The notes below the pieces were generated by a model. It did no database searches. It was not told the DNA's origin and worked only from the letters and a program-made list of their open reading frames with translations. The translations under genes and the position numbers were made by a program. A stretch of 47,708 bases of DNA, filler included, from Jimgerdemannia flammicorona (Eukaryota), in assembly GCA_003990765.1 (NCBI GenBank). It is 2 parts of 2 records of this genome, joined end to end, with 100 filler letters (N's around TTAATTAATTAA, not from the genome) between each part and the next. Parts side by side here need not be neighbours in the genome. Positions count along the whole stretch, not along the records: positions 23,906 to 47,708 come from RBNJ01001063.1; 1 more part is not named here. One strand, written 5' to 3'. This document shows positions 1 through 47,708 of this stretch, piece after piece. Within the stretch, counting starts at the first letter, position 1. The number at the start of each line of letters is the position of its first letter.

Positions 1-1420
1 ACATCTTCTGCCCCCCCTCTCCGCCCCACCGGGCCCCTCCTAATAAGTGGGGGGGGGGTACCATCCGACTCCTCCTCCCAGACCTCGAAAGTACCATCAG
101 CATAAGGATCCCTGCCCAGGACCTTCGCGGCCCATTCTTCCAGCACCACCTCCTCCTTTCCACCTTCGCTAGCCCATACACTAGCTTTGACGCCTCCAGA
201 CCCTTCTGCCCCATCAACCTTCCTCTTCTCCCCTCCTATCATACTTGCCAAGAGCTCCCTCTGCCTCAAGCACCCCTGAGCCCTCACCCACTGCCTCTTG
301 TCAGTATGGATACGCTTCCCCTCCACAATCTCTAAATGCATCGACTCCTCAAAGAGCTTCCAGGCCTTCGCCCGCCATTCCACCGCACCACTCATCTCCT
401 CCAATGCCTCCAACAAATCCTCCTTCTTCTCCTCACTCCCCTTCACCCTCGACACCTTACAAATAAAGGCCCCCCATATCAACACTGAGGGCCAGTCACC
501 AGTCTTCCCTGTGGCCTCCCTCCCTGCCAGCTGAATCCTGACATCCACATCACCAGTCCTGATTGTCGTCCCCTCCCACACCTGGAAGCCAATATCCACC
601 ACATCTCTATACTCTGCCATCACCTCCTCTACCCTCCTCCTTGTCTCCTCCTTCATCACTGTGGGCACCCCCTTCACCAGCAGCTGCACCACCCTGGGGT
701 CCCACCTCAAACATCATACCATGGGGACCACCACCTCGCCAACTGCCACCCCTGTCCTCAGTACCTCTTCTAGTGGGCCCACCTCCTCAAAGCCCACCTC
801 AACTCCCTCCAGACCCTTCAAGAATTTCACTGATGTTGCCCCAGCCACCTGCTTCGAGATAAGCCTCAAGACCATCCTTGCCGTCACCCCTAAGCCTTGG
901 AAGCACAGAGTCACCGCAAACTCCGAGATCGACTTCTTGAGTAATGGTGCCACCGCCAGCCCCATAACACCATCGGCCAGGTCCCCCTTCCGCATCGAGA
1001 CCCCCTGCCCCACCTGGCCATCAGCTGTCACATCTCTTTTTTTTTCCTGATCTGCCATCACACCCCATCAGCAGTCCCACCCCCAGCCACAGCTCCTCCA
1101 GACCCTACGCTCATACCTCCAACCTGAGGACCACCCCCCCTCCCAAGGCTCGCCTTGCCCTTCCCCACAGCAGCACCAGCCCTGTTGCCAGCCCTGTCTC
1201 CAACTGGCCATCCACTCCCCTTCACCTTGTCAGCAAAGCTGGGGGGACCAGCCCTTCTCCTGTTACCACCTGACACCGGTCCTCCTCCAGAGCCCTCCCC
1301 GCCTTTCGATCCTCCAAAGGCCCCCATCCCCAGGCCAAAACCCCTCCCCACCTCCTGCCAGCCGAAAGCCCCAGCTCCCCCCGACCCAGTACGCCCGTCG
1401 GAACTCTTGCTCGAAGACAT
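1..1420 (-). pseudogene. LINE ORF1 (gag-like, RRM-type) pseudogene, 3' end outside window
   Basis: Gly-rich N-terminus with SFADKVKG, a frameshift near 1060, and one CGA>TGA stop at 714-716. The frame is then open to position 1 and contains VQLLVKGVPT..EETRRRVEEVMAEYRDVVDI..GTTIRTGDVDVRIQL, which resembles the RRM of L1/Tx1-type ORF1 proteins. Confidence 0.6.
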
Positions 1421-1491
1421 GTTGATAGTACCTTTTCTCCTAGTAGTGTCGAAAACTGTTGCTTGAAGTCTTGTGTAACGTGAATTGTACT
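1..1491 (-). mobile_element. 5' part of a non-LTR retrotransposon (LINE, L1/Tx1-like) inserted into gag of Gypsy copy A; runs off the left edge
   Basis: Gypsy gag homology (..EIGDTDD) stops abruptly at 1492. It is replaced by a ~70-nt leader and a G-rich minus-strand ORF1-like frame starting at ATG 1420; base composition shifts sharply. Confidence 0.65.
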
Positions 1492-2394
1492 ATCATCAGT
1501 GTCACCGATCTCCTCGATAACTACTGCATTGGTTTGTTCTCTGGTTCTGCTAGCATTGCTTGGTTGGGCTTTGCATCTCATTTCAGTCATGCAACTCTTT
1601 GCATAGTGGCCTTCTTCTCCACATCTGAAGCATGTGATATTGCGTTCTTCTGTAGCAGCTGTAAATCTCTGCACTGGTCTCCTGTTGGCACTTCGGACTT
1701 CTCTAACAACATCACCAAGGTGTGCAGTCATCTTGGCAAACTGCTTGGCAAGTTCTTCCACTGGGTCAGCTTTGGCTGTCTTGGGGGTAGGTGGGGTTGG
1801 TTGTCTGTTTACAACTGTGGCAGGTAAGATACTAGTTGGCTTTGATGGCTCCATCTTGATGCCAGTTATTTTCTCCATTGAGTGTTCAGCAGGGTGTCTG
1901 GCAGTTTAATATCTCTGTGCAAAGACCACTTTCTGATCAAGAGTCAGTGCAGCTGGGGTAGACTGGATTGCTAGGGCAATTTCAGGGTGAACTCCTTTGA
2001 GGAAGGTTGAATCTGCTATTTGTTCCTTGAGAGTATCATCATAGCCAGCCAAGACAATCTGGTGGTAGATTCAGATATAGAATGAGTTGGAATCTTCACT
2101 AAGTCCCTAGCAGATAGTATTGAGTTGATTCTTGAGAGCTTGCTTGATCTCTTCGGTATAATATGTTGTTCTGAGGAAGGTCTTCATGTTGGTAAGTTTG
2201 ACTGCATCAGCACTAGCAATGGTGACTGTATTAAACTTATCTCTGGCAGGTCCTCTGAGGCTGACTGGTAGAAGGGCCAATTGAGCATCCACACCAAGGA
2301 CTCGTACTGCGGCGAATTGTTCAAAGTCTTCAATGAAGGTCAGGATTGACTCTTCAGTAGTATATTCATAGAATGTAGAGGGATGCATTTCCAT
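1492..2394 (-). pseudogene. gag: gag fragment with CCHC zinc knuckle (copy A)
   Basis: ORFs 2107-2394 and 1222-1878; CX2CX4HX4C motif; homologous to gag of B, C and D. Confidence 0.88.
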
Positions 2395-2859
2395 CTTATC
2401 TTGAATTCTTGCAGGGATGACTCTTGTAGTCAGGGTAGTTGTTATAGGGGTTGTTCGTTTTTCAGCTTGAAAGTGAGGGATTCATCTTAAATCACCAGCC
2501 AATGGGCACGAAGTTGTTACATAGTGGTTGCTGAGTCCTTCAAATATGCCAGATTCTCTTCAAGGTATATCTCTTAGACTAACTCAAGTTTGTTATAAGC
2601 AAGTTCTTATTAGAGTGCCTTCCCAAGGTCTTATAATCCTCAAACTTCTTATTTTTAACTATCTTGTTATCTCTTAGATTGCTTGCAAGGAAGTATGTAT
2701 ATTGTACTGAGAAGACTGAATTGACTTTATTTCAGAGGAAATAAGAGGAGTATTTATACAAAATACAATTCAATGGTTGCTAAGATATAAAGCTAAATAT
2801 AAATTCCAATAACTAAAACTACTAAGTTCCAGAGTCAGTACTGATGGTTGTACAGGTTC

Positions 2860-3060
2860 AGGATGCTGGTATTATTTAGTATCACATCAAAATGCTGGTG
2901 CTGGAACAATTTCACATCACTTCAGAATACTGGTGCTGGCATTATCCAGTATTACATGAGATTACCGGTGCTGGCATTATCTAGTATTATATGAGAATAC
3001 TGGTGCTGGCATTATCCAGTGTTATATGAGAATACCAGTACTGGCATTATCCAGTGTAAC
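2860..3060 (-). repeat. 35-bp tandem array in family 1 LTR (about 4 full and 2 degenerate units)
   Basis: Plus-strand unit GAGAATACTGGTGCTGGCATTATCCAGTGTTATAT, containing a CTGG...CCAG dyad. Confidence 0.85.
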
Positions 3061-3067
3061 ACAGAAC

Positions 3068-3901
3068 TTAGAGCAGAAAGTTCAGGACCATAGGAGCTTC
3101 ATCCTTGTCATCATCATTACTGAAGGAGATGAGATCTACGAATTTGTCATTTTCATGTGCTTTGTTATGTATCTCACATATGTCCATGTCATGCAGGATG
3201 ATATCATCACTAATGATGTCATCATGTTCAGCTGTGGCAGGAAAATCGGGAATAAGATCTGGAGCTCTCTAGTCTATGAGGTTCTCTTCCACAAAATAGG
3301 GAACAAATGTGGGGTCTTGGGGAGGTCTAACCTGGATGCTTGGGCCTTGGAATACTGAGATCAATCCTTGTAGGAATTGGTCTGGATTGTCCTGAAGGAT
3401 AGGGTACCAGAAGTTTTCTACTTCTTCACTATTGAGAGTAATAGTGGACTGGGCTTCTGTAGCCACCCTGGCTTCTAGTGCATTGATATGGCAGGATGAT
3501 AGGTCTCTGAAGTCTGAGACTCTAACATACTCCAAGTTGGGGATTGACCATGGTGCATGCCTGAAGATCTGATGGATCTTCTTAGCTGTCCTTGTTTCAC
3601 ATATATCCATAGGAGTGGCATCTTATAGCTCTTGAGTACTGGCTTGTGGGAACTTCCGGCAGAGGAGGTTTCCTATTTCATACTCCTACCACATTTAGAG
3701 GTATTCAGTAGCAATAGTGATCCTTGTTTCCATTTCACGGTGATAGAGAAGGAAGTGATAAGGGTCTGCAGTACCCAGGTTGACACTAGGAGTCCTTCTT
3801 GAGCAGGTCCTCATGGCTCTTCTGATGTCTTGGAACATCCTTTCCTCAACCAAGATACCTTGGTGATTCCTTGACCTTGAGGTTTGGAGGGCAGCAGACA
3901 T
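3068..3901 (-). pseudogene. LTR-encoded accessory ORF-X (277 codons, in-frame stops only)
   Basis: ORFs 3695-3901 and 3269-3610 share one frame through to TAA at 3068-3070. The stops are CAA/CAG/TGG transitions and differ between copies. Confidence 0.8.
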
Positions 3902-4333
3902 TTCATTTGTGATAAGTCTTTGAGCTATTTTGGGATTGGTGGTTCTTATTGGTTGCTGCTACTGCAGTTCCTTAATCCTTCTTTTATATTCTTTAGAATG
4001 CTTGTGCTATAGTCACAATGACTCACAGTTGGTCACCATTGCTCATCTTGTATGCTGTATAATCTTCTTGTGCTCCAATCTGGTGGCTTGCAAGGAAAGG
4101 CTGTCTCCAGTGCTGTTGTCATCATTCTGGGGTCACTGTTACATTATATATTTCTATTTGGATATTTGCTAATATATAGTCTATAGTCTTAGATTTCATC
4201 TGACTTAACTATATTGAAGCACTCTTATACTTCAATAAGTATAATTGTTCTCTATAATATATATTTATTATAATTAATAGTAGTAGAAAAGTTAAATCTC
4301 ACTTCCTTACTAGTATAAACTCTTTTCAACATT

Positions 4334-7300
4334 ATGGTCTCTGCAGAAGATATATAATAGCTTCAAGAACAAATAGTACAGTTGATATAGACCTATCAAG
4401 AGGTATAAGCAAAGATATAAATAATAGAGACAGCATTAGATTCTAAAGGTAAAAAACTAATAGTAGACCCCTCTATTAAAAATAAGAAGAACAATAGAAT
4501 AAGTGGTAATATTGAAACTTGGCTCTTTAATCTGAATTAGTACCTAGCAATAATAAAAGTATCAAATAAGGAGTTAGTTGCTTATAAAGGAGTACTACTG
4601 TAAGAAGATATAGCTATTTGATAGAAAACAAAAGTCTAAATAGCCAGATATAAAGAGAAAGACCTCCCAGACTGAGATAAGTTTCAAGATTAACTTATAT
4701 GGCAGATTAAGCCCATTAACTCAAAAAAGATAGCCAGAGACAAGTTGATATCTCTGTAATAAATAAGATCAGTCAAGATTTATACTACTATCTTCATGAG
4801 TATAGCCTTAGAGATTGATAATAATAGTAAAGCTGAAAAACTTAATAGATATATAAGAACTCAAGGATCATACTAGATAAGAAGTAGAACTATAAGATCT
4901 AAACACTATTGAAAAAGTAATATTAATTACTGACTATTTTTATATAATCTCTTTTGGAAGAAATTATTTCTCTAAATAACCTAAAAAGCCCTAACAAGGA
5001 TATATATATCTCAAAAATATTGTAGGTTCCACCCTAATAGATCTGAATACTATAACTAAATTAAGACTTATACTAGAGAAAAGGGAAAAATTATATAAAA
5101 GTAAAATCTACTTCTACTACTAAGAAGAAGGACATATTACTACAAAATGTCTAAAGAAGATCAAGAACAAAATAGAAAAAAGAAGGCCCTGATAATTACT
5201 AAGAAGAAAATAGTAATACCTATTACACAAATTGAAGAAATATATCTAATAGTTCAAAAACTACATCCTGATGCTATTTTACTAGAAGCAAAAACCTCAG
5301 AAGTAATTAAGTTAGATCTAGTGGTTATTCAAGATACAACAATCTCTGCAGAATAGTGACAACTCATAGTCACCAGGCTAGCAATATAGATACTTAAAGG
5401 ATATTATAGAAAAATTATATCATAATCAGATCCTAGTACTAAACATTACATTGACCTAGATATAGGGGTAATAGATCCAGACTATTGTGGAGAAATTAAA
5501 GCACTTCTGATCAATAATAGTATACAATTCTTCAAAATCAAGAAGTAAGATCAGGTTGTACAACTAATCCTAGAATAAGCCAAAGTATTAACAATTAAGG
5601 AAGTTATAACTCTAAAAGAAACTGCTTAGACTACTAAAGGATTTAGAAATACTGGAAGTAAATTGCTATAAAGGAAGAAAATATCTACAAAACTGCCTTC
5701 TAAATTTGCTATGGATATTTTGAGTTTCTGGTTATATCTTTTGGCTTAACTAATACTCCTGCAACCTTCTAGATACTGATGAATACTATCTTATACCTAT
5801 ATCTAGACAAATTTATTATTGTCTACATTGATGACATTCTAGTCTTCAGCAAAACCCTAGAAGAATATCTCAAATATCTTAAACTAGTACTACTGAAACT
5901 CTGAGAAAACTGACTCTTTATGAAACTCAGCAAATGTGAATTTCTCCTAAAGGAAATTTAATTCTTTAGATATATTATCACTCTCAATAGAATCAAAGTA
6001 GACCCCAGCAAAATCTCTGCAATCAAGGAATAACTCAGACTCAAGAAGTTGAAGGATCTCCAGTTATTCCTAAGACTAGCAAACTATTACTAGTGATTTT
6101 TTACCAACTTCACTAAGATTACTACTGCCCTTATCTATATAACTAAGTACAGTAAGAGAGAAGAATAGTCCTGGATCACAAAACAAGAAAAAGACTTCAA
6201 CAATCTTATAAATTGAGAACCTAAATAAGATATAACCTTTCAAGTACTGAAAGATATCTTGATAACCACTCTAGTACTTCAAGTGATAAATTCTGTCCTC
6301 TTATATAAAGTTACTACTGATGCCTCTGATCTAGCTCTTGGAGCAGTGCTCATATAAGAAGAATACTCTGTGCCCTATTATTCTTGTAAGTTCAATGATG
6401 CCAAAATTAATTATATAACCCATAAAAAGAAAATATTAGCCATTATAGACACTCTGATTAAATAGCAACCATACCTCAAAGAAGTATATTTCACTATTTT
6501 AACAGATCATAAATTATTAGTCAACATCAAGACCCAGACCACTTTTTCCTAAAAGTAAGCCAGATAGATGAAAGTTTTCACTAATTTTGACTATGAAATC
6601 TAGTATCACTCTGGTAAGGAGAATATTATTACTAATATAATTTCTAGACCACTAATTGAAGAGGTTATCCAAACTCTCACCTTGGTTACCAACTCTATTA
6701 TAGAACAGATTATTACAGTATATACTGATGATAAAAAAGCCCAAGTACTCTGAAAAATTCTGAATAGTAATTATATTGACAAGTCTCCTGGTATTATCAA
6801 TACCAACTAAAGGACAATACTATCTACTACAAGAACAGATTGTATATTTCTAACAATTGAGATCTCCAAAGAACTATCCTATTCAAATATCATGATGCTC
6901 CTATAGCCAGATATTTAGGATTTGACAAATGCTATAAAGTTATTTCCCAAAACTTTTATTGGCCTCATATAGTAGATCAGCTAAAGATCTATATCACTTT
7001 CTGTAATATCTGCCAATATAATAAGTCTTCAATAATAGCAAAACCTAGTCTACTCCACTCTATCCCAGTACCATCTACTAATTGAGAATAAATCTTTATA
7101 GACTATCTCAGCAAACAGACTCATTTTGTACTAACTACTATCACTGCTATAGTACTAGACATAGCTATATAATATCTTCTACTATTATGGTCTTCCTAAG
7201 ATCATTATTAGTGACTGAGATCCAAAGTTCATCAACCACTTTTAGAAAGCTCTATATGTATACTTTGGAACAAAACTTATACTATCTATAGCTATTTACT

Positions 7301-8060
7301 CTAAAACTGATAGTCAAATTAAAAGAATAAACTAAACTCTAGAATAAATATTAAAGAACTATGTTTCCTATAGATAAGATGATTGATATAGACATCTTAC
7401 TGCAGTCAAGTTTATCTATAATAATAGTAAACAAGTCTCTCTGAGAATGACTCCATTCTTTATTAATATAGGACAAAATTCAAACACCCCTCTAATACTT
7501 ATTGGAATCACTAATGAATCCTCTACTACCAAAGTTATTGAAGAATTCCTGCTCTGAATACATAACTTAAGTCAGATTGCAATTAAGAATTTATCTTGAG
7601 CTCAAGAACAATAGTTATAGTATATCAATCAGCATTACTAAGGAGAAACTTTTGATATTAGAGAAAAAGTCCAAGAATATTAAGTTAACAACCTCAAGTA
7701 CAGACTATCTATAAAACTAAACAGTAATTTTATTGGACTATTTGAAGTCATTGCACAAGTCTCTCTAACTTTCTACAAATTGATACTATCAGATACTATT
7801 AATATTCACCCAGTCTTCAATGTCTAATATCTTAAGTAATAAAATGAAAATAATGATAAGTTATTTCTAAACCAAATCATAAAACCACCTGTACCTATCA
7901 TTATTAATAATCAAGAAGAATATGAAGTTGAACAAATCCTCAACAAATATAGCTATAAGAACTATCCAAAATATCTTATTGAATAGAAAGGTTATCTGAT
8001 CTATAATATAATATAAAAATCCAAAACTAACCTCTAGAATGTCATTGATCTAGTTTAAGA
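4334..8060 (+). pseudogene. pol: Decayed gag-pol of element E
   Basis: Knuckle remnant EEGHITTKC (~5125); dUTPase KLHPDAIL, DPDYCGEI and KGFRNTG (5250-5657); RT KTAF, FGLTN and VYIDDILVFS (5821); RH VTTDASD (6310); IN HDAPIA (6891); chromodomain EEYEVEQILN..YLIE*KGY (7915-7995). Confidence 0.85.
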
Positions 8061-8524
8061 ATATAATTTTTTAAATAACTAAAACCTGAATACTCCAGCA
8101 CCTATCAGTCTATACTATATATTATCTCTTTTAAACATTAAGTACTCTTATAATTATCATAAATAAAATCAGGAACTCAGTAAGTTAAGATAAAAGAATA
8201 CCAATATCCTAGAAAAATAGCAAAACTAAAAGCCAGCCTATTCTCTCCATATTATTGATAGGAAATGAGGTATAGATATTTAAGAAGATTCCTTAGAGAA
8301 AATTCTCCAGTAGTGAATGATATCAGAATCACTTCCAGTATATAGTATTGAACATATAATCCTTTAATATATGAATTTAATATATTAGGCAACTATACTA
8401 TATGCATGTCACTTTCTAAGAAAAATAGATATTACTGGACTTTTGATCATCCAAATAATATAACAATACTAGATCAAAATTAGAAGATCTCAATGAGGAT
8501 GTTGAAAGTTAAGAAGGAGAGAGT

Positions 8525-10204
8525 TGTAAGTGCACAACCTCCAAGTTATCAAAATTACATATCACTCTTAGAATAAATCTAGAAATCAAATGCAAGATCA
8601 TGAAGCTGAGTCAAACTGAAGTCACAGAGTATAAAGCTGAGTCAACTTGAAGTTATGGAATATGAGATTTATATTAATGAAATCTTACTAATCAGGACTA
8701 AATACATATATACTAAGTACTCAGATATATTAAAATAGAGAACTATAACAAATTAAACAAATAATCATAACTCTTAAATATATATATAAACATGACTACT
8801 AAGATCTATAACTACATCTATGCTGACATTTGAAATACTATTGTCAACTGAGTCACACCTCTCCTACTCCTCATAAATATATATAGTCTGGCACCTCTTT
8901 ACTTCATAGAAGTCTAATGAAATACCCTGAACATACTTAGTGAAGGTTATCAAATTGGACAAATCTCAAGCTACTATCAGATCAGATATCTCCTAGAAGA
9001 TATGGTTGAACACTATTATGATACAGACATTATCCAGATGTCTCAACACTAGAAGCTCATTGCTTACAAATACTGAGAACTCTTTTATAAATATAGCACC
9101 TTTATTTACTACCTCTGAATTACTATCACTGAAATGTTTACCACTCTGTCCTATGACCAAATTGACAATATGATATAAGAACTCAATTACAAATATATTG
9201 AGTATACTCAAACTATAGACAGAACCTTCCTATATCCTAATGACTACATTCTGCAAATACTTCAAGTTGGATATACTATAAAGGATATCTATGATATAAT
9301 CCAGTTCAATAATAATAAAGCAGAAGATAACAATTCCTCTAACACTAATATGACCTTCAGCTAAGAATCTCTATCAGTCCTGATTACTCTACCAATCTTG
9401 CTGATGAACTTATAATAGTTTATAACTACCTATAAGACCTATTGAGATAATGACTACTAGTATGAGTATTAATCTACATTTATACCTGACTACTTCAACT
9501 ATAATAAAGAGACCAGAGAATACAATCTATATCTCTAGACCATCCTTGAGATTGAACTAACAACTCCATCACCCAAGTATAAGTGATACATATAAAGAAT
9601 AGCTGCCAGCTTACTACAACTCAGCAATACATAGTGCTATAACCTATAGAAGATATATAGATAGTGAATCTGATGAAAGCAAAGATGATGCACCTTTTCT
9701 TTGCCCATCAACTCCATACCTTACATATGAGATAGATGATGCTATCCTGTGAGATGATAATATAGTCTTAATGTATTATTGCCTGAGTAAATAGAGAGAA
9801 GTAATCCAAGAACTACTCTTTCTAGATAACTACTTTATTAGAGATAATATTATTAATGATGATGTCATCAAAGACTATTCAGATAGTATCTAAATTTATA
9901 AATAGCTTAGCAGTCATTAGTATAGTTAGATTAGCCTTATACAATATAACTATATACTGACTCAGCAGTCAGACAATCTCTTGATATATTAGTTCACACT
10001 TATACTATATAATTGTATTCTGACTCAGTAAAATACTAAGTATTATATCTATATTTAGTATAATATAGATAGTCTTCCATTAGTATAAATATCCTCTTCT
10101 CCAGATCTCAGAAACTTAGACTTGAACAGATCTATATATAAGAACTCTTGAATACTTCCCCACAATATCTCTTCACATACTACTCCTAGTATAGCAATAT
10201 TATA
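8525..10204 (+). repeat. Probable long 3' LTR of element E
   Basis: Begins TGT after the PPT and ends at a decayed TATTATA like the 5' remnant end at 4272. Similarity to the 4144-4272 remnant is weak. Confidence 0.4.
8792..9893 (+). pseudogene. Decayed ORF-X homologue downstream of the element E PPT
   Basis: Translation through transition stops: MTTKIYNYIYADI(R)NTI...SYYQIRYLLE...QMSQH(Q)KLIAYKY(R)ELFYKYSTFIYYL(R)ITITEMFTTLSYDQIDNM. After an indel it has an acidic tail ending DNIINDDVIKDYSDSI*. Confidence 0.6.
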
Positions 10205-10816
10205 AATAGTAAATAAATCTATTTAATAACCTACAAACTACTCTTAAGTAAATCTGTATATTAGATCCTACTCTTAATCATATTATAAAATTTTCTAATT
10301 GGGTATTATCTGTAGTAATATATCAATTCAACTAAGCTAGTCTTAGTTTTTTAAACTTCCTGAAATACAGAAAATTCTGAATATCCAGAATAAGTCTAAA
10401 AAAGGACTTTGTTGAAATATCAATCTGATTTTGAAATCAATAAGTATAGAGGACATACTCTATATGAAATTGATCTTGACCTTAAGAAAATAGTCTTCTA
10501 GAATATCCAGAACTATCAGAAAACTCTTTCAGAACTACATAATAGTACTTTTATAAGTAACCCTCTTATAAATGGGAAGAAGTTCTTCAGAGTTGAGAAA
10601 GATACTATATTTCTCTTACTAGATAGATATTAATTCTTAATATTTACTAATTGCTAAAGTTATAGTATCTGATATATTACTTAGACCTTTTAGTATAGGT
10701 AGTGAAGAGGCTATTGAAGATGGCTAGAGACTAGATTTGAGCTAGGAGATAGAGTCAGATTAGTTGAGAGATATTAGTAACTTCAGTAAATAAGAGAGAT
10801 TTAGATCTAGTAGACT

Positions 10817-10995
10817 TAGTGCTCTGAATGGATGAAATTGATCCAGATGAGATTTGATTCAGATTCATTATATAATAGATTTGAATTAACTCAGATTGGT
10901 CTTGTGATCTGATCCAGATTAATCCAGATTGATCTGGATTGATTCAGATTAATCCATCTGAATTGATCCATCTGAATTAATCTATTTAGATTGAA
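10817..10995 (+). repeat. hAT-like terminus with subterminal ATCCAGATT/ATCTGAATT repeats, related to the MITE at 26584
   Basis: Starts TAGTGCTCTGAATG versus MITE TIR TAGTGCTCCTAATG, followed by similar short repeats. Confidence 0.5.
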
Positions 10996-11889
10996 ATCTT
11001 TGGTGATATCACTCTTTCTTTTTATTCATTTTTGTTCTGTTTTTTTTTCCTACCACACTTTGGTGATATCACTCTTTCTTTTATTCCCTCTTCTTCTTTT
11101 GTTCTTTCTTTGTTCTTTTTTTTTTGTTCTTTTTCTTTCCTACCACATCATAAGCAAACAAAACAGCAGTTCTTAATTGTATATTGGTCTAGTCTATTCA
11201 TTTTTTTACTCTGTAATAATCATCAAAAGAGGGAGTATTCAAGGTGAAAATGTACTCTCTGCTGACAATGTTAGATTCTTTCTTATATGGGCAGTATATA
11301 AGCTGCTCATCAAGAGCTAAAGGGATGATAGCAGTAGTAAAAGCAGTAGTAATGACAATGGTGGTGGCAATAGCAATAGCAGTGGCAATAGCAGAGATGA
11401 GAGAGAATTCTAGCAATAACTTATAGTGGCCCTTTAGATCTCAGAATTCACAGACCTCACAGCTATATACCCAGCAGTCTTTTTGAAGTAGCTAATAGTA
11501 GATGTAGGTTGCTCATTCTGCTGCTATTTGTTTACTTGTGTTTACTTTTTTAATTTCCCCCAGTATGACCCAATTTATCTTATACTTTTCTTAAGGTCTA
11601 TAGCTCTATGGTAAGATCTACTGACTTTATTCACAATATCTGGTTAAGATGAAGAAAGGCTGGTAGATATTGCAGGACATATCTTTGGTGGCTAAGCTAT
11701 TGAGTCAATGTAATACATAGTAGAGGTCTCAAAAGAAATAGAAGCAAGTCTTGAGTAATCTTATATAACTTATATAACTCATTGACATACAACTCACTCA
11801 CTTATACTCTTTTTCTGAAATACCTATCTTCATGTTTTATTTAACTTCATTTTTATACAGTCTCTCCTAAAAACACCTACATGATACTC

Positions 11890-11981
11890 ATATGCAATTC
11901 ATCCACATGCAATCTATCCACATACAACTCATCTACATACAACTTATCTGTACACAACCTATCTACATGCAATCTATCTAT
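11890..11981 (+). repeat. ~15-bp tandem array (CAACCTATCTACATA-like) split by copy B; continues at 20447-20512
   Basis: The same unit flanks both ends of copy B. Confidence 0.75.
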
Positions 11982-13479
11982 TATAATGGTGACCCCAGAA
12001 TGATGACATCAGTATAGGAGACAGCCTTTTCTTGCAAGTCACCAGATCAGAGCACAAGAAGATTATACAGCATACAAGATGAGCAATGATGACCAACTGT
12101 GAGTCATTGCGACCACAATATAAGCATCCTGAAGAATATAAAAGAAGGATCAAGAAACTGCAGTAGCAGCAACCAACAAGACCCACCAATCCCAAAATAG
12201 CTCAAAGACTTACCACAAATGAAATGCCTCCACTTGCCAAACCTCAAGGTCAAGGAACCACCAAGGTACCTCAGTTGAAGAAAGGATGTTCCAAGACATC
12301 AGGAGAGCTATGAGGACCCACTCAAGAAGGACTCCTAGTGTTGACCTGGGTACTGCAGATCCCTATCATTATATTCTCTACTGTCATGAAATGGAAACAA
12401 GGATCACTATTACTACTGAATGCCTCCAAATATGGCAGGAGTATGAAATAGGAAACCTCCTCTGCCGGGAGTTCCCATAGGCCAGCCCTCAAGAGCTACA
12501 AGATCCCACTTCCATGGATATATACAAGACAAGAACAGCTAAGAAGATCCATCAGATCTTCAGGCATACACCATGGTCAATGCCCAACTTGGAGTATGTT
12601 AGAGTCTCAGATTTTAGAGACCTGTCATCCCACCATATCAATGCACTTGAAGCCAGAGTAGCTATAGAAGCCCAGTCCACTATCACCCTCAACAGTGATG
12701 AAGTAGAAGACTTCTGGCATCCCATCCTTTAGGACAACCCAGATTGGTATTCTAAGGCCCAAGCATCCAGATTAGACCTCCCCAAGACCCCATATTTGTT
12801 CCTTATTTTGTGGAAGAGAACCTCATAGATTAGAGAGCCTCCAATTTTCCCACCGAACGTGATGACATCATTGGTAATGACATCATCCCATGTGACATCG
12901 AAGCATGTGAAATGACGAATTCATGGACCTTATCTCCTTTGAAGATATCCTGACCTCTGATGACAAGGATGAAGCCCTCATGGTCCTGAACTTTCTGCTC
13001 TAAGTTCTTTATTATACTGAATAATACCAGTACCAGTATTTTGATGTAACACTGGATAATGCCAGTACTGGCATTCTAAGGTGATGCAAAATTATTCCAG
13101 CACTGATATTCTGATGTGATACTGAATTATACCAGCATCCTGAACCTGTACAACCATCAGTGCTGACCCTAGAACTTAGTAGTTTTAGTTATTGGAATTT
13201 ATATTTAGCTTTATATCTTAGCAACCATTGAATTATATTTTGTATAAATATTCCTCTTATTTTCTCTGAAATAAAGTCAGTTCCAGTTCACTTACATACA
13301 CTTCCTTGCAAGTAATCTAAGAGATAACAAGATAGTTAAAGATAAGAAGTTTGAGGACTATAAGACCTTGGGAAGGTACTCTAATAAGAACTTACTTATA
13401 ACAAACTTGAGTTAGTCTAAGAGATACACCTTAAAGAGAATCTGGTATATTTGAAGGACTTAGTGATCACTACATAACA
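11982..13479 (+). repeat. 5' LTR of copy B
   Basis: TATAATGG (decayed TGTAACGG)...TACATAACA; matches 18925-20446. Confidence 0.93.
12224..13003 (+). pseudogene. ORF-X in 5' LTR of copy B
   Basis: ORFs 12286-12480 and 12514-12732; small indels. Confidence 0.75.
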
Positions 13480-13499
13480 ACTTAGTGCCCATTGGCTAG
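13480..13499 (+). promoter_or_regulatory. Primer binding site of copy B
   Basis: ACTTAGTGCCCATTGGCTAG immediately after the LTR; decayed form of ACT-TGGTGCCCATTGGCTGG seen in copy D. Confidence 0.8.
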
Positions 13500-13599
13500 T
13501 GATTCAAGATAAATCTCCCACTTTCAAGCTAAAAAATGAACAACTCCCACAACAACTACCCTGACTACAAGAGTTACTACTGCAAGAATTCAAGATAAG

Positions 13600-16500
13600 A
13601 TAGAAATGCGCCCCCCCACATTCTATAGATATACATACTACTGAAGAGTCAATCCTGATCTTCATTGAAGACTTTGAACAATTCGCTGCCATATGAGCCC
13701 TTGGTATAGATGCTGAATTGGTTCTTCTACTAGTCAGCCTCAGAGGACCTGCCAGAGACAAGTTCAATATAGCCACCATTGCTGATACTGGTGCAGCCAA
13801 ACTTGCCAACATAAAGGCCTTCCTCAGAATAATATACTATACTGAAGAGATCAAGCAAGCTCTCAAGGATCAACTCAATACTATCTGCTAGAGACTTAGT
13901 GAAGATCTCAACTTATTCTATATCCAAATCTGCTACCAGATTGTCTTGGCTGGCTATGATGACCACCTTAAGGAACAAATAGCAGATTCAACCTTCCTCA
14001 AAGGAGTTCACCCTGAAATTACCCTAGTAATCTGGTCTACCTCAGCTACACTGACCCTTGATCAGAAAGTGGTCTTTATATAGAGATATTGAACTGCCAG
14101 ACACCCTATCAAACACTCAATGGAGAAAATAACTGGCATCAAGATGAAGCCATCAAAGCCAACTAGTATCATACCTATCACAGTTGTAAACAGACAAACA
14201 ACCCCACCTACTCCCAAGACAGCCAAAGCTGACCCAGTGGAAGAACTTGCCAAGCAGTTTGCTGAGATAACTGCATATCTTGGTGATGTTGTTAGAGAAG
14301 TCTAAAGTACCAACAGGAGACCAGTGCAGAGATTTTCAGCCACTATAGAAGAACACAATATCATATGCTTCAGATGTGGAGAAGAAGGCCACTATGCAAA
14401 GAGTTGAATGACTGAAATAAGATGCAAAGCCCAACCAAGAAATACTAGCAGAACCAGAGAACAAATTAATGCAGTAGTCATCAAGGAGATTGGTGATACT
14501 GATGATGAAGAATACTATGAGGAGCTTGAATTCTACCCTGCTACTGAAGGTACCAGAACCCGGTCCAAGCCCTATGATAAGAAGAACAACAGCAAGTCAG
14601 TTAGAAGACCAAAGAAGACCCCAGCTGTCACTATTCAAAGCAAGACCCAACTCAAGAAGATTGATCAAGACATGGAGTTAGATGAAGCTGTCTGCCAAAT
14701 TATTGAAGGCACTACTCCAGTCTCAGGAGAAAGCAAAAGCAAGAAGGAACAGAAGCTGCACAAGACCAAGATCCATCAGTATGATATCTATAAGAATCTT
14801 AAGGAACAGAAGGTCAATGCTACCTTTGGACAACTAGTCGAAGTCCCTGCCATCAGACAGCAGTTGAGAGTAGGACTTGCAACTACTGCCAAGAATCAAG
14901 AGTACAAGATTGTAGAAGCTTACAATGCACAGGAAGAATCCAAGAACTCAGGTGAAGAATCTGAAGACCAGCGCAAGACATCAGCCTATACCCCATGTCA
15001 GATCAAAGACTGTATCTTTAATACTATCATTGATACTGGTGCTGGAGGATATCTCATGAGCAAGAAGGCAATTGACTGCCTAGGCTGGGACATTGAAGAG
15101 TCCACCAAGATGGTCTATGTTACAGCAGATGGTACATGAGCTACCCTCCTTAGCAAAATCTGAGAAGTTCCCATCAAGATAAGAGGAGCTACCATTCCAG
15201 TAGATGTGATTGTCACAAGTGCCACCAACTATGACATCCTCATTAGCAACCAATGGCTTCATAAGGCCAAGGCCATCATTAACCTCAATACTCAGAAGAT
15301 ACAGATCAACTATAGAGGAAGAAAGGTATAAGTCTCTATCAATGTCTACAAGGGAGTCCTACCAGACATGGAGAAAAGAGATGAAGAGGACACAGAGGTC
15401 TTCATGCACTTGGTGAATAAGAACAAGAATCAGACATCACTCTCAAGGTCAAGAAGTTTCACCCTGAAGCCAAGATCCCAGAATACAAGACTGAAGGAAC
15501 CATAGGAATGGACCTTGCCAGCATTCAAGATGCTACTCTCAAACCCCAGACCACCACTCTACTTGGTACTGGAATTGGAGTCAAGCTGCCAGAGAACCAT
15601 GCTGGAATCATCAAGACCAGGAGCAGTCTGACCAAAAGTGAAATCTCAGTTGAAGGAGGAGTAATTGACTCTGATTATACTGGTGAGATCTTCCTCATAG
15701 TCAGAAATTACAACCACACCACCCCCTTTGAAGTCAAGAAGCATGACAGGATTGGCCAGATGCTGATCTACAAAATCAAGAAACCCAAGATCATAGAAGC
15801 CATCAAACTCATCAAGACCAAGAGAGGAGAATAAGGCTTTGGATCTACTGGAAGAGGAGCCTATACTACTACCAAGATTACTGAACTTGAGTATAAGAAA
15901 GACAAGGATCAGAACAAGCATACATATATCATTGGAGAAAACTTTCCCCTAGAGGAACAACTTCTTAAGATCCTGTACCAGAATGAAGGAGTACTTGCTA
16001 CAGACTTTAGGAATATCCATAATTAAGAACCCAAGTACTATCATGAAGTTGACACTGGTGATACCAAGCCCATCTATCAGAAAGCCAGACTCATACCACC
16101 TGCCTACAGAGAGTGGCTGCAAGCAGAACTCAAGGAAATGGAAGAAGCCAGAATCATCAAGCAAGCTATCAGTCCCTGGGCCTCACTCATTGTCCTTGCT
16201 CCATAGAAAGGAAGCAAGCTTAGAGAGTTTGCACCAAGACTCTGCATTGACTACAGGAAGCTTAATGCTATTACTAAGAAGGATAGACAGCCCTTGCCAA
16301 ATATTCAAGAAATCCTTACCACTCTTGGAAGTGAAGCCAAATACTACACCACCTTAGATCTGTTCTCAGGCTTCCATCAGATTGGTCTCACTCAGATGCC
16401 AGTGAGAAATCAGCCTTCATCACACCTGATGCCACCTATATCTACCTACAAATGCCATTTGGAATATGCAATATCCCAGCAAGTTTCTAGTAAATAATGA

Positions 16501-17371
16501 ATAGAGTCTTCAGCAATAAGATTGGAAAATGGCTCTTTGTCTATGTTGATGATGTGATCATCTTCAGCAACACTGTATGGGAATATGTCAATTACATACA
16601 GTTAGCCCTCAAGAAGCTCAAAGAGTATGACCTTTATATCAAGCTCAAGAAATGCAAGTTTGCAGCCCAGGAAATCACCTACCTAGGACACCTCATCAAC
16701 CAGATCAGAATCCACACAGACCTATGAAGATTGAGACTGTTGCAGCCTACCCAAGACCCAGGACAATCACAGAAGTCTATGCCTTTCTTGGACTGGCCAG
16801 CTACTACAGAAGGTTCATCAAAGGATACTTCAGCATTGCAGCACCTATCTATGAGCTACTGAATAAGGAAACCAAATTTGAATGGATCAAGGAGTGCCAA
16901 GAAACCTTCAATGAACTCAAGACCAGGTTAACCCAAGCACCTATCCTCAGAAGACCAGATTGGAACCTAGAATTCATCCTGCAGACAGATGCGAGTACTA
17001 TAGAACTTGGAGCAGTTCTAGCTCAGAAGAAAGATGGACATAAATATGTCATCTCCTATGCAAGCTAAGGTACCTGTAGAGCAGAACAGAACTATGAGTC
17101 ATGCAAGCTTGAATACTTAGCAGTAGTTTGGGCAGTAGACAAGTTCCACTACTACCTAGCTGGAAAATACTTTACCATTCAAACAGACCATTCTGCTCTT
17201 GCCTGACTATTCCACACCCTGAACCTCAAAGAAATATATGCCAGATGGATCTACAGACTACAAGAGTATGACTGTACTATCAAGCACCACTCAGGAAAGA
17301 CCAACACCAATACTGATGCACTCTCAAGGATACCCCAAAACACCTCCATCAAGACTATTCAACATAAATAA
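13600..17371 (+). pseudogene. pol: gag-PR-dUTPase-RT-RNase H polyprotein pseudogene (copy B)
   Basis: CFRCGEEGH; protease IIDTGA; dUTPase RSSL and GGVIDSDYTGEI; RT YVDD; RH QTDAS and DALSR. Confidence 0.93.
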
Positions 17372-18597
17372 AGAGCTATACTATGGGTTAATTAGCTATC
17401 TTGGACAGCAGAAGATGCCCAACCACCTCGAACTCTGGACAATCACCTTCATCAACTAGACTTGGAAACAGTTTGAACTAGACAACACTACACTTAGAAA
17501 AGGAGGAAAGCTAATAATACCTGAATACAAGAAGTATCAAGTAATGAAGGAAGTACATGAGCAAGGACACTTAGGAGGAATCAACATATATGACAAAGCA
17601 AGAAGAACTATGCGGTGGCCCAAGATGGAAGAAGATCTGTACCAATTTGTCAAAGGGTGTGATAAGTGCCAAAAACAGAAACAAGATCAATAAGATCAGG
17701 CATCTGAGTCATCAAGAATTGAGCCTATCCCCTTCCACCACATTGCAATGGATATCATTGGACCACTACCAGTAATACTATCAGGAAACTGCTATATTAT
17801 AGTTATTATAGACCTCTTCACCAAATAGATAGAGGCAGGAGTACTACAAGAAGCCAATGCTCTCTCTATAGCTGACTTCCTGTACTGAGAAATCATCTGC
17901 CACTACAAGACACCAAAGCAAATCACAACAGACCACAGAATGGAATTTGTCAATAGATTCTATGAGATAATGTATCAGAAATACAAGATCCAGCACATCA
18001 AGACCACTGCATACCATCCTCAAGGAAATGGACAGACAGAGAGAACCAATAAGACCCTCAAGAACATCCTAGCAAAGATCTCAGAGACATATGAGAATTG
18101 GAATAACTATCTCCCAACTGCCCTCTCTGTCCTATGAGACATATAGTCACAGAGCACATACTTTACCCCAAGAGAGCTGCTCTTCAGAGAAGAAGATTCT
18201 GATGGAACCTCAGCCACAAATCTAGACCTAACTTGGAGATAGGTTGATGCAGAAATCTGAAGACTACACCAAATCAGGAAGAAGGCTGAAGATTACATCA
18301 CCAAGTTATAAGCACTGATAAGGAAGAATGTAGAAAAGAATCATAAGGCCCTAGAACCCATCTGAATCAGAGAAAAGATTCTACTGTATTGAAATATAAT
18401 AGAAACCTCATGGTTGTGAAAACTGGAGCCCAAATGAGAAAGACCCTTCTATATACAAGATATCAAAAGAACCACCTTCTGGCTTAGAAAAATCTCAGGG
18501 ACCATACTGCCTACTACAGTACATAGGAACAGACTCAAGAAGTACCACGAATCTATATAAGAGAAGCAAAATGTAATGGCCACCCATGAGATTCTAG
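17364..18597 (+). pseudogene. int: Integrase pseudogene in a separate frame (copy B)
   Basis: (M)NKELYYGL..., HEQGHLG..CDKC, IAMDIIGP, TDHRMEF, GQTERTN, KLEPK(W). Confidence 0.9.
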
Positions 18598-18924
18598 TCC
18601 ATGAATCGTAACAGCATGTCCTATGACCAGCAGGCTATCTGTCTGGACCATTCTCTAAGAGATATAGTATTGGCAACTACTCATCCATGAGACTTTTGAA
18701 GTCAGAGGAGTTCAAACTGTCAACTGATTGGTCAAGATCAGAATCAGGCCCTTGCTCTATATAAAGGGAGCAACCCTTCACCATCATGCCAAAATACAAA
18801 GGGAAGACACCAGTTCATAAACACCACTTTTCGACCCCTTGCCAGAGATTATGGGATCAGCAAATTTTTCAGGACTGGACCAATAAATAAGGATGCTCAA
18901 GAAGATTCTTATTCAGAAGGAAGA

Positions 18925-20446
18925 TGTAACAGTGACCCCAGAATGATGACATCAGTACAGGAGACAGCCTTTCCTTATAAGCCACCAGATTGGAGTACAA
19001 GGATATCATACAGCATATAAGATGAGCAATGATGACCAACTGTGAGTCATTGCAACCACAGTACAAGCATCCTGAAGAATATAAAAGAAGGATCAAGGAA
19101 CTGCAGTAGCAGCAACCAACAAGACCCACCAATCCCAAAATAGCTCAAAGACTTACCACAAATGAAATACCTGCTGCTTGCCAAACCTCAAGGTCAAGAA
19201 ACCACCAAGGTACCTCAGTTGAAGAAAGGATATTCCAAGACATCAGGAGAGCTATGAGGACCTGCTCAAGAAGGACTCCTAGTGTTGACCTAGGTATTGC
19301 AGATTCTTATCATTATATCCTCTACTGCTATGAAATAGAAACAAGAATCACCATTGCTACCAAATGTCTCCAAATGTGGCAGGAGTACAAAATAGGAAAC
19401 CTTCTCTGCCAGGAGTTCCTACAGGCTAGCCCTCAAGAGCTACAAGATGCCACTCTCATGGATATATGCAAGACAAGAATGGCTAAGAAGATCCATCAGA
19501 TCTTCAGGCATGCACTATAGTTGATCTTTAACTTAAAGTATATTAGAGTCTCAGATTTCAGAGATCTATTATCCTGCCATATCAATGCACTAGAAGCCAG
19601 GGTGGCTATAGAAGCCCAGTCCACTATCACCCTCAACAGCAATGAAGTAGAAGACTTCTGGCATCCCATCCTTCAGGATAACCCAGACCAATTCCTACAA
19701 GGATTGATCTCAGTATTCTAAGGCCCAAGTATTCAGGTTAGACCTCCCTAAGACTCCACATTTGTTCCTTATTTTGTGGAAAAGAACCTCATAGATTGGA
19801 GAGCCCCTGATTTCCCTGCTGAACATGATGATGTCATCAGCGATGATGTCATCCTGCATAACATCGAAGCACATAAAAATGATAAATTCATGGACCTCAT
19901 TTCCTTCAAAGATATCCTGACCTCTGATGATGAGGATGAAGCCCCTATGGTCCTGAACTTTCTGCTCTAAGTTCTTTGTTACACTGAATAATGCCAGCAC
20001 CAGTATTTTGATATAACACTGGATAATGCCAGCACTGGTATTCTGAGGTGATGCAAAATTATTCCAGCACCAGTATTCTGATGTGACACTGAATTATACC
20101 AGTATTCTGAACCTGTACAACCATCAGTGCTGACCCTGGAACTTAGTAGTTTTAGTTATTGGAATTTATATTTAGCTTTATATCTTAGCAACCATTGAAT
20201 TATATTTTGTATAAATATCTCTCTTATTTTCTCTGAAATAAAGTCAGTTCCAGTTCACTTACACATACTTCCTTGCAAGCAATCTAAGAGATAACAAGAT
20301 AGTTAAAGATAAGAAGTTTGAGGACTATAAGACCTTAGGAAGGTACTCCAATAAGAACTTGCTTATAACAAACTTGAGTTAGTCTAAGAGATATACCTTG
20401 AAGAGAATCTGGTATATTTGAAGGACTCAGTGACCACTACATGACA
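18925..20446 (+). repeat. 3' LTR of copy B
   Basis: TGTAACAG...ACATGACA after the PPT. Confidence 0.95.
19167..19970 (+). pseudogene. ORF-X in 3' LTR of copy B (267 codons, no indels)
   Basis: ORFs 19254-19520, 19521-19721 and 19776-19970 are all in one frame. Confidence 0.8.
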
Positions 20447-22006
20447 CTATATACAACCTATTTACATTAACTCATCTGCATACAACCCACCCATATGCAA
20501 CCTGTCCACATACTTATCTTGGCCCCTCAGATCAGAGCTCAGTTCTATTAGAAAGGAGAGTTCAAAGTTACCTAAGTTCAACTATATCCAGCATTTAATC
20601 AAATAGAGAAATTCAAGGGCAAGATATTCAGTATGAGTAGTACATATCAGCATCATCATAAAGGCTTAGGGAGGTCTACATTCGAATCAGAGCTAATCAT
20701 TCTTGACCAAGAGGTTCATTGGCCAGCAGGAGTAACCAATAATAAAAAGAACTATATTATTATTAATGATTATAGAGAGGTGGTTGCAATGATGGTAAGA
20801 AATCTCTATGGTGATAAGCTTCACCACTACATTAATGAGGTTTATGAGGATTGTATCAAATACTGAGTGACAGAAAAGAAGGGGTGAAAAAAGCAAGGAG
20901 GGGGGGTTTGGATGGAAATTAGATATACTATAATACTGATAAAAAGTGGGTTCTGGAGTTCTGAAATCCTCTACACTTATCTTTTTTTTTTTTTCTCTTC
21001 TCTAGATAATTACTCTCTTTGCTGACATATTCTTTTTGATACAATTCCAGGGATATACAAGATTCTGTACCCCTACTGGAACTTTAGAAGTATCATTGAA
21101 GAGCAAACTATATGTGAGTATGACATAGTCTATATAGTGATGGCAGCTATAATCTGGAGTTCTTTGAGCAGATTGATAGAGTATATGACAGGTCAGCTTG
21201 GTAGTAATCTTAATACAGCTATATATGTTCTTAGTACAATTTAGTATACTGTATGAGGTGAGGAGCTCTGCTTTTTTGGTACTGCAGCCCAGGGGGTTTC
21301 TGCAGTCTGGGGGGTTTCTGCTCCCCCACACACAAAAAGAACTGACCAGATACCATCCATTTTAACAGGTTTCTAAGCTAGGGCTCTTAGGGCTGGACCA
21401 AGAGCAGGCATCTACCAGCACAGCCTGGCAGTATGAGGTCCTGAGTCAAGGGTTCATCCAACTATATGCTCATATTACATTAGGATATGTCAGACACAAT
21501 ATTTCTCTGCCTATATACACAGATAACAATATCACCCCAGTAATGTTTTATATCTTAGAAAGGAAGGGCCCAACCTGGAAGGATAGTGGCAGAGTCTGGT
21601 ACAACCTTACTTACAGTTTTAGGGTCCTGTTTGTGGCCAACACAGCTATTCTATTCCAACCACATAACTACTATAGTACTATCACCTTCAAGGAGAGCTC
21701 AGATACAACAGTTGTCACACTTATAATAGATGACAGGCTCATCAAGACCTGAGACCAGTAGGTGGAGTAGTTTTTGTAAGGGTTAGGCAATCTTTTATAA
21801 GGGTTTGGTAGTCATTTTGTACAGGTTGGGCAGTCTTTTGTAGGGAGTTAGACTGGCAGCTGGGCACCTCTTCTATAGTACTAGTTTAGCCATTATGCCA
21901 GGCCCTATCAGCCCCTTGGCCCTGCTCTATAGTGCTGCTAGTATAATATTATAGCACAGGGCCAGAGTGCCTGTGAGATCTGAACTAGTGATGGGGTCTG
22001 GACTTT

Positions 22007-22128
22007 GACTGCCAGAAGTACCCTCTGATCACCAGAAATACTCTCTGACTGCTAGAAGTACTCTCCAACTGCCAGAAGTACTCTATGACTACCAGAAGTA
22101 TCCTCTAACTGCCAGAAATACTCTCTGA
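22007..22128 (+). repeat. 20-bp tandem array, about 6 units (GACTGCCAGAAGTACTCTCT)
   Basis: Read directly from the sequence. Confidence 0.85.
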
Positions 22129-22147
22129 TCTGAACTTGGACTCCTTG

Positions 22148-22620
22148 GTAGCTTGGGATTACCTTTATACTACTGGCAGAGAGCTGCAAATTTTGCACAC
22201 TCCCTCCATCAATCCTACCAACCCCTGGCCCAGATATAGGCTGCTTGAGAGTACTCCATATAGCTAGTGGAGGGCAGCAAATTTTGTATGCTCCCTCTAC
22301 CAACTCTCTCATCCTGGACACTTGCAGCTTGCAGCTATCCCTTACTATCAACAGAGAGCCACAAATTTTGCATGTTCTCTCTACTGACCCCACCCCCTCT
22401 GTCTACTCTCCTATCTTAGATACTTGTAGCTTGGGACTACCCCTTGCTACTGGTAGAGGGCTACAAATTTTGCATGCTCTCTCTACCAACCCCACACTCA
22501 CTGACCCTACCCACCAATCTGGGTACTGATAGCTTGAGGCTGTTCTTGCTGCTGGTGGAGGGCCACAAATTTTGCATACTCCCTCTGCTACTACTACTAC
22601 TGCCCCACTTGGGCCACAAA
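22148..22620 (+). repeat. ~85-105-bp tandem array, about 5 units, core (G/A)CAAATTTTGC
   Basis: Units begin (T/C)AGCTTG and contain TGGTAGAGGGC.ACAAATTTTGCA. Confidence 0.8.
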
Positions 22621-23805
22621 CTCTAAGCCAAGTTCTAAGTTTTTTTATCCTTTTTATTTTTAATATATTAAATAATCCACAAGGCCAATTAACTTATCCA
22701 CAAACTCCAGGACCTATCAAATTTTAGTAGCCTGAGCCCCACCAAGATTTCAGATATACATATATATATCTGGATTATCTCAGTATTCAGTATACATCTC
22801 TTAAAGGCAATGAGATCCACTCTACCTGAGAACACCCACTCAATAGGAGTACTGGAGGCAAGAATTGCCAGATAGTCTCAAGCTATATCACACAGACTGA
22901 GGAAGTCTGTTTGATATAGCTATATGCCCTGGTAGATAGAGCAGTGGTTAGAATAGTAGATTAAATTGGCTCAACACAACCAACCACCTGCCTGACAACC
23001 TACTTTCCATCAGTTGAGTTCCTCCACATCCTCCAACAGGATCACATAGTTACTAGCAAGATAAATGATGAGTTTGTCTATTGATGGCAGCTCTTTTACT
23101 GATGGCTCTCTCTTTTTCTTTCTGCTGAAGTAAATGTAGGACAGGAGGGATCTCTTGGTATATTTGTCCAGACTTTAGCTGGAATCTTGTGGCAGTACAT
23201 AGTTTTTTCAGTACATTTTGATTATGGTCTACTTGGTTCTCTCAATGAAGTACTACTCCTAGCTCTGATCTTTATAGTATTGTAGCTTTAAGTATAGAGC
23301 ACTGTTTAGAGAAAGAGAGTGAGTTTTTGTAGAGGTTTCTCTGTTTTAGAAGGAGCAATGGCCACACACCAATATACTTGTACTGATTGAGTATATGGCA
23401 GTATCTGTTTTGAAGTAGTATTTTCTAAGCTTACTTAGAGCAACCTCTATGATATCTCTCTGATCTAGGCTTAACTATAAATTACTGCAACCCTCTAGCC
23501 TGTCCTTAAGCTTATTCTCTAGCTGGTCAATTAGAAAATTGTATACTGGTATTGTAGAGCTTATTGTCAGGGTTGTTTGTTTGACTATATCTTTTGTACA
23601 ATTATCAAAACACTGGCAATTATGTATAGTAAGATATTATATTATATAGAGGTAGACAAAATAAGTATAGGGCCAGAGCAATCACCTCTTACTTTCAAAA
23701 CTCTGACAATATTCCTAAGTACATCCCACTCACTTTTACCTAGAGCCTCATCTCATATTTCCTTGTTAGTAACTACTATTGAATCTATTGGCTTTTTTTT
23801 TTTTT

Positions 23806-23905
23806 NNNNNNNNNNNNNNNNNNNNNNNNNNNNNNNNNNNNNNNNNNNNTTAATTAATTAANNNNNNNNNNNNNNNNNNNNNNNNNNNNNNNNNNNNNNN
23901 NNNNN
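23806..23905. other. Assembly gap with artificial six-frame-stop linker TTAATTAATTAA
   Basis: 44 N, then TTAATTAATTAA (23850-23861), then 44 N; total exactly 100. Confidence 0.95.
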
Positions 23906-24732
23906 AAGAGAAGGAAGAAGGCCCAGCGGGAGCCAAGGGAGCGAACCCAGAGCCAGTGTCAAAGTGAACGGAAGACATGTGGAAGAGCATGTATAAGGGG
24001 GACGAACAAAGAACGTAACTGAAAATATATCAGCCATTTATTGCCACGTAAAAACGCGGTCCTTATATACAAAATACGACATCCCAAAAGGGAGGACGCG
24101 CCACAACTCGGGGCGAACCGAATTAGGAACCACATGACCGCCAGAGATAAGCAGAGATAAAGGGGGAGCCAATCCCAGTTGCAGGATAAAAATCACAAAC
24201 AAACACAAACAAAACAAATCCAAATCAAGATTAAAAAACATCCTTGCCCCCTCCGGGGTCTCGCGCTCACTCTGGGGTCTCGGCCTTACTCCGCTCCCCT
24301 CCGCTGCCTTCGGTCCCTCGCTTCACTCGGGCTCGCTGTGGCTCGCTCCGTTTCGGCCTCACCCCTCGCTCACGCTCACCCCTCCGGGGTCTGTGGATGT
24401 TTTTTAATCTCGATTTGGATTTGTTTTGTTTGTGTTTGTTTGTGATTTTTATCCTGCAACTGGGATTGGCTCCCCCTTTATCTCTGCTTATCTCTGGCAG
24501 TCATGTGGTTCCTAATTCGGTTCACCCCGAGTTGTGGCGCATCCTTCCTTTTGGGACATCATATTTTGTATATAAGGACCACGTTTTTACATAGCAATAA
24601 ACGGCTGATGCATTTTCGGTTACATTCTTTGTTCATCCCCCTTATACACGCTCTTCCACATGTCTTCTGTTCGCTTTGACACTGGCTCTGGGTTTGCTCC
24701 CTTGGCTCCCGCTGGGCCTTCTTCCTCCTCTC
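23906..24732. mobile_element. Foldback / long-TIR non-autonomous DNA element; arms 23906-24243 and 24395-24732
   Basis: Arms are reverse complements that differ mostly by transitions; GC-rich ~150-bp spacer; left end abuts the gap. Confidence 0.75.
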
Positions 24733-24733
24733 T

Positions 24734-24984
24734 AAGATTATAAAAATCAAGAAGCTAGAGAAAATAAAAAGAGAAAAAATTAAATCTATAGAAAGTGAAG
24801 TTTTTATTAATATTAAAATCACTAAGTTAGATTATAAAAAAAAAAAATTACAAACAAATATAGATATATTATTAGAAATAATTTTCACTTACAGAGAATC
24901 TTAAGAAGCTACTTTATAAATTTGAAGATATTTTTGTTATTAATTTTAAGAATATTAAGAGAAAGATATTATATTACTATATAT
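24734..24984 (+). pseudogene. Old family-2-like pol relic (end of dUTPase, pre-RT); resumes at 25449-25468 and 32947
   Basis: Colinear with D 37335-37590 once G>A/C>T decay is allowed for. Confidence 0.65.
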
Positions 24985-25448
24985 TATAATATGTATAGTA
25001 GATACTTAATCTTAGAAGTATGTCAGATTTCTGTATCTTGAAAACTTGATCTTCTTTAACTCTATAGAGTTCTCAGAATATAAGAGTAGATAAGTTCAAA
25101 GTATATCTATCTACAGGCTTACTAGTTCCTTTGTTTTTTCTTTACTTTAAACTATTTTGATCTGAGGTTTATTTACTCTAAAACTAGGAATATTTATATA
25201 AGTTTGCTAGCTATAATGTGGCTAAGTTATGAGTCACTTTTCATAAGTATTAATCCTTGATATTTTTTAAATCTTTGATGATTATTAAGACTTTAACATC
25301 TGTGAATTTTTGACATTTGTGAAGAGTTTAACATTTATGAAATAACTGCTATTTGTAAGACTATACTATATCAGAAATTGGGTTCAGATACTATAATCAA
25401 ATGTCTAATTCCTCTAATTCTTATTCCTAATTCAGATTAACTATTACA
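24985..25448 (-). repeat. Solo LTR related to family 2, TSD ATAT
   Basis: Reverse complement matches both ends of the D LTR (e.g. GTCAGATTTCTGTATCTTGAAAACTTGA); ATAT at 24981-24984 and 25449-25452. Confidence 0.75.
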
Positions 25449-25468
25449 ATATATACTATAATATAAAT

Positions 25469-27604
25469 TGTAACAGTGACCCCAGAATGATAACATCAGC
25501 ACAGGAGACAGTCTTTCCTTGCAAGTTACCAGATTAGAGTATAAAAAGATTATATAGTATACAAGATGAGCAATAATGACCAACTGTGAGTCATTATGAC
25601 TACAGTATAATATCTTGAGGAATATAAAAGAAGGATCAAAGAACCACAATAGCAGCAACCAACAAGACTTACTAATCTCAAAATACATAGCTCAAAGACT
25701 TACTATAAACAAAATGCCTGCTGCTTGCCAAACCTCAAGGTCAAGGAACTACTAAGGTATCTCAGTTGAAGAAAGGATGTTCCAAGACATCAGAAGATGA
25801 GAATCTACTCAAGAAGGACTCCTAGTATTAACCAGGGTACTAGTGACCCTTATCACTATATCCTCTACTACCATGAAATGGAAACAAGAATCACCATTGC
25901 TACCAAATGTCTCCAAATGTGGCAGAAGTATGAAATAGGAAACCTCTTCTGTTGGGAGTTTCTACAGGCCAGCACTCAAGAGCTACAAGATATGAACCAC
26001 CTTCATAGATATATGTGAAATAAGAACAGTTAAGAAGATCCATCAGATCTTCAGATATGTACCATAATCAATCTCCAACTTGGAGTATGTTAGAGTCTCA
26101 GATTTCAGAAACCTGTCATCCTGCCATATCAATGCACTAGAAGCCAGGGTGACTACAGAAGCCCAGTCCACTATCACTCTCAATAGTGATGAAGTAGAAG
26201 ACTTTTGATATTCCATCCTTCAGAATAACTCAGACCAATTTCTATAAGGATTGATCTCAGTATTCCAAGGTCCAAGTATCCAGGTTAGACCCCTATAAGA
26301 TCCCACATTTGTCTCTTATTTTGTGGAAGAGAATCTCATAGATTGGAGAGCCCCTGACCTCCCCACCACTGAACATAATGATATCATTGGCAATGATATC
26401 ATCCTATGCAATATCAAAGCATGCGAAATGCATAAAGATAAATTCACAGACCTCATCTCTTTCAAAGACATCCTGACCTCTGATGATGAAGATAAAGCCC
26501 CCATGATCCTGAACATTCTGCTCTAAGTTTCTTGTTATACTGGATAATACCAACACTGGTATTCTGAGATACATAACACTGGATAGTACTCCAAATGAGT
26601 CAATCCAGATAGGATTCGGATGGATTCAAATTCCATCTGGATCAACTCAAATTGGATTCAAATCCCATCTGGATCAACTCAGATTGGATTCGAATCCCAT
26701 CTGGATGGATTCGAATCAACCATTGTTTTGATTTCCAAATTGGACAATTAAATGTTTACATCAATAACTCGATGAATAATCATCTAAATTTGATGATCTT
26801 GGTGTCATTTGAAAGCCCTTAATAAGGTCTTTCTAATGATATCAAGAACATTAACATCGGATTACGTGTTGCTGAGATATTAAGGAAAACAATCTATTTG
26901 ACGAAATTTCCAAAATCGGCGATTCAGACAGTTTCCTTCATAACTCAGCAACGCATGATCCGATTTAAATATTCTTAATATTATTAGATAGGCCTTATTA
27001 AGGGCTTTCAAATGACATCAAGATCATCAAATTTGGATGATTATTCATTGAGTTATTGATGTAAACATTTAATTATCTAATTTGGAAATCAAAACAATGG
27101 TTGATTTGAATCCATCCAGATGGGATTCAATCCAAATCAATCCGAATCCAATCTGGATTAAATTGACTCATTAGGAGCACTAATACTGGATAATGCCAGT
27201 ACTGGTATTCTGATGTAATACTGAATTATACCAGCATTCTGAACCTGTACAACTATTAGTGCCGACTCTGGAACTTAGTAGTTTTTCCTGACCTGGTATT
27301 TTATTTTAATTATTGGAATTTATATTTAGCTTTATATCTTAGCAACCATTGAATTATATTTTATATAAACACTCCTCTTATTTCCTCTGAAATAAAGTCA
27401 GTTCCTCTCAGTACAATATATACACTTCCTTATAAGTAATCTAAGAGATAACAAGATAGTTTAAAGATAAGAAGTTTGAGGACTATAAGATCTTAGGAAG
27501 GCACTTCAATAAGAACTTGCTTATAACAAACTTGAGTTAGTCTAAGAGATATACTTTGAAGAGAATCTGGCATATTTGAAGAACTCAGCAACCACTATGT
27601 AACA
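25469..27604 (+). repeat. 5' LTR of copy C (contains ORF-X 25714-26526 and a MITE insertion)
   Basis: TGTAACAG...ATGTAACA followed by a decayed PBS. Confidence 0.92.
26584..27182. mobile_element. hAT-type MITE, 599 bp, almost wholly palindromic
   Basis: TIRs TAGTACTCCAAATGAGTCAAT / ATTGACTCATTAGGAGCACTA; 8-bp TSD ACACTGGA (26576-26583) / ATACTGGA (27183-27190); absent from the other four family 1 LTRs. Confidence 0.85.
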
Positions 27605-27723
27605 ACTTAGTGTCTATTGACTGATGATTGAAGATAAATCTCTCACTTTTAAGCTGAAAAACAAACAATCCTACAACAACTACCCTGACTACAAGAGTCA
27701 CCTCTGTAAGAATTCAAGACAAG

Positions 27724-30164
27724 ATAGAAATATGTCCCCCCACATTCTATGGATATACTACTAAAGAGTCAATTCTGACCTTCATTGATGACTTTGAACA
27801 ATTTGCCATCATATGAGCTCTTAGTGTAGATATACAATTGGCCCTTCTACCAGTCAGCCTCAGAGGACCTGTCAGAGATAAGTTCAATATAGCTACTATT
27901 GCTGATGCTGGTACAGCCAAACTTGCCAACATGAAGGCCTTCCTCAGAACAATATATTATACTGAAGAGATCAAGCAAGCTCTCAAGGATCAACTCAATA
28001 TTATCTGCCAGAGACTTAGTGAAGATCCCAACTCATTCTATATCTGAATCTATTACCAGATTGTCTTGGCTGGCTATAATGATACCCTTAAGGAACAAAT
28101 AGTAGATTCAATCTTTCTCAAAGGAGTTTACTCTGAAATTGCCCTAGCAATCTGGTCTACCCCAGCTGCACTAACCCTTGATCAGAAAGTGGTCTTTGTA
28201 TAGAGATATTGGACTGCCAGACACTCTGCTGAACACTTAATAGAGAAAATAACTAGCATCAAGATAGAGCCATCAAAGCCAACTGGTATCATACCTACTA
28301 TAGTTATAAACAGACAACCAACCCCACCTATCCCCAAGGCAGCCAAAGCTGACCCAGTAGAGGAACTCACCAAGCAGTTTGCTGAGATGACTGCATATCT
28401 TAGTGATATTGTTAGAGAAGTCCAAAGCACCAACAGGAGACCAGTGCAGAGATTTACAGCTGTTACAAAAGAATGCAATATCATATGTTTCAGATGTGGA
28501 GAAGAAGGCCACTATGCAAAGAATTGCATAACTGAAACAAGATGCAAGGCCCAACCAAGCAATGCTAGCAGAACCAGAGAACAAACCAATATAGTAGTCA
28601 TTGAGGAGATTGGTGATACTGATGATGAAGAATACTATGAAGAGCTCAAATTCTACCCTGCTACTGAAGATACCAGAACCCAGTCCAAGCCCTATGACAG
28701 GAAGAGCAACAGCAAGCCAGTTGGAAGACCAAAGAAGACCCCAGCTGTCACTATTCAAAGTAAGACCCAACCCAAGGAGATTGATCAAGATATGGAGTTA
28801 GATAAAACTGTCTGCCAAATCATTGAAGACACTACTCCAGTCTCAGGAGAAAGTGAAAGCAAGAAGAAACAGAAACTGCATAAGACCAAGATCCACCAGT
28901 ATGATATCTACAAGAATCTCAAGGAACAGAAGGTCAATGCTACCTTTGGACAGCTAGCTGAAGTCCCTGCCTTCAGACAGCAGTTGAGAGTAGGACTTGC
29001 AACTACTGCTAAGAATCAAGAATACAAGATTGTAGAAGCTCACAATGTACAGGAAGAATACAAAAACTCAGATGAAGAATCTGAAGACCAGTGCAAGACA
29101 TCAGCCTATACCCTATGTCAGATCGAAGATTATATCTTTGATGCCATCATTGATATCAGTGCTAGAGAATATCTCATAAGCAAGAAGGTAATTGACCACC
29201 TAGGTTGGGACATTGAAGAGTCTATCAAGATGGTCTATATTACAGCAGATGGTATATGAGCTACCCCCCTTGGCAAAATCCAAGAAGTCCCCATCAAGAT
29301 AGGAGGAGCTACCATTCCAGTAGATGTGATTGTTACAAGTGCCACCAACTATGACATCCTCATTGGCAACCAATGGCTTCACAAGGCTAAGGCCATCATT
29401 GACCTCAATGCCCAGAAGATGCAGATCAACTATAGAGGAAGAAAGGTACAAGTCTCTATCAATGTCCACAAAGAAGTCCTACCAGATATAGAGGAAGGAG
29501 ATGAAGAGGACACAGAGGTCTTTATGTATTCAGTAAACAAAAACAAGAACAAGACACCTAAGCTCACAGATGAGCAGTAGTATAACAAGATCATTGATAG
29601 CTATATCCCTTAAGGAAGATACCCCCATGATACTAGAATGTACTGCTCTGAACACCTGAATGACTGCTGGTTCTGTATCAGTGAAGTCAGGAAAATCTGC
29701 CAACAGAAACATGAGCAAGAAGCTGCCAAAGCAAAAAGAAAAGCTGAAGATGACCAGCCCCCAGAGCTTCAGGCTGACAGTGATGATGAGGAGGAATAAG
29801 AATCAGACATCACCCTCAAGGTCAAGAAGTTTCACCCTGAAGCCAAGATCCCAGAATATAAAACTGAAGGAGCCATAGGAATAGACCTTGTCAGTATTCA
29901 AGATACTACCCTTAAACCACAGACCACCACTCTACTTGATACTGGAATTGGAGTCAAGCTGCCAGAAAATCATGCCAGAATTATCAAGATCAGGAGCAGT
30001 CTGGCCAAAAGCAAAATCTCAGTTGAAGGAGGAGTAATTGACCCTGATTACACTGGTGAGATCTTCCTCATAATCAGGAATCACAACCCCACTACCTTAT
30101 TCAAAGTCAAGAAGTATAACAGAATTAGCCATATGCTGATTCATGAAATCAAGAAGCCTAAGAT
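27724..30164 (+). pseudogene. gag: gag-PR-Cys/His domain-dUTPase pseudogene (copy C), truncated by deletion
   Basis: ORF 28387-29259 with CFRCGEEGHYAKNC; protease YDILIGNQWL; dUTPase GGVIDPDYTGEI. Confidence 0.9.
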
Positions 30165-31134
30165 GGAAGAAAACCTGTGCTAATTTGTCAAAGGGTATGA
30201 TAAGTGCCAAAAACAGAAACAAGATCAGCAAGACCAGGTATCCAGATCATCAAGAATTGAGCCTATTCCCTTCCACCACATCCCAATAGATATCATTGGG
30301 CCACTACCAGTAATACTATCAGGAAACCACTATATTATAGTTATTGTAGACCTCTTCACCAAATGGATAGAGGTAGGAGTATTACAAGAAGCCAATGCTC
30401 TCTCTATAGCTGACTTCCTGCACTGAGAAATTATCTGCCACTACAAGACACCAAGGCAAATCACAACAGACCATGGCACAGAATTTGTCAATAGATTCCA
30501 TGAGATAATATATCAGAAATACAAGATCCAGCACATCAATACTACTACATATCATCTTCAAGAAAATAGACAGATAGAGAGAACCAACAAGACCCTCAAG
30601 AACATTCTGGTAAAGATCTCAGAGACATACGAGAATTGGGATAACTACCTCCCAACTACCCTCTCTATTCTACAAGACATATGGTTACAGAGCACACACT
30701 TTACTCCAAGAGAACTGCTCTTTGGAGAAGAAGATTCTGATGGAACCTCAGCTACAAATCTAGACCTAACTTGGAGATGGATTGATGTAGAAATCCAGAG
30801 ACTACACTAAATCAGAAAGAAGACTGAAGATTATATCATCAAGTTACAAGCGCTGATAAGAAAGAATATGGAAAAGAATCACAAGATTCTAAAACTCATC
30901 TGAATTGGAGAAAAGGTCCTACTGTATCGAAATATGGTAGAAGCCTCATGGTTGTGAAAACTGGAGCCCAAATGGGAAGAACCCTTCTATATATAAGATA
31001 TCAAGAGAACTACTTTCTGGCTTAGAAAAATCTCAGGGACTATATTGCCTACCACAGTACATAGGAACAGACTCAAGAAATATCACGAACCTATACAAGA
31101 GAAGCAAAATATATGACTGCCCACAAGATTCTAG
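30157..31134 (+). pseudogene. int: Integrase remainder (copy C)
   Basis: DIIGPLP, VDLFTKWIE, TDHGTEF, KLEPKWEEPF. Confidence 0.9.
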
Positions 31135-31159
31135 TCTGCAAATTGTAACAGCATATCCC

Positions 31160-31426
31160 ATGACCAGCAGACTATCTGTCTGGACCATTCTCTAAGAGAT
31201 ACAGCACCAGCAACTACTTATCTGTGAGACTTTCAAAGTCAGAGAAGTTTGAACCATCAACTGATTGGTCAAGATCAGATCAGGCCCTTGCTCTATATGA
31301 AGGGAGTGACCCTTCACCATCATACCAAAATACAAAGGAAAGATGTCAGCTCATAAATACTACTTTTCAACCCCTTGCCAGAGGTTATGAGATTAGCAAA
31401 TTTTTCAGAACTAGACCAATAAATAA
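31160..31426 (+). pseudogene. Putative small post-integrase ORF-Y (88 codons); equivalent in copy B at 18623-18890
   Basis: ATG-to-TAA frame without indels in C. Internal stops are transition-derived, and B has TGG/CAG/TGG at three of them. Confidence 0.45.
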
Positions 31427-31428
31427 GA

Positions 31429-32514
31429 ATGCTTGAGAATATTCTTATTTAGGAGGAAGATGTAACAGTGACCCCAGAATGATAATATTAGCACAAGAGA
31501 CAGCCTTTCCTTGCAAGCCACCAGATTAGAGCACAAGAAGATTATATGGTATATAAAATGAATAATGATGACTAACTGTGAGTCATCATGACCATAGTAT
31601 AGTATCTTGAGGAATATAAAAGAAGGATCAAGGAACTGCAGTAGTAGTAACTAACAAGACCCACTAATCCCAAAATAGCTCAAAGACTTACCACAAATAA
31701 AATATCTGCTGCTCACCAAACCTCAAGGTCAAGGAACCACTAAGGTATCTCAGTTGAAGAAAGAATGTTCCAAGACATCAGAAGAGCCATGAGGACCTGC
31801 TCAAGAAGGACTCCTAGTGTCAACCTGGATACTAGTGACCCTTATCACTATATTCTCTACTGCTGTAAAATGGCAACAAGGATCACCATTGCTACTGAAT
31901 ACCTCTAAATGTGACAGGAGTACAAAATAGGAAACCTCCTCTGCCAGGAGTTCCCACAGGCCAGTACTTAAGAGCTACAAGATACCACCTCTATGGATAT
32001 ATATGAAATGAGAACAGCTAAGAAGATCCATCAGATCTTCAGGCATATATCATGGTTGATCCCCAACTTGGAGTATGTTAGAGTCTCAGATTTTAGAGAC
32101 CTGTCATCCTACTGTATCAATATACTAGAAGCCAGAGTGACTACAGAAGCTCAGTCCACTATCACTCTCAATAGTGATGAAGTAGAAGACTTCTAGCATC
32201 CTATCCTTCAGAACAATCCAGACCAATTTCTGCAAGGATTGATCTCAGTATTCCAAGACCCAAGCATCTAGGTTAGACTCCTACAAGATCCCACATTTGT
32301 CCCTTATTTTGTGAAAGAGAACCTTATAGATTGAAGAGCCCCCAACCTCCCCACCACTAAACATAATGACATTATTGGTGATGACATCATCCTGTACAAC
32401 ATTGAAGTATACAAAATGCATAAAGATGAATTTATGAACCTCATCTCCTTTGAAGACATCCTGATCTCTGATGATGAGGATGAAGTCTCCATGATCTTGA
32501 ATATTCTGCTCTAA
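31429..32514 (+). pseudogene. ORF-X of copy C, reading from an ATG upstream of the PPT into the 3' LTR (361 codons)
   Basis: Single frame from ATG 31429 through the PPT and LTR start to TAA 32512-32514; only transition-type stops. Confidence 0.65.
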
Positions 32515-32946
32515 GTTTCTTATTATACTGGATAATGTCAGCACTGGTATTCTGATGTAACACTGAATTATACCAGTATTCTGAATCTATACAACCATCA
32601 GTGCTAACCCTGGAACTTAGTAGTTTTTCCTGACCTAGCATTTTATTTTAGTTATTGGAATTTATATTTAGCTTTATATCTTAGCAACCATTGAATTATA
32701 TTTTATATAAATACTTCTCTTATTTCCTCTGAAATAAAGTTAGTTCCTCTCAGTATAATACATATACTTCCTTGTAAGCAATCTAAGAGATAACAAGATA
32801 GTTTAAAGATAAGAAGTTTGAGGACTATAAGACCTTGGGAAGATACTTCAATAAGAACTTGCTTATAACAAACTTTAGTTAGTTTAAGAGATACACCTTG
32901 AAGAGAATCTGGTATATTTGAAGGACTCAGTAACTACTATGTGACA
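31461..32946 (+). repeat. 3' LTR of copy C
   Basis: TGTAACAG...ATGTGACA. Confidence 0.95.
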
Positions 32947-33051
32947 AAATATAGAGAATACTAAGCTAATTTACTAAAAGATAAGATCAATTCTATCAAT
33001 ATACTGAAGATAGCTCAGAGAGAAGATCAAGTAGATAGAGAAAGCTGATAT

Positions 33052-33113
<62 letters not shown>

Positions 33114-34337
33114 ATTAATTTATAGTTATTACTAATATACTAGTCTTAAAGAAAGAAAGTAAGTTATTCAAAACTCTATATATATTATAAAAAACTCAAT
33201 AAAATAACCAAAAAGAGCCAATAGTCCTTATCATTAGCAATATCTTAGTTATACTAGAAAATAAAGCTTAATACTATATTATCTTAAATCTCTACTTAGA
33301 ATTCTATCAAATCAGACTTATTAAAGAAATTAGTAAAAGATCAATTTTTAATATCTTAATAAAATCTATATTTATCTATAAATACTATTCAGAATATATA
33401 AATAAACTTAAGAAAATTTATACTAAATAAACTATATAATTGTGAGTCTATAATATAACTATTATACTACTTAAGATTAACTAATATCAATATAAATACT
33501 TTCTTATAAATACTCTAAAGAATATATATCTAGTAAAAATAATATAAATAAGAAGCTTTACTATAGGATTATTACTTATCTGAGATAGTATAAGATATCT
33601 CAAAATCTGAAAAAAATAAATATAAATAATTATTAATAAAACTTAGAAATAATGAAGAAATATTTAAGAAAGAAAAACTACTAGTTATATCTAAATATAA
33701 AAAAGAATAAGAAATAAAGTCAGTATAGAGAAACTTGCTAAGAAGTTTACTGAAATAACTCTCTCTCTAAGAGATATAGTGAAGAAAATCAGAAGAAGAG
33801 ATTGTTGCCTAGTTCAGAAGTTTGCTACTACTATAAACAAAAAGAAAGAAATCTGCTATACTTGTGGAGAAGAAGGCCACTACTTCTATGAATGTATAAG
33901 TGAGACTAAGTATAAGACTCAGTTAAATAATGTTATTAAAAACTACAAACAGATCAATACTATTATCTTTGAAGAGATTGGAGATTCAGAGAAAGAGAAA
34001 TAATAAGAAGCTTATCTAGCCCTCATCTCTAAGAAAAATATCAATTAGAAATTCTATAAGAGGCCATTAGAAAGATCCAAGAAGAAAGTAGTAGAATATT
34101 CTATAGAAGAACAGATAGAAGTATCTATAGAAATTAAAGAAATAGATCAAGATATAGAACTTAAACAAGTAGTTGAAGATATCATCTGAGGCAATACTTT
34201 TGCTAGTAAAGGAGAAAAGGAGAAGAAGCTGTAAAATAGTAAGACCTTCAAGTATATGTAATATCTTCAAGAATCTCAGCCAGCAAAAAGTCAATGCAGC
34301 CTTTGGATAGTTAACAGAAATCTCTATCTTTAGATAG
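32947..34337 (+). pseudogene. Very AT-rich relics of a family-2-like element: RT N-terminus (to ~33400), RH/IN junction (33400-33715), gag C-terminus (33720-34337)
   Basis: Colinear with the corresponding parts of D; CYTCGEEGHYFYEC knuckle in ORF 33779-34003. Confidence 0.75.
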
Positions 34338-34813
34338 TGTGACGGTACAGCCAGATTTGGAAGAAGAAAATAGGGAATAGACACTTGATCGCACTCATTC
34401 CCAAAGTAGTATAGCATTATAGTTAGCAGTCCTCGATTTCGACATTGTCTAAATTCTTAGACATTGTCTAAATTTTAGACATTATCCAAATCAGATACCC
34501 CGATTTAGTATAGCATTTAGACATTGTCCAAATGTTTTGACAAAGTCCAAATGACTCATTTATTACTTAGCCACCCTCTCATAGCTAGCAAACTTGTATA
34601 AATAACCCAGTATCTTCGAGTGAATAAACCTCAGATTGAAATAGTTCAAAGCAAAGAGATAGCAAAGGAACTAGTAAGTCTGTGGGCAGATACACTTCAA
34701 ACTCACCCACCCTCCCCTGCCACTTCAAGAGACTCTGCGAGAGTCAGAACAGTCAAGTTTTCAAGATACAGAAATCTGACGTACTTTCAAGAGTAAGTGT
34801 CTGCTATGTTACA
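34338..34813 (+). repeat. 5' LTR of D
   Basis: TGTGACGG...ATGTTACA; matches 40595-41070. Confidence 0.96.
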
Positions 34814-34816
34814 ACT

Positions 34817-34833
34817 TGGTGCCCATTGGCTGG
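34817..34833 (+). promoter_or_regulatory. tRNA primer binding site TGGTGCCCATTGGCTGG
   Basis: 3 nt after the LTR, starts TGG (complement of CCA); isoacceptor not identified. Confidence 0.85.
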
Positions 34834-34927
34834 TAATTCAAGACGAATCCCTCACTTTCAAGCTGAACAACGAACAACCGCCACTATCCGAATAACCATA
34901 CAAACCGAGCCCCAATACCTAGACAAG

Positions 34928-37900
34928 ATGGATATGAGACTGCCAGTATTCCATGGATATACCTCAGATGAATTGATCATCACCTTCATTGATGATTTCG
35001 AGCAGTATGCTGCCGTAAGGACTCTGACAGCAGCACAGCAAGTAGCCCTCATGCCCTTCAGCCTATGAGGCCCTGCCAGAGCAGCATTCACAGCCGCAAC
35101 CTATGCAGGAAATGATGCTGATGCCATACTGATGGCATAGAAGATCTGGCTCTGAAACACATATTACACAGACGAGATCAAGCAAGCCCTGAAGGATCAG
35201 CTCAATACAACATGCCAAGGAATGAGCAAGGATCCAAACACATTCTATACCAGAATTCGATATCAGATAATCCTTGCAGATTATGCTGCTGCTACCCGAG
35301 ATCAAGTAGCTAAAGCAACCTTCATGAAAGGAGTCTATCCAGAAATAGCCATGGCTATCTGCTCATCACCAGTGATTCTAGATCTGCTACAGAGGGTCAC
35401 CTATGCTCAGCGATACTGGATAGCCAGACACCCACAAGACCATATAATGGAGAGAGTTACAGGAGTCAGAATCGAGGCACCCAAGGCAACCAGTGTGATC
35501 TCCACCACAATGATCAATCGAAACACACCTCAGCCAAAAGCTACCAAGCAGCAAAAGAACAGCAACCCTATGGAGGAACTTGCCAAAAGGTTTGCTGAAA
35601 TGACTGCCCACCTGGGAGATGTGGTAAAGGAAATCTGAGGAAGAGATCGCCACCCTGTTCAGAAGTTTACCGCCACCTCAGACAAGAAGAAAGGTACCTG
35701 CTACAGCTGCGGAGAAGAAGGCCACTACTCCTATGAATGTATGAGTGAAACCAAATGCAAGGCTCAACCAAGCAATGCTACATGAAACAAGGAGCAGGCC
35801 AATATAATTACCTTTGAGGAGATCGGAGATTCTGACGAAGAAGAATGGGAGGCCTATCCTGCTCAGACCACCAAGAAGGATGTTCACAAAGAACCCTACA
35901 AGAGACCGCCAGGAAGACCCAAGAAGAACCCAGTGGAAAAGCAGATGGAAACTGCCACAGAAAGTCAAGCCGAAGAGATGGACCAGGATATCGAGCTGGA
36001 GCAAGTAGTTCAAGATATCATCTGAGGAACCACTCCAGCCAGTAAAGGAGAAAAAGGAAAGAAGCTTTGCAAGACCAAGACCTTCAAGTATGATATCTTC
36101 AAGGATCTCAGTCAACAAAAGGTCAATACAACCTTTGGTCAGCTTGCAGAAATCCCAACATTCAGACAGCAAATGAGGTTTGGACTAGCCGAAATAACCA
36201 AGGAACAAGGATGGAAGATAACCGAGGCCAATAATGTTCAAGAGGACTCAGGAGAAGAAAGTGAGGACAATCGCAAAACCTCTGCTTATGCAACATACCA
36301 AATTGAGGATTGAGTCTTCGAGGCCATCATTGATACAGGAGCAGGAGGATGTCTCCTCAGTAAGAAAGCAGCAGACCGCCTAGGCTGGGATGTGGAAGAA
36401 GCAACTAAGCTAGTATTCGTCACAGCCGATGGCACAAGAGCCACACCTCTGGGAAAGATCTGAGATGTTCCCATCAAGATCAGAGGAGCAACAATCCCAG
36501 TGGATGTAATCATAACCAATGCCACCAACTATGACATCCTCATCGGCAATCAATGGCTTCACAAAGCCAAAGCGGTAATTGATCTTAATGCCCAGAAGAT
36601 GCAAATCACCTACAGGGGACAGAAGATACGAATTCCCATCAACGTCAACAAAGGAGTCCTGCCCGATATGGAGGAAGAAGAGAGCGAGCAAGAGGAAGCT
36701 TATATGGTGACTACCACAAAGAAGAAGAAAGTTGGATGGATGAGTGAAGAAGAATGGTGCAAGAAGATCGCAGAAGGCTACACCCCACAAGGAGTCTGTC
36801 CTCATGGAATCAAGATGTACTATATGGAGCATATCAATGATTGCTACCAGTGCACCATCGGAACCAGGAAGATCTACCAGGAAAGAAGCCAGAAAGCTCT
36901 CAAAAAACAGACCATGGAAGAAGAGAAGGAGGAAGATGATGAACCACCAGCCCTCCTAGAGGGCAGTGATGATGAAGAAGAAATCAAGGTCAAGATTTGA
37001 AAGATCCACCCTGACGCAGTCTTGCCAGAATACAAGTCAGAAAATACAGCCAGAATGGACATCACTACAGTAGAAGAAACTGTACTCGAACCCCAGACAA
37101 CCACCCTACTCGCAACTGGACTGGAGATGACCATCCCAAAGGATCATGTCGGGATTCTCAAGACAAGAAGCAGCCTAGCTAGAAGCGAAATCACAATTGA
37201 AGGAGGAGTCATTGATTCAGACTATACTGGAGAAATTCTACTCATTGCTAGGAACCACAATCCTACAATTCCATTCCCAGTCAAGAAGAAGGACCGATTG
37301 GCACAGATATTGATCTTCCCAATCATACAGCCAAGGATCATAGAAGTCAAGAATCTGGAGGAAACGAAAAGAGGAAAGAAAGGATTCGGATCCACAGGAA
37401 GAGGAGTATTCGCCAGCACCAAGATCACTGAACTCAAGCATAAGAAGGAGGAAAACACAAGCAAGCACAGTTACACAATTGGAGATGAATTCCCACTCAA
37501 GGAGGAACTCAAGAAAATACTCCACAAATTCAAGGATGTCCTTGCCACGGATTTCAAGGATATCAAGAGAAAGACCCCACACTACTATCACGAAGTAGAT
37601 ACTGGAGACACCAAACCAATTTATCAGAAAGCAAGACCTGTCCCACCAGCCTACCAAGAATGGCTCAGAGAAGAAATCAAACAGATGGAAGAAGCCGGTA
37701 TCATCAAAGAAGCCAGCAGCCCCTGGTCTTCACCAGTTGTACTAGCCCCGAAAAAAGGAAGCAAACCTGGAAAATTTGCCCCAAGACTCTGTGTCAACTA
37801 CAGAAAGCTCAATGCAGTCACCAAGAAGGATCGCCAACCACTGCCGCTCATCAGTGACATCCTTATAACACTAGGAGACGAAGCACAGTACTACAGCACC

Positions 37901-38920
37901 TTGGACTTATACTCAGGATTCCACCAAATCGGACTCACAGAAGTGGCAAGTGAAAAGTCAGCCTTCATCACCCCAGACGGAACCTACATCTACCTATGAA
38001 TGCCATTCGGAATGTGCAATGCACCAGCAAGCTTTCAGTGAATGATGAACAAAATCTTCTGCTATGACATGGGAAGATGGATGATGGTCTATGTCGATGA
38101 TGTAATCATCTACAGCAAGACGGCTGAGGAACATCTGCAGCACATACAGCAGATAATGGAGAGACTAAGACAACATGGCCTTTATATCAAACCCAAGAAG
38201 TGCAAGTTTGCGGAAATCGATATCTCCTATCTTGGCCATATCATCAATCGAGATGGAACACATACAGACCCCCTCAAGATACAAGTAGTGGCAGCATACC
38301 CAAGGCCCACTACTGTCACAGAAGCCCAAGCCTTCATGGGACTTGCCTCCTACTATCGCAGATTCATTAGAGGATTCTCCAACATTGCAGGTCCAATCTA
38401 CGAACTCAACAAAAAGGATACCAAGTTCCAGTGGACCGGCAGATAACAAAAAGCATTTGACGAACTCAAGGTCAGACTAACTCAGGCACCCATCCTCAGA
38501 TGACCCAATTGGACCCAAGAATTTATCCTTCAGACGGATGCAAGTGCACAAGGACTAGGAGCTGTCCTGGCTCAAAAAGAAGACAAAAAAGAGTATATTA
38601 TTGCATATCTTAGCCGTGAAACCCAAGGAGCTGAAAAAGAATATGAGTCCTACAAGTTGGAATGCCTTGCAGTCATCTGGGCTGTGGAAAAGTTCCACTA
38701 CTATCTGGCCGGAAGACACTTCACCATCCAGATGGACCACTCAGCTCTCACCTGGCTACTGACAACCAGACAACCCAAAGGAATCTATGCCAGATGGATA
38801 ATGAAGTTACAAGCCTATGATGTAACCATCATGCACCACCCTGGAAGAACAAATTCCAATGCAGATGCTCTCTCACGGACACCTCGAACTACCTCCAACC
38901 AACAAATCAATCATGAATAA
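34928..38920 (+). pseudogene. pol: gag-PR-Cys/His domain-dUTPase-RT-RNase H single-frame polyprotein with nonsense mutations
   Basis: ORFs 35222, 36500, 37022, 38042 and 38657 share one frame; CYSCGEEGHYSYEC, IIDTGA, dUTPase motifs RSSLA, GGVIDSDYTGEI, DRLAQ, RGKKGFGSTG; YVDD; QTDAS; NADALSR. Confidence 0.96.
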
Positions 38921-40103
38921 GGAGCTCTACTACGGAATTATCACATATCTGGGACAGTGAAAGATGCCCCAACATCTGGAAGAATGGACACAAACGATTA
39001 TCAACAGGACATGGAAACAATTTGAAACCGACAGAGAAACACTGAAGAAAGGAAAACTACTAGTCATACCAGAACACAAGAAGGAGCAAGCAATGAAATT
39101 GGTACACGAACTTGGCCATCTAGGAGGAACAAATACATATGACAAGGCAAGGAGAACAATATGGTGGCCAGGGATAGAGGAAGATATCAGACAATTCGTC
39201 AAGACCTGTGACAAATGCCAGAAACAGAAACAAGACCAACGAAATCAAGCCCCAGGATCAGCACACATAGAACCAGTACCATTTGCCCACATTGCAATAG
39301 ATGTAATCAGCCCCCTACCCTTGACTCTGACTGGCAACCGATACATCATTGTCATCGTAGACCTTTTTACGAAATGGATAGAAGCAGGACCCCTTATGGA
39401 AGCCAATGCATAGTCAATCACTGATTTCTTCCACAAGGAAATCATCTGCCGGTTCAAGACCCCAACACAAGTAACTACAGATAGAGGAACCGAATTCGTG
39501 AACCAGTTCTTCGAGGTTCTCTACAAGAAGTACAAGATCCAGCACATTCAGACCACAGCCTATCACCTTCAAGGAAATGGACAAGAAGAAAGGACCAATA
39601 AGACCCTCAAGAATGTTATCACCAAGATCTGTGATAACTACGAGAACTGAGATCACTATCTGCTAATAGCACTATCTGCTCTCTGGGATATCCGATCACA
39701 AAGCACCCACTTTACCCCTCGAGAAATGCTGTTCAGAGAAGAATGTTCTCAAGGAACCCTATCATCCAATGGAGATACTGTATGGAAACATATGGACATG
39801 GAAATACGGAGACTACACCAAATCAGGAAGAAGGCTGAGGATTACATAATGAAGGCGCAGACACTACAACGGAGGAATGCGGAAAAGACCCACAAACCCT
39901 TGGAGATCATCAAGATAGGAGACAAAGTTCTGGTGTATCGGAATATGGTTGAAGCTTCATGGTCACGAAAACTGGAGCCCAAGTGGGAAGGACCTTACCT
40001 TGTGCAAGATATAAAAGGGACCACCTTTTGGCTATGAAAACCCTCAGGCACAATAATCCCCACTACCATTCACCAAAACCAACTCAAGAAATATCATAGC
40101 TAG
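38913..40103 (+). pseudogene. int: Integrase as a separate ORF (HHCC, DDE, GPY/F; no chromodomain)
   Basis: ATG 38913 MNKELYYGII; HELGH..CDKC; IAIDV; TDRGTEF; GQEERTN; KWEGPY. The true stop may be 40103 or 40139. Confidence 0.92.
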
Positions 40104-40119
40104 TAACAAAAGTACCGCG

Positions 40120-40557
40120 ATGGCACTCAAGATCACTAGTGCTGCCCAAAGAGCCATTGAAAGACAATGGCACACCACCGAGCCTCCGACCATAGAGCCA
40201 TTCTATGAGGATATTCAGAGTATTGTGCAGACTCATCTCTCTCGGATCTCATGCTTTAGAGACTATCAATATCGCGCAGAATTCCAAGAGTACTTCAAGC
40301 TTGGACAGGTGCTCAATCAGGATCCATCAAAGACCAAGGAAGACTGGATTGCCGAGTGTCAACTCTCTCACTCACAGATCACTATTGCTAAAAGGATCCA
40401 CAAGTTATTCCGAGAAGATGAAGCAGCGATAGACCACCTTAGAGGAGTAACCCCTACCGACTTCGAGAAAGTGAGGAGACATCATTGGGAAACAGTTATG
40501 CAGCAAATCGCACATTACAAGACCATACAGACCATTGAAGCCTGGGAGTTTGAATAG
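40120..40557 (+). CDS. Intact 145-aa accessory protein ORF-X between integrase and PPT; function unknown
   Basis: ATG-to-TAG ORF without stops; aligns by eye with the LTR ORFs of family 1 and element E. Confidence 0.8.
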   Translation: MALKITSAAQRAIERQWHTTEPPTIEPFYEDIQSIVQTHLSRISCFRDYQYRAEFQEYFKLGQVLNQDPSKTKEDWIAECQLSHSQITIAKRIHKLFREDEAAIDHLRGVTPTDFEKVRRHHWETVMQQIAHYKTIQTIEAWEFE

Positions 40558-40594
40558 ATGCCTCAGAGACAAGACCATCTATTCAGGAGAAAGT

Positions 40595-41070
40595 TGTGAC
40601 AGTACAGCCAGATTTGGAAGAAGGAAATAGGGAATAGACACTTGATCGCACCCATTCCCAAAGTAGTATAGCATTATAGTTAGCAGTCCTCGATTTTGAC
40701 ATTGTCTAATTTCTTGGACATTGTCTAAATTTTAGACATTATCCAAATCGAATACTCCGATTCAGTACAGCATTTAGACATTGTCCAAATGTTTCGACAA
40801 AGTCCAAATGACTCATTTATTACTTAGCCACCCTCTCATAGCTAGCAAAACTTGTATAAATAACCCAGTATCTTCGAGTGAATAAACCTCAGATCGAAAT
40901 AGTTCAAAGCAAAGAGATAGCAAAGGAACTAGTAAGCCTGCGGGCAGATATACTTCGAACTCACCCACCCTCCCCTGCCACTTCAAGAGACTCTGCGAGA
41001 GTCAGAACAGTCAAGTTTCAAGATACAGAAATCCAATGTACTTTCAAGAGTAAGCGTCCGCTATGTTACA
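40595..41070 (+). repeat. 3' LTR of D
   Basis: TGTGACAG...ATGTTACA. Confidence 0.96.
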
Positions 41071-42399
41071 CTAGTAATTTAAAATTATCTCTATATTATA
41101 TAAAAAGAAAGAATACTTAAGAGAATTATTTTAATAATAATCTCAAATATAAGATATCTTCAAAGAGTAAAAAACAACTCTTTAAAATATTAGTAGTAGA
41201 TTTTAAAAGACTACTATATAAAAGAGAAAGATTAGTAATATATATATAGAAAGAATATAAAATAATAATAATAAAAAGTATCTGATAGGACTATTGTAAT
41301 ATATTAGACTCAATAGAGATAAATTATAAGATTGAAGTAGCTATATAGATTAGCTTGAGCCCTTAGTTACTTTTTTAAAAAGTAATAAAATATTCAATGA
41401 TTTCTCTCTCAAAAATAGAATATAAGGTTTCTTATTTATATAATATAAATAAATTTTACAATTTCTTAATTAGGCAGTATGAGTTTAGTATAATATAACA
41501 GATTTCTTAATTCTTCTGACTTTATCTGATAGACAGACTAAAATATAATAAGTTCTTCAGACTTAATCTGATAAATAGATCTAAATCAGCAGACTTCTTT
41601 ATATTGAAAAGTAAACTAGAGTAGAATTGAATAAAGCTTACAATCTTCTAAATAGTAACTTTAGAGTAGGTATTTATTTTAAGTATTATAATTCTTTTTC
41701 TTTAAAATCAAGTAACTCTTAGCAAATATATCTCTTGAAGTATATTAGACAGACTTATCTTTTACTTTTGAACTTTTTAGACTAAGGTTTATTTACTCAA
41801 ATCACTTGAGTATTTTATATAAGTATAGTTGCTATCTAGTTACTTTTTAAGTAATTATAGAATATAGTAAAGCTAATTTAAAGAAGATATAATAACTTAT
41901 TCTCTATAGAAATAGTGTTCTCTATAGAATGAGTATTCCACTTAAGATATATGTTCTAGTTATAATTAGTATTTCAGTTGGAATGAGTATTCTATTTGAG
42001 ATAAAATCAATATATCTGATTTAATATATTTAGTTATATATACAAATTATAATATATATAAATAACTATATAGATCAACTATACTATATACTCTTTATAT
42101 ATCATCTGGCTATACTATAGTATTCACTCAATATATATATCAGCTCTCACTAAAGGATAATCTGTCTCAGACTATCTTTTAGTCATTATTCTAATAACTA
42201 TAAGTATCTTCTATATTAATATTTATACTATTACTTTTTTTTTTTCTTAAAGAACAGAACTTCAACCTGATCAATGATACTTAGGTAGATAGCTATATTT
42301 ATTCTTTATATATAACTTGGAGAGAATTAGACATTTATCAGTACTGTAATATACTGTTTTATAAATTGAATAAAGTCTATCAATAGTAGTAGATTAATA

Positions 42400-42800
42400 A
42401 GGTATTGACTGAATAATCATCCTTTTGAAGATTAAAAATATATTATAAAGTCCAAAGAGTATTTAGAGATATTCAAACAGTTTTTCTAGAGTAAGAAAAT
42501 CTGTCTTTGGAATATTCTTAAGATATAAAAAGATCTTATAGAATTTTATCAAGAGATCTAGAAGATTGTTGATTCTGACTAAGAGATAGATATCTTTTTC
42601 TATTATTAAGTTAAGATTTCTATAATCTATATAGAGTCTATATTCTCCTTTCTTGGATATAATAAGTATAGAGCTAGTTCAGAGCTAGTAGAGGGTCAGA
42701 TAACTTTATTATCTAAGAATTCCTAATATATATATTCTTTCTTAAATATATTTAGATAGTGGGTTATTTTATAGAATTTCTATCAGATAGGTGTTATGTT
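42400..42800 (-). pseudogene. Decayed Ty3/Gypsy RT relic
   Basis: Minus strand reads VI(R)PSTS..KKGEYRLYIDYRNLN..KDIYLLVRINNLLDLL..KNIPKT..LFEYL*ILFGL. Confidence 0.7.
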
Positions 42801-44297
42801 TCCTATATTTATACTATAATAATATGATGGATTGTATGGCAGATTACTATAGTCTATAGTAAAGATATTCTAATATTTATGAAGAAGTTCTATTAATTAC
42901 TATTATTGCTAGAGGATTAGATCTTCTCTAATATTAGTAAAAGACTTTACTTTCTTCTAAGTTACAGAGAGGCCTTTTCTTTCTTCTGAGATCTTTAATA
43001 TATTTAGTTTATAGATCTCTCTATATATCTATCAGACTTCAGATAAGACCATTGCATTTCTCTAAAGATCCTAACTAACAGAAGCTATAAGTTTCTCTTA
43101 TATTTTTAAAGTAGTTATTTGAAATTAGTTATATCTTAATAGTAGTATATATATAGTTTATATATACAGAGATTGTATTTGGGTCATTTGATATTGATTC
43201 TCTACTATTTATATATAAATATAACCAATGTAATATATGTATCATTTTCTATCTACCAGACTTTGGACAAGATTATTCTCCCAATAATCCTTACTAATAG
43301 AAGCTGTAAGTTTCCTTTAGTAGTTATTTGAAATAGTTGTATCTTGCATTTGTAGAGATTGTATTTGAGTCATTTATCAGAGAATTACTAAACACTCATC
43401 AATACTATTATTATTTAGTATATATACTTATACAAAAATTTAAATAACTATAAGTATTTTATAAATTTCATCCTATAAGAATTCAAATAACTGTAGATAT
43501 GTACTATATTATAGTAAGGTGAGTATACTAGGTACTAAATTAAGTCAAAATATGGAATATATATCAAAAAAGATGATGTGTTAAAAGAATATAGTATAGT
43601 TGAGTAATTTTCATATATGGTAATAGAATAAGTAAATTTTTAATATAGTTTTTTTTTTTTTTTTTTCTAATAATACTACTAATATTAGCAAAAACTATCT
43701 TCATCAAGCCCACAGGTCAAGATTCTGCTCTCCTATTCACAATCACTCATTCTACCTATCTACTAGTTGAAATATTATCTATATCAGTTCTCCAAAAGTC
43801 ACCTTACTTTCCTCTATACTGCCAACTTATGTATATCTTTCAATCTCACTACTACATTTAGTATACTATCTATATTTACAACTAGTATGTTATTGTTGTA
43901 TTTCTTGTTACCATATTTTTGATTTCTATATTATCTAATAATTATTATAGTTAATATATTATTACTTCTGTAATTCTTATTCTATCAGCTTCAATACATA
44001 AGATATACTCATAGAGACTTATTAATCTAAAGATAAATAGAGTTATCCAAAAGATAAAAAAAAAAAAATAGCTAAGACTCTACTAGTAAATACTCAAATA
44101 AGTTAAGAAATGAGCTACTCCTAGATAATCAAAATCTTCCACCTGAGCACTTTGAGCCCTCAAATGACAGTGATCTAGTAGAGCTACTATATGATTATAG
44201 AAGTCTTTCTAAGTCATTTCTTGACCAAAGCAATTACTTAGAGCTATCAATAGATTACAGAAATATCTCTGAGTCATCTGTAAGCCAAAATATCTCT

Positions 44298-44497
44298 AAG
44301 ATATCACTCTTCAAGCTATTACTCTCCAAGCTATCATTCCCTAAGCTGTTAGTCTCTAAGCCATCACTCACTAAGCAAGCCATTACTCTTTAAGTTATCA
44401 CTTCCCAAGCTATTATTCCCTAAGCTATCATTCCTCAAGCTGTTGCTCTCTAAACTATTGCTCTCCAAACTATCACTTCTCAAACCATTGCTCTACA
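44298..44497 (+). repeat. 15-bp tandem array (AAGCTATCACTCTCC-like), about 13 units
   Basis: Read directly; would encode KPSLP-like pentapeptides. Confidence 0.8.
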
Positions 44498-44699
44498 AGA
44501 AAGCTATTAAAGTATATCTATTTTATCACTCTCATTAAATTCAAGATAAGAATTCAGATGAATTTATAAGTATAATTATAGATATGTTTATAATATCTAC
44601 AATCTTTATAATATTTATATTTAATTAAAGTTATTAAATTATATTACAGAATGACAACTTAGATAACTTTATAAATACTGATTCTAAAGATAAGAACTT

Positions 44700-45205
44700 A
44701 TTATACTATTCAAGTTCATCACATCATTCAAGTCAATTATATCATTCAAGTCCATCATACTATTCTAATCTATCATACTATTTAAGTCTATTATAGCACT
44801 GTTAAGTCTATCATAGTTGTATTATTTAAGTTTACTATATTATTCAAGTTTACTATATTGTTCAAGTTCACAGTATTATTTAAGTCTACCAAATAATTTA
44901 AGTCTACTGAATCATTTAAGTCTACCTTATTACCTAAGTCCATCATATCATTTAAGTCTACTACATCATCTAAGTCTATTATATTGTATAAGTCTACTGC
45001 ATCATTCAAATCCAACTCATCATTCAGATCTACTATATTATTCAAGTCTAATGCACCATTCAAGTCTATTATATCATTTAAGTCTATTGTAGTCATACAA
45101 TTCATATTCATCATATTATTCAAGTTCACTATATCATTTAAGTTTACTATATTGTTCAAGTTTATTGCAATCATATCATTCAAGTTTACTATATTATTTA
45201 TATTT
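44700..45205 (-). repeat. 18-bp tandem array encoding (D/N)LN(D/N)xV hexapeptide repeats
   Basis: Plus-strand unit TTCAAGTCTACTATATCA-like; ORF 44791-45183 on minus strand. Confidence 0.8.
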
Positions 45206-46513
45206 ACTTAGTCTAGACTAACCAGAGATATTGTAGAACTCCAGAAAGCCTCAGTAATGAATACCAATCTTATCAAGTTCTTCAGGACCTCTGATATCTG
45301 AAAAAATTGAAATGATATAGAGAAGATTAGTATGGCCCTTGTACAAAGATGACACTATCTTCCTGAGATGAATTATAAATATCAATCTTGTAACAAAGTA
45401 AGCTTAATTTTCTGATACATTTCTAGTACTTCAGTATATAATATAATATATATATATCTGATATTTATGTTAATATTTACTGTTATATTTCATTATTTAT
45501 AGATCAACTATATAGTTAATAATTGGTATCAAGACATATTAGAGAAATATCAAAGCTAATACAATACTTGCAGGATGATACTCTATAGAAGCAGATTGTA
45601 TAACAAATTCACAACTTTATCTTCTTGGAAAATATATGGCCAAATGTTAGCATGCAGAAAACCTTTATATTTTTAATATCTCATAATAGTGATAAAAGTG
45701 ATCTGACTTCTATAGTAAGTATATTTCAGCAGAGTTTGGACTTATTTATAATCTCAATTAAACATAGTCCCAACAAATAAATATGATTTTTTTTCTTTCT
45801 TTCTTTCACTATAAATTAAAGTTAAGAAACATTGTATCTACTTATTGAGCATAGTATTTACTAATAAATCTTCAGTTTCCAAACACTATATCTCTCAAAG
45901 ATATGAAAGATCTTAAACAGAGGATATTACAGCCTCTTGTCCAAATGTCTGATTCATTTATATACTACTAATATATAATCTGAATGAAGAAGGAGATATT
46001 AGACATGATGAGAATAGATATTTGATTATTCTGACACCTGTACAGCAACCTTCTACTCTCTATATATTATTTCAGTTTTTTAGTTATTGTGGTTTGGAGA
46101 AAAGCCTCAATTTAAGAATATGCTATTAAATATTATAGTACTCTAGCTTTTATTTATCTGTAGTCTAGTGAGTTATTTTTATTTTATTTTATTTTTTAAT
46201 TATATATTAGATATTAATTTTATTATATATATATATATAGTTGAATTATCTATGCACTGATGGACTAATAAATAAGTTTGAAGATAGAATGGAATTATCT
46301 CAGTATTATAAGTAGATTAGACAAATTCAAAATATGGTCAATAAGAAAAAATTGAATTCTACAGCTCTACAGAAGTATGTAGTTACAGTATCTGGAATAA
46401 ATTCAAGAATCAATAACACTCCTGATAAGAATTTGAAACCAGACATTACAGATACTCTAGAAAACTAGTATCCCTTTCTCTACTACCTTACTAGTCACAA
46501 TGGTTTGATAGGC

Positions 46514-47430
46514 CATGGGCATGGGCAACACAGACAATATAGGCAATATGGACAACACAGACAACATGGGTGAGCAAGATAGGTAAGACAGGCAAGATGG
46601 GCAAGATGGGTAAGATGGGCAAGACAGGCAAGATGGCAAGATGGGTGACATGGGCAAGACAGGTAGATGGCAAGACAGGTAATATGGGCAAAATGGGCAA
46701 CACAGGCAACATGGACAATATAGGCAATATGGGCAATATAGGCAATATGGGCAAAATGGGCAACTTAGGCAACATGGGCAATATGAGCAACATGGGCAAT
46801 ATGGGCAGGCAAGATGGGCAAGATGGGCAAGATAGCAAGATGACAAAACAGGCAATATAGGTAAGACAGGTAAGACAGGCAAGACAGATAAGATAGCAAG
46901 ATGGTAAGATAGGTGACATGGATAAGATGGATAGACAGCAAGACAGGCAATATGGGCAAAATGGTCAAAATGGGCAAAACAGGCAAAATGGGCAACATGT
47001 ACAATATGGACAACATGGGCAGACAACATGGACAATATAGGTAACATGGGCAATCCAGGCAATATGGGCAATATGGGTAATACAGATAACATGGGTGGGC
47101 AACATGGGCAATATGGGCAATATGGACAACATGGACAATATGGGAAACATGGGCAATATGAGTGGGCAAGATGGGCAAGATAGACAAGATAGCAAGATGG
47201 GTGACATGGGCAAGATAGATAGATAGTAAGACAGGCAATATGGGCAAGATGGGCAAAATGGGCAAAACAGGCAACACAGGCAACACAGGCAACATGGGCA
47301 ATATAGGCAACATGGGCAATATGGGCATCATAGGCAGGCAAGACAGGTAAGATGGGCAAGATGGGTAAGATGGGCAAGATAAGCAAGATGGCAAGATGGC
47401 AATATGGGCAACATGGGCAGGCAAGACAGG
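46514..47430. repeat. 9-bp-unit minisatellite (ATGGGCAAG/ATGGGCAAT/ACAGGCAAG) with a ~270-290-bp higher-order period
   Basis: Marker AAGATGGGTGACATGG recurs near 46638, 46907 and 47194. Confidence 0.88.
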
Positions 47431-47708
47431 CTAAATGAGCAAGACAGAAGGCACTAATAGGGGTAGGTCAGATGCACTAGATGCCAAGTACTTGAGGTAG
47501 TTGGGGCTCACAACCCATACCCACTAGGTGGGGCAAGCTGGGTAGAAGGATCTAGTTACTTGAGCAGTGAGGTCACAACTCACACTCTAAAGATGCAAAG
47601 CTGAGTGAGTGTAAAGGTAGGTTGAGATTGGGGTGGAATGGGGCTACTGATGTAGTATGAGGACATGTGATATATTATAGATAGTTAATAAAAAATAAAA
47701 ATAAAAAA

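Follow-up and report, generated by a model that had tools for sequence, protein, structure and literature searches.

Genes embedded in the U3 region of a long terminal repeat (LTR) are seen as a hallmark feature of complex retroviruses, and a locus in the genome of Jimgerdemannia flammicorona raises the question of whether a Ty3/gypsy retrotransposon may carry such a gene as well. The original prediction for this locus placed a protein-coding gene inside the LTR and had it cross the polypurine tract, in the manner of lentiviral nef or of sag of mouse mammary tumour virus (MMTV). The coding gene within the LTR has stood up to analysis; the crossing has not, being blocked by stops that the copies have in common. 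The window, i.e. the whole stretch of DNA that was analysed (47,708 nucleotides, filler included), is AT-rich nuclear eukaryotic DNA with a G+C content of 23–30% outside repeats. Self-comparison of the window revealed one Ty3/gypsy family with 1.5-kb LTRs, represented by elements A, B and C, and a sister element, D, is also present. The landmarks are the following:

2515..4143, minus strand: 5' LTR of element A, the internal part of which is truncated at 1492
11982..13479, plus strand: 5' LTR of element B (B5), with the target-site duplication CTAT
18915-18924: polypurine tract of B, equivalent to that of C
18925..20446, plus strand: 3' LTR of element B (B3)
25469..27604, plus strand: 5' LTR of element C (C5)
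26567-27183: foldback insertion of about 620 bp in C5, 3' of the LTR gene
31451..31460, plus strand: polypurine tract adjoining the 3' LTR of C
31461..32946, plus strand: 3' LTR of element C (C3), with TG...CA ends and the 4-bp target-site duplication AAAT
34338-34813: 5' LTR of sister element D
40595..41070, plus strand: 3' LTR of sister element D, 476 bp, 95% identical to the 5' copy
45281-45384: U6 snRNA

Elements B and C each possess paired LTRs (89% identical in B, 85% in C), 4-bp duplications and a purine tract 5' of the 3' LTR, and a conserved block is found 3' of each 5' LTR, where a primer-binding region would be expected; a self-priming primer-binding site was looked for and none was found. 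The internal part of D is 65–70% identical to that of B, and in both families the Pfam domains follow the order zf-CCHC, RVP_2, dUTPase, RVT_1, RT_RNaseH, Integrase_H2C2 and rve. By this domain order, gag(CCHC)-PR-RT-RNase H-IN, the A/B/C elements belong to Ty3/gypsy (Metaviridae). A dUTPase between PR and RT is described for fungal, rotifer and planarian elements in the available excerpts of three papers (PMC2864245, PMC6431247, PMC5408684). The abundance of the family was assessed in public data by placing the contigs of four runs on element B at a likeness of at least 80%, a count of contigs and not of expression. All 30 bins of element B were covered in each of the four runs, and one soil-metagenome run yielded 6488 contigs on this element, 872 of them at a likeness of at least 99%; the element family or a close relative is therefore abundant in those sampled runs.

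The same reading frame, of 265–277 codons and ending at a common TAA, is present in all five LTRs of the A/B/C family, in agreement with the frame of about 270 codons that had been proposed. Its start codon lies about 240 nt inside the LTR and reads ATG in A, B5 and C5, and ATA in B3 and C3. The five copies are:

3068..3901, minus strand: copy A, 277 codons; ATG kept (3901-3899); four internal stops; no frameshift
12224..13003, plus strand: copy B5; ATG kept; four stops; private deletions of 1, 22 and 1 nt
19167..19970, plus strand: copy B3, 267 codons; start now ATA; three internal stops; no frameshift
25714..26526, plus strand: copy C5; ATG kept; five stops; a private 4-nt deletion and a 4-nt insertion
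31702..32514, plus strand: copy C3, 270 codons and TAA; start now ATA; seven internal stops

As foreseen, copies A, B3 and C3 are without net frameshift (834, 804 and 813 nt), and the one-base indel that was said to separate A and B from C does exist.

The distribution of the stops is informative with regard to coding. Over 277 aligned codons the five copies hold 23 stops at 15 sites, eight of which are found in one copy, six in two and one in three, with no site reaching four or five copies; by comparison, each of the other five frames has, over the same columns, 5–18 stop sites common to five of five copies. All 23 stops are single transitions from CAA, CAG or TGG codons that are read as such in other copies, which bears out the claim that the stops lie at differing, transition-prone codons (15 sites, each in at most three of the five copies). 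Fixed stops, as a check against a gene, were sought across the five copies, and no stop site is common to four or more. The private substitutions point in the same direction with respect to the kind of change: 214 of 232 are transitions, 169 are C>T or G>A, and CpG is nearly absent from the LTRs. The copies would have been killed after their insertion by such C-to-T/G-to-A decay. As for length changes, the LTR-gene indels that distinguish lineages (18, 3/15, 21, 6/15 and 9 nt) are all multiples of three (five of five), and none of the five private to a single LTR (-1, -22 and -1 in B5; -4 and +4 in C5) is in frame. The three-base period of the LTR gene resembles that of the element's own gag and pol, and the frequency of G is 0.24–0.29 at codon position 1 versus 0.12–0.13 at position 2 (p ~1e-5 to 1e-6), a contrast to be read alongside an AT-rich background control that also gives p = 7e-4.

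Codon-position bias in substitutions had been suggested as a further check, and the bias is indeed present, the fixed differences between B and C being distributed 12/6/18 over the three codon positions; but the neutral differences that arose after insertion are equally biased (34/21/47 and 39/27/47). The ratio of synonymous to nonsynonymous changes is 17:19 for the fixed differences between B and C and 86:129 for the post-insertion differences between the two LTRs of a single element, and the two ratios show no difference (Fisher p = 0.47). Such a bias does not discriminate here because position 3 is C-rich and C>T decay alone favours position 3. Since elements B and C each have one stop common to both of their own LTRs, both may have transposed with the LTR gene already dead. 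A protein-coding gene inside the LTR is nevertheless supported, because no stop occurs in more than three of the five copies, the indels between lineages are in frame, and open relatives exist elsewhere; all five window copies are pseudogenes, derived from a genuine gene some 270 codons long.

According to the original prediction, the frame in C extended back to an ATG at 31429, so that only the 3' copy would be complete. An ATG does occur 32 nt before the LTR in both C3 and B3, and the one in C3 shares the phase of the LTR gene. The frame that it opens is short:

31429..31452, plus strand: frame of the upstream ATG in C3, seven codons to TAG, outside the gene

The 91 codons that separate this ATG from the true start contain 10 stops in C3, all before codon 92; read from 31429 to 32514, C3 contains 18 stops, the final one included. 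In B3 the frame from the upstream ATG is closed after 17 codons by a TGA common to all LTRs. From the beginning of the LTR to the start of the gene, the three forward frames have two, five and four stop sites common to five of five copies, among them a TAG situated 21 codons 5' of the start. Given an internal start and stops in all upstream forward frames, the LTR gene does not cross the polypurine tract. Both LTRs would carry a complete copy, and neither the extension to 31429 nor the restriction of the complete gene to the 3' end can be retained.

Relatives of the protein were sought with the frame translation, in which stops were replaced by X, and later with profile searches. Three open proteins were matched in a set of 5.8 billion, five clusters were obtained by a profile search of 1.84 billion representatives, and eight proteins by a profile search of a word-indexed set. 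Counting cluster members and the open reading frame (ORF) of a contig named L001, there are 12 relatives in all, every one from metagenome assemblies; the eleven proteins lie on contigs of 600–4848 bp (the longest carrying P0008), and the L001 ORF lies on a 1535-bp contig shared with P0011. The related-locus search returned nothing in viral and prokaryote collections and nothing in a first metagenome scan, and in the second scan only the 1535-bp L001 contig, which has neither LTR ends nor a pol remnant. The open relatives are 215–342 amino acids long, share 28–80% identity and have collinear motifs; P0003 (271 amino acids), the L001 ORF (291) and P0008 (342) are open over their full length. 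Complete relatives have the same first methionine and close relatives the same C-terminal end, and the start of the LTR gene aligns with the first methionine of P0003, P0007, P0008 and the L001 ORF, i.e. it is conserved in relatives of only about 40% identity. Open frames of this length at 37–40% mutual identity cannot be due to chance, which argues that the window copies are dead members of a real protein family. It is an orphan family, with 12 members among billions of predicted proteins. No named cellular homologue or Pfam domain was found among the 12 relatives, where the only Pfam match was ATG5_HBR in three of 12 (best E 0.028); no Pfam family was matched at E ≤1 by P0001 and P0002, no match for the LTR-gene protein was found among PDB sequences, and no longer or fused forms of it were found, the last being weak evidence.

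Structural comparison gave little more. AlphaFold models are mostly helical and of low confidence (mean pLDDT 35 and 45); the best scores in the ESM Atlas, 0.83 and 0.85, are at chance level, Foldseek produced no match at E ≤0.001, and the best Z in VIA-align was 4.6, on a low-confidence helical model. The protein is acidic overall (pI 4.5–4.9). Its first 45 residues are basic in P0003 and close members (pI 12) and weakly so in distant members, and no membrane segment was detected in five family members, in which the maximum 19-residue Kyte-Doolittle value is 0.59–1.05. The relatives begin with Met-Pro and have no glycine at position 2. The strongly acidic C-terminus that had been noticed is confirmed, the last 59 residues of P0003 containing 18 D/E and three K/R, and the tail bears two conserved hydrophobic motifs, DLIxF and, at the terminus, VLNF. 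Readings of DLIxF as a clathrin box or an LIR were considered and dropped, as the required flanking positions are not conserved. These properties are best explained by a soluble protein predicted to begin with a basic stretch, followed by a helical core of some 170 residues and an acidic C-terminal tail studded with hydrophobic residues. A similar tail had been reported in a region named E, and this likeness did not hold: it is an isolated 9-mer at about 9843, within a 34-codon open stretch of AT-rich DNA, for which no homology was found by tblastn or the family HMM, and the region has no repeat elsewhere in the window.

The LTR contains two sets of candidate signals, one on either side of the gene:

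31579..31585, plus strand: TGAGTCA, 36 nt upstream of P1, in five of five LTRs
31615..31622, plus strand: TATAAAAG box (P1), 87 nt before the start codon, identical in five of five LTRs (other copies at 3988-3981 on the minus strand, 12137, 19080 and 25623)
32706..32738, plus strand: core LTR signals, TATAAATA (P2, 32706-32713) and AATAAA (32733-38), 19 nt apart
19977..20102, plus strand: 35-bp tandem repeats in B3, 3.6 copies, between the gene stop and P2
2924-3055: 35-bp tandem repeats in copy A, 3.8 copies

TGAGTCA is presumably a site of the AP-1/Gcn4 type. In the distant relative L001, TATAAAAG is found 80 nt before its own ATG, and a 16-nt leader block just 5' of the ATG is common to L001 and the window; in a blastn comparison this leader is the only stretch that aligns, though the proteins are about 40% identical. 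The conservation of these non-coding blocks as far as L001 suggests that they form a promoter and a leader proper to the LTR gene. On the other side of the gene, the D-type LTR, which has no such ORF, contains the same TATAAATA/AATAAA pair, 18 nt apart and preceded by 19-bp repeats. As the pair is common to an LTR without the gene, it is read as the core promoter and poly(A) signal of the family, and would mark the U3/R boundary; the AATAAA would then be at or just before the transcript start and act only at the 3' end. The LTR gene, being 5' of this core TATA/AATAAA pair, would accordingly be placed in U3, and the 35-bp repeats that follow it look like U3 enhancer repeats.

Sister element D offers a second view of the gene. 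A short version of the ORF had been ascribed to D, and it does exist, but upstream of the 3' LTR and not within it:

40120..40557, plus strand: D ORF3, 145 codons, open, between pol and the 3' LTR

D ORF3 begins 16 nt past the pol stop (40101-40103), and 37 nt separate its end from the 3' LTR. A family HMM built from outside sequences only was run on the six-frame translation of the window, where it found the five LTR copies and a single site in D (40297-40522; 25 bits, E 2e-6), the next, unrelated matches having E of about 6 or more. Alignment of D ORF3 with the family by hhalign gave a probability of 87% (E 4e-6) over 115 collinear columns, and its BLASTP match to P0008 is weak (E 0.069). 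D ORF3 is thus very probably a remote homologue, corresponding to the N-terminal two thirds of the LTR gene. The 3' LTR of D itself was found to contain no homologue, and the roughly 330 nt between pol and the tract in B and C hold no trace of the gene. If the homology holds, the gene likely lies before the polypurine tract in D and after it, inside U3, in A/B/C. The first 20 nt or so are alike in the long LTRs and the D-type LTRs, which argues for movement of the gene into or out of U3 rather than for a mere displacement of the tract. Two side observations concern the same region. The stretch before the LTR-gene ATG, in another frame, resembles the C-terminal codons of pol, a resemblance not borne out at the DNA level, where alignment scores do not exceed those of shuffled sequences (z 0.1–2.5, with 7 to 167 of 200 shuffles reaching the score); and in D, TATAAAAG is found within the integrase coding sequence, 111 nt 5' of the ORF3 ATG.

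Among known systems, MMTV sag is the closest in layout. This gene is a frame of about 300 codons wholly in U3, upstream of the TATA box, in an LTR of over 1 kb; it is expressed from spliced or env-promoter transcripts, and its product is a type II membrane protein with a hydrophobic signal-anchor. The likeness to sag that had been claimed thus holds for the layout, with an ORF wholly in the putative U3 of a long LTR and upstream of the LTR TATA, and for the mode of inheritance, since the gene is duplicated in both LTRs and passed on via the 3' copy. It does not extend to the protein, which has no homology (no Pfam match) and no hydrophobic anchor; moreover, the host element is a Ty3/gypsy retrotransposon and not a betaretrovirus, and the LTR gene has a candidate TATA box of its own directly upstream. 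The ORF of the MMTV 3' LTR is named as such in the part of PMC2118998 that was available. Among the papers retrieved on the 'LTR ORF', most concern MMTV. With lentiviral nef the gene has in common its nature as a 3'-terminal accessory gene overlapping U3 (again a putative U3 here). However, nef has its start before the 3' LTR and extends across the polypurine tract, whereas the LTR gene starts well inside the LTR behind forward frames blocked by common stops, and its product has neither a glycine at position 2 for myristoylation nor a Pfam match. A possible likeness to spumavirus tas/bel1 consists of a 3' accessory gene with a candidate promoter of its own and an acidic region at the C-terminus of its product; homology is absent, and the candidate promoter lies in U3, whereas the foamy-virus internal promoter lies in env.

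Additional ORFs are also encountered in retrotransposons. The available passages on dUTPase-bearing Ty3/gypsy elements describe family-specific extra ORFs, namely ORF3 of the rotifer elements Vesta, Juno and TelKA and the fungal 'add. ORF' (PMC5408684, PMC2864245, PMC6431247), and none of the ORFs in those passages is inside an LTR. The D homologue, situated after pol and before the polypurine tract, resembles such a post-pol ORF3, and the A/B/C copies lie instead beyond the tract. In the excerpt available of PMC3485330, the ORF0 of the plant elements Retrosat2, RIRE3 and RIRE8, with LTRs over 3 kb, is located between the 5' LTR and gag. It is likewise an orphan extra ORF of Ty3/gypsy elements with unusually long LTRs, and differs in its protein, in the host kingdom and in its position outside the LTR. 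Searches of open-access papers and preprints yielded no description of an LTR retrotransposon with a gene inside its LTR.

The observations are probably explained by an accessory gene of about 270 codons, belonging to a dUTPase-bearing Ty3/gypsy family and situated wholly within the 1.5-kb LTR, in what would be U3, with dead copies in the window. Its placement could be read otherwise if P1 were the promoter of the genomic RNA, in which case the gene would be a leader 'ORF0' before gag in a very long R. P1 and the leader are, after all, the conserved non-coding blocks, and the excerpt available of PMC3485330 proposes in silico an R of 2023 bp for Retrosat2, among plant elements. This arrangement is nonetheless unlikely: the D-type LTR lacks the P1 segment yet keeps the TATAAATA/AATAAA pair at a spacing of 18–19 nt, and an RNA started at P1 would hold AATAAA about 1.1 kb from its cap, so that a cut within the 5' LTR would be expected. 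It seems less probable still that the gene is a mere passenger, a host gene or fragment captured in the LTR with no role for the element. The context of L001 shows no LTR ends, and the stop common to each LTR pair suggests that the gene may already have been dead when B and C moved, both of which would suit a passenger. Against it speak the likely homologue at the classical post-pol ORF3 position in D, the conservation of start, stop and promoter block across about 40% protein identity, the metagenomic origin of all 12 relatives, none with a named cellular homologue, and, as weak evidence, the failure to find longer or fused cellular forms.

The two remaining readings fare worse. A nef-like gene beginning 32 nt before the 3' LTR, with the 3' copy as the only complete one, has in its favour the ATG at that position in C3 and B3, in phase with the gene in C3; the 10 stops of C3 before the true start, the common stops in every forward frame and the internal methionine at which the relatives start make it very improbable. 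That the frame is a chance opening in a repeat and was never a gene would agree with the want of a known domain, the poor structure prediction and the lack of a substitution-based signal of selection, and is the least credible proposal in view of the distribution of stops and indels, the three-base period and the open relatives at 28–80% identity.

If, then, the gene is an accessory gene in U3, its expression and function can be considered further. The chances are about even that it forms its own transcription unit, in which TGAGTCA and TATAAAAG, 80–87 nt before the ATG, would start an mRNA ending at the AATAAA of the LTR. Every LTR, whether 5', 3' or solo, could then express the gene, and each transposition would copy it into both LTRs because the 3' end of the RNA serves as the template for U3. 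With regard to function, the composition of the acidic tail fits an activation domain, and layout and composition together allow the tentative suggestion, of rather low probability, that the protein regulates the element in the nucleus; alternatively, it may antagonize silencing or act as an adaptor for assembly or targeting. The acidic tail might activate the main promoter of the element, possibly via the 35-bp repeats, in a feedback loop like that of the spumavirus internal promoter with Tas. More speculative again, and somewhat less probable than a regulatory role as such, is that the whole LTR is a self-contained cassette of promoter, ORF and poly(A) signal for a regulator of the main promoter.

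The significance of the locus lies in a conserved gene, embedded in what is taken as U3, in a Ty3/gypsy retrotransposon, with a likely homologue across the polypurine tract within the same 47 kb; it thus offers a tangible example of the way in which accessory genes come to lie in LTRs. If a promoter of its own does drive the gene, LTRs and solo LTRs would code for protein as well as act as regulatory units, which bears on the annotation of repeat-rich genomes. Should the cassette be real, the family would represent a 'complex retrotransposon' with a Tas-like feedback circuit, solo LTRs would be expressible stand-alone genes, and the pair formed by D and A/B/C would record the crossing of an accessory gene over the tract into U3.

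The box TATAAAAG of the short-LTR element D lies at 40009-40016 within the C-terminal integrase codons, and the ATG of ORF3, the open frame between the pol stop and the 3' LTR of D, follows 111 nt further on. In the long-LTR elements A, B and C, the stretch ahead of the LTR gene (e.g. 19080-19166) has an alternative frame that resembles the final pol codons. Because DNA alignment scored no better than shuffled sequences, these observations are treated as a lead only. A block that follows each 5' LTR on its downstream side is conserved across the long-LTR and short-LTR families:
34814-34835, element D
13480-13500, element B
2514-2495, minus strand, element A
In D, from three bases past the LTR, the block reads like a putative primer-binding site starting with TGG. 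A direct repeat was present in the metagenome contig L001, where two 33-nt copies (170-202 and 1481-1513; 82% identical, 1311 bp apart) stand on both sides of the intact distant relative of the gene.

Self-comparison of the window revealed further repeats, and an RNA gene was also detected:
23907-24243 and 24395-24731, pair of inverted repeats, each 337 bp long, at 93% identity and separated by about 150 bp
33724-34322, D-like gag-region fragment, 70% identical to 35569-36154
24995-25230, D-like LTR fragment, minus strand, about 75% identical to the D LTR
45281-45384, plus strand, U6 spliceosomal RNA gene (70 bits; gathering score, 44)
The interior of element A is truncated by a block of 55% G+C (1-1492). 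Several ORFs, 120-240 codons in length, occur across the two strands of this block, and none of them had a match in Pfam. A minus-strand open frame of 336 codons encloses arrays with a 9-bp period at 46457-47467; a Pfam search of this frame likewise returned no match.

The inverted pair at 23907-24243 and 24395-24731 may be another foldback element. One MITE-like foldback of about 620 bp was observed in the 5' LTR of element C (26567-27183), past the stop of the gene on its downstream side; its inverted arms are of 207 nt each and 89% complementary, and the insertion is missing from the other four of the five LTRs. A comparison of the interior of element C (27605-31460) with that of B (13480-18924) revealed that about 1.8 kb, corresponding to the RT/RNase H part of B (15791-17618), is missing from C. 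Element C is therefore a deletion derivative, incapable of independent movement.

Follow-up and report, generated by a model that had tools for sequence, protein, structure and literature searches.

Ty3/Gypsy LTR retrotransposons with integrase encoded as a separate cistron at the stop codon of the Gag-to-RNase H frame

The window analyzed here, a 47,708-nucleotide stretch of DNA from Jimgerdemannia flammicorona, is eukaryotic DNA crowded with decayed Ty3/Gypsy LTR retrotransposons. One of these, which we call element D, comprises the following features:

34338..34813, plus strand: 5' LTR of element D (TGTGAC...GTTACA), pairing with 40595-41070 at 95% identity over 477 nt by self-blastn
34928..38920, plus strand: ORF1 of D, coding for Gag (with a CCHC knuckle), protease, dUTPase, reverse transcriptase (RT) and RNase H in one frame from the gag ATG at 34928 to the TAA at 38918-38920, by frame listing and Pfam
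38913..38920, plus strand: D junction, ATGAATAA, an 8-nt overlap of the integrase ATG (38913-38915) and the ORF1 TAA (38918-38920), with integrase in the +1 frame
38913..40106, plus strand: ORF2 of D, integrase, with an N-terminal MNKELYY segment, an H2C2 zinc finger, the rve core and an SH3-like end
40120..40557, plus strand: ORF3 of D, 145 aa from its first ATG, beginning 16-19 nt past the integrase stop and weakly conserved in relatives
40595..41070, plus strand: 3' LTR of D by self-blastn, with the purine tract AGGAGAAAG just 5' of it

The paired LTRs flank the coding region and end in TG...CA, as in Ty3/Gypsy elements, and a PBS-like TGGTGCCC lies directly 3' of the 5' LTR. The Pfam domains RVP_2, dUTPase, RVT_1 and RT_RNaseH are found in the upstream frame, those of the +1 frame being Integrase_H2C2, rve and SH3_Tf2-1. 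The Ty3/Gypsy domain order (protease, RT, RNase H, integrase, with Gypsy-type RT_RNaseH and Integrase_H2C2) was found by Pfam in D and in the related loci L008, L025, L055, L011 and L061. By its LTRs, domain content and domain order, D is thus a Ty3/Gypsy (Metaviridae) LTR retrotransposon. A fused integrase is an expression feature and not a classification criterion, so this membership stands even where integrase is encoded separately. The dUTPase domain of D lies between protease and RT (window 37001-37400; Pfam E=3e-26), a position that the available parts of two papers already describe for fungal and rotifer Gypsy elements (PMC2864245, PMC6431247).

One tblastn segment spans 36464-38917 of D and the frame listing likewise runs without a frame change over 34928-38920, in agreement with the original prediction that D carries no other frameshift in gag-pol; the element still has many nonsense mutations. 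ORF1 is dead, with 13 premature in-frame stops (11 TGA, 1 TAG, 1 TAA), and the integrase frame has four, namely TGA 38958, TAG 39411, TGA 39648 and TGA 40035. Over window 35636-38501, nine of ten premature stops of D are TGA where arginine is expected (e.g., YL[TGA]MPFG and FQ[TGA]MMN), a pattern which indicates CGA>TGA decay at CpG. Sister copies of D, found as contigs of four public runs, X1-X4 (X1, X3 and X4 being DNA by guess, X2 of a kind not on record, and none on record as RNA), have C where D has T, so that CGA replaces TGA at 37997 and CAG replaces TAG at 40101. The D stops at these two positions are therefore products of C>T decay, and the true stop of the D integrase is the TAA at 40104.

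At the end of ORF1, the DALSR motif of RNase H (GAT GCT CTC TCA CGG) is followed by 13 codons and then the TAA at 38918-38920. The start region reads C-ATG-AAT-AA, with the ATG at 38913-38915 in the +1 frame. Two further copies in the window have retained this junction:

13477..18558, plus strand: copy B, a diverged member of the D family with several extra frameshifts and stops
17364..17371, plus strand: junction of copy B, ATAAATAA, with ATA (17364-17366) in the place of the ATG and the ORF1 TAA at 17369-17371
33544..33551, plus strand: junction of an AT-rich relic, ATAAATAA, with ATA at 33544-33546 and TAA at 33549-33551

Copy B is 65-70% identical to D in DNA and 67% identical in integrase, and the spacing of 13 codons from DALSR to TAA is identical in D, B and the relic. 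The original claim from the sequence was that, in these three copies, integrase occupies an ORF of its own with its ATG overlapping the stop of pol; the coordinates proved exact in each. The further claim that the ATA of B and the relic is an ATG lost by G>A decay gains from L015, which of the relatives with an open integrase frame (415 aa in its case) is the nearest to D (integrase 76% identical): its junction reads CAACATGAATAAGG, with the same 13 codons after DALSR, and this retention of ATG at a D-type junction marks the ATA of the other two copies as G>A decay. All three window copies with the junction are dead.

The sister contigs (records 7, 16 and 30) run through the D junction without a gap, and the sole indel listed against D within 4.2 kb is at 38155. 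A joint in an X3 contig, 38799 -> 38912, which skips 112 nt, would fuse the pol and integrase frames. This single low-support metagenome contig has no intron ends (the skipped piece ends in AA..AT) and cuts away the end of RNase H; the joint is probably a deletion variant or an artefact, and we set it aside. The window also holds a third copy of the D family (27595-31085), in which an internal deletion fuses the dUTPase region to the integrase core (D 37288 -> 39193) and the junction is gone. Extremely AT-rich Gypsy relics at 5234-7900 and 33330-33730 are full of TAA and TAG and look like products of RIP-type or deep C>T/G>A decay; the first of these is of a different lineage, in which a long linker joins RNase H and integrase, and is read in two frames. 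An LTR-like fragment (24995-25230, minus strand) lies near two runs of 44 N, masked or gap, at 23806-23849 and 23862-23905.

A search with the D integrase (stops given as X) against 1.84 billion representative proteins placed among its 150 best matches 15 proteins of 233-576 aa that start at the same methionine. These are ORF-type gene calls from metagenome assemblies with N-termini like MN..LYY or MD..LY, the best match of the whole search, at 46% identity, being one of them, and the start methionine is invariant in an 11-sequence alignment (A1). One database protein, P0035, seemed at first sight an in-frame RNase H-integrase fusion ('...ALSR...MNSETY'); comparison with locus L006 identifies its N-terminal extension as an integrase-frame reading of the RNase H end, and it was rejected as a fusion.

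With alignment A1 we gathered 80 metagenome loci, 42 of which include the end of RNase H together with the start of integrase. The set was queried with stand-alone integrases and is thereby enriched for the split architecture, and near-duplicates (L001/L002, L007/L008, L041/L043, L072/L080) bring the number of independent elements somewhat below 42. RNase H and integrase share one open frame in none of the 42 loci. Integrase is thus the C-terminal part of Pol neither in these loci nor in any of the three window copies. The distance between the integrase ATG and the ORF1 stop is 8 nt or less in 29 of the 42, the two forming ATGA, TAATG/TGATG or ATGAATAA/G. Measured from ATG to stop, the offsets are -8 (2 loci), -7 (3), -5 (3: L004, L011 and L015, which have the junction geometry of D), -1 or ATGA (11), +2 or TAATG/TGATG (7), +4 (2) and +5 (1); the remaining 13 loci have spacers of 37-1603 nt between the ORF1 stop and the integrase ATG. 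As a control, 1102 positions were sampled inside integrase genes, and from only 15% of them does an alternative frame run into a stop within 8 nt. These random integrase positions replaced a third-frame control at the junction itself, which was dropped as confounded since ATGAAT already holds a TGA.

The split is also a property of elements with uninterrupted genes. The ORF1 of L008 (455..5242) has at least 1595 aa, counted from its first ATG and open further upstream, and contains zf-CCHC, protease, dUTPase, RVT_1 and RNase H; its 418-aa integrase (5239..6495) overlaps ORF1 by ATGA, and an ORF3 of 230 aa follows (6467..7159). In L055, the corresponding ORFs have 1606, 438 and 131 aa, the last at 7103-7498. 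The integrase ORF is full-length (395-543 aa) in no fewer than 24 of the 42 loci, several of which also have an uninterrupted ORF1 of 1400-1750 aa; L011 is not fully intact, having an integrase frameshift near its C-terminus. Throughout the clade, ORF1 holds Gag, protease, dUTPase or NUDIX, RT and RNase H in a single frame without a gag/pol frameshift. The original prediction had held the junction unlikely to be decay and had named younger intact copies with RNase H and integrase in one continuous frame as the finding that would speak against it. No such copy is among the 42 loci, where open-frame relatives retain the split. There is accordingly little doubt that D belongs to a deep clade of elements with a split polyprotein gene: ORF1 runs from Gag to RNase H, integrase forms a cistron apart that opens with a conserved methionine on or beside the ORF1 stop, and an overlapping ORF3 comes after it.

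A quick maximum-likelihood tree of 60 integrases (28 of the loci, D, 12 stand-alone database proteins and 19 integrase parts of fused Pol) unites all 41 split rows in one clade with an SH-aLRT of 99, the 12 database rows among them being classed as split by gene calls alone, without DNA. One fused row falls within this clade and the other 18 lie outside it. The exception, P0112, sits on a long branch and reads ...DYLSR, then 19 residues, then MDILYYHAIKDYL, in one frame; either it was fused secondarily or the row is misplaced. Sister elements can differ in their junctions while stop and start stay adjacent, as in L007 (-1) and L009 (+2) or in L019 (+2) and L024 (+5).

These observations bear on the idea that the split is an inherited defect, the copies having come from a broken master mobilized by the trans-acting integrase of intact fused elements. 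The dead state of all three window copies and the one fused relative, P0112, would fit such a history. Against it, the split has been kept across a clade whose integrases are 35-76% identical, and the long open integrase and ORF1 frames of the loci counted above have been kept with it; a defect would not preserve a start codon and an open 400-aa frame for so long. We regard this explanation as scarcely credible.

As to the hosts, near-identical pieces of D occur in runs from soil and root metagenomes and from one coded organism. The ESM Atlas clusters nearest to a stand-alone integrase consist of proteins of 392-417 aa and have Mucoromycota as their most recorded phylum, a record that exists for only 10-11 members per cluster. 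These leads suggest that the D clade probably resides in Mucoromycota-type fungi.

Relative to ORF1, 24 of the 42 loci have integrase in frame -1, 16 in frame +1 and 2 in frame 0, with stops and a spacer intervening between RNase H and integrase in the two same-frame loci. This variety is central to the question of whether a programmed +1 frameshift at GAA-TAA-G (AAA-TAA-A in B) could yield a Gag-Pol-integrase fusion, with the ATG being incidental. Ty1, Ty3, antizyme and RF2 provide known cases of a +1 shift at a stop or slow codon, and integrase stands in +1 at a 0-frame stop in each of D, B, the relic, L004, L011 and L015. For the clade as a whole, the mixed direction of the offset and the invariant methionine speak against such a signal. 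The integrase frame is moreover closed by a stop within 30 nt before the ATG in about half of the loci, and by one with a single codon between it and the ATG in L028 (TGA TCA ATG), L029 (TGA ACA ATG) and L037 (TAA ATA ATG). Nor is any slippery P-site codon conserved, and the AAA-TAA-A of B derives by G>A decay from GAA-TAA-G, as it stands in L015. Frameshifting, one of three mechanisms originally proposed, is thus very improbable as the source of integrase; among the others, a separate RNA and termination-reinitiation, it is the latter that fits best.

Under termination-reinitiation, some of the ribosomes finishing ORF1 would stay on the full-length RNA and reinitiate at the adjacent AUG. The product would be a free integrase at a low, sub-stoichiometric level, the step that sets the ratio of Gag to enzyme would lie between RNase H and integrase and not between gag and pol, and particle or cDNA would have to acquire the free integrase in trans. 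What favors this reading is that the adjacency of stop and start persists in the classical AUGA and UAAUG/UGAUG forms. The AUG overlaps the upstream stop or lies within a few nucleotides of it, as is typical of stop-restart, in 29 of 42 loci (-8 to +5 nt, with D at -5). Against it stands the length of ORF1, which is very great for such a restart; reinitiation after an ORF of 1400-1750 codons normally requires a cis element. The calicivirus-type TGGGA motif is not enriched, occurring at 3 of 28 junctions versus about 2.6 of 23 control windows, and the 90 nt upstream of the ATG have no excess folding energy (mean z -0.05, n=26); the downstream flank likewise gives no signal (mean MFE z -0.46, n=26). 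Simple coupling is also harder to square with the 13 loci that have long spacers, in one of which, L037, a whole ORF with NUDIX and deoxynucleoside kinase (dNK) domains intervenes.

These same facts lend themselves to another explanation, that integrase is a separate cistron with its own RNA or entry site—a subgenomic RNA made by splicing, like those for retroviral env and foamy-virus pol, a transcript from an internal promoter, or ribosome entry at an internal site—and that the tight spacing reflects compaction only. Spliced RNAs for downstream genes are common among retroelements, the long spacers hold extra ORFs between RNase H and integrase in some of the 13 loci, and the TGGGA and folding analyses came out without a reinitiation-promoting motif or structure. 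Such an origin leaves unexplained why, though linker sequence and frame vary, 29 of 42 loci keep the ORF1 stop and the ATG no more than 8 nt apart, and D has no AG dinucleotide within 35 nt 5' of its ATG. We consider an RNA of its own unlikely, albeit a serious contender. For termination-reinitiation on the genomic RNA as the source of integrase, the junctions put the chances at about even, and the two parts taken together, a split clade and reinitiation, make up the overall explanation that we favor by a little better than an even chance.

Many elements of the clade have an ORF3 of 130-230 aa downstream of integrase, with 24-46% identity among members; that of D matches those of L025, L026 and L014. 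Its ATG mostly lies between 56 nt before and 10 nt after the integrase stop, the junction being ATGA in L035 and L055 and TGAAAATG in L058 and L061. In L035 the feature is:

2441-2908 of locus L035: ORF3

Neither in D nor in its relatives does ORF3 match a Pfam family, and the ESM Atlas gave no usable match. Other modules vary too: the NUDIX and dNK ORF of L037 (4315-5625) is separate and lies between RNase H and integrase, and in L061 a NUDIX domain takes the place of the dUTPase at ORF1 residues 811-914. With such an arrangement of genes, the elements of the clade look polycistronic. A bolder and more speculative extension, which we hold to be less probable than reinitiation at the integrase start alone, is that the clade is truly polycistronic and mainly fungal. 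Three to four cistrons (Gag-PR-RT-RH, sometimes NUDIX/dNK, integrase and ORF3) would then be serially reinitiated from one genomic RNA, with the efficiency of reinitiation replacing the gag/pol frameshift as the control of dosage and integrase reaching the cDNA in trans, perhaps aided by ORF3.

In the textbook view of LTR retrotransposons and retroviruses, integrase is released by proteolysis of Gag-Pol, which also explains how it enters the particle. If the reading given here is true, a natural LTR element supplies its integrase in trans, and the route of the enzyme to the particle or cDNA becomes testable; the control of stoichiometry may be sited at the RNase H/integrase boundary and not at gag/pol. 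If reinitiation is confirmed, a cellular eukaryotic element would provide an instance of it downstream of a very long ORF, and its compact junctions lend themselves to reporter assays. Should serial reinitiation and a trans-acting integrase both hold, the recruitment route would be one not described for any LTR element. For annotation, the consequence is that transposable-element pipelines expecting a fused Pol will call such elements broken or take them for two fragments.

Stop-restart translation has precedents, fungal viruses among them. Victoriviruses are reported to use it at AUGA. The available part of one paper describes it at UAAUG in the hypovirus CHV1, a fungal virus (PMC2699510), and the available part of a 2023 review of reinitiation covers the UAAUG stop-restart of the non-LTR retrotransposon SART1 and the TURBS of caliciviruses (PMC10275272). 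In that part of the review, SART1 is the only retrotransposon named, and the examples include no LTR element or integrase. As a candidate for stop-restart, the D clade resembles these systems in its AUGA, UAAUG/UGAUG and short-overlap junctions after a long upstream ORF and in its probably fungal hosts, fungi being known to support stop-restart. It departs from them in its far longer upstream ORF (about 1500 codons), in the long spacers of some members and in that no TURBS-like motif or stable upstream structure was detected at its junctions. A full-text literature search, with subscription papers and Repbase reports lying outside its range, turned up no LTR retrotransposon in which integrase forms a cistron coupled by stop and start to the ORF before it.

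Other retroelements offer partial parallels. Foamy retroviruses, hepadnaviruses and caulimoviruses translate their replication enzymes apart from the capsid protein, and as would be the case in the D clade, an enzyme unfused to Gag needs recruitment to the particle or nucleic acid in trans. In those viruses the whole polymerase is separate, whereas in the D clade integrase alone is, with protease, RT and RNase H still on Gag. The +1 frameshifting of Ty1 and Ty3 is matched by D and its nearest relatives in the +1 relation at a 0-frame stop; the Ty1/Ty3 signal, however, lies between gag and pol, needs no start codon and is conserved in direction, whereas the direction varies in the D clade and the methionine is invariant.

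Among Ty3/Gypsy elements, D shares with the canonical ones (Ty3, Tf1 and the fungal chromoviruses) its LTRs, the CCHC gag, the order protease-RT-RNase H-integrase and the H2C2/rve/SH3-like integrase. With the dUTPase-bearing fungal elements, as far as the available parts of their descriptions go (PMC2864245, PMC6431247), it shares the dUTPase between protease and RT. Unlike canonical Ty3/Gypsy elements, the D clade has integrase as its own cistron, Gag to RNase H in a single frame and an ORF3 after integrase. It is the stop-start-coupled integrase cistron that is the part differing from known Ty3/Gypsy elements.

Follow-up and report, generated by a model that had tools for sequence, protein, structure and literature searches.

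Additional open reading frames (aORFs) of LTR retrotransposons are an established class in plants (PMC7264820). The frame analyzed here, ORF-X, resembles the sense aORFs in being a conserved extra sense frame after pol, which occurs in most copies of a family and has no known domain. It differs from the plant aORFs in its host, which appears fungal-like, and in that one of its element families, Family 1, carries the gene inside the LTR and not in the gap between pol and the LTR; a sense extra ORF lying between the pol stop and the LTR was found in element D and in its relative L001. By position, copy distribution and constraint ORF-X fits the aORF class, to which it is likened by description and not by sequence.

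Non-env accessory proteins of LTR retrotransposons that are functionally understood are very few, and the one found is CERV of the Caenorhabditis elegans element Cer1. According to PMC10309623, CERV occupies the place of env and is required for genomic RNA to be exported; it has 517 residues, is made from a five-exon spliced mRNA sharing exons with gag, has a function shown experimentally, and has no homologues outside nematodes. CERV regulates the RNA of its own element, and ORF-X shares with it the env position in a Gypsy element, the non-env nature, the lack of homologues beyond a narrow set of hosts and a fast, gag-like divergence. The two differ in that CERV is larger and spliced and has its function from experiment, while ORF-X proteins have 145-342 residues and are known from sequence alone.

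In bdelloid rotifers, ORF3 types are present in diverse retroelements, among them three lineages with dUTPase (PMC5408684). ORF-X is similar to these in being one accessory ORF type found in distant dUTPase-carrying LTR-element lineages, but the rotifer ORF3 is described there as a recognizable GDSL esterase, DEDDy exonuclease or fusion glycoprotein, whereas ORF-X matches no family.

Word searches of the open-access literature returned no description of the ORF-X family and no fungal intra-LTR gene; they also returned no retrotransposon gene inside U3, which is weak evidence of absence. As far as found, the ORF-X family is undescribed, and it belongs to a known class, the additional ORFs of retrotransposons. 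An earlier note on this DNA had proposed an unrecognized, non-env accessory protein family of Ty3/Gypsy elements, and this proposal is upheld here by the lack of a Pfam family and by a pattern of purifying selection. ORF-X is a selected, unannotated family in abundant elements of soil-metagenome organisms.

ORF-X in element D and in the LTRs of Family 1

The window, which is the whole stretch of 47,708 nucleotides that was analyzed, is a nest of LTR retrotransposons. All strings that the earlier note had quoted for the proteins of D, Family 1 and a third element, E, are present in it. The features of element D are as follows.

34338..34813, plus strand: 5′ LTR of element D (TG...CA), aligned with 40595-41070 in three collinear blocks of 91-97% identity
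35156..40103, plus strand: decayed gag-pol of element D, with gag, protease, dUTPase, RT, RNase H and integrase (Pfam)
40096..40557, plus strand: ORF-X of element D, ancestral start at 40096-40098, stop at 40555-40557
40580..40603, plus strand: polypurine tract and first bases of the D 3′ LTR, a shared 24-base motif (pattern search)
40595..41070, plus strand: 3′ LTR of element D, with TATAAATA near 40853, then AATAAA

The D LTRs have 476 bases each, and the pair is 94.6% identical over 484 bases. In the gag-pol, Pfam recognized dUTPase (PF00692, 1.2e-26), RVT_1, RT_RNaseH (9.5e-37), Integrase_H2C2 (3e-19) and rve. Its decay shows in 14 premature in-frame stops in 1636 codons and in a single change of frame near 38920-38961. 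TGA accounts for 11 of these stops, and eight of the TGA codons align with arginine in a relative, pointing to C-to-T change at CpG. A metagenome scan yielded one contig, L001, which bears a near-intact relative of D. Its 1265-codon gag-to-RNase H frame is followed by integrase and then by ORF-X (L001:4974-5432), and its dUTPase (Pfam 2.9e-28, residues 632-759) lies between protease and RVT_1. The gag of these elements is complete, with zf-CCHC (Pfam).

The earlier note had taken the D frame from an ATG at 40120 to 40557 on the plus strand, i.e. 145 codons from the ATG and 166 from stop to stop. The ancestral start lies upstream: the D copy of the window has ATA at 40096-40098, where other copies have ATG, and has thus lost it. 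Contigs from four public runs aligned to the region show G at position 40098 and C at position 40101 nearly throughout, which gives the other copies an ATG at 40096-98 and a pol one codon longer, ending at TAA. Across the region these DNA contigs have a single joint, a 61-base back-step in the LTR. In L001 the start stands in the context ACCATGG, and in D and L001 alike it overlaps the final codons of pol. In these two, which make up the D lineage, ORF-X ends about 40 bases 5′ of the polypurine tract; in D, the frame from 40120 is preceded by the pol stop (40101) and followed by the polypurine tract with the LTR start (40580-40603), the LTR running from 40595.

A word-index search with the D ORF-X gave nine proteins at 63-81% identity among 12 candidates, and seven of the ten D-type database proteins (these nine and P0012) begin at the ancestral start. 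A full HMMER scan of 1.84 billion representatives gave only five proteins at E up to 0.001, one of them P0014, a distant relative of 165 residues (E 2.6e-5); a viral contig scan with P0014 returned no relative. P0013, a repeat protein matching the D profile at E 8e-7, was set aside and not used. A profile search retrieved 15 proteins at E up to 0.01 among 1070 candidates. The intact Family-1-type relatives comprise P0015 (247 residues), P0016 (271), P0018 (342) and P0017, and P0018 is 39% identical to P0016. Database relatives of ORF-X come from metagenomes and are labelled only as 'hypothetical protein'.

Family 1 has LTRs of about 1.5 kb, with copies at 11989-13479, 18926-20446, ~25469-26585 and onward, ~31461-32950 and, on the minus strand, 2934-4144; they flank two internal regions, those of elements A and B. 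The features of this family are listed next.

3068..3901, minus strand: Family 1 ORF-X in the minus-strand LTR (2934-4144)
12223..13030, plus strand: Family 1 ORF-X in the element A 5′ LTR, with two 22-base deletions
18910..18933, plus strand: polypurine tract and LTR start of element A, the shared 24-base motif
18926..20446, plus strand: 3′ LTR of element A, about 1.5 kb, with TATAAATA near 20209 and AATAAA near 20238
19167..19970, plus strand: Family 1 ORF-X in the element A 3′ LTR, start decayed to ATA, three internal stops, ending in NFLL and a stop
25700..26526, plus strand: Family 1 ORF-X in the element B 5′ LTR, with a 4-base insertion and a 4-base deletion
31702..32514, plus strand: Family 1 ORF-X in the element B 3′ LTR; the shared 24-base motif is at 31446-31469

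The placement of the Family 1 ORF in the LTR, claimed in the earlier note, is borne out by frames in five LTR copies. In all five the frame has about 270-290 codons and ends in NFLL or NILL plus a stop, each copy being interrupted by point stops or frameshifts; the frame of the element A 3′ LTR is 74-79% identical to the intact P0010, P0011, P0015 and P0016. ORF-X occupies LTR positions of about 240-1045, with a TATA box near position 1284.

D and Family 1 agree in their order in the RNA (pol, ORF-X, LTR promoter region), but the 24-base motif at the polypurine tract and LTR start lies 3′ of ORF-X in D and L001 and 5′ of it in Family 1. The LTRs differ in length by 1.04 kb (1.5 kb in Family 1, 476 bases in D), roughly what ORF-X and its flanks take up. 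From the order of these landmarks, ORF-X is repositioned relative to the polypurine tract, a layout absent from the earlier note. As a part of U3, the Family 1 gene is present in each of the two LTRs of an element and is retained in solo LTRs.

The genes sag of MMTV and nef of primate lentiviruses are mammalian retroviral genes that lie in, or overlap, the LTR U3. The Family 1 ORF-X is similar to them in being a coding frame 3′ of the polypurine tract and 5′ of the LTR promoter that is duplicated with the LTR. The sag product is a membrane glycoprotein, and in this the ORF-X protein, with no membrane segment, differs from it; Pfam showed no sequence relation.

The position of ORF-X bears on whether it could be a C-terminal extension of Pol, joined by a +1 frameshift at the integrase end. 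In D and L001 the frame is indeed +1 relative to pol and has no stop in the 45-82 bases that precede the pol stop, as such a fusion would need. The start codon, however, is kept in place in L001, in the seven of ten D-type proteins and in the contigs of the four runs, and in Family 1 ORF-X begins about 670 bases past pol and beyond the polypurine tract, which makes a fusion to Pol impossible there. We consider this explanation very unlikely, and a separate gene is the reading followed below.

Coding constraint on ORF-X

The ORF-X frames of D and L001 align without gaps over 144 codons with 67% amino-acid identity, and their differences at codon positions 1, 2 and 3 number 34, 24 and 79. In frame, pN is 0.203 and pS 0.773, which gives a pN/pS of 0.26, a rough value because the synonymous sites are saturated and a single DNA pair is compared. 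The same DNA read in the two shifted frames gave pN/pS of 1.15 and 1.72, with 4-9 stops. The dN/dS near 1 that would speak against a gene was accordingly not found, within the limits of that one saturated pair. ORF-X evolves at a pace like that of gag in the same two elements (pN 0.17-0.18, pS 0.76-0.84); protease gave pN 0.21 and pS 0.67, and integrase, with pN 0.08, is more constrained than ORF-X.

Three Family 1 copies keep the frame, and the internal length differences between them, five in number, are of 9, 15, 15, 18 and 21 bases; the frame-breaking changes of 4 and 22 bases, found in two copies, are each private to a single copy. An excess of third-position differences was seen in all six pairs formed from four of the five copies (e.g. 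21/18/43). This codon-position signal was given little weight, since the two LTRs of one element also show an excess (18/14/30) and the pairs are not independent. As for distribution, all five Family 1 LTR copies of the window contain ORF-X, and so do D, L001 and the contigs of the four runs.

The stop-free frame of D was also considered as evidence for a gene and was dropped, as about 1.2 stops would be expected from the gag-pol density (14 in 1636 codons).

These observations have to be weighed against the possibility that there is no gene, and that ORF-X is a chance-open frame in fast-evolving non-coding DNA between pol and the LTR promoter. Such a frame would agree with the absence of stops in the D copy of the window, which is not significant, and with the stops or frameshifts in all five Family 1 copies. 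It is largely refuted by the codon-position pattern and the pN/pS of D and L001, and is further opposed by the existence, in independent contigs, of intact frames that have 145-342 codons and are 39-81% identical, and by the Family 1 length differences in multiples of three. We regard it as extremely improbable. On the sequence comparisons, ORF-X is under purifying selection with the pattern of coding sequence, and it is very likely a real, selected accessory gene.

Relation of the ORF-X proteins and of their elements

The earlier note had held that the proteins of D, Family 1 and E align in order, and for the first two the similarity goes beyond chance. By hhalign, the D-group profile A1 (10 sequences) and the Family-1-group profile A4 (10) matched at 72%, with P 3.3e-5, over 106 collinear columns, and a thinner Family 1 alignment matched the D group at 49% (P 1.8e-4). 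P0014 is linked to the D group (96.6% with A1, P 6.2e-10) and weakly to Family 1 (P 0.018). The shared core starts with the motif (E/W)(F/Q)(Q/E)(E)Y..(L/I)G..L; about 25-30 residues further on comes (T)IAK(R/K)IH(K/Q)(L/I)F(R), and about 15 residues later (V/I)..DF..(V/L/I).

Element E lies at ~4150-9400, has 28% G+C and is stop-rich; no LTR pair was detected for it. Two features of it are relevant.

5258..7986, plus strand: pol remnants of element E, comprising dUTPase-like, RT, RNase H, integrase zinc finger and chromodomain-like end
8816..9190, plus strand: decayed ORF-X-like frame of element E, with many stops, about 830 bases past the chromodomain-like integrase end, on the pol strand; the strings quoted in the earlier note fall in 8816-9139

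For these comparisons, HMMs were run on E translations with X at stops, and Pfam was run on stop-free pieces. Against the combined family HMM the E frame scored 14.7 bits (E 7.6e-4 among 948 six-frame windows), directly below all true copies, while the next unrelated window scored 6.3 bits. When the 7.8-kb E region was block-shuffled 200 times, no shuffle reached 14.5 bits, the top being 9.9. A profile of D and Family 1 without P0014 gave 14.8 bits, whereas single-group profiles gave -0.1, 4.3 and 7.0 bits; a high score with the combined profile and low scores with single groups are the behavior of a remote homologue.

Narrower tests missed E. A D-only HMM gave no match to it, and hhalign of E with the D alignment alone or the Family 1 alignment alone gave P of about 0.5, so that the significance of the profile-profile comparison holds for D and Family 1 but does not extend to E taken against single alignments. 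In Smith-Waterman comparisons the score of E was reached by 114 of 500 shuffles with D, 245 of 500 with P0001, 141 of 500 with P0016 and 6 of 500 with P0018. With P0014 it was reached by none of 500 and then none of 3000 shuffles; in a control of 186 AT-rich windows, two unrelated windows scored 46 against P0014, and E scored 50. The three-way alignment of the earlier note stands, then, for D and Family 1 and has for E the 14.5-14.8 bits of the combined profiles, from which it is probable that E holds a decayed ORF-X homologue.

The elements themselves are fewer in lineage than had been claimed. Over 3032 bases of pol, D and Family 1 have 71.5% DNA identity, and their proteins are 47-70% identical from gag to integrase. 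Identical in both, too, is TATTCAGRAGRAAGWTGTRACAGT, the 24-base motif that spans polypurine tract and LTR start; a pattern search found three matches in the window, where none was expected (100 shuffles), and the motif is also present in L001. The promoter layout looks alike as well, with TGTATAAATA followed about 25 bases later by AATAAA. The D LTR and the Family 1 LTR showed no significant similarity (best E 0.30), nor did the Family 1 stretch from integrase to polypurine tract and the D ORF-X region (best E 0.071). The earlier statement that the DNA and LTRs are unrelated does not hold between D and Family 1: on the sequence evidence, the two are sister families, of which the LTR bodies alone are unalignable, and ORF-X is shared between them by descent.

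Element E is distant from both. Comparison by tblastn with pieces of D gave 32.9%, 29.8% and 31.9% identity for dUTPase, RT and RNase H, and no match of the E integrase to D at E up to 0.01. The integrase zinc finger of E was recognized on a stop-free piece (Integrase_H2C2, 6.1e-14). Its integrase end, read by eye through stops, has HPVFNV and then EEYEVEQILNK...KYLIE(stop)KGY, which we take to be of chromodomain type, judging by eye against the consensus of that domain; Pfam gave no chromodomain match on the 47-residue stop-free piece. All three elements have a dUTPase, that of Family 1 being 54-63% identical to the D piece and that of E, located before RT, 32.9% identical over 146 residues. 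By these comparisons there are two lineages, not three: D with Family 1, and the distant, presumably chromodomain-type E.

The earlier note had explained the distribution by horizontal spread of a mobile module, which would have reached three unrelated Gypsy lineages and would encode a nucleic-acid-binding transactivator or silencing suppressor. Movement of some kind is suggested by the probable presence of ORF-X in both the chromodomain-type E and the non-chromodomain D/Family 1 lineage and by its location 5′ of the polypurine tract in D but 3′ of it in Family 1, which means that it was rearranged at least once; ORF3 types are likewise reported to be common to diverse retroelements in bdelloid rotifers (PMC5408684). 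Against horizontal passage, the sister relation of D and Family 1 (71.5% in pol DNA, 47-70% in protein) accounts for two of the three occurrences by descent, and the dUTPase before RT in all three elements fits common ancestry as well as exchange. The proteins are, besides, acidic and not basic. A common dUTPase-bearing ancestor explains the ORF-X of E as well as exchange does, and the mobile module, although deserving of some weight, is unlikely; descent of a selected gene within the D/Family 1 lineage is the reading retained.

Properties and possible roles of the ORF-X product

The length of ORF-X proteins is 145-153 residues for the D type and 165 for P0014; the Family 1 type, which has an acidic tail, measures 247-342. 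The isoelectric point is 5.7-6.8 in the short forms and 4.5-4.9 in the long forms and P0014, the Family 1 tail having about 4.0-4.3. No membrane segment was found in seven proteins (top 19-residue Kyte-Doolittle mean 0.18-0.74), and Pfam returned no envelope or fusion family, which agrees with the earlier description of the protein as devoid of a hydrophobic segment and not env-like. Six of the seven ORF-X sequences matched no Pfam family at E up to 0.1, gag, capsid and env included; P0014 had only a below-threshold match to TBK1_ULD (E 0.018). To this extent a match to a family already described is absent.

A PDB sequence search with profile A3 gave a best E of 0.56. AlphaFold2 models of the D ORF-X (18 sequences, pLDDT 49.8) and of P0016 (24 sequences, 52.6) were too poor to interpret, and the shared part is predicted in them, with low confidence, as all-helical. 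Foldseek with the D model (pLDDT 49.8) found no match in PDB (best E 1.5, probability at most 0.25), and the ESM Atlas gave no usable lead, only unnamed bacterial or phage clusters at 0.92-0.95. Both models being poor, no fold supports any function. Among the weak Foldseek rows there were many helix-turn-helix regulators, to which no weight is given at such scores. From composition and the helical prediction we infer that the product is a soluble, helical, acidic protein. The nucleic-acid binding thought probable in the earlier note is without support, the proteins being acidic (pI 4.5-6.8) and having no assigned fold. The same note had compared ORF-X in putative role to foamy virus Tas/Bet and VANDAL VANC proteins; among the models of Pfam-A, six of seven ORF-X sequences had no match at E up to 0.1, and P0014 had only the below-threshold one to TBK1_ULD.

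An acidic protein end that bears aromatic residues or leucine is commonly seen in acidic activation and protein-docking motifs. The ORF-X C-termini are of this kind: EAWEFE in the D group, DDSQLWLELDEGNNEAELDE with W and L in P0014, and DLISF...DEEDEAP.VLNFLL in Family 1. These motifs, seen by eye, suggest that the acidic tail may serve as an activation or docking motif.

On this evidence, ORF-X is a selected additional ORF of a dUTPase-carrying Ty3/Gypsy group, located in the genomic RNA 3′ of pol and 5′ of the LTR TATA/poly(A) region. In the D lineage it starts at the ATG overlapping the end of pol and stops before the polypurine tract; in Family 1 the longer ORF-X belongs to U3 and is copied with each LTR. 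Expression would probably be from a spliced or internally started sub-genomic mRNA; coupling of translation to pol termination is not general, since the Family 1 ORF-X is about 670 bases from pol. The product would most likely be a trans-acting factor of the element, regulatory or adaptor in kind, with a part in transcriptional activation, RNA handling or the countering of silencing; in role, though not in sequence, it would resemble Cer1 CERV or the regulatory proteins of retroviruses. For this regulatory-adaptor function our confidence is tentative and falls somewhat short of an even chance. Taken as a whole, the explanation by a selected accessory gene, with a decayed copy in E and a trans-acting regulatory or adaptor product, is the best one available, and we consider it moderately probable.

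The same position and pace can be read differently, as those of a particle-borne structural or assembly helper, either similar to gag or the remnant of a degenerate env. ORF-X does evolve at the pace of gag and stands where retroviruses and errantiviruses have env (PMC7264820). Such a helper is nevertheless decidedly unlikely, given the lack of a membrane segment and of Pfam matches (E up to 0.1) to families of gag, capsid or env, the absence of a visible zinc knuckle in the ORF-X sequence, and the complete gag with zf-CCHC that is already present in these elements. The regulatory or adaptor product remains the preferred reading.

The two natural layouts, before the polypurine tract and in U3, offer a testable question about how a third gene is expressed and used. 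In annotation, ORF-X will be miscalled as a host gene or missed unless a profile for it exists.

In Family 1, GAATATAAAAGAAGGATCAA stands about 90 bases 5′ of the ORF-X start and is invariant in the five LTR copies, where mean column identity is 89%; it is a mere hint of a separate promoter, as other invariant runs of 16-18 bases exist. The conserved TATAAAAG about 90 bases 5′ of the start could drive ORF-X from every LTR. A bolder reading would make the Family 1 LTR a self-contained cassette, with its own TATA about 90 bases 5′ of ORF-X and the LTR poly(A) signal, expressed from full elements and solo LTRs; its product would be a Rev/CERV/Tas-like regulator or anti-silencing factor acting in trans family-wide, and the module would have been exchanged between chromodomain and non-chromodomain Gypsy lineages with or alongside dUTPase. 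We hold this extended version to be fairly unlikely. If an intra-LTR ORF-X were expressed from solo LTRs, the view of LTR remnants in such genomes would change; one LTR copy of the window without an adjoining internal region also carries the Family 1 ORF-X.

Decay and surroundings of element D

The gag-pol region of element D, a Ty3/Gypsy element (window 35156–40103), carries 14 premature stops, 11 of which are TGA. In the near-intact relative of D found on the metagenome contig L001, the aligned site holds an arginine for eight of these 11 TGA stops, and glutamine is the usual counterpart of the TAA and TAG stops. This stop pattern is a signature of C-to-T (CpG) decay and fits mutation of the elements driven by methylation.

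Immediately 5′ of the 5′ LTR of D lies a gag fragment (33724–34322), which is 71% identical to the gag of D itself (35569–36154). An older relative seems to have been the site into which, or beside which, D inserted.

Elements A and E

The LTRs flanking element A, a member of Family 1, the sister family of D, are only 88.8% identical (11989–13479 versus 18932–20446). LTRs from different Family-1 elements are 81–89% identical, so the pair of element A is no closer than these. Element A is either a very old unit or a recombinant between elements.

E, a decayed element probably of the chromodomain type, likewise presents a dUTPase-like stretch ahead of its RT (5258–5686), with 32.9% identity to the dUTPase of D over 146 residues. 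The N-terminal half of the E RT seems to be absent, between 5686 and 5776.

Repeats in the LTRs, the window and P0013

The Family-1 LTR contains about three imperfect direct repeats with AATGCCAGCACCAGTATT (19975–20110), placed after the stop of ORF-X, the accessory gene, and before the TATA box; these repeats are possibly enhancer-like. In the LTR of D, GACATTGTCCAAAT-like units are repeated (40695–40800), and in the L001 LTR a tandem array begins that has at least four copies of the 18-base unit GCAGATGTAGAGATCTTA (L001 5575–5658).

Two distinct arrays were also observed elsewhere in the window:
46457–47467, minisatellite of about 1 kb with a 9-base period, giving long open frames on the minus strand that are rich in Cys, Pro and Leu
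44686–45182, second array, with an 18-base period

The database protein P0013 has 455 residues and about six repeats of 68 residues. It matched the core motif (positions 97–131) of the D-type ORF-X profile in six stretches (E = 8e-7), which could reflect either a relative of this motif or a chance match on a repeat.
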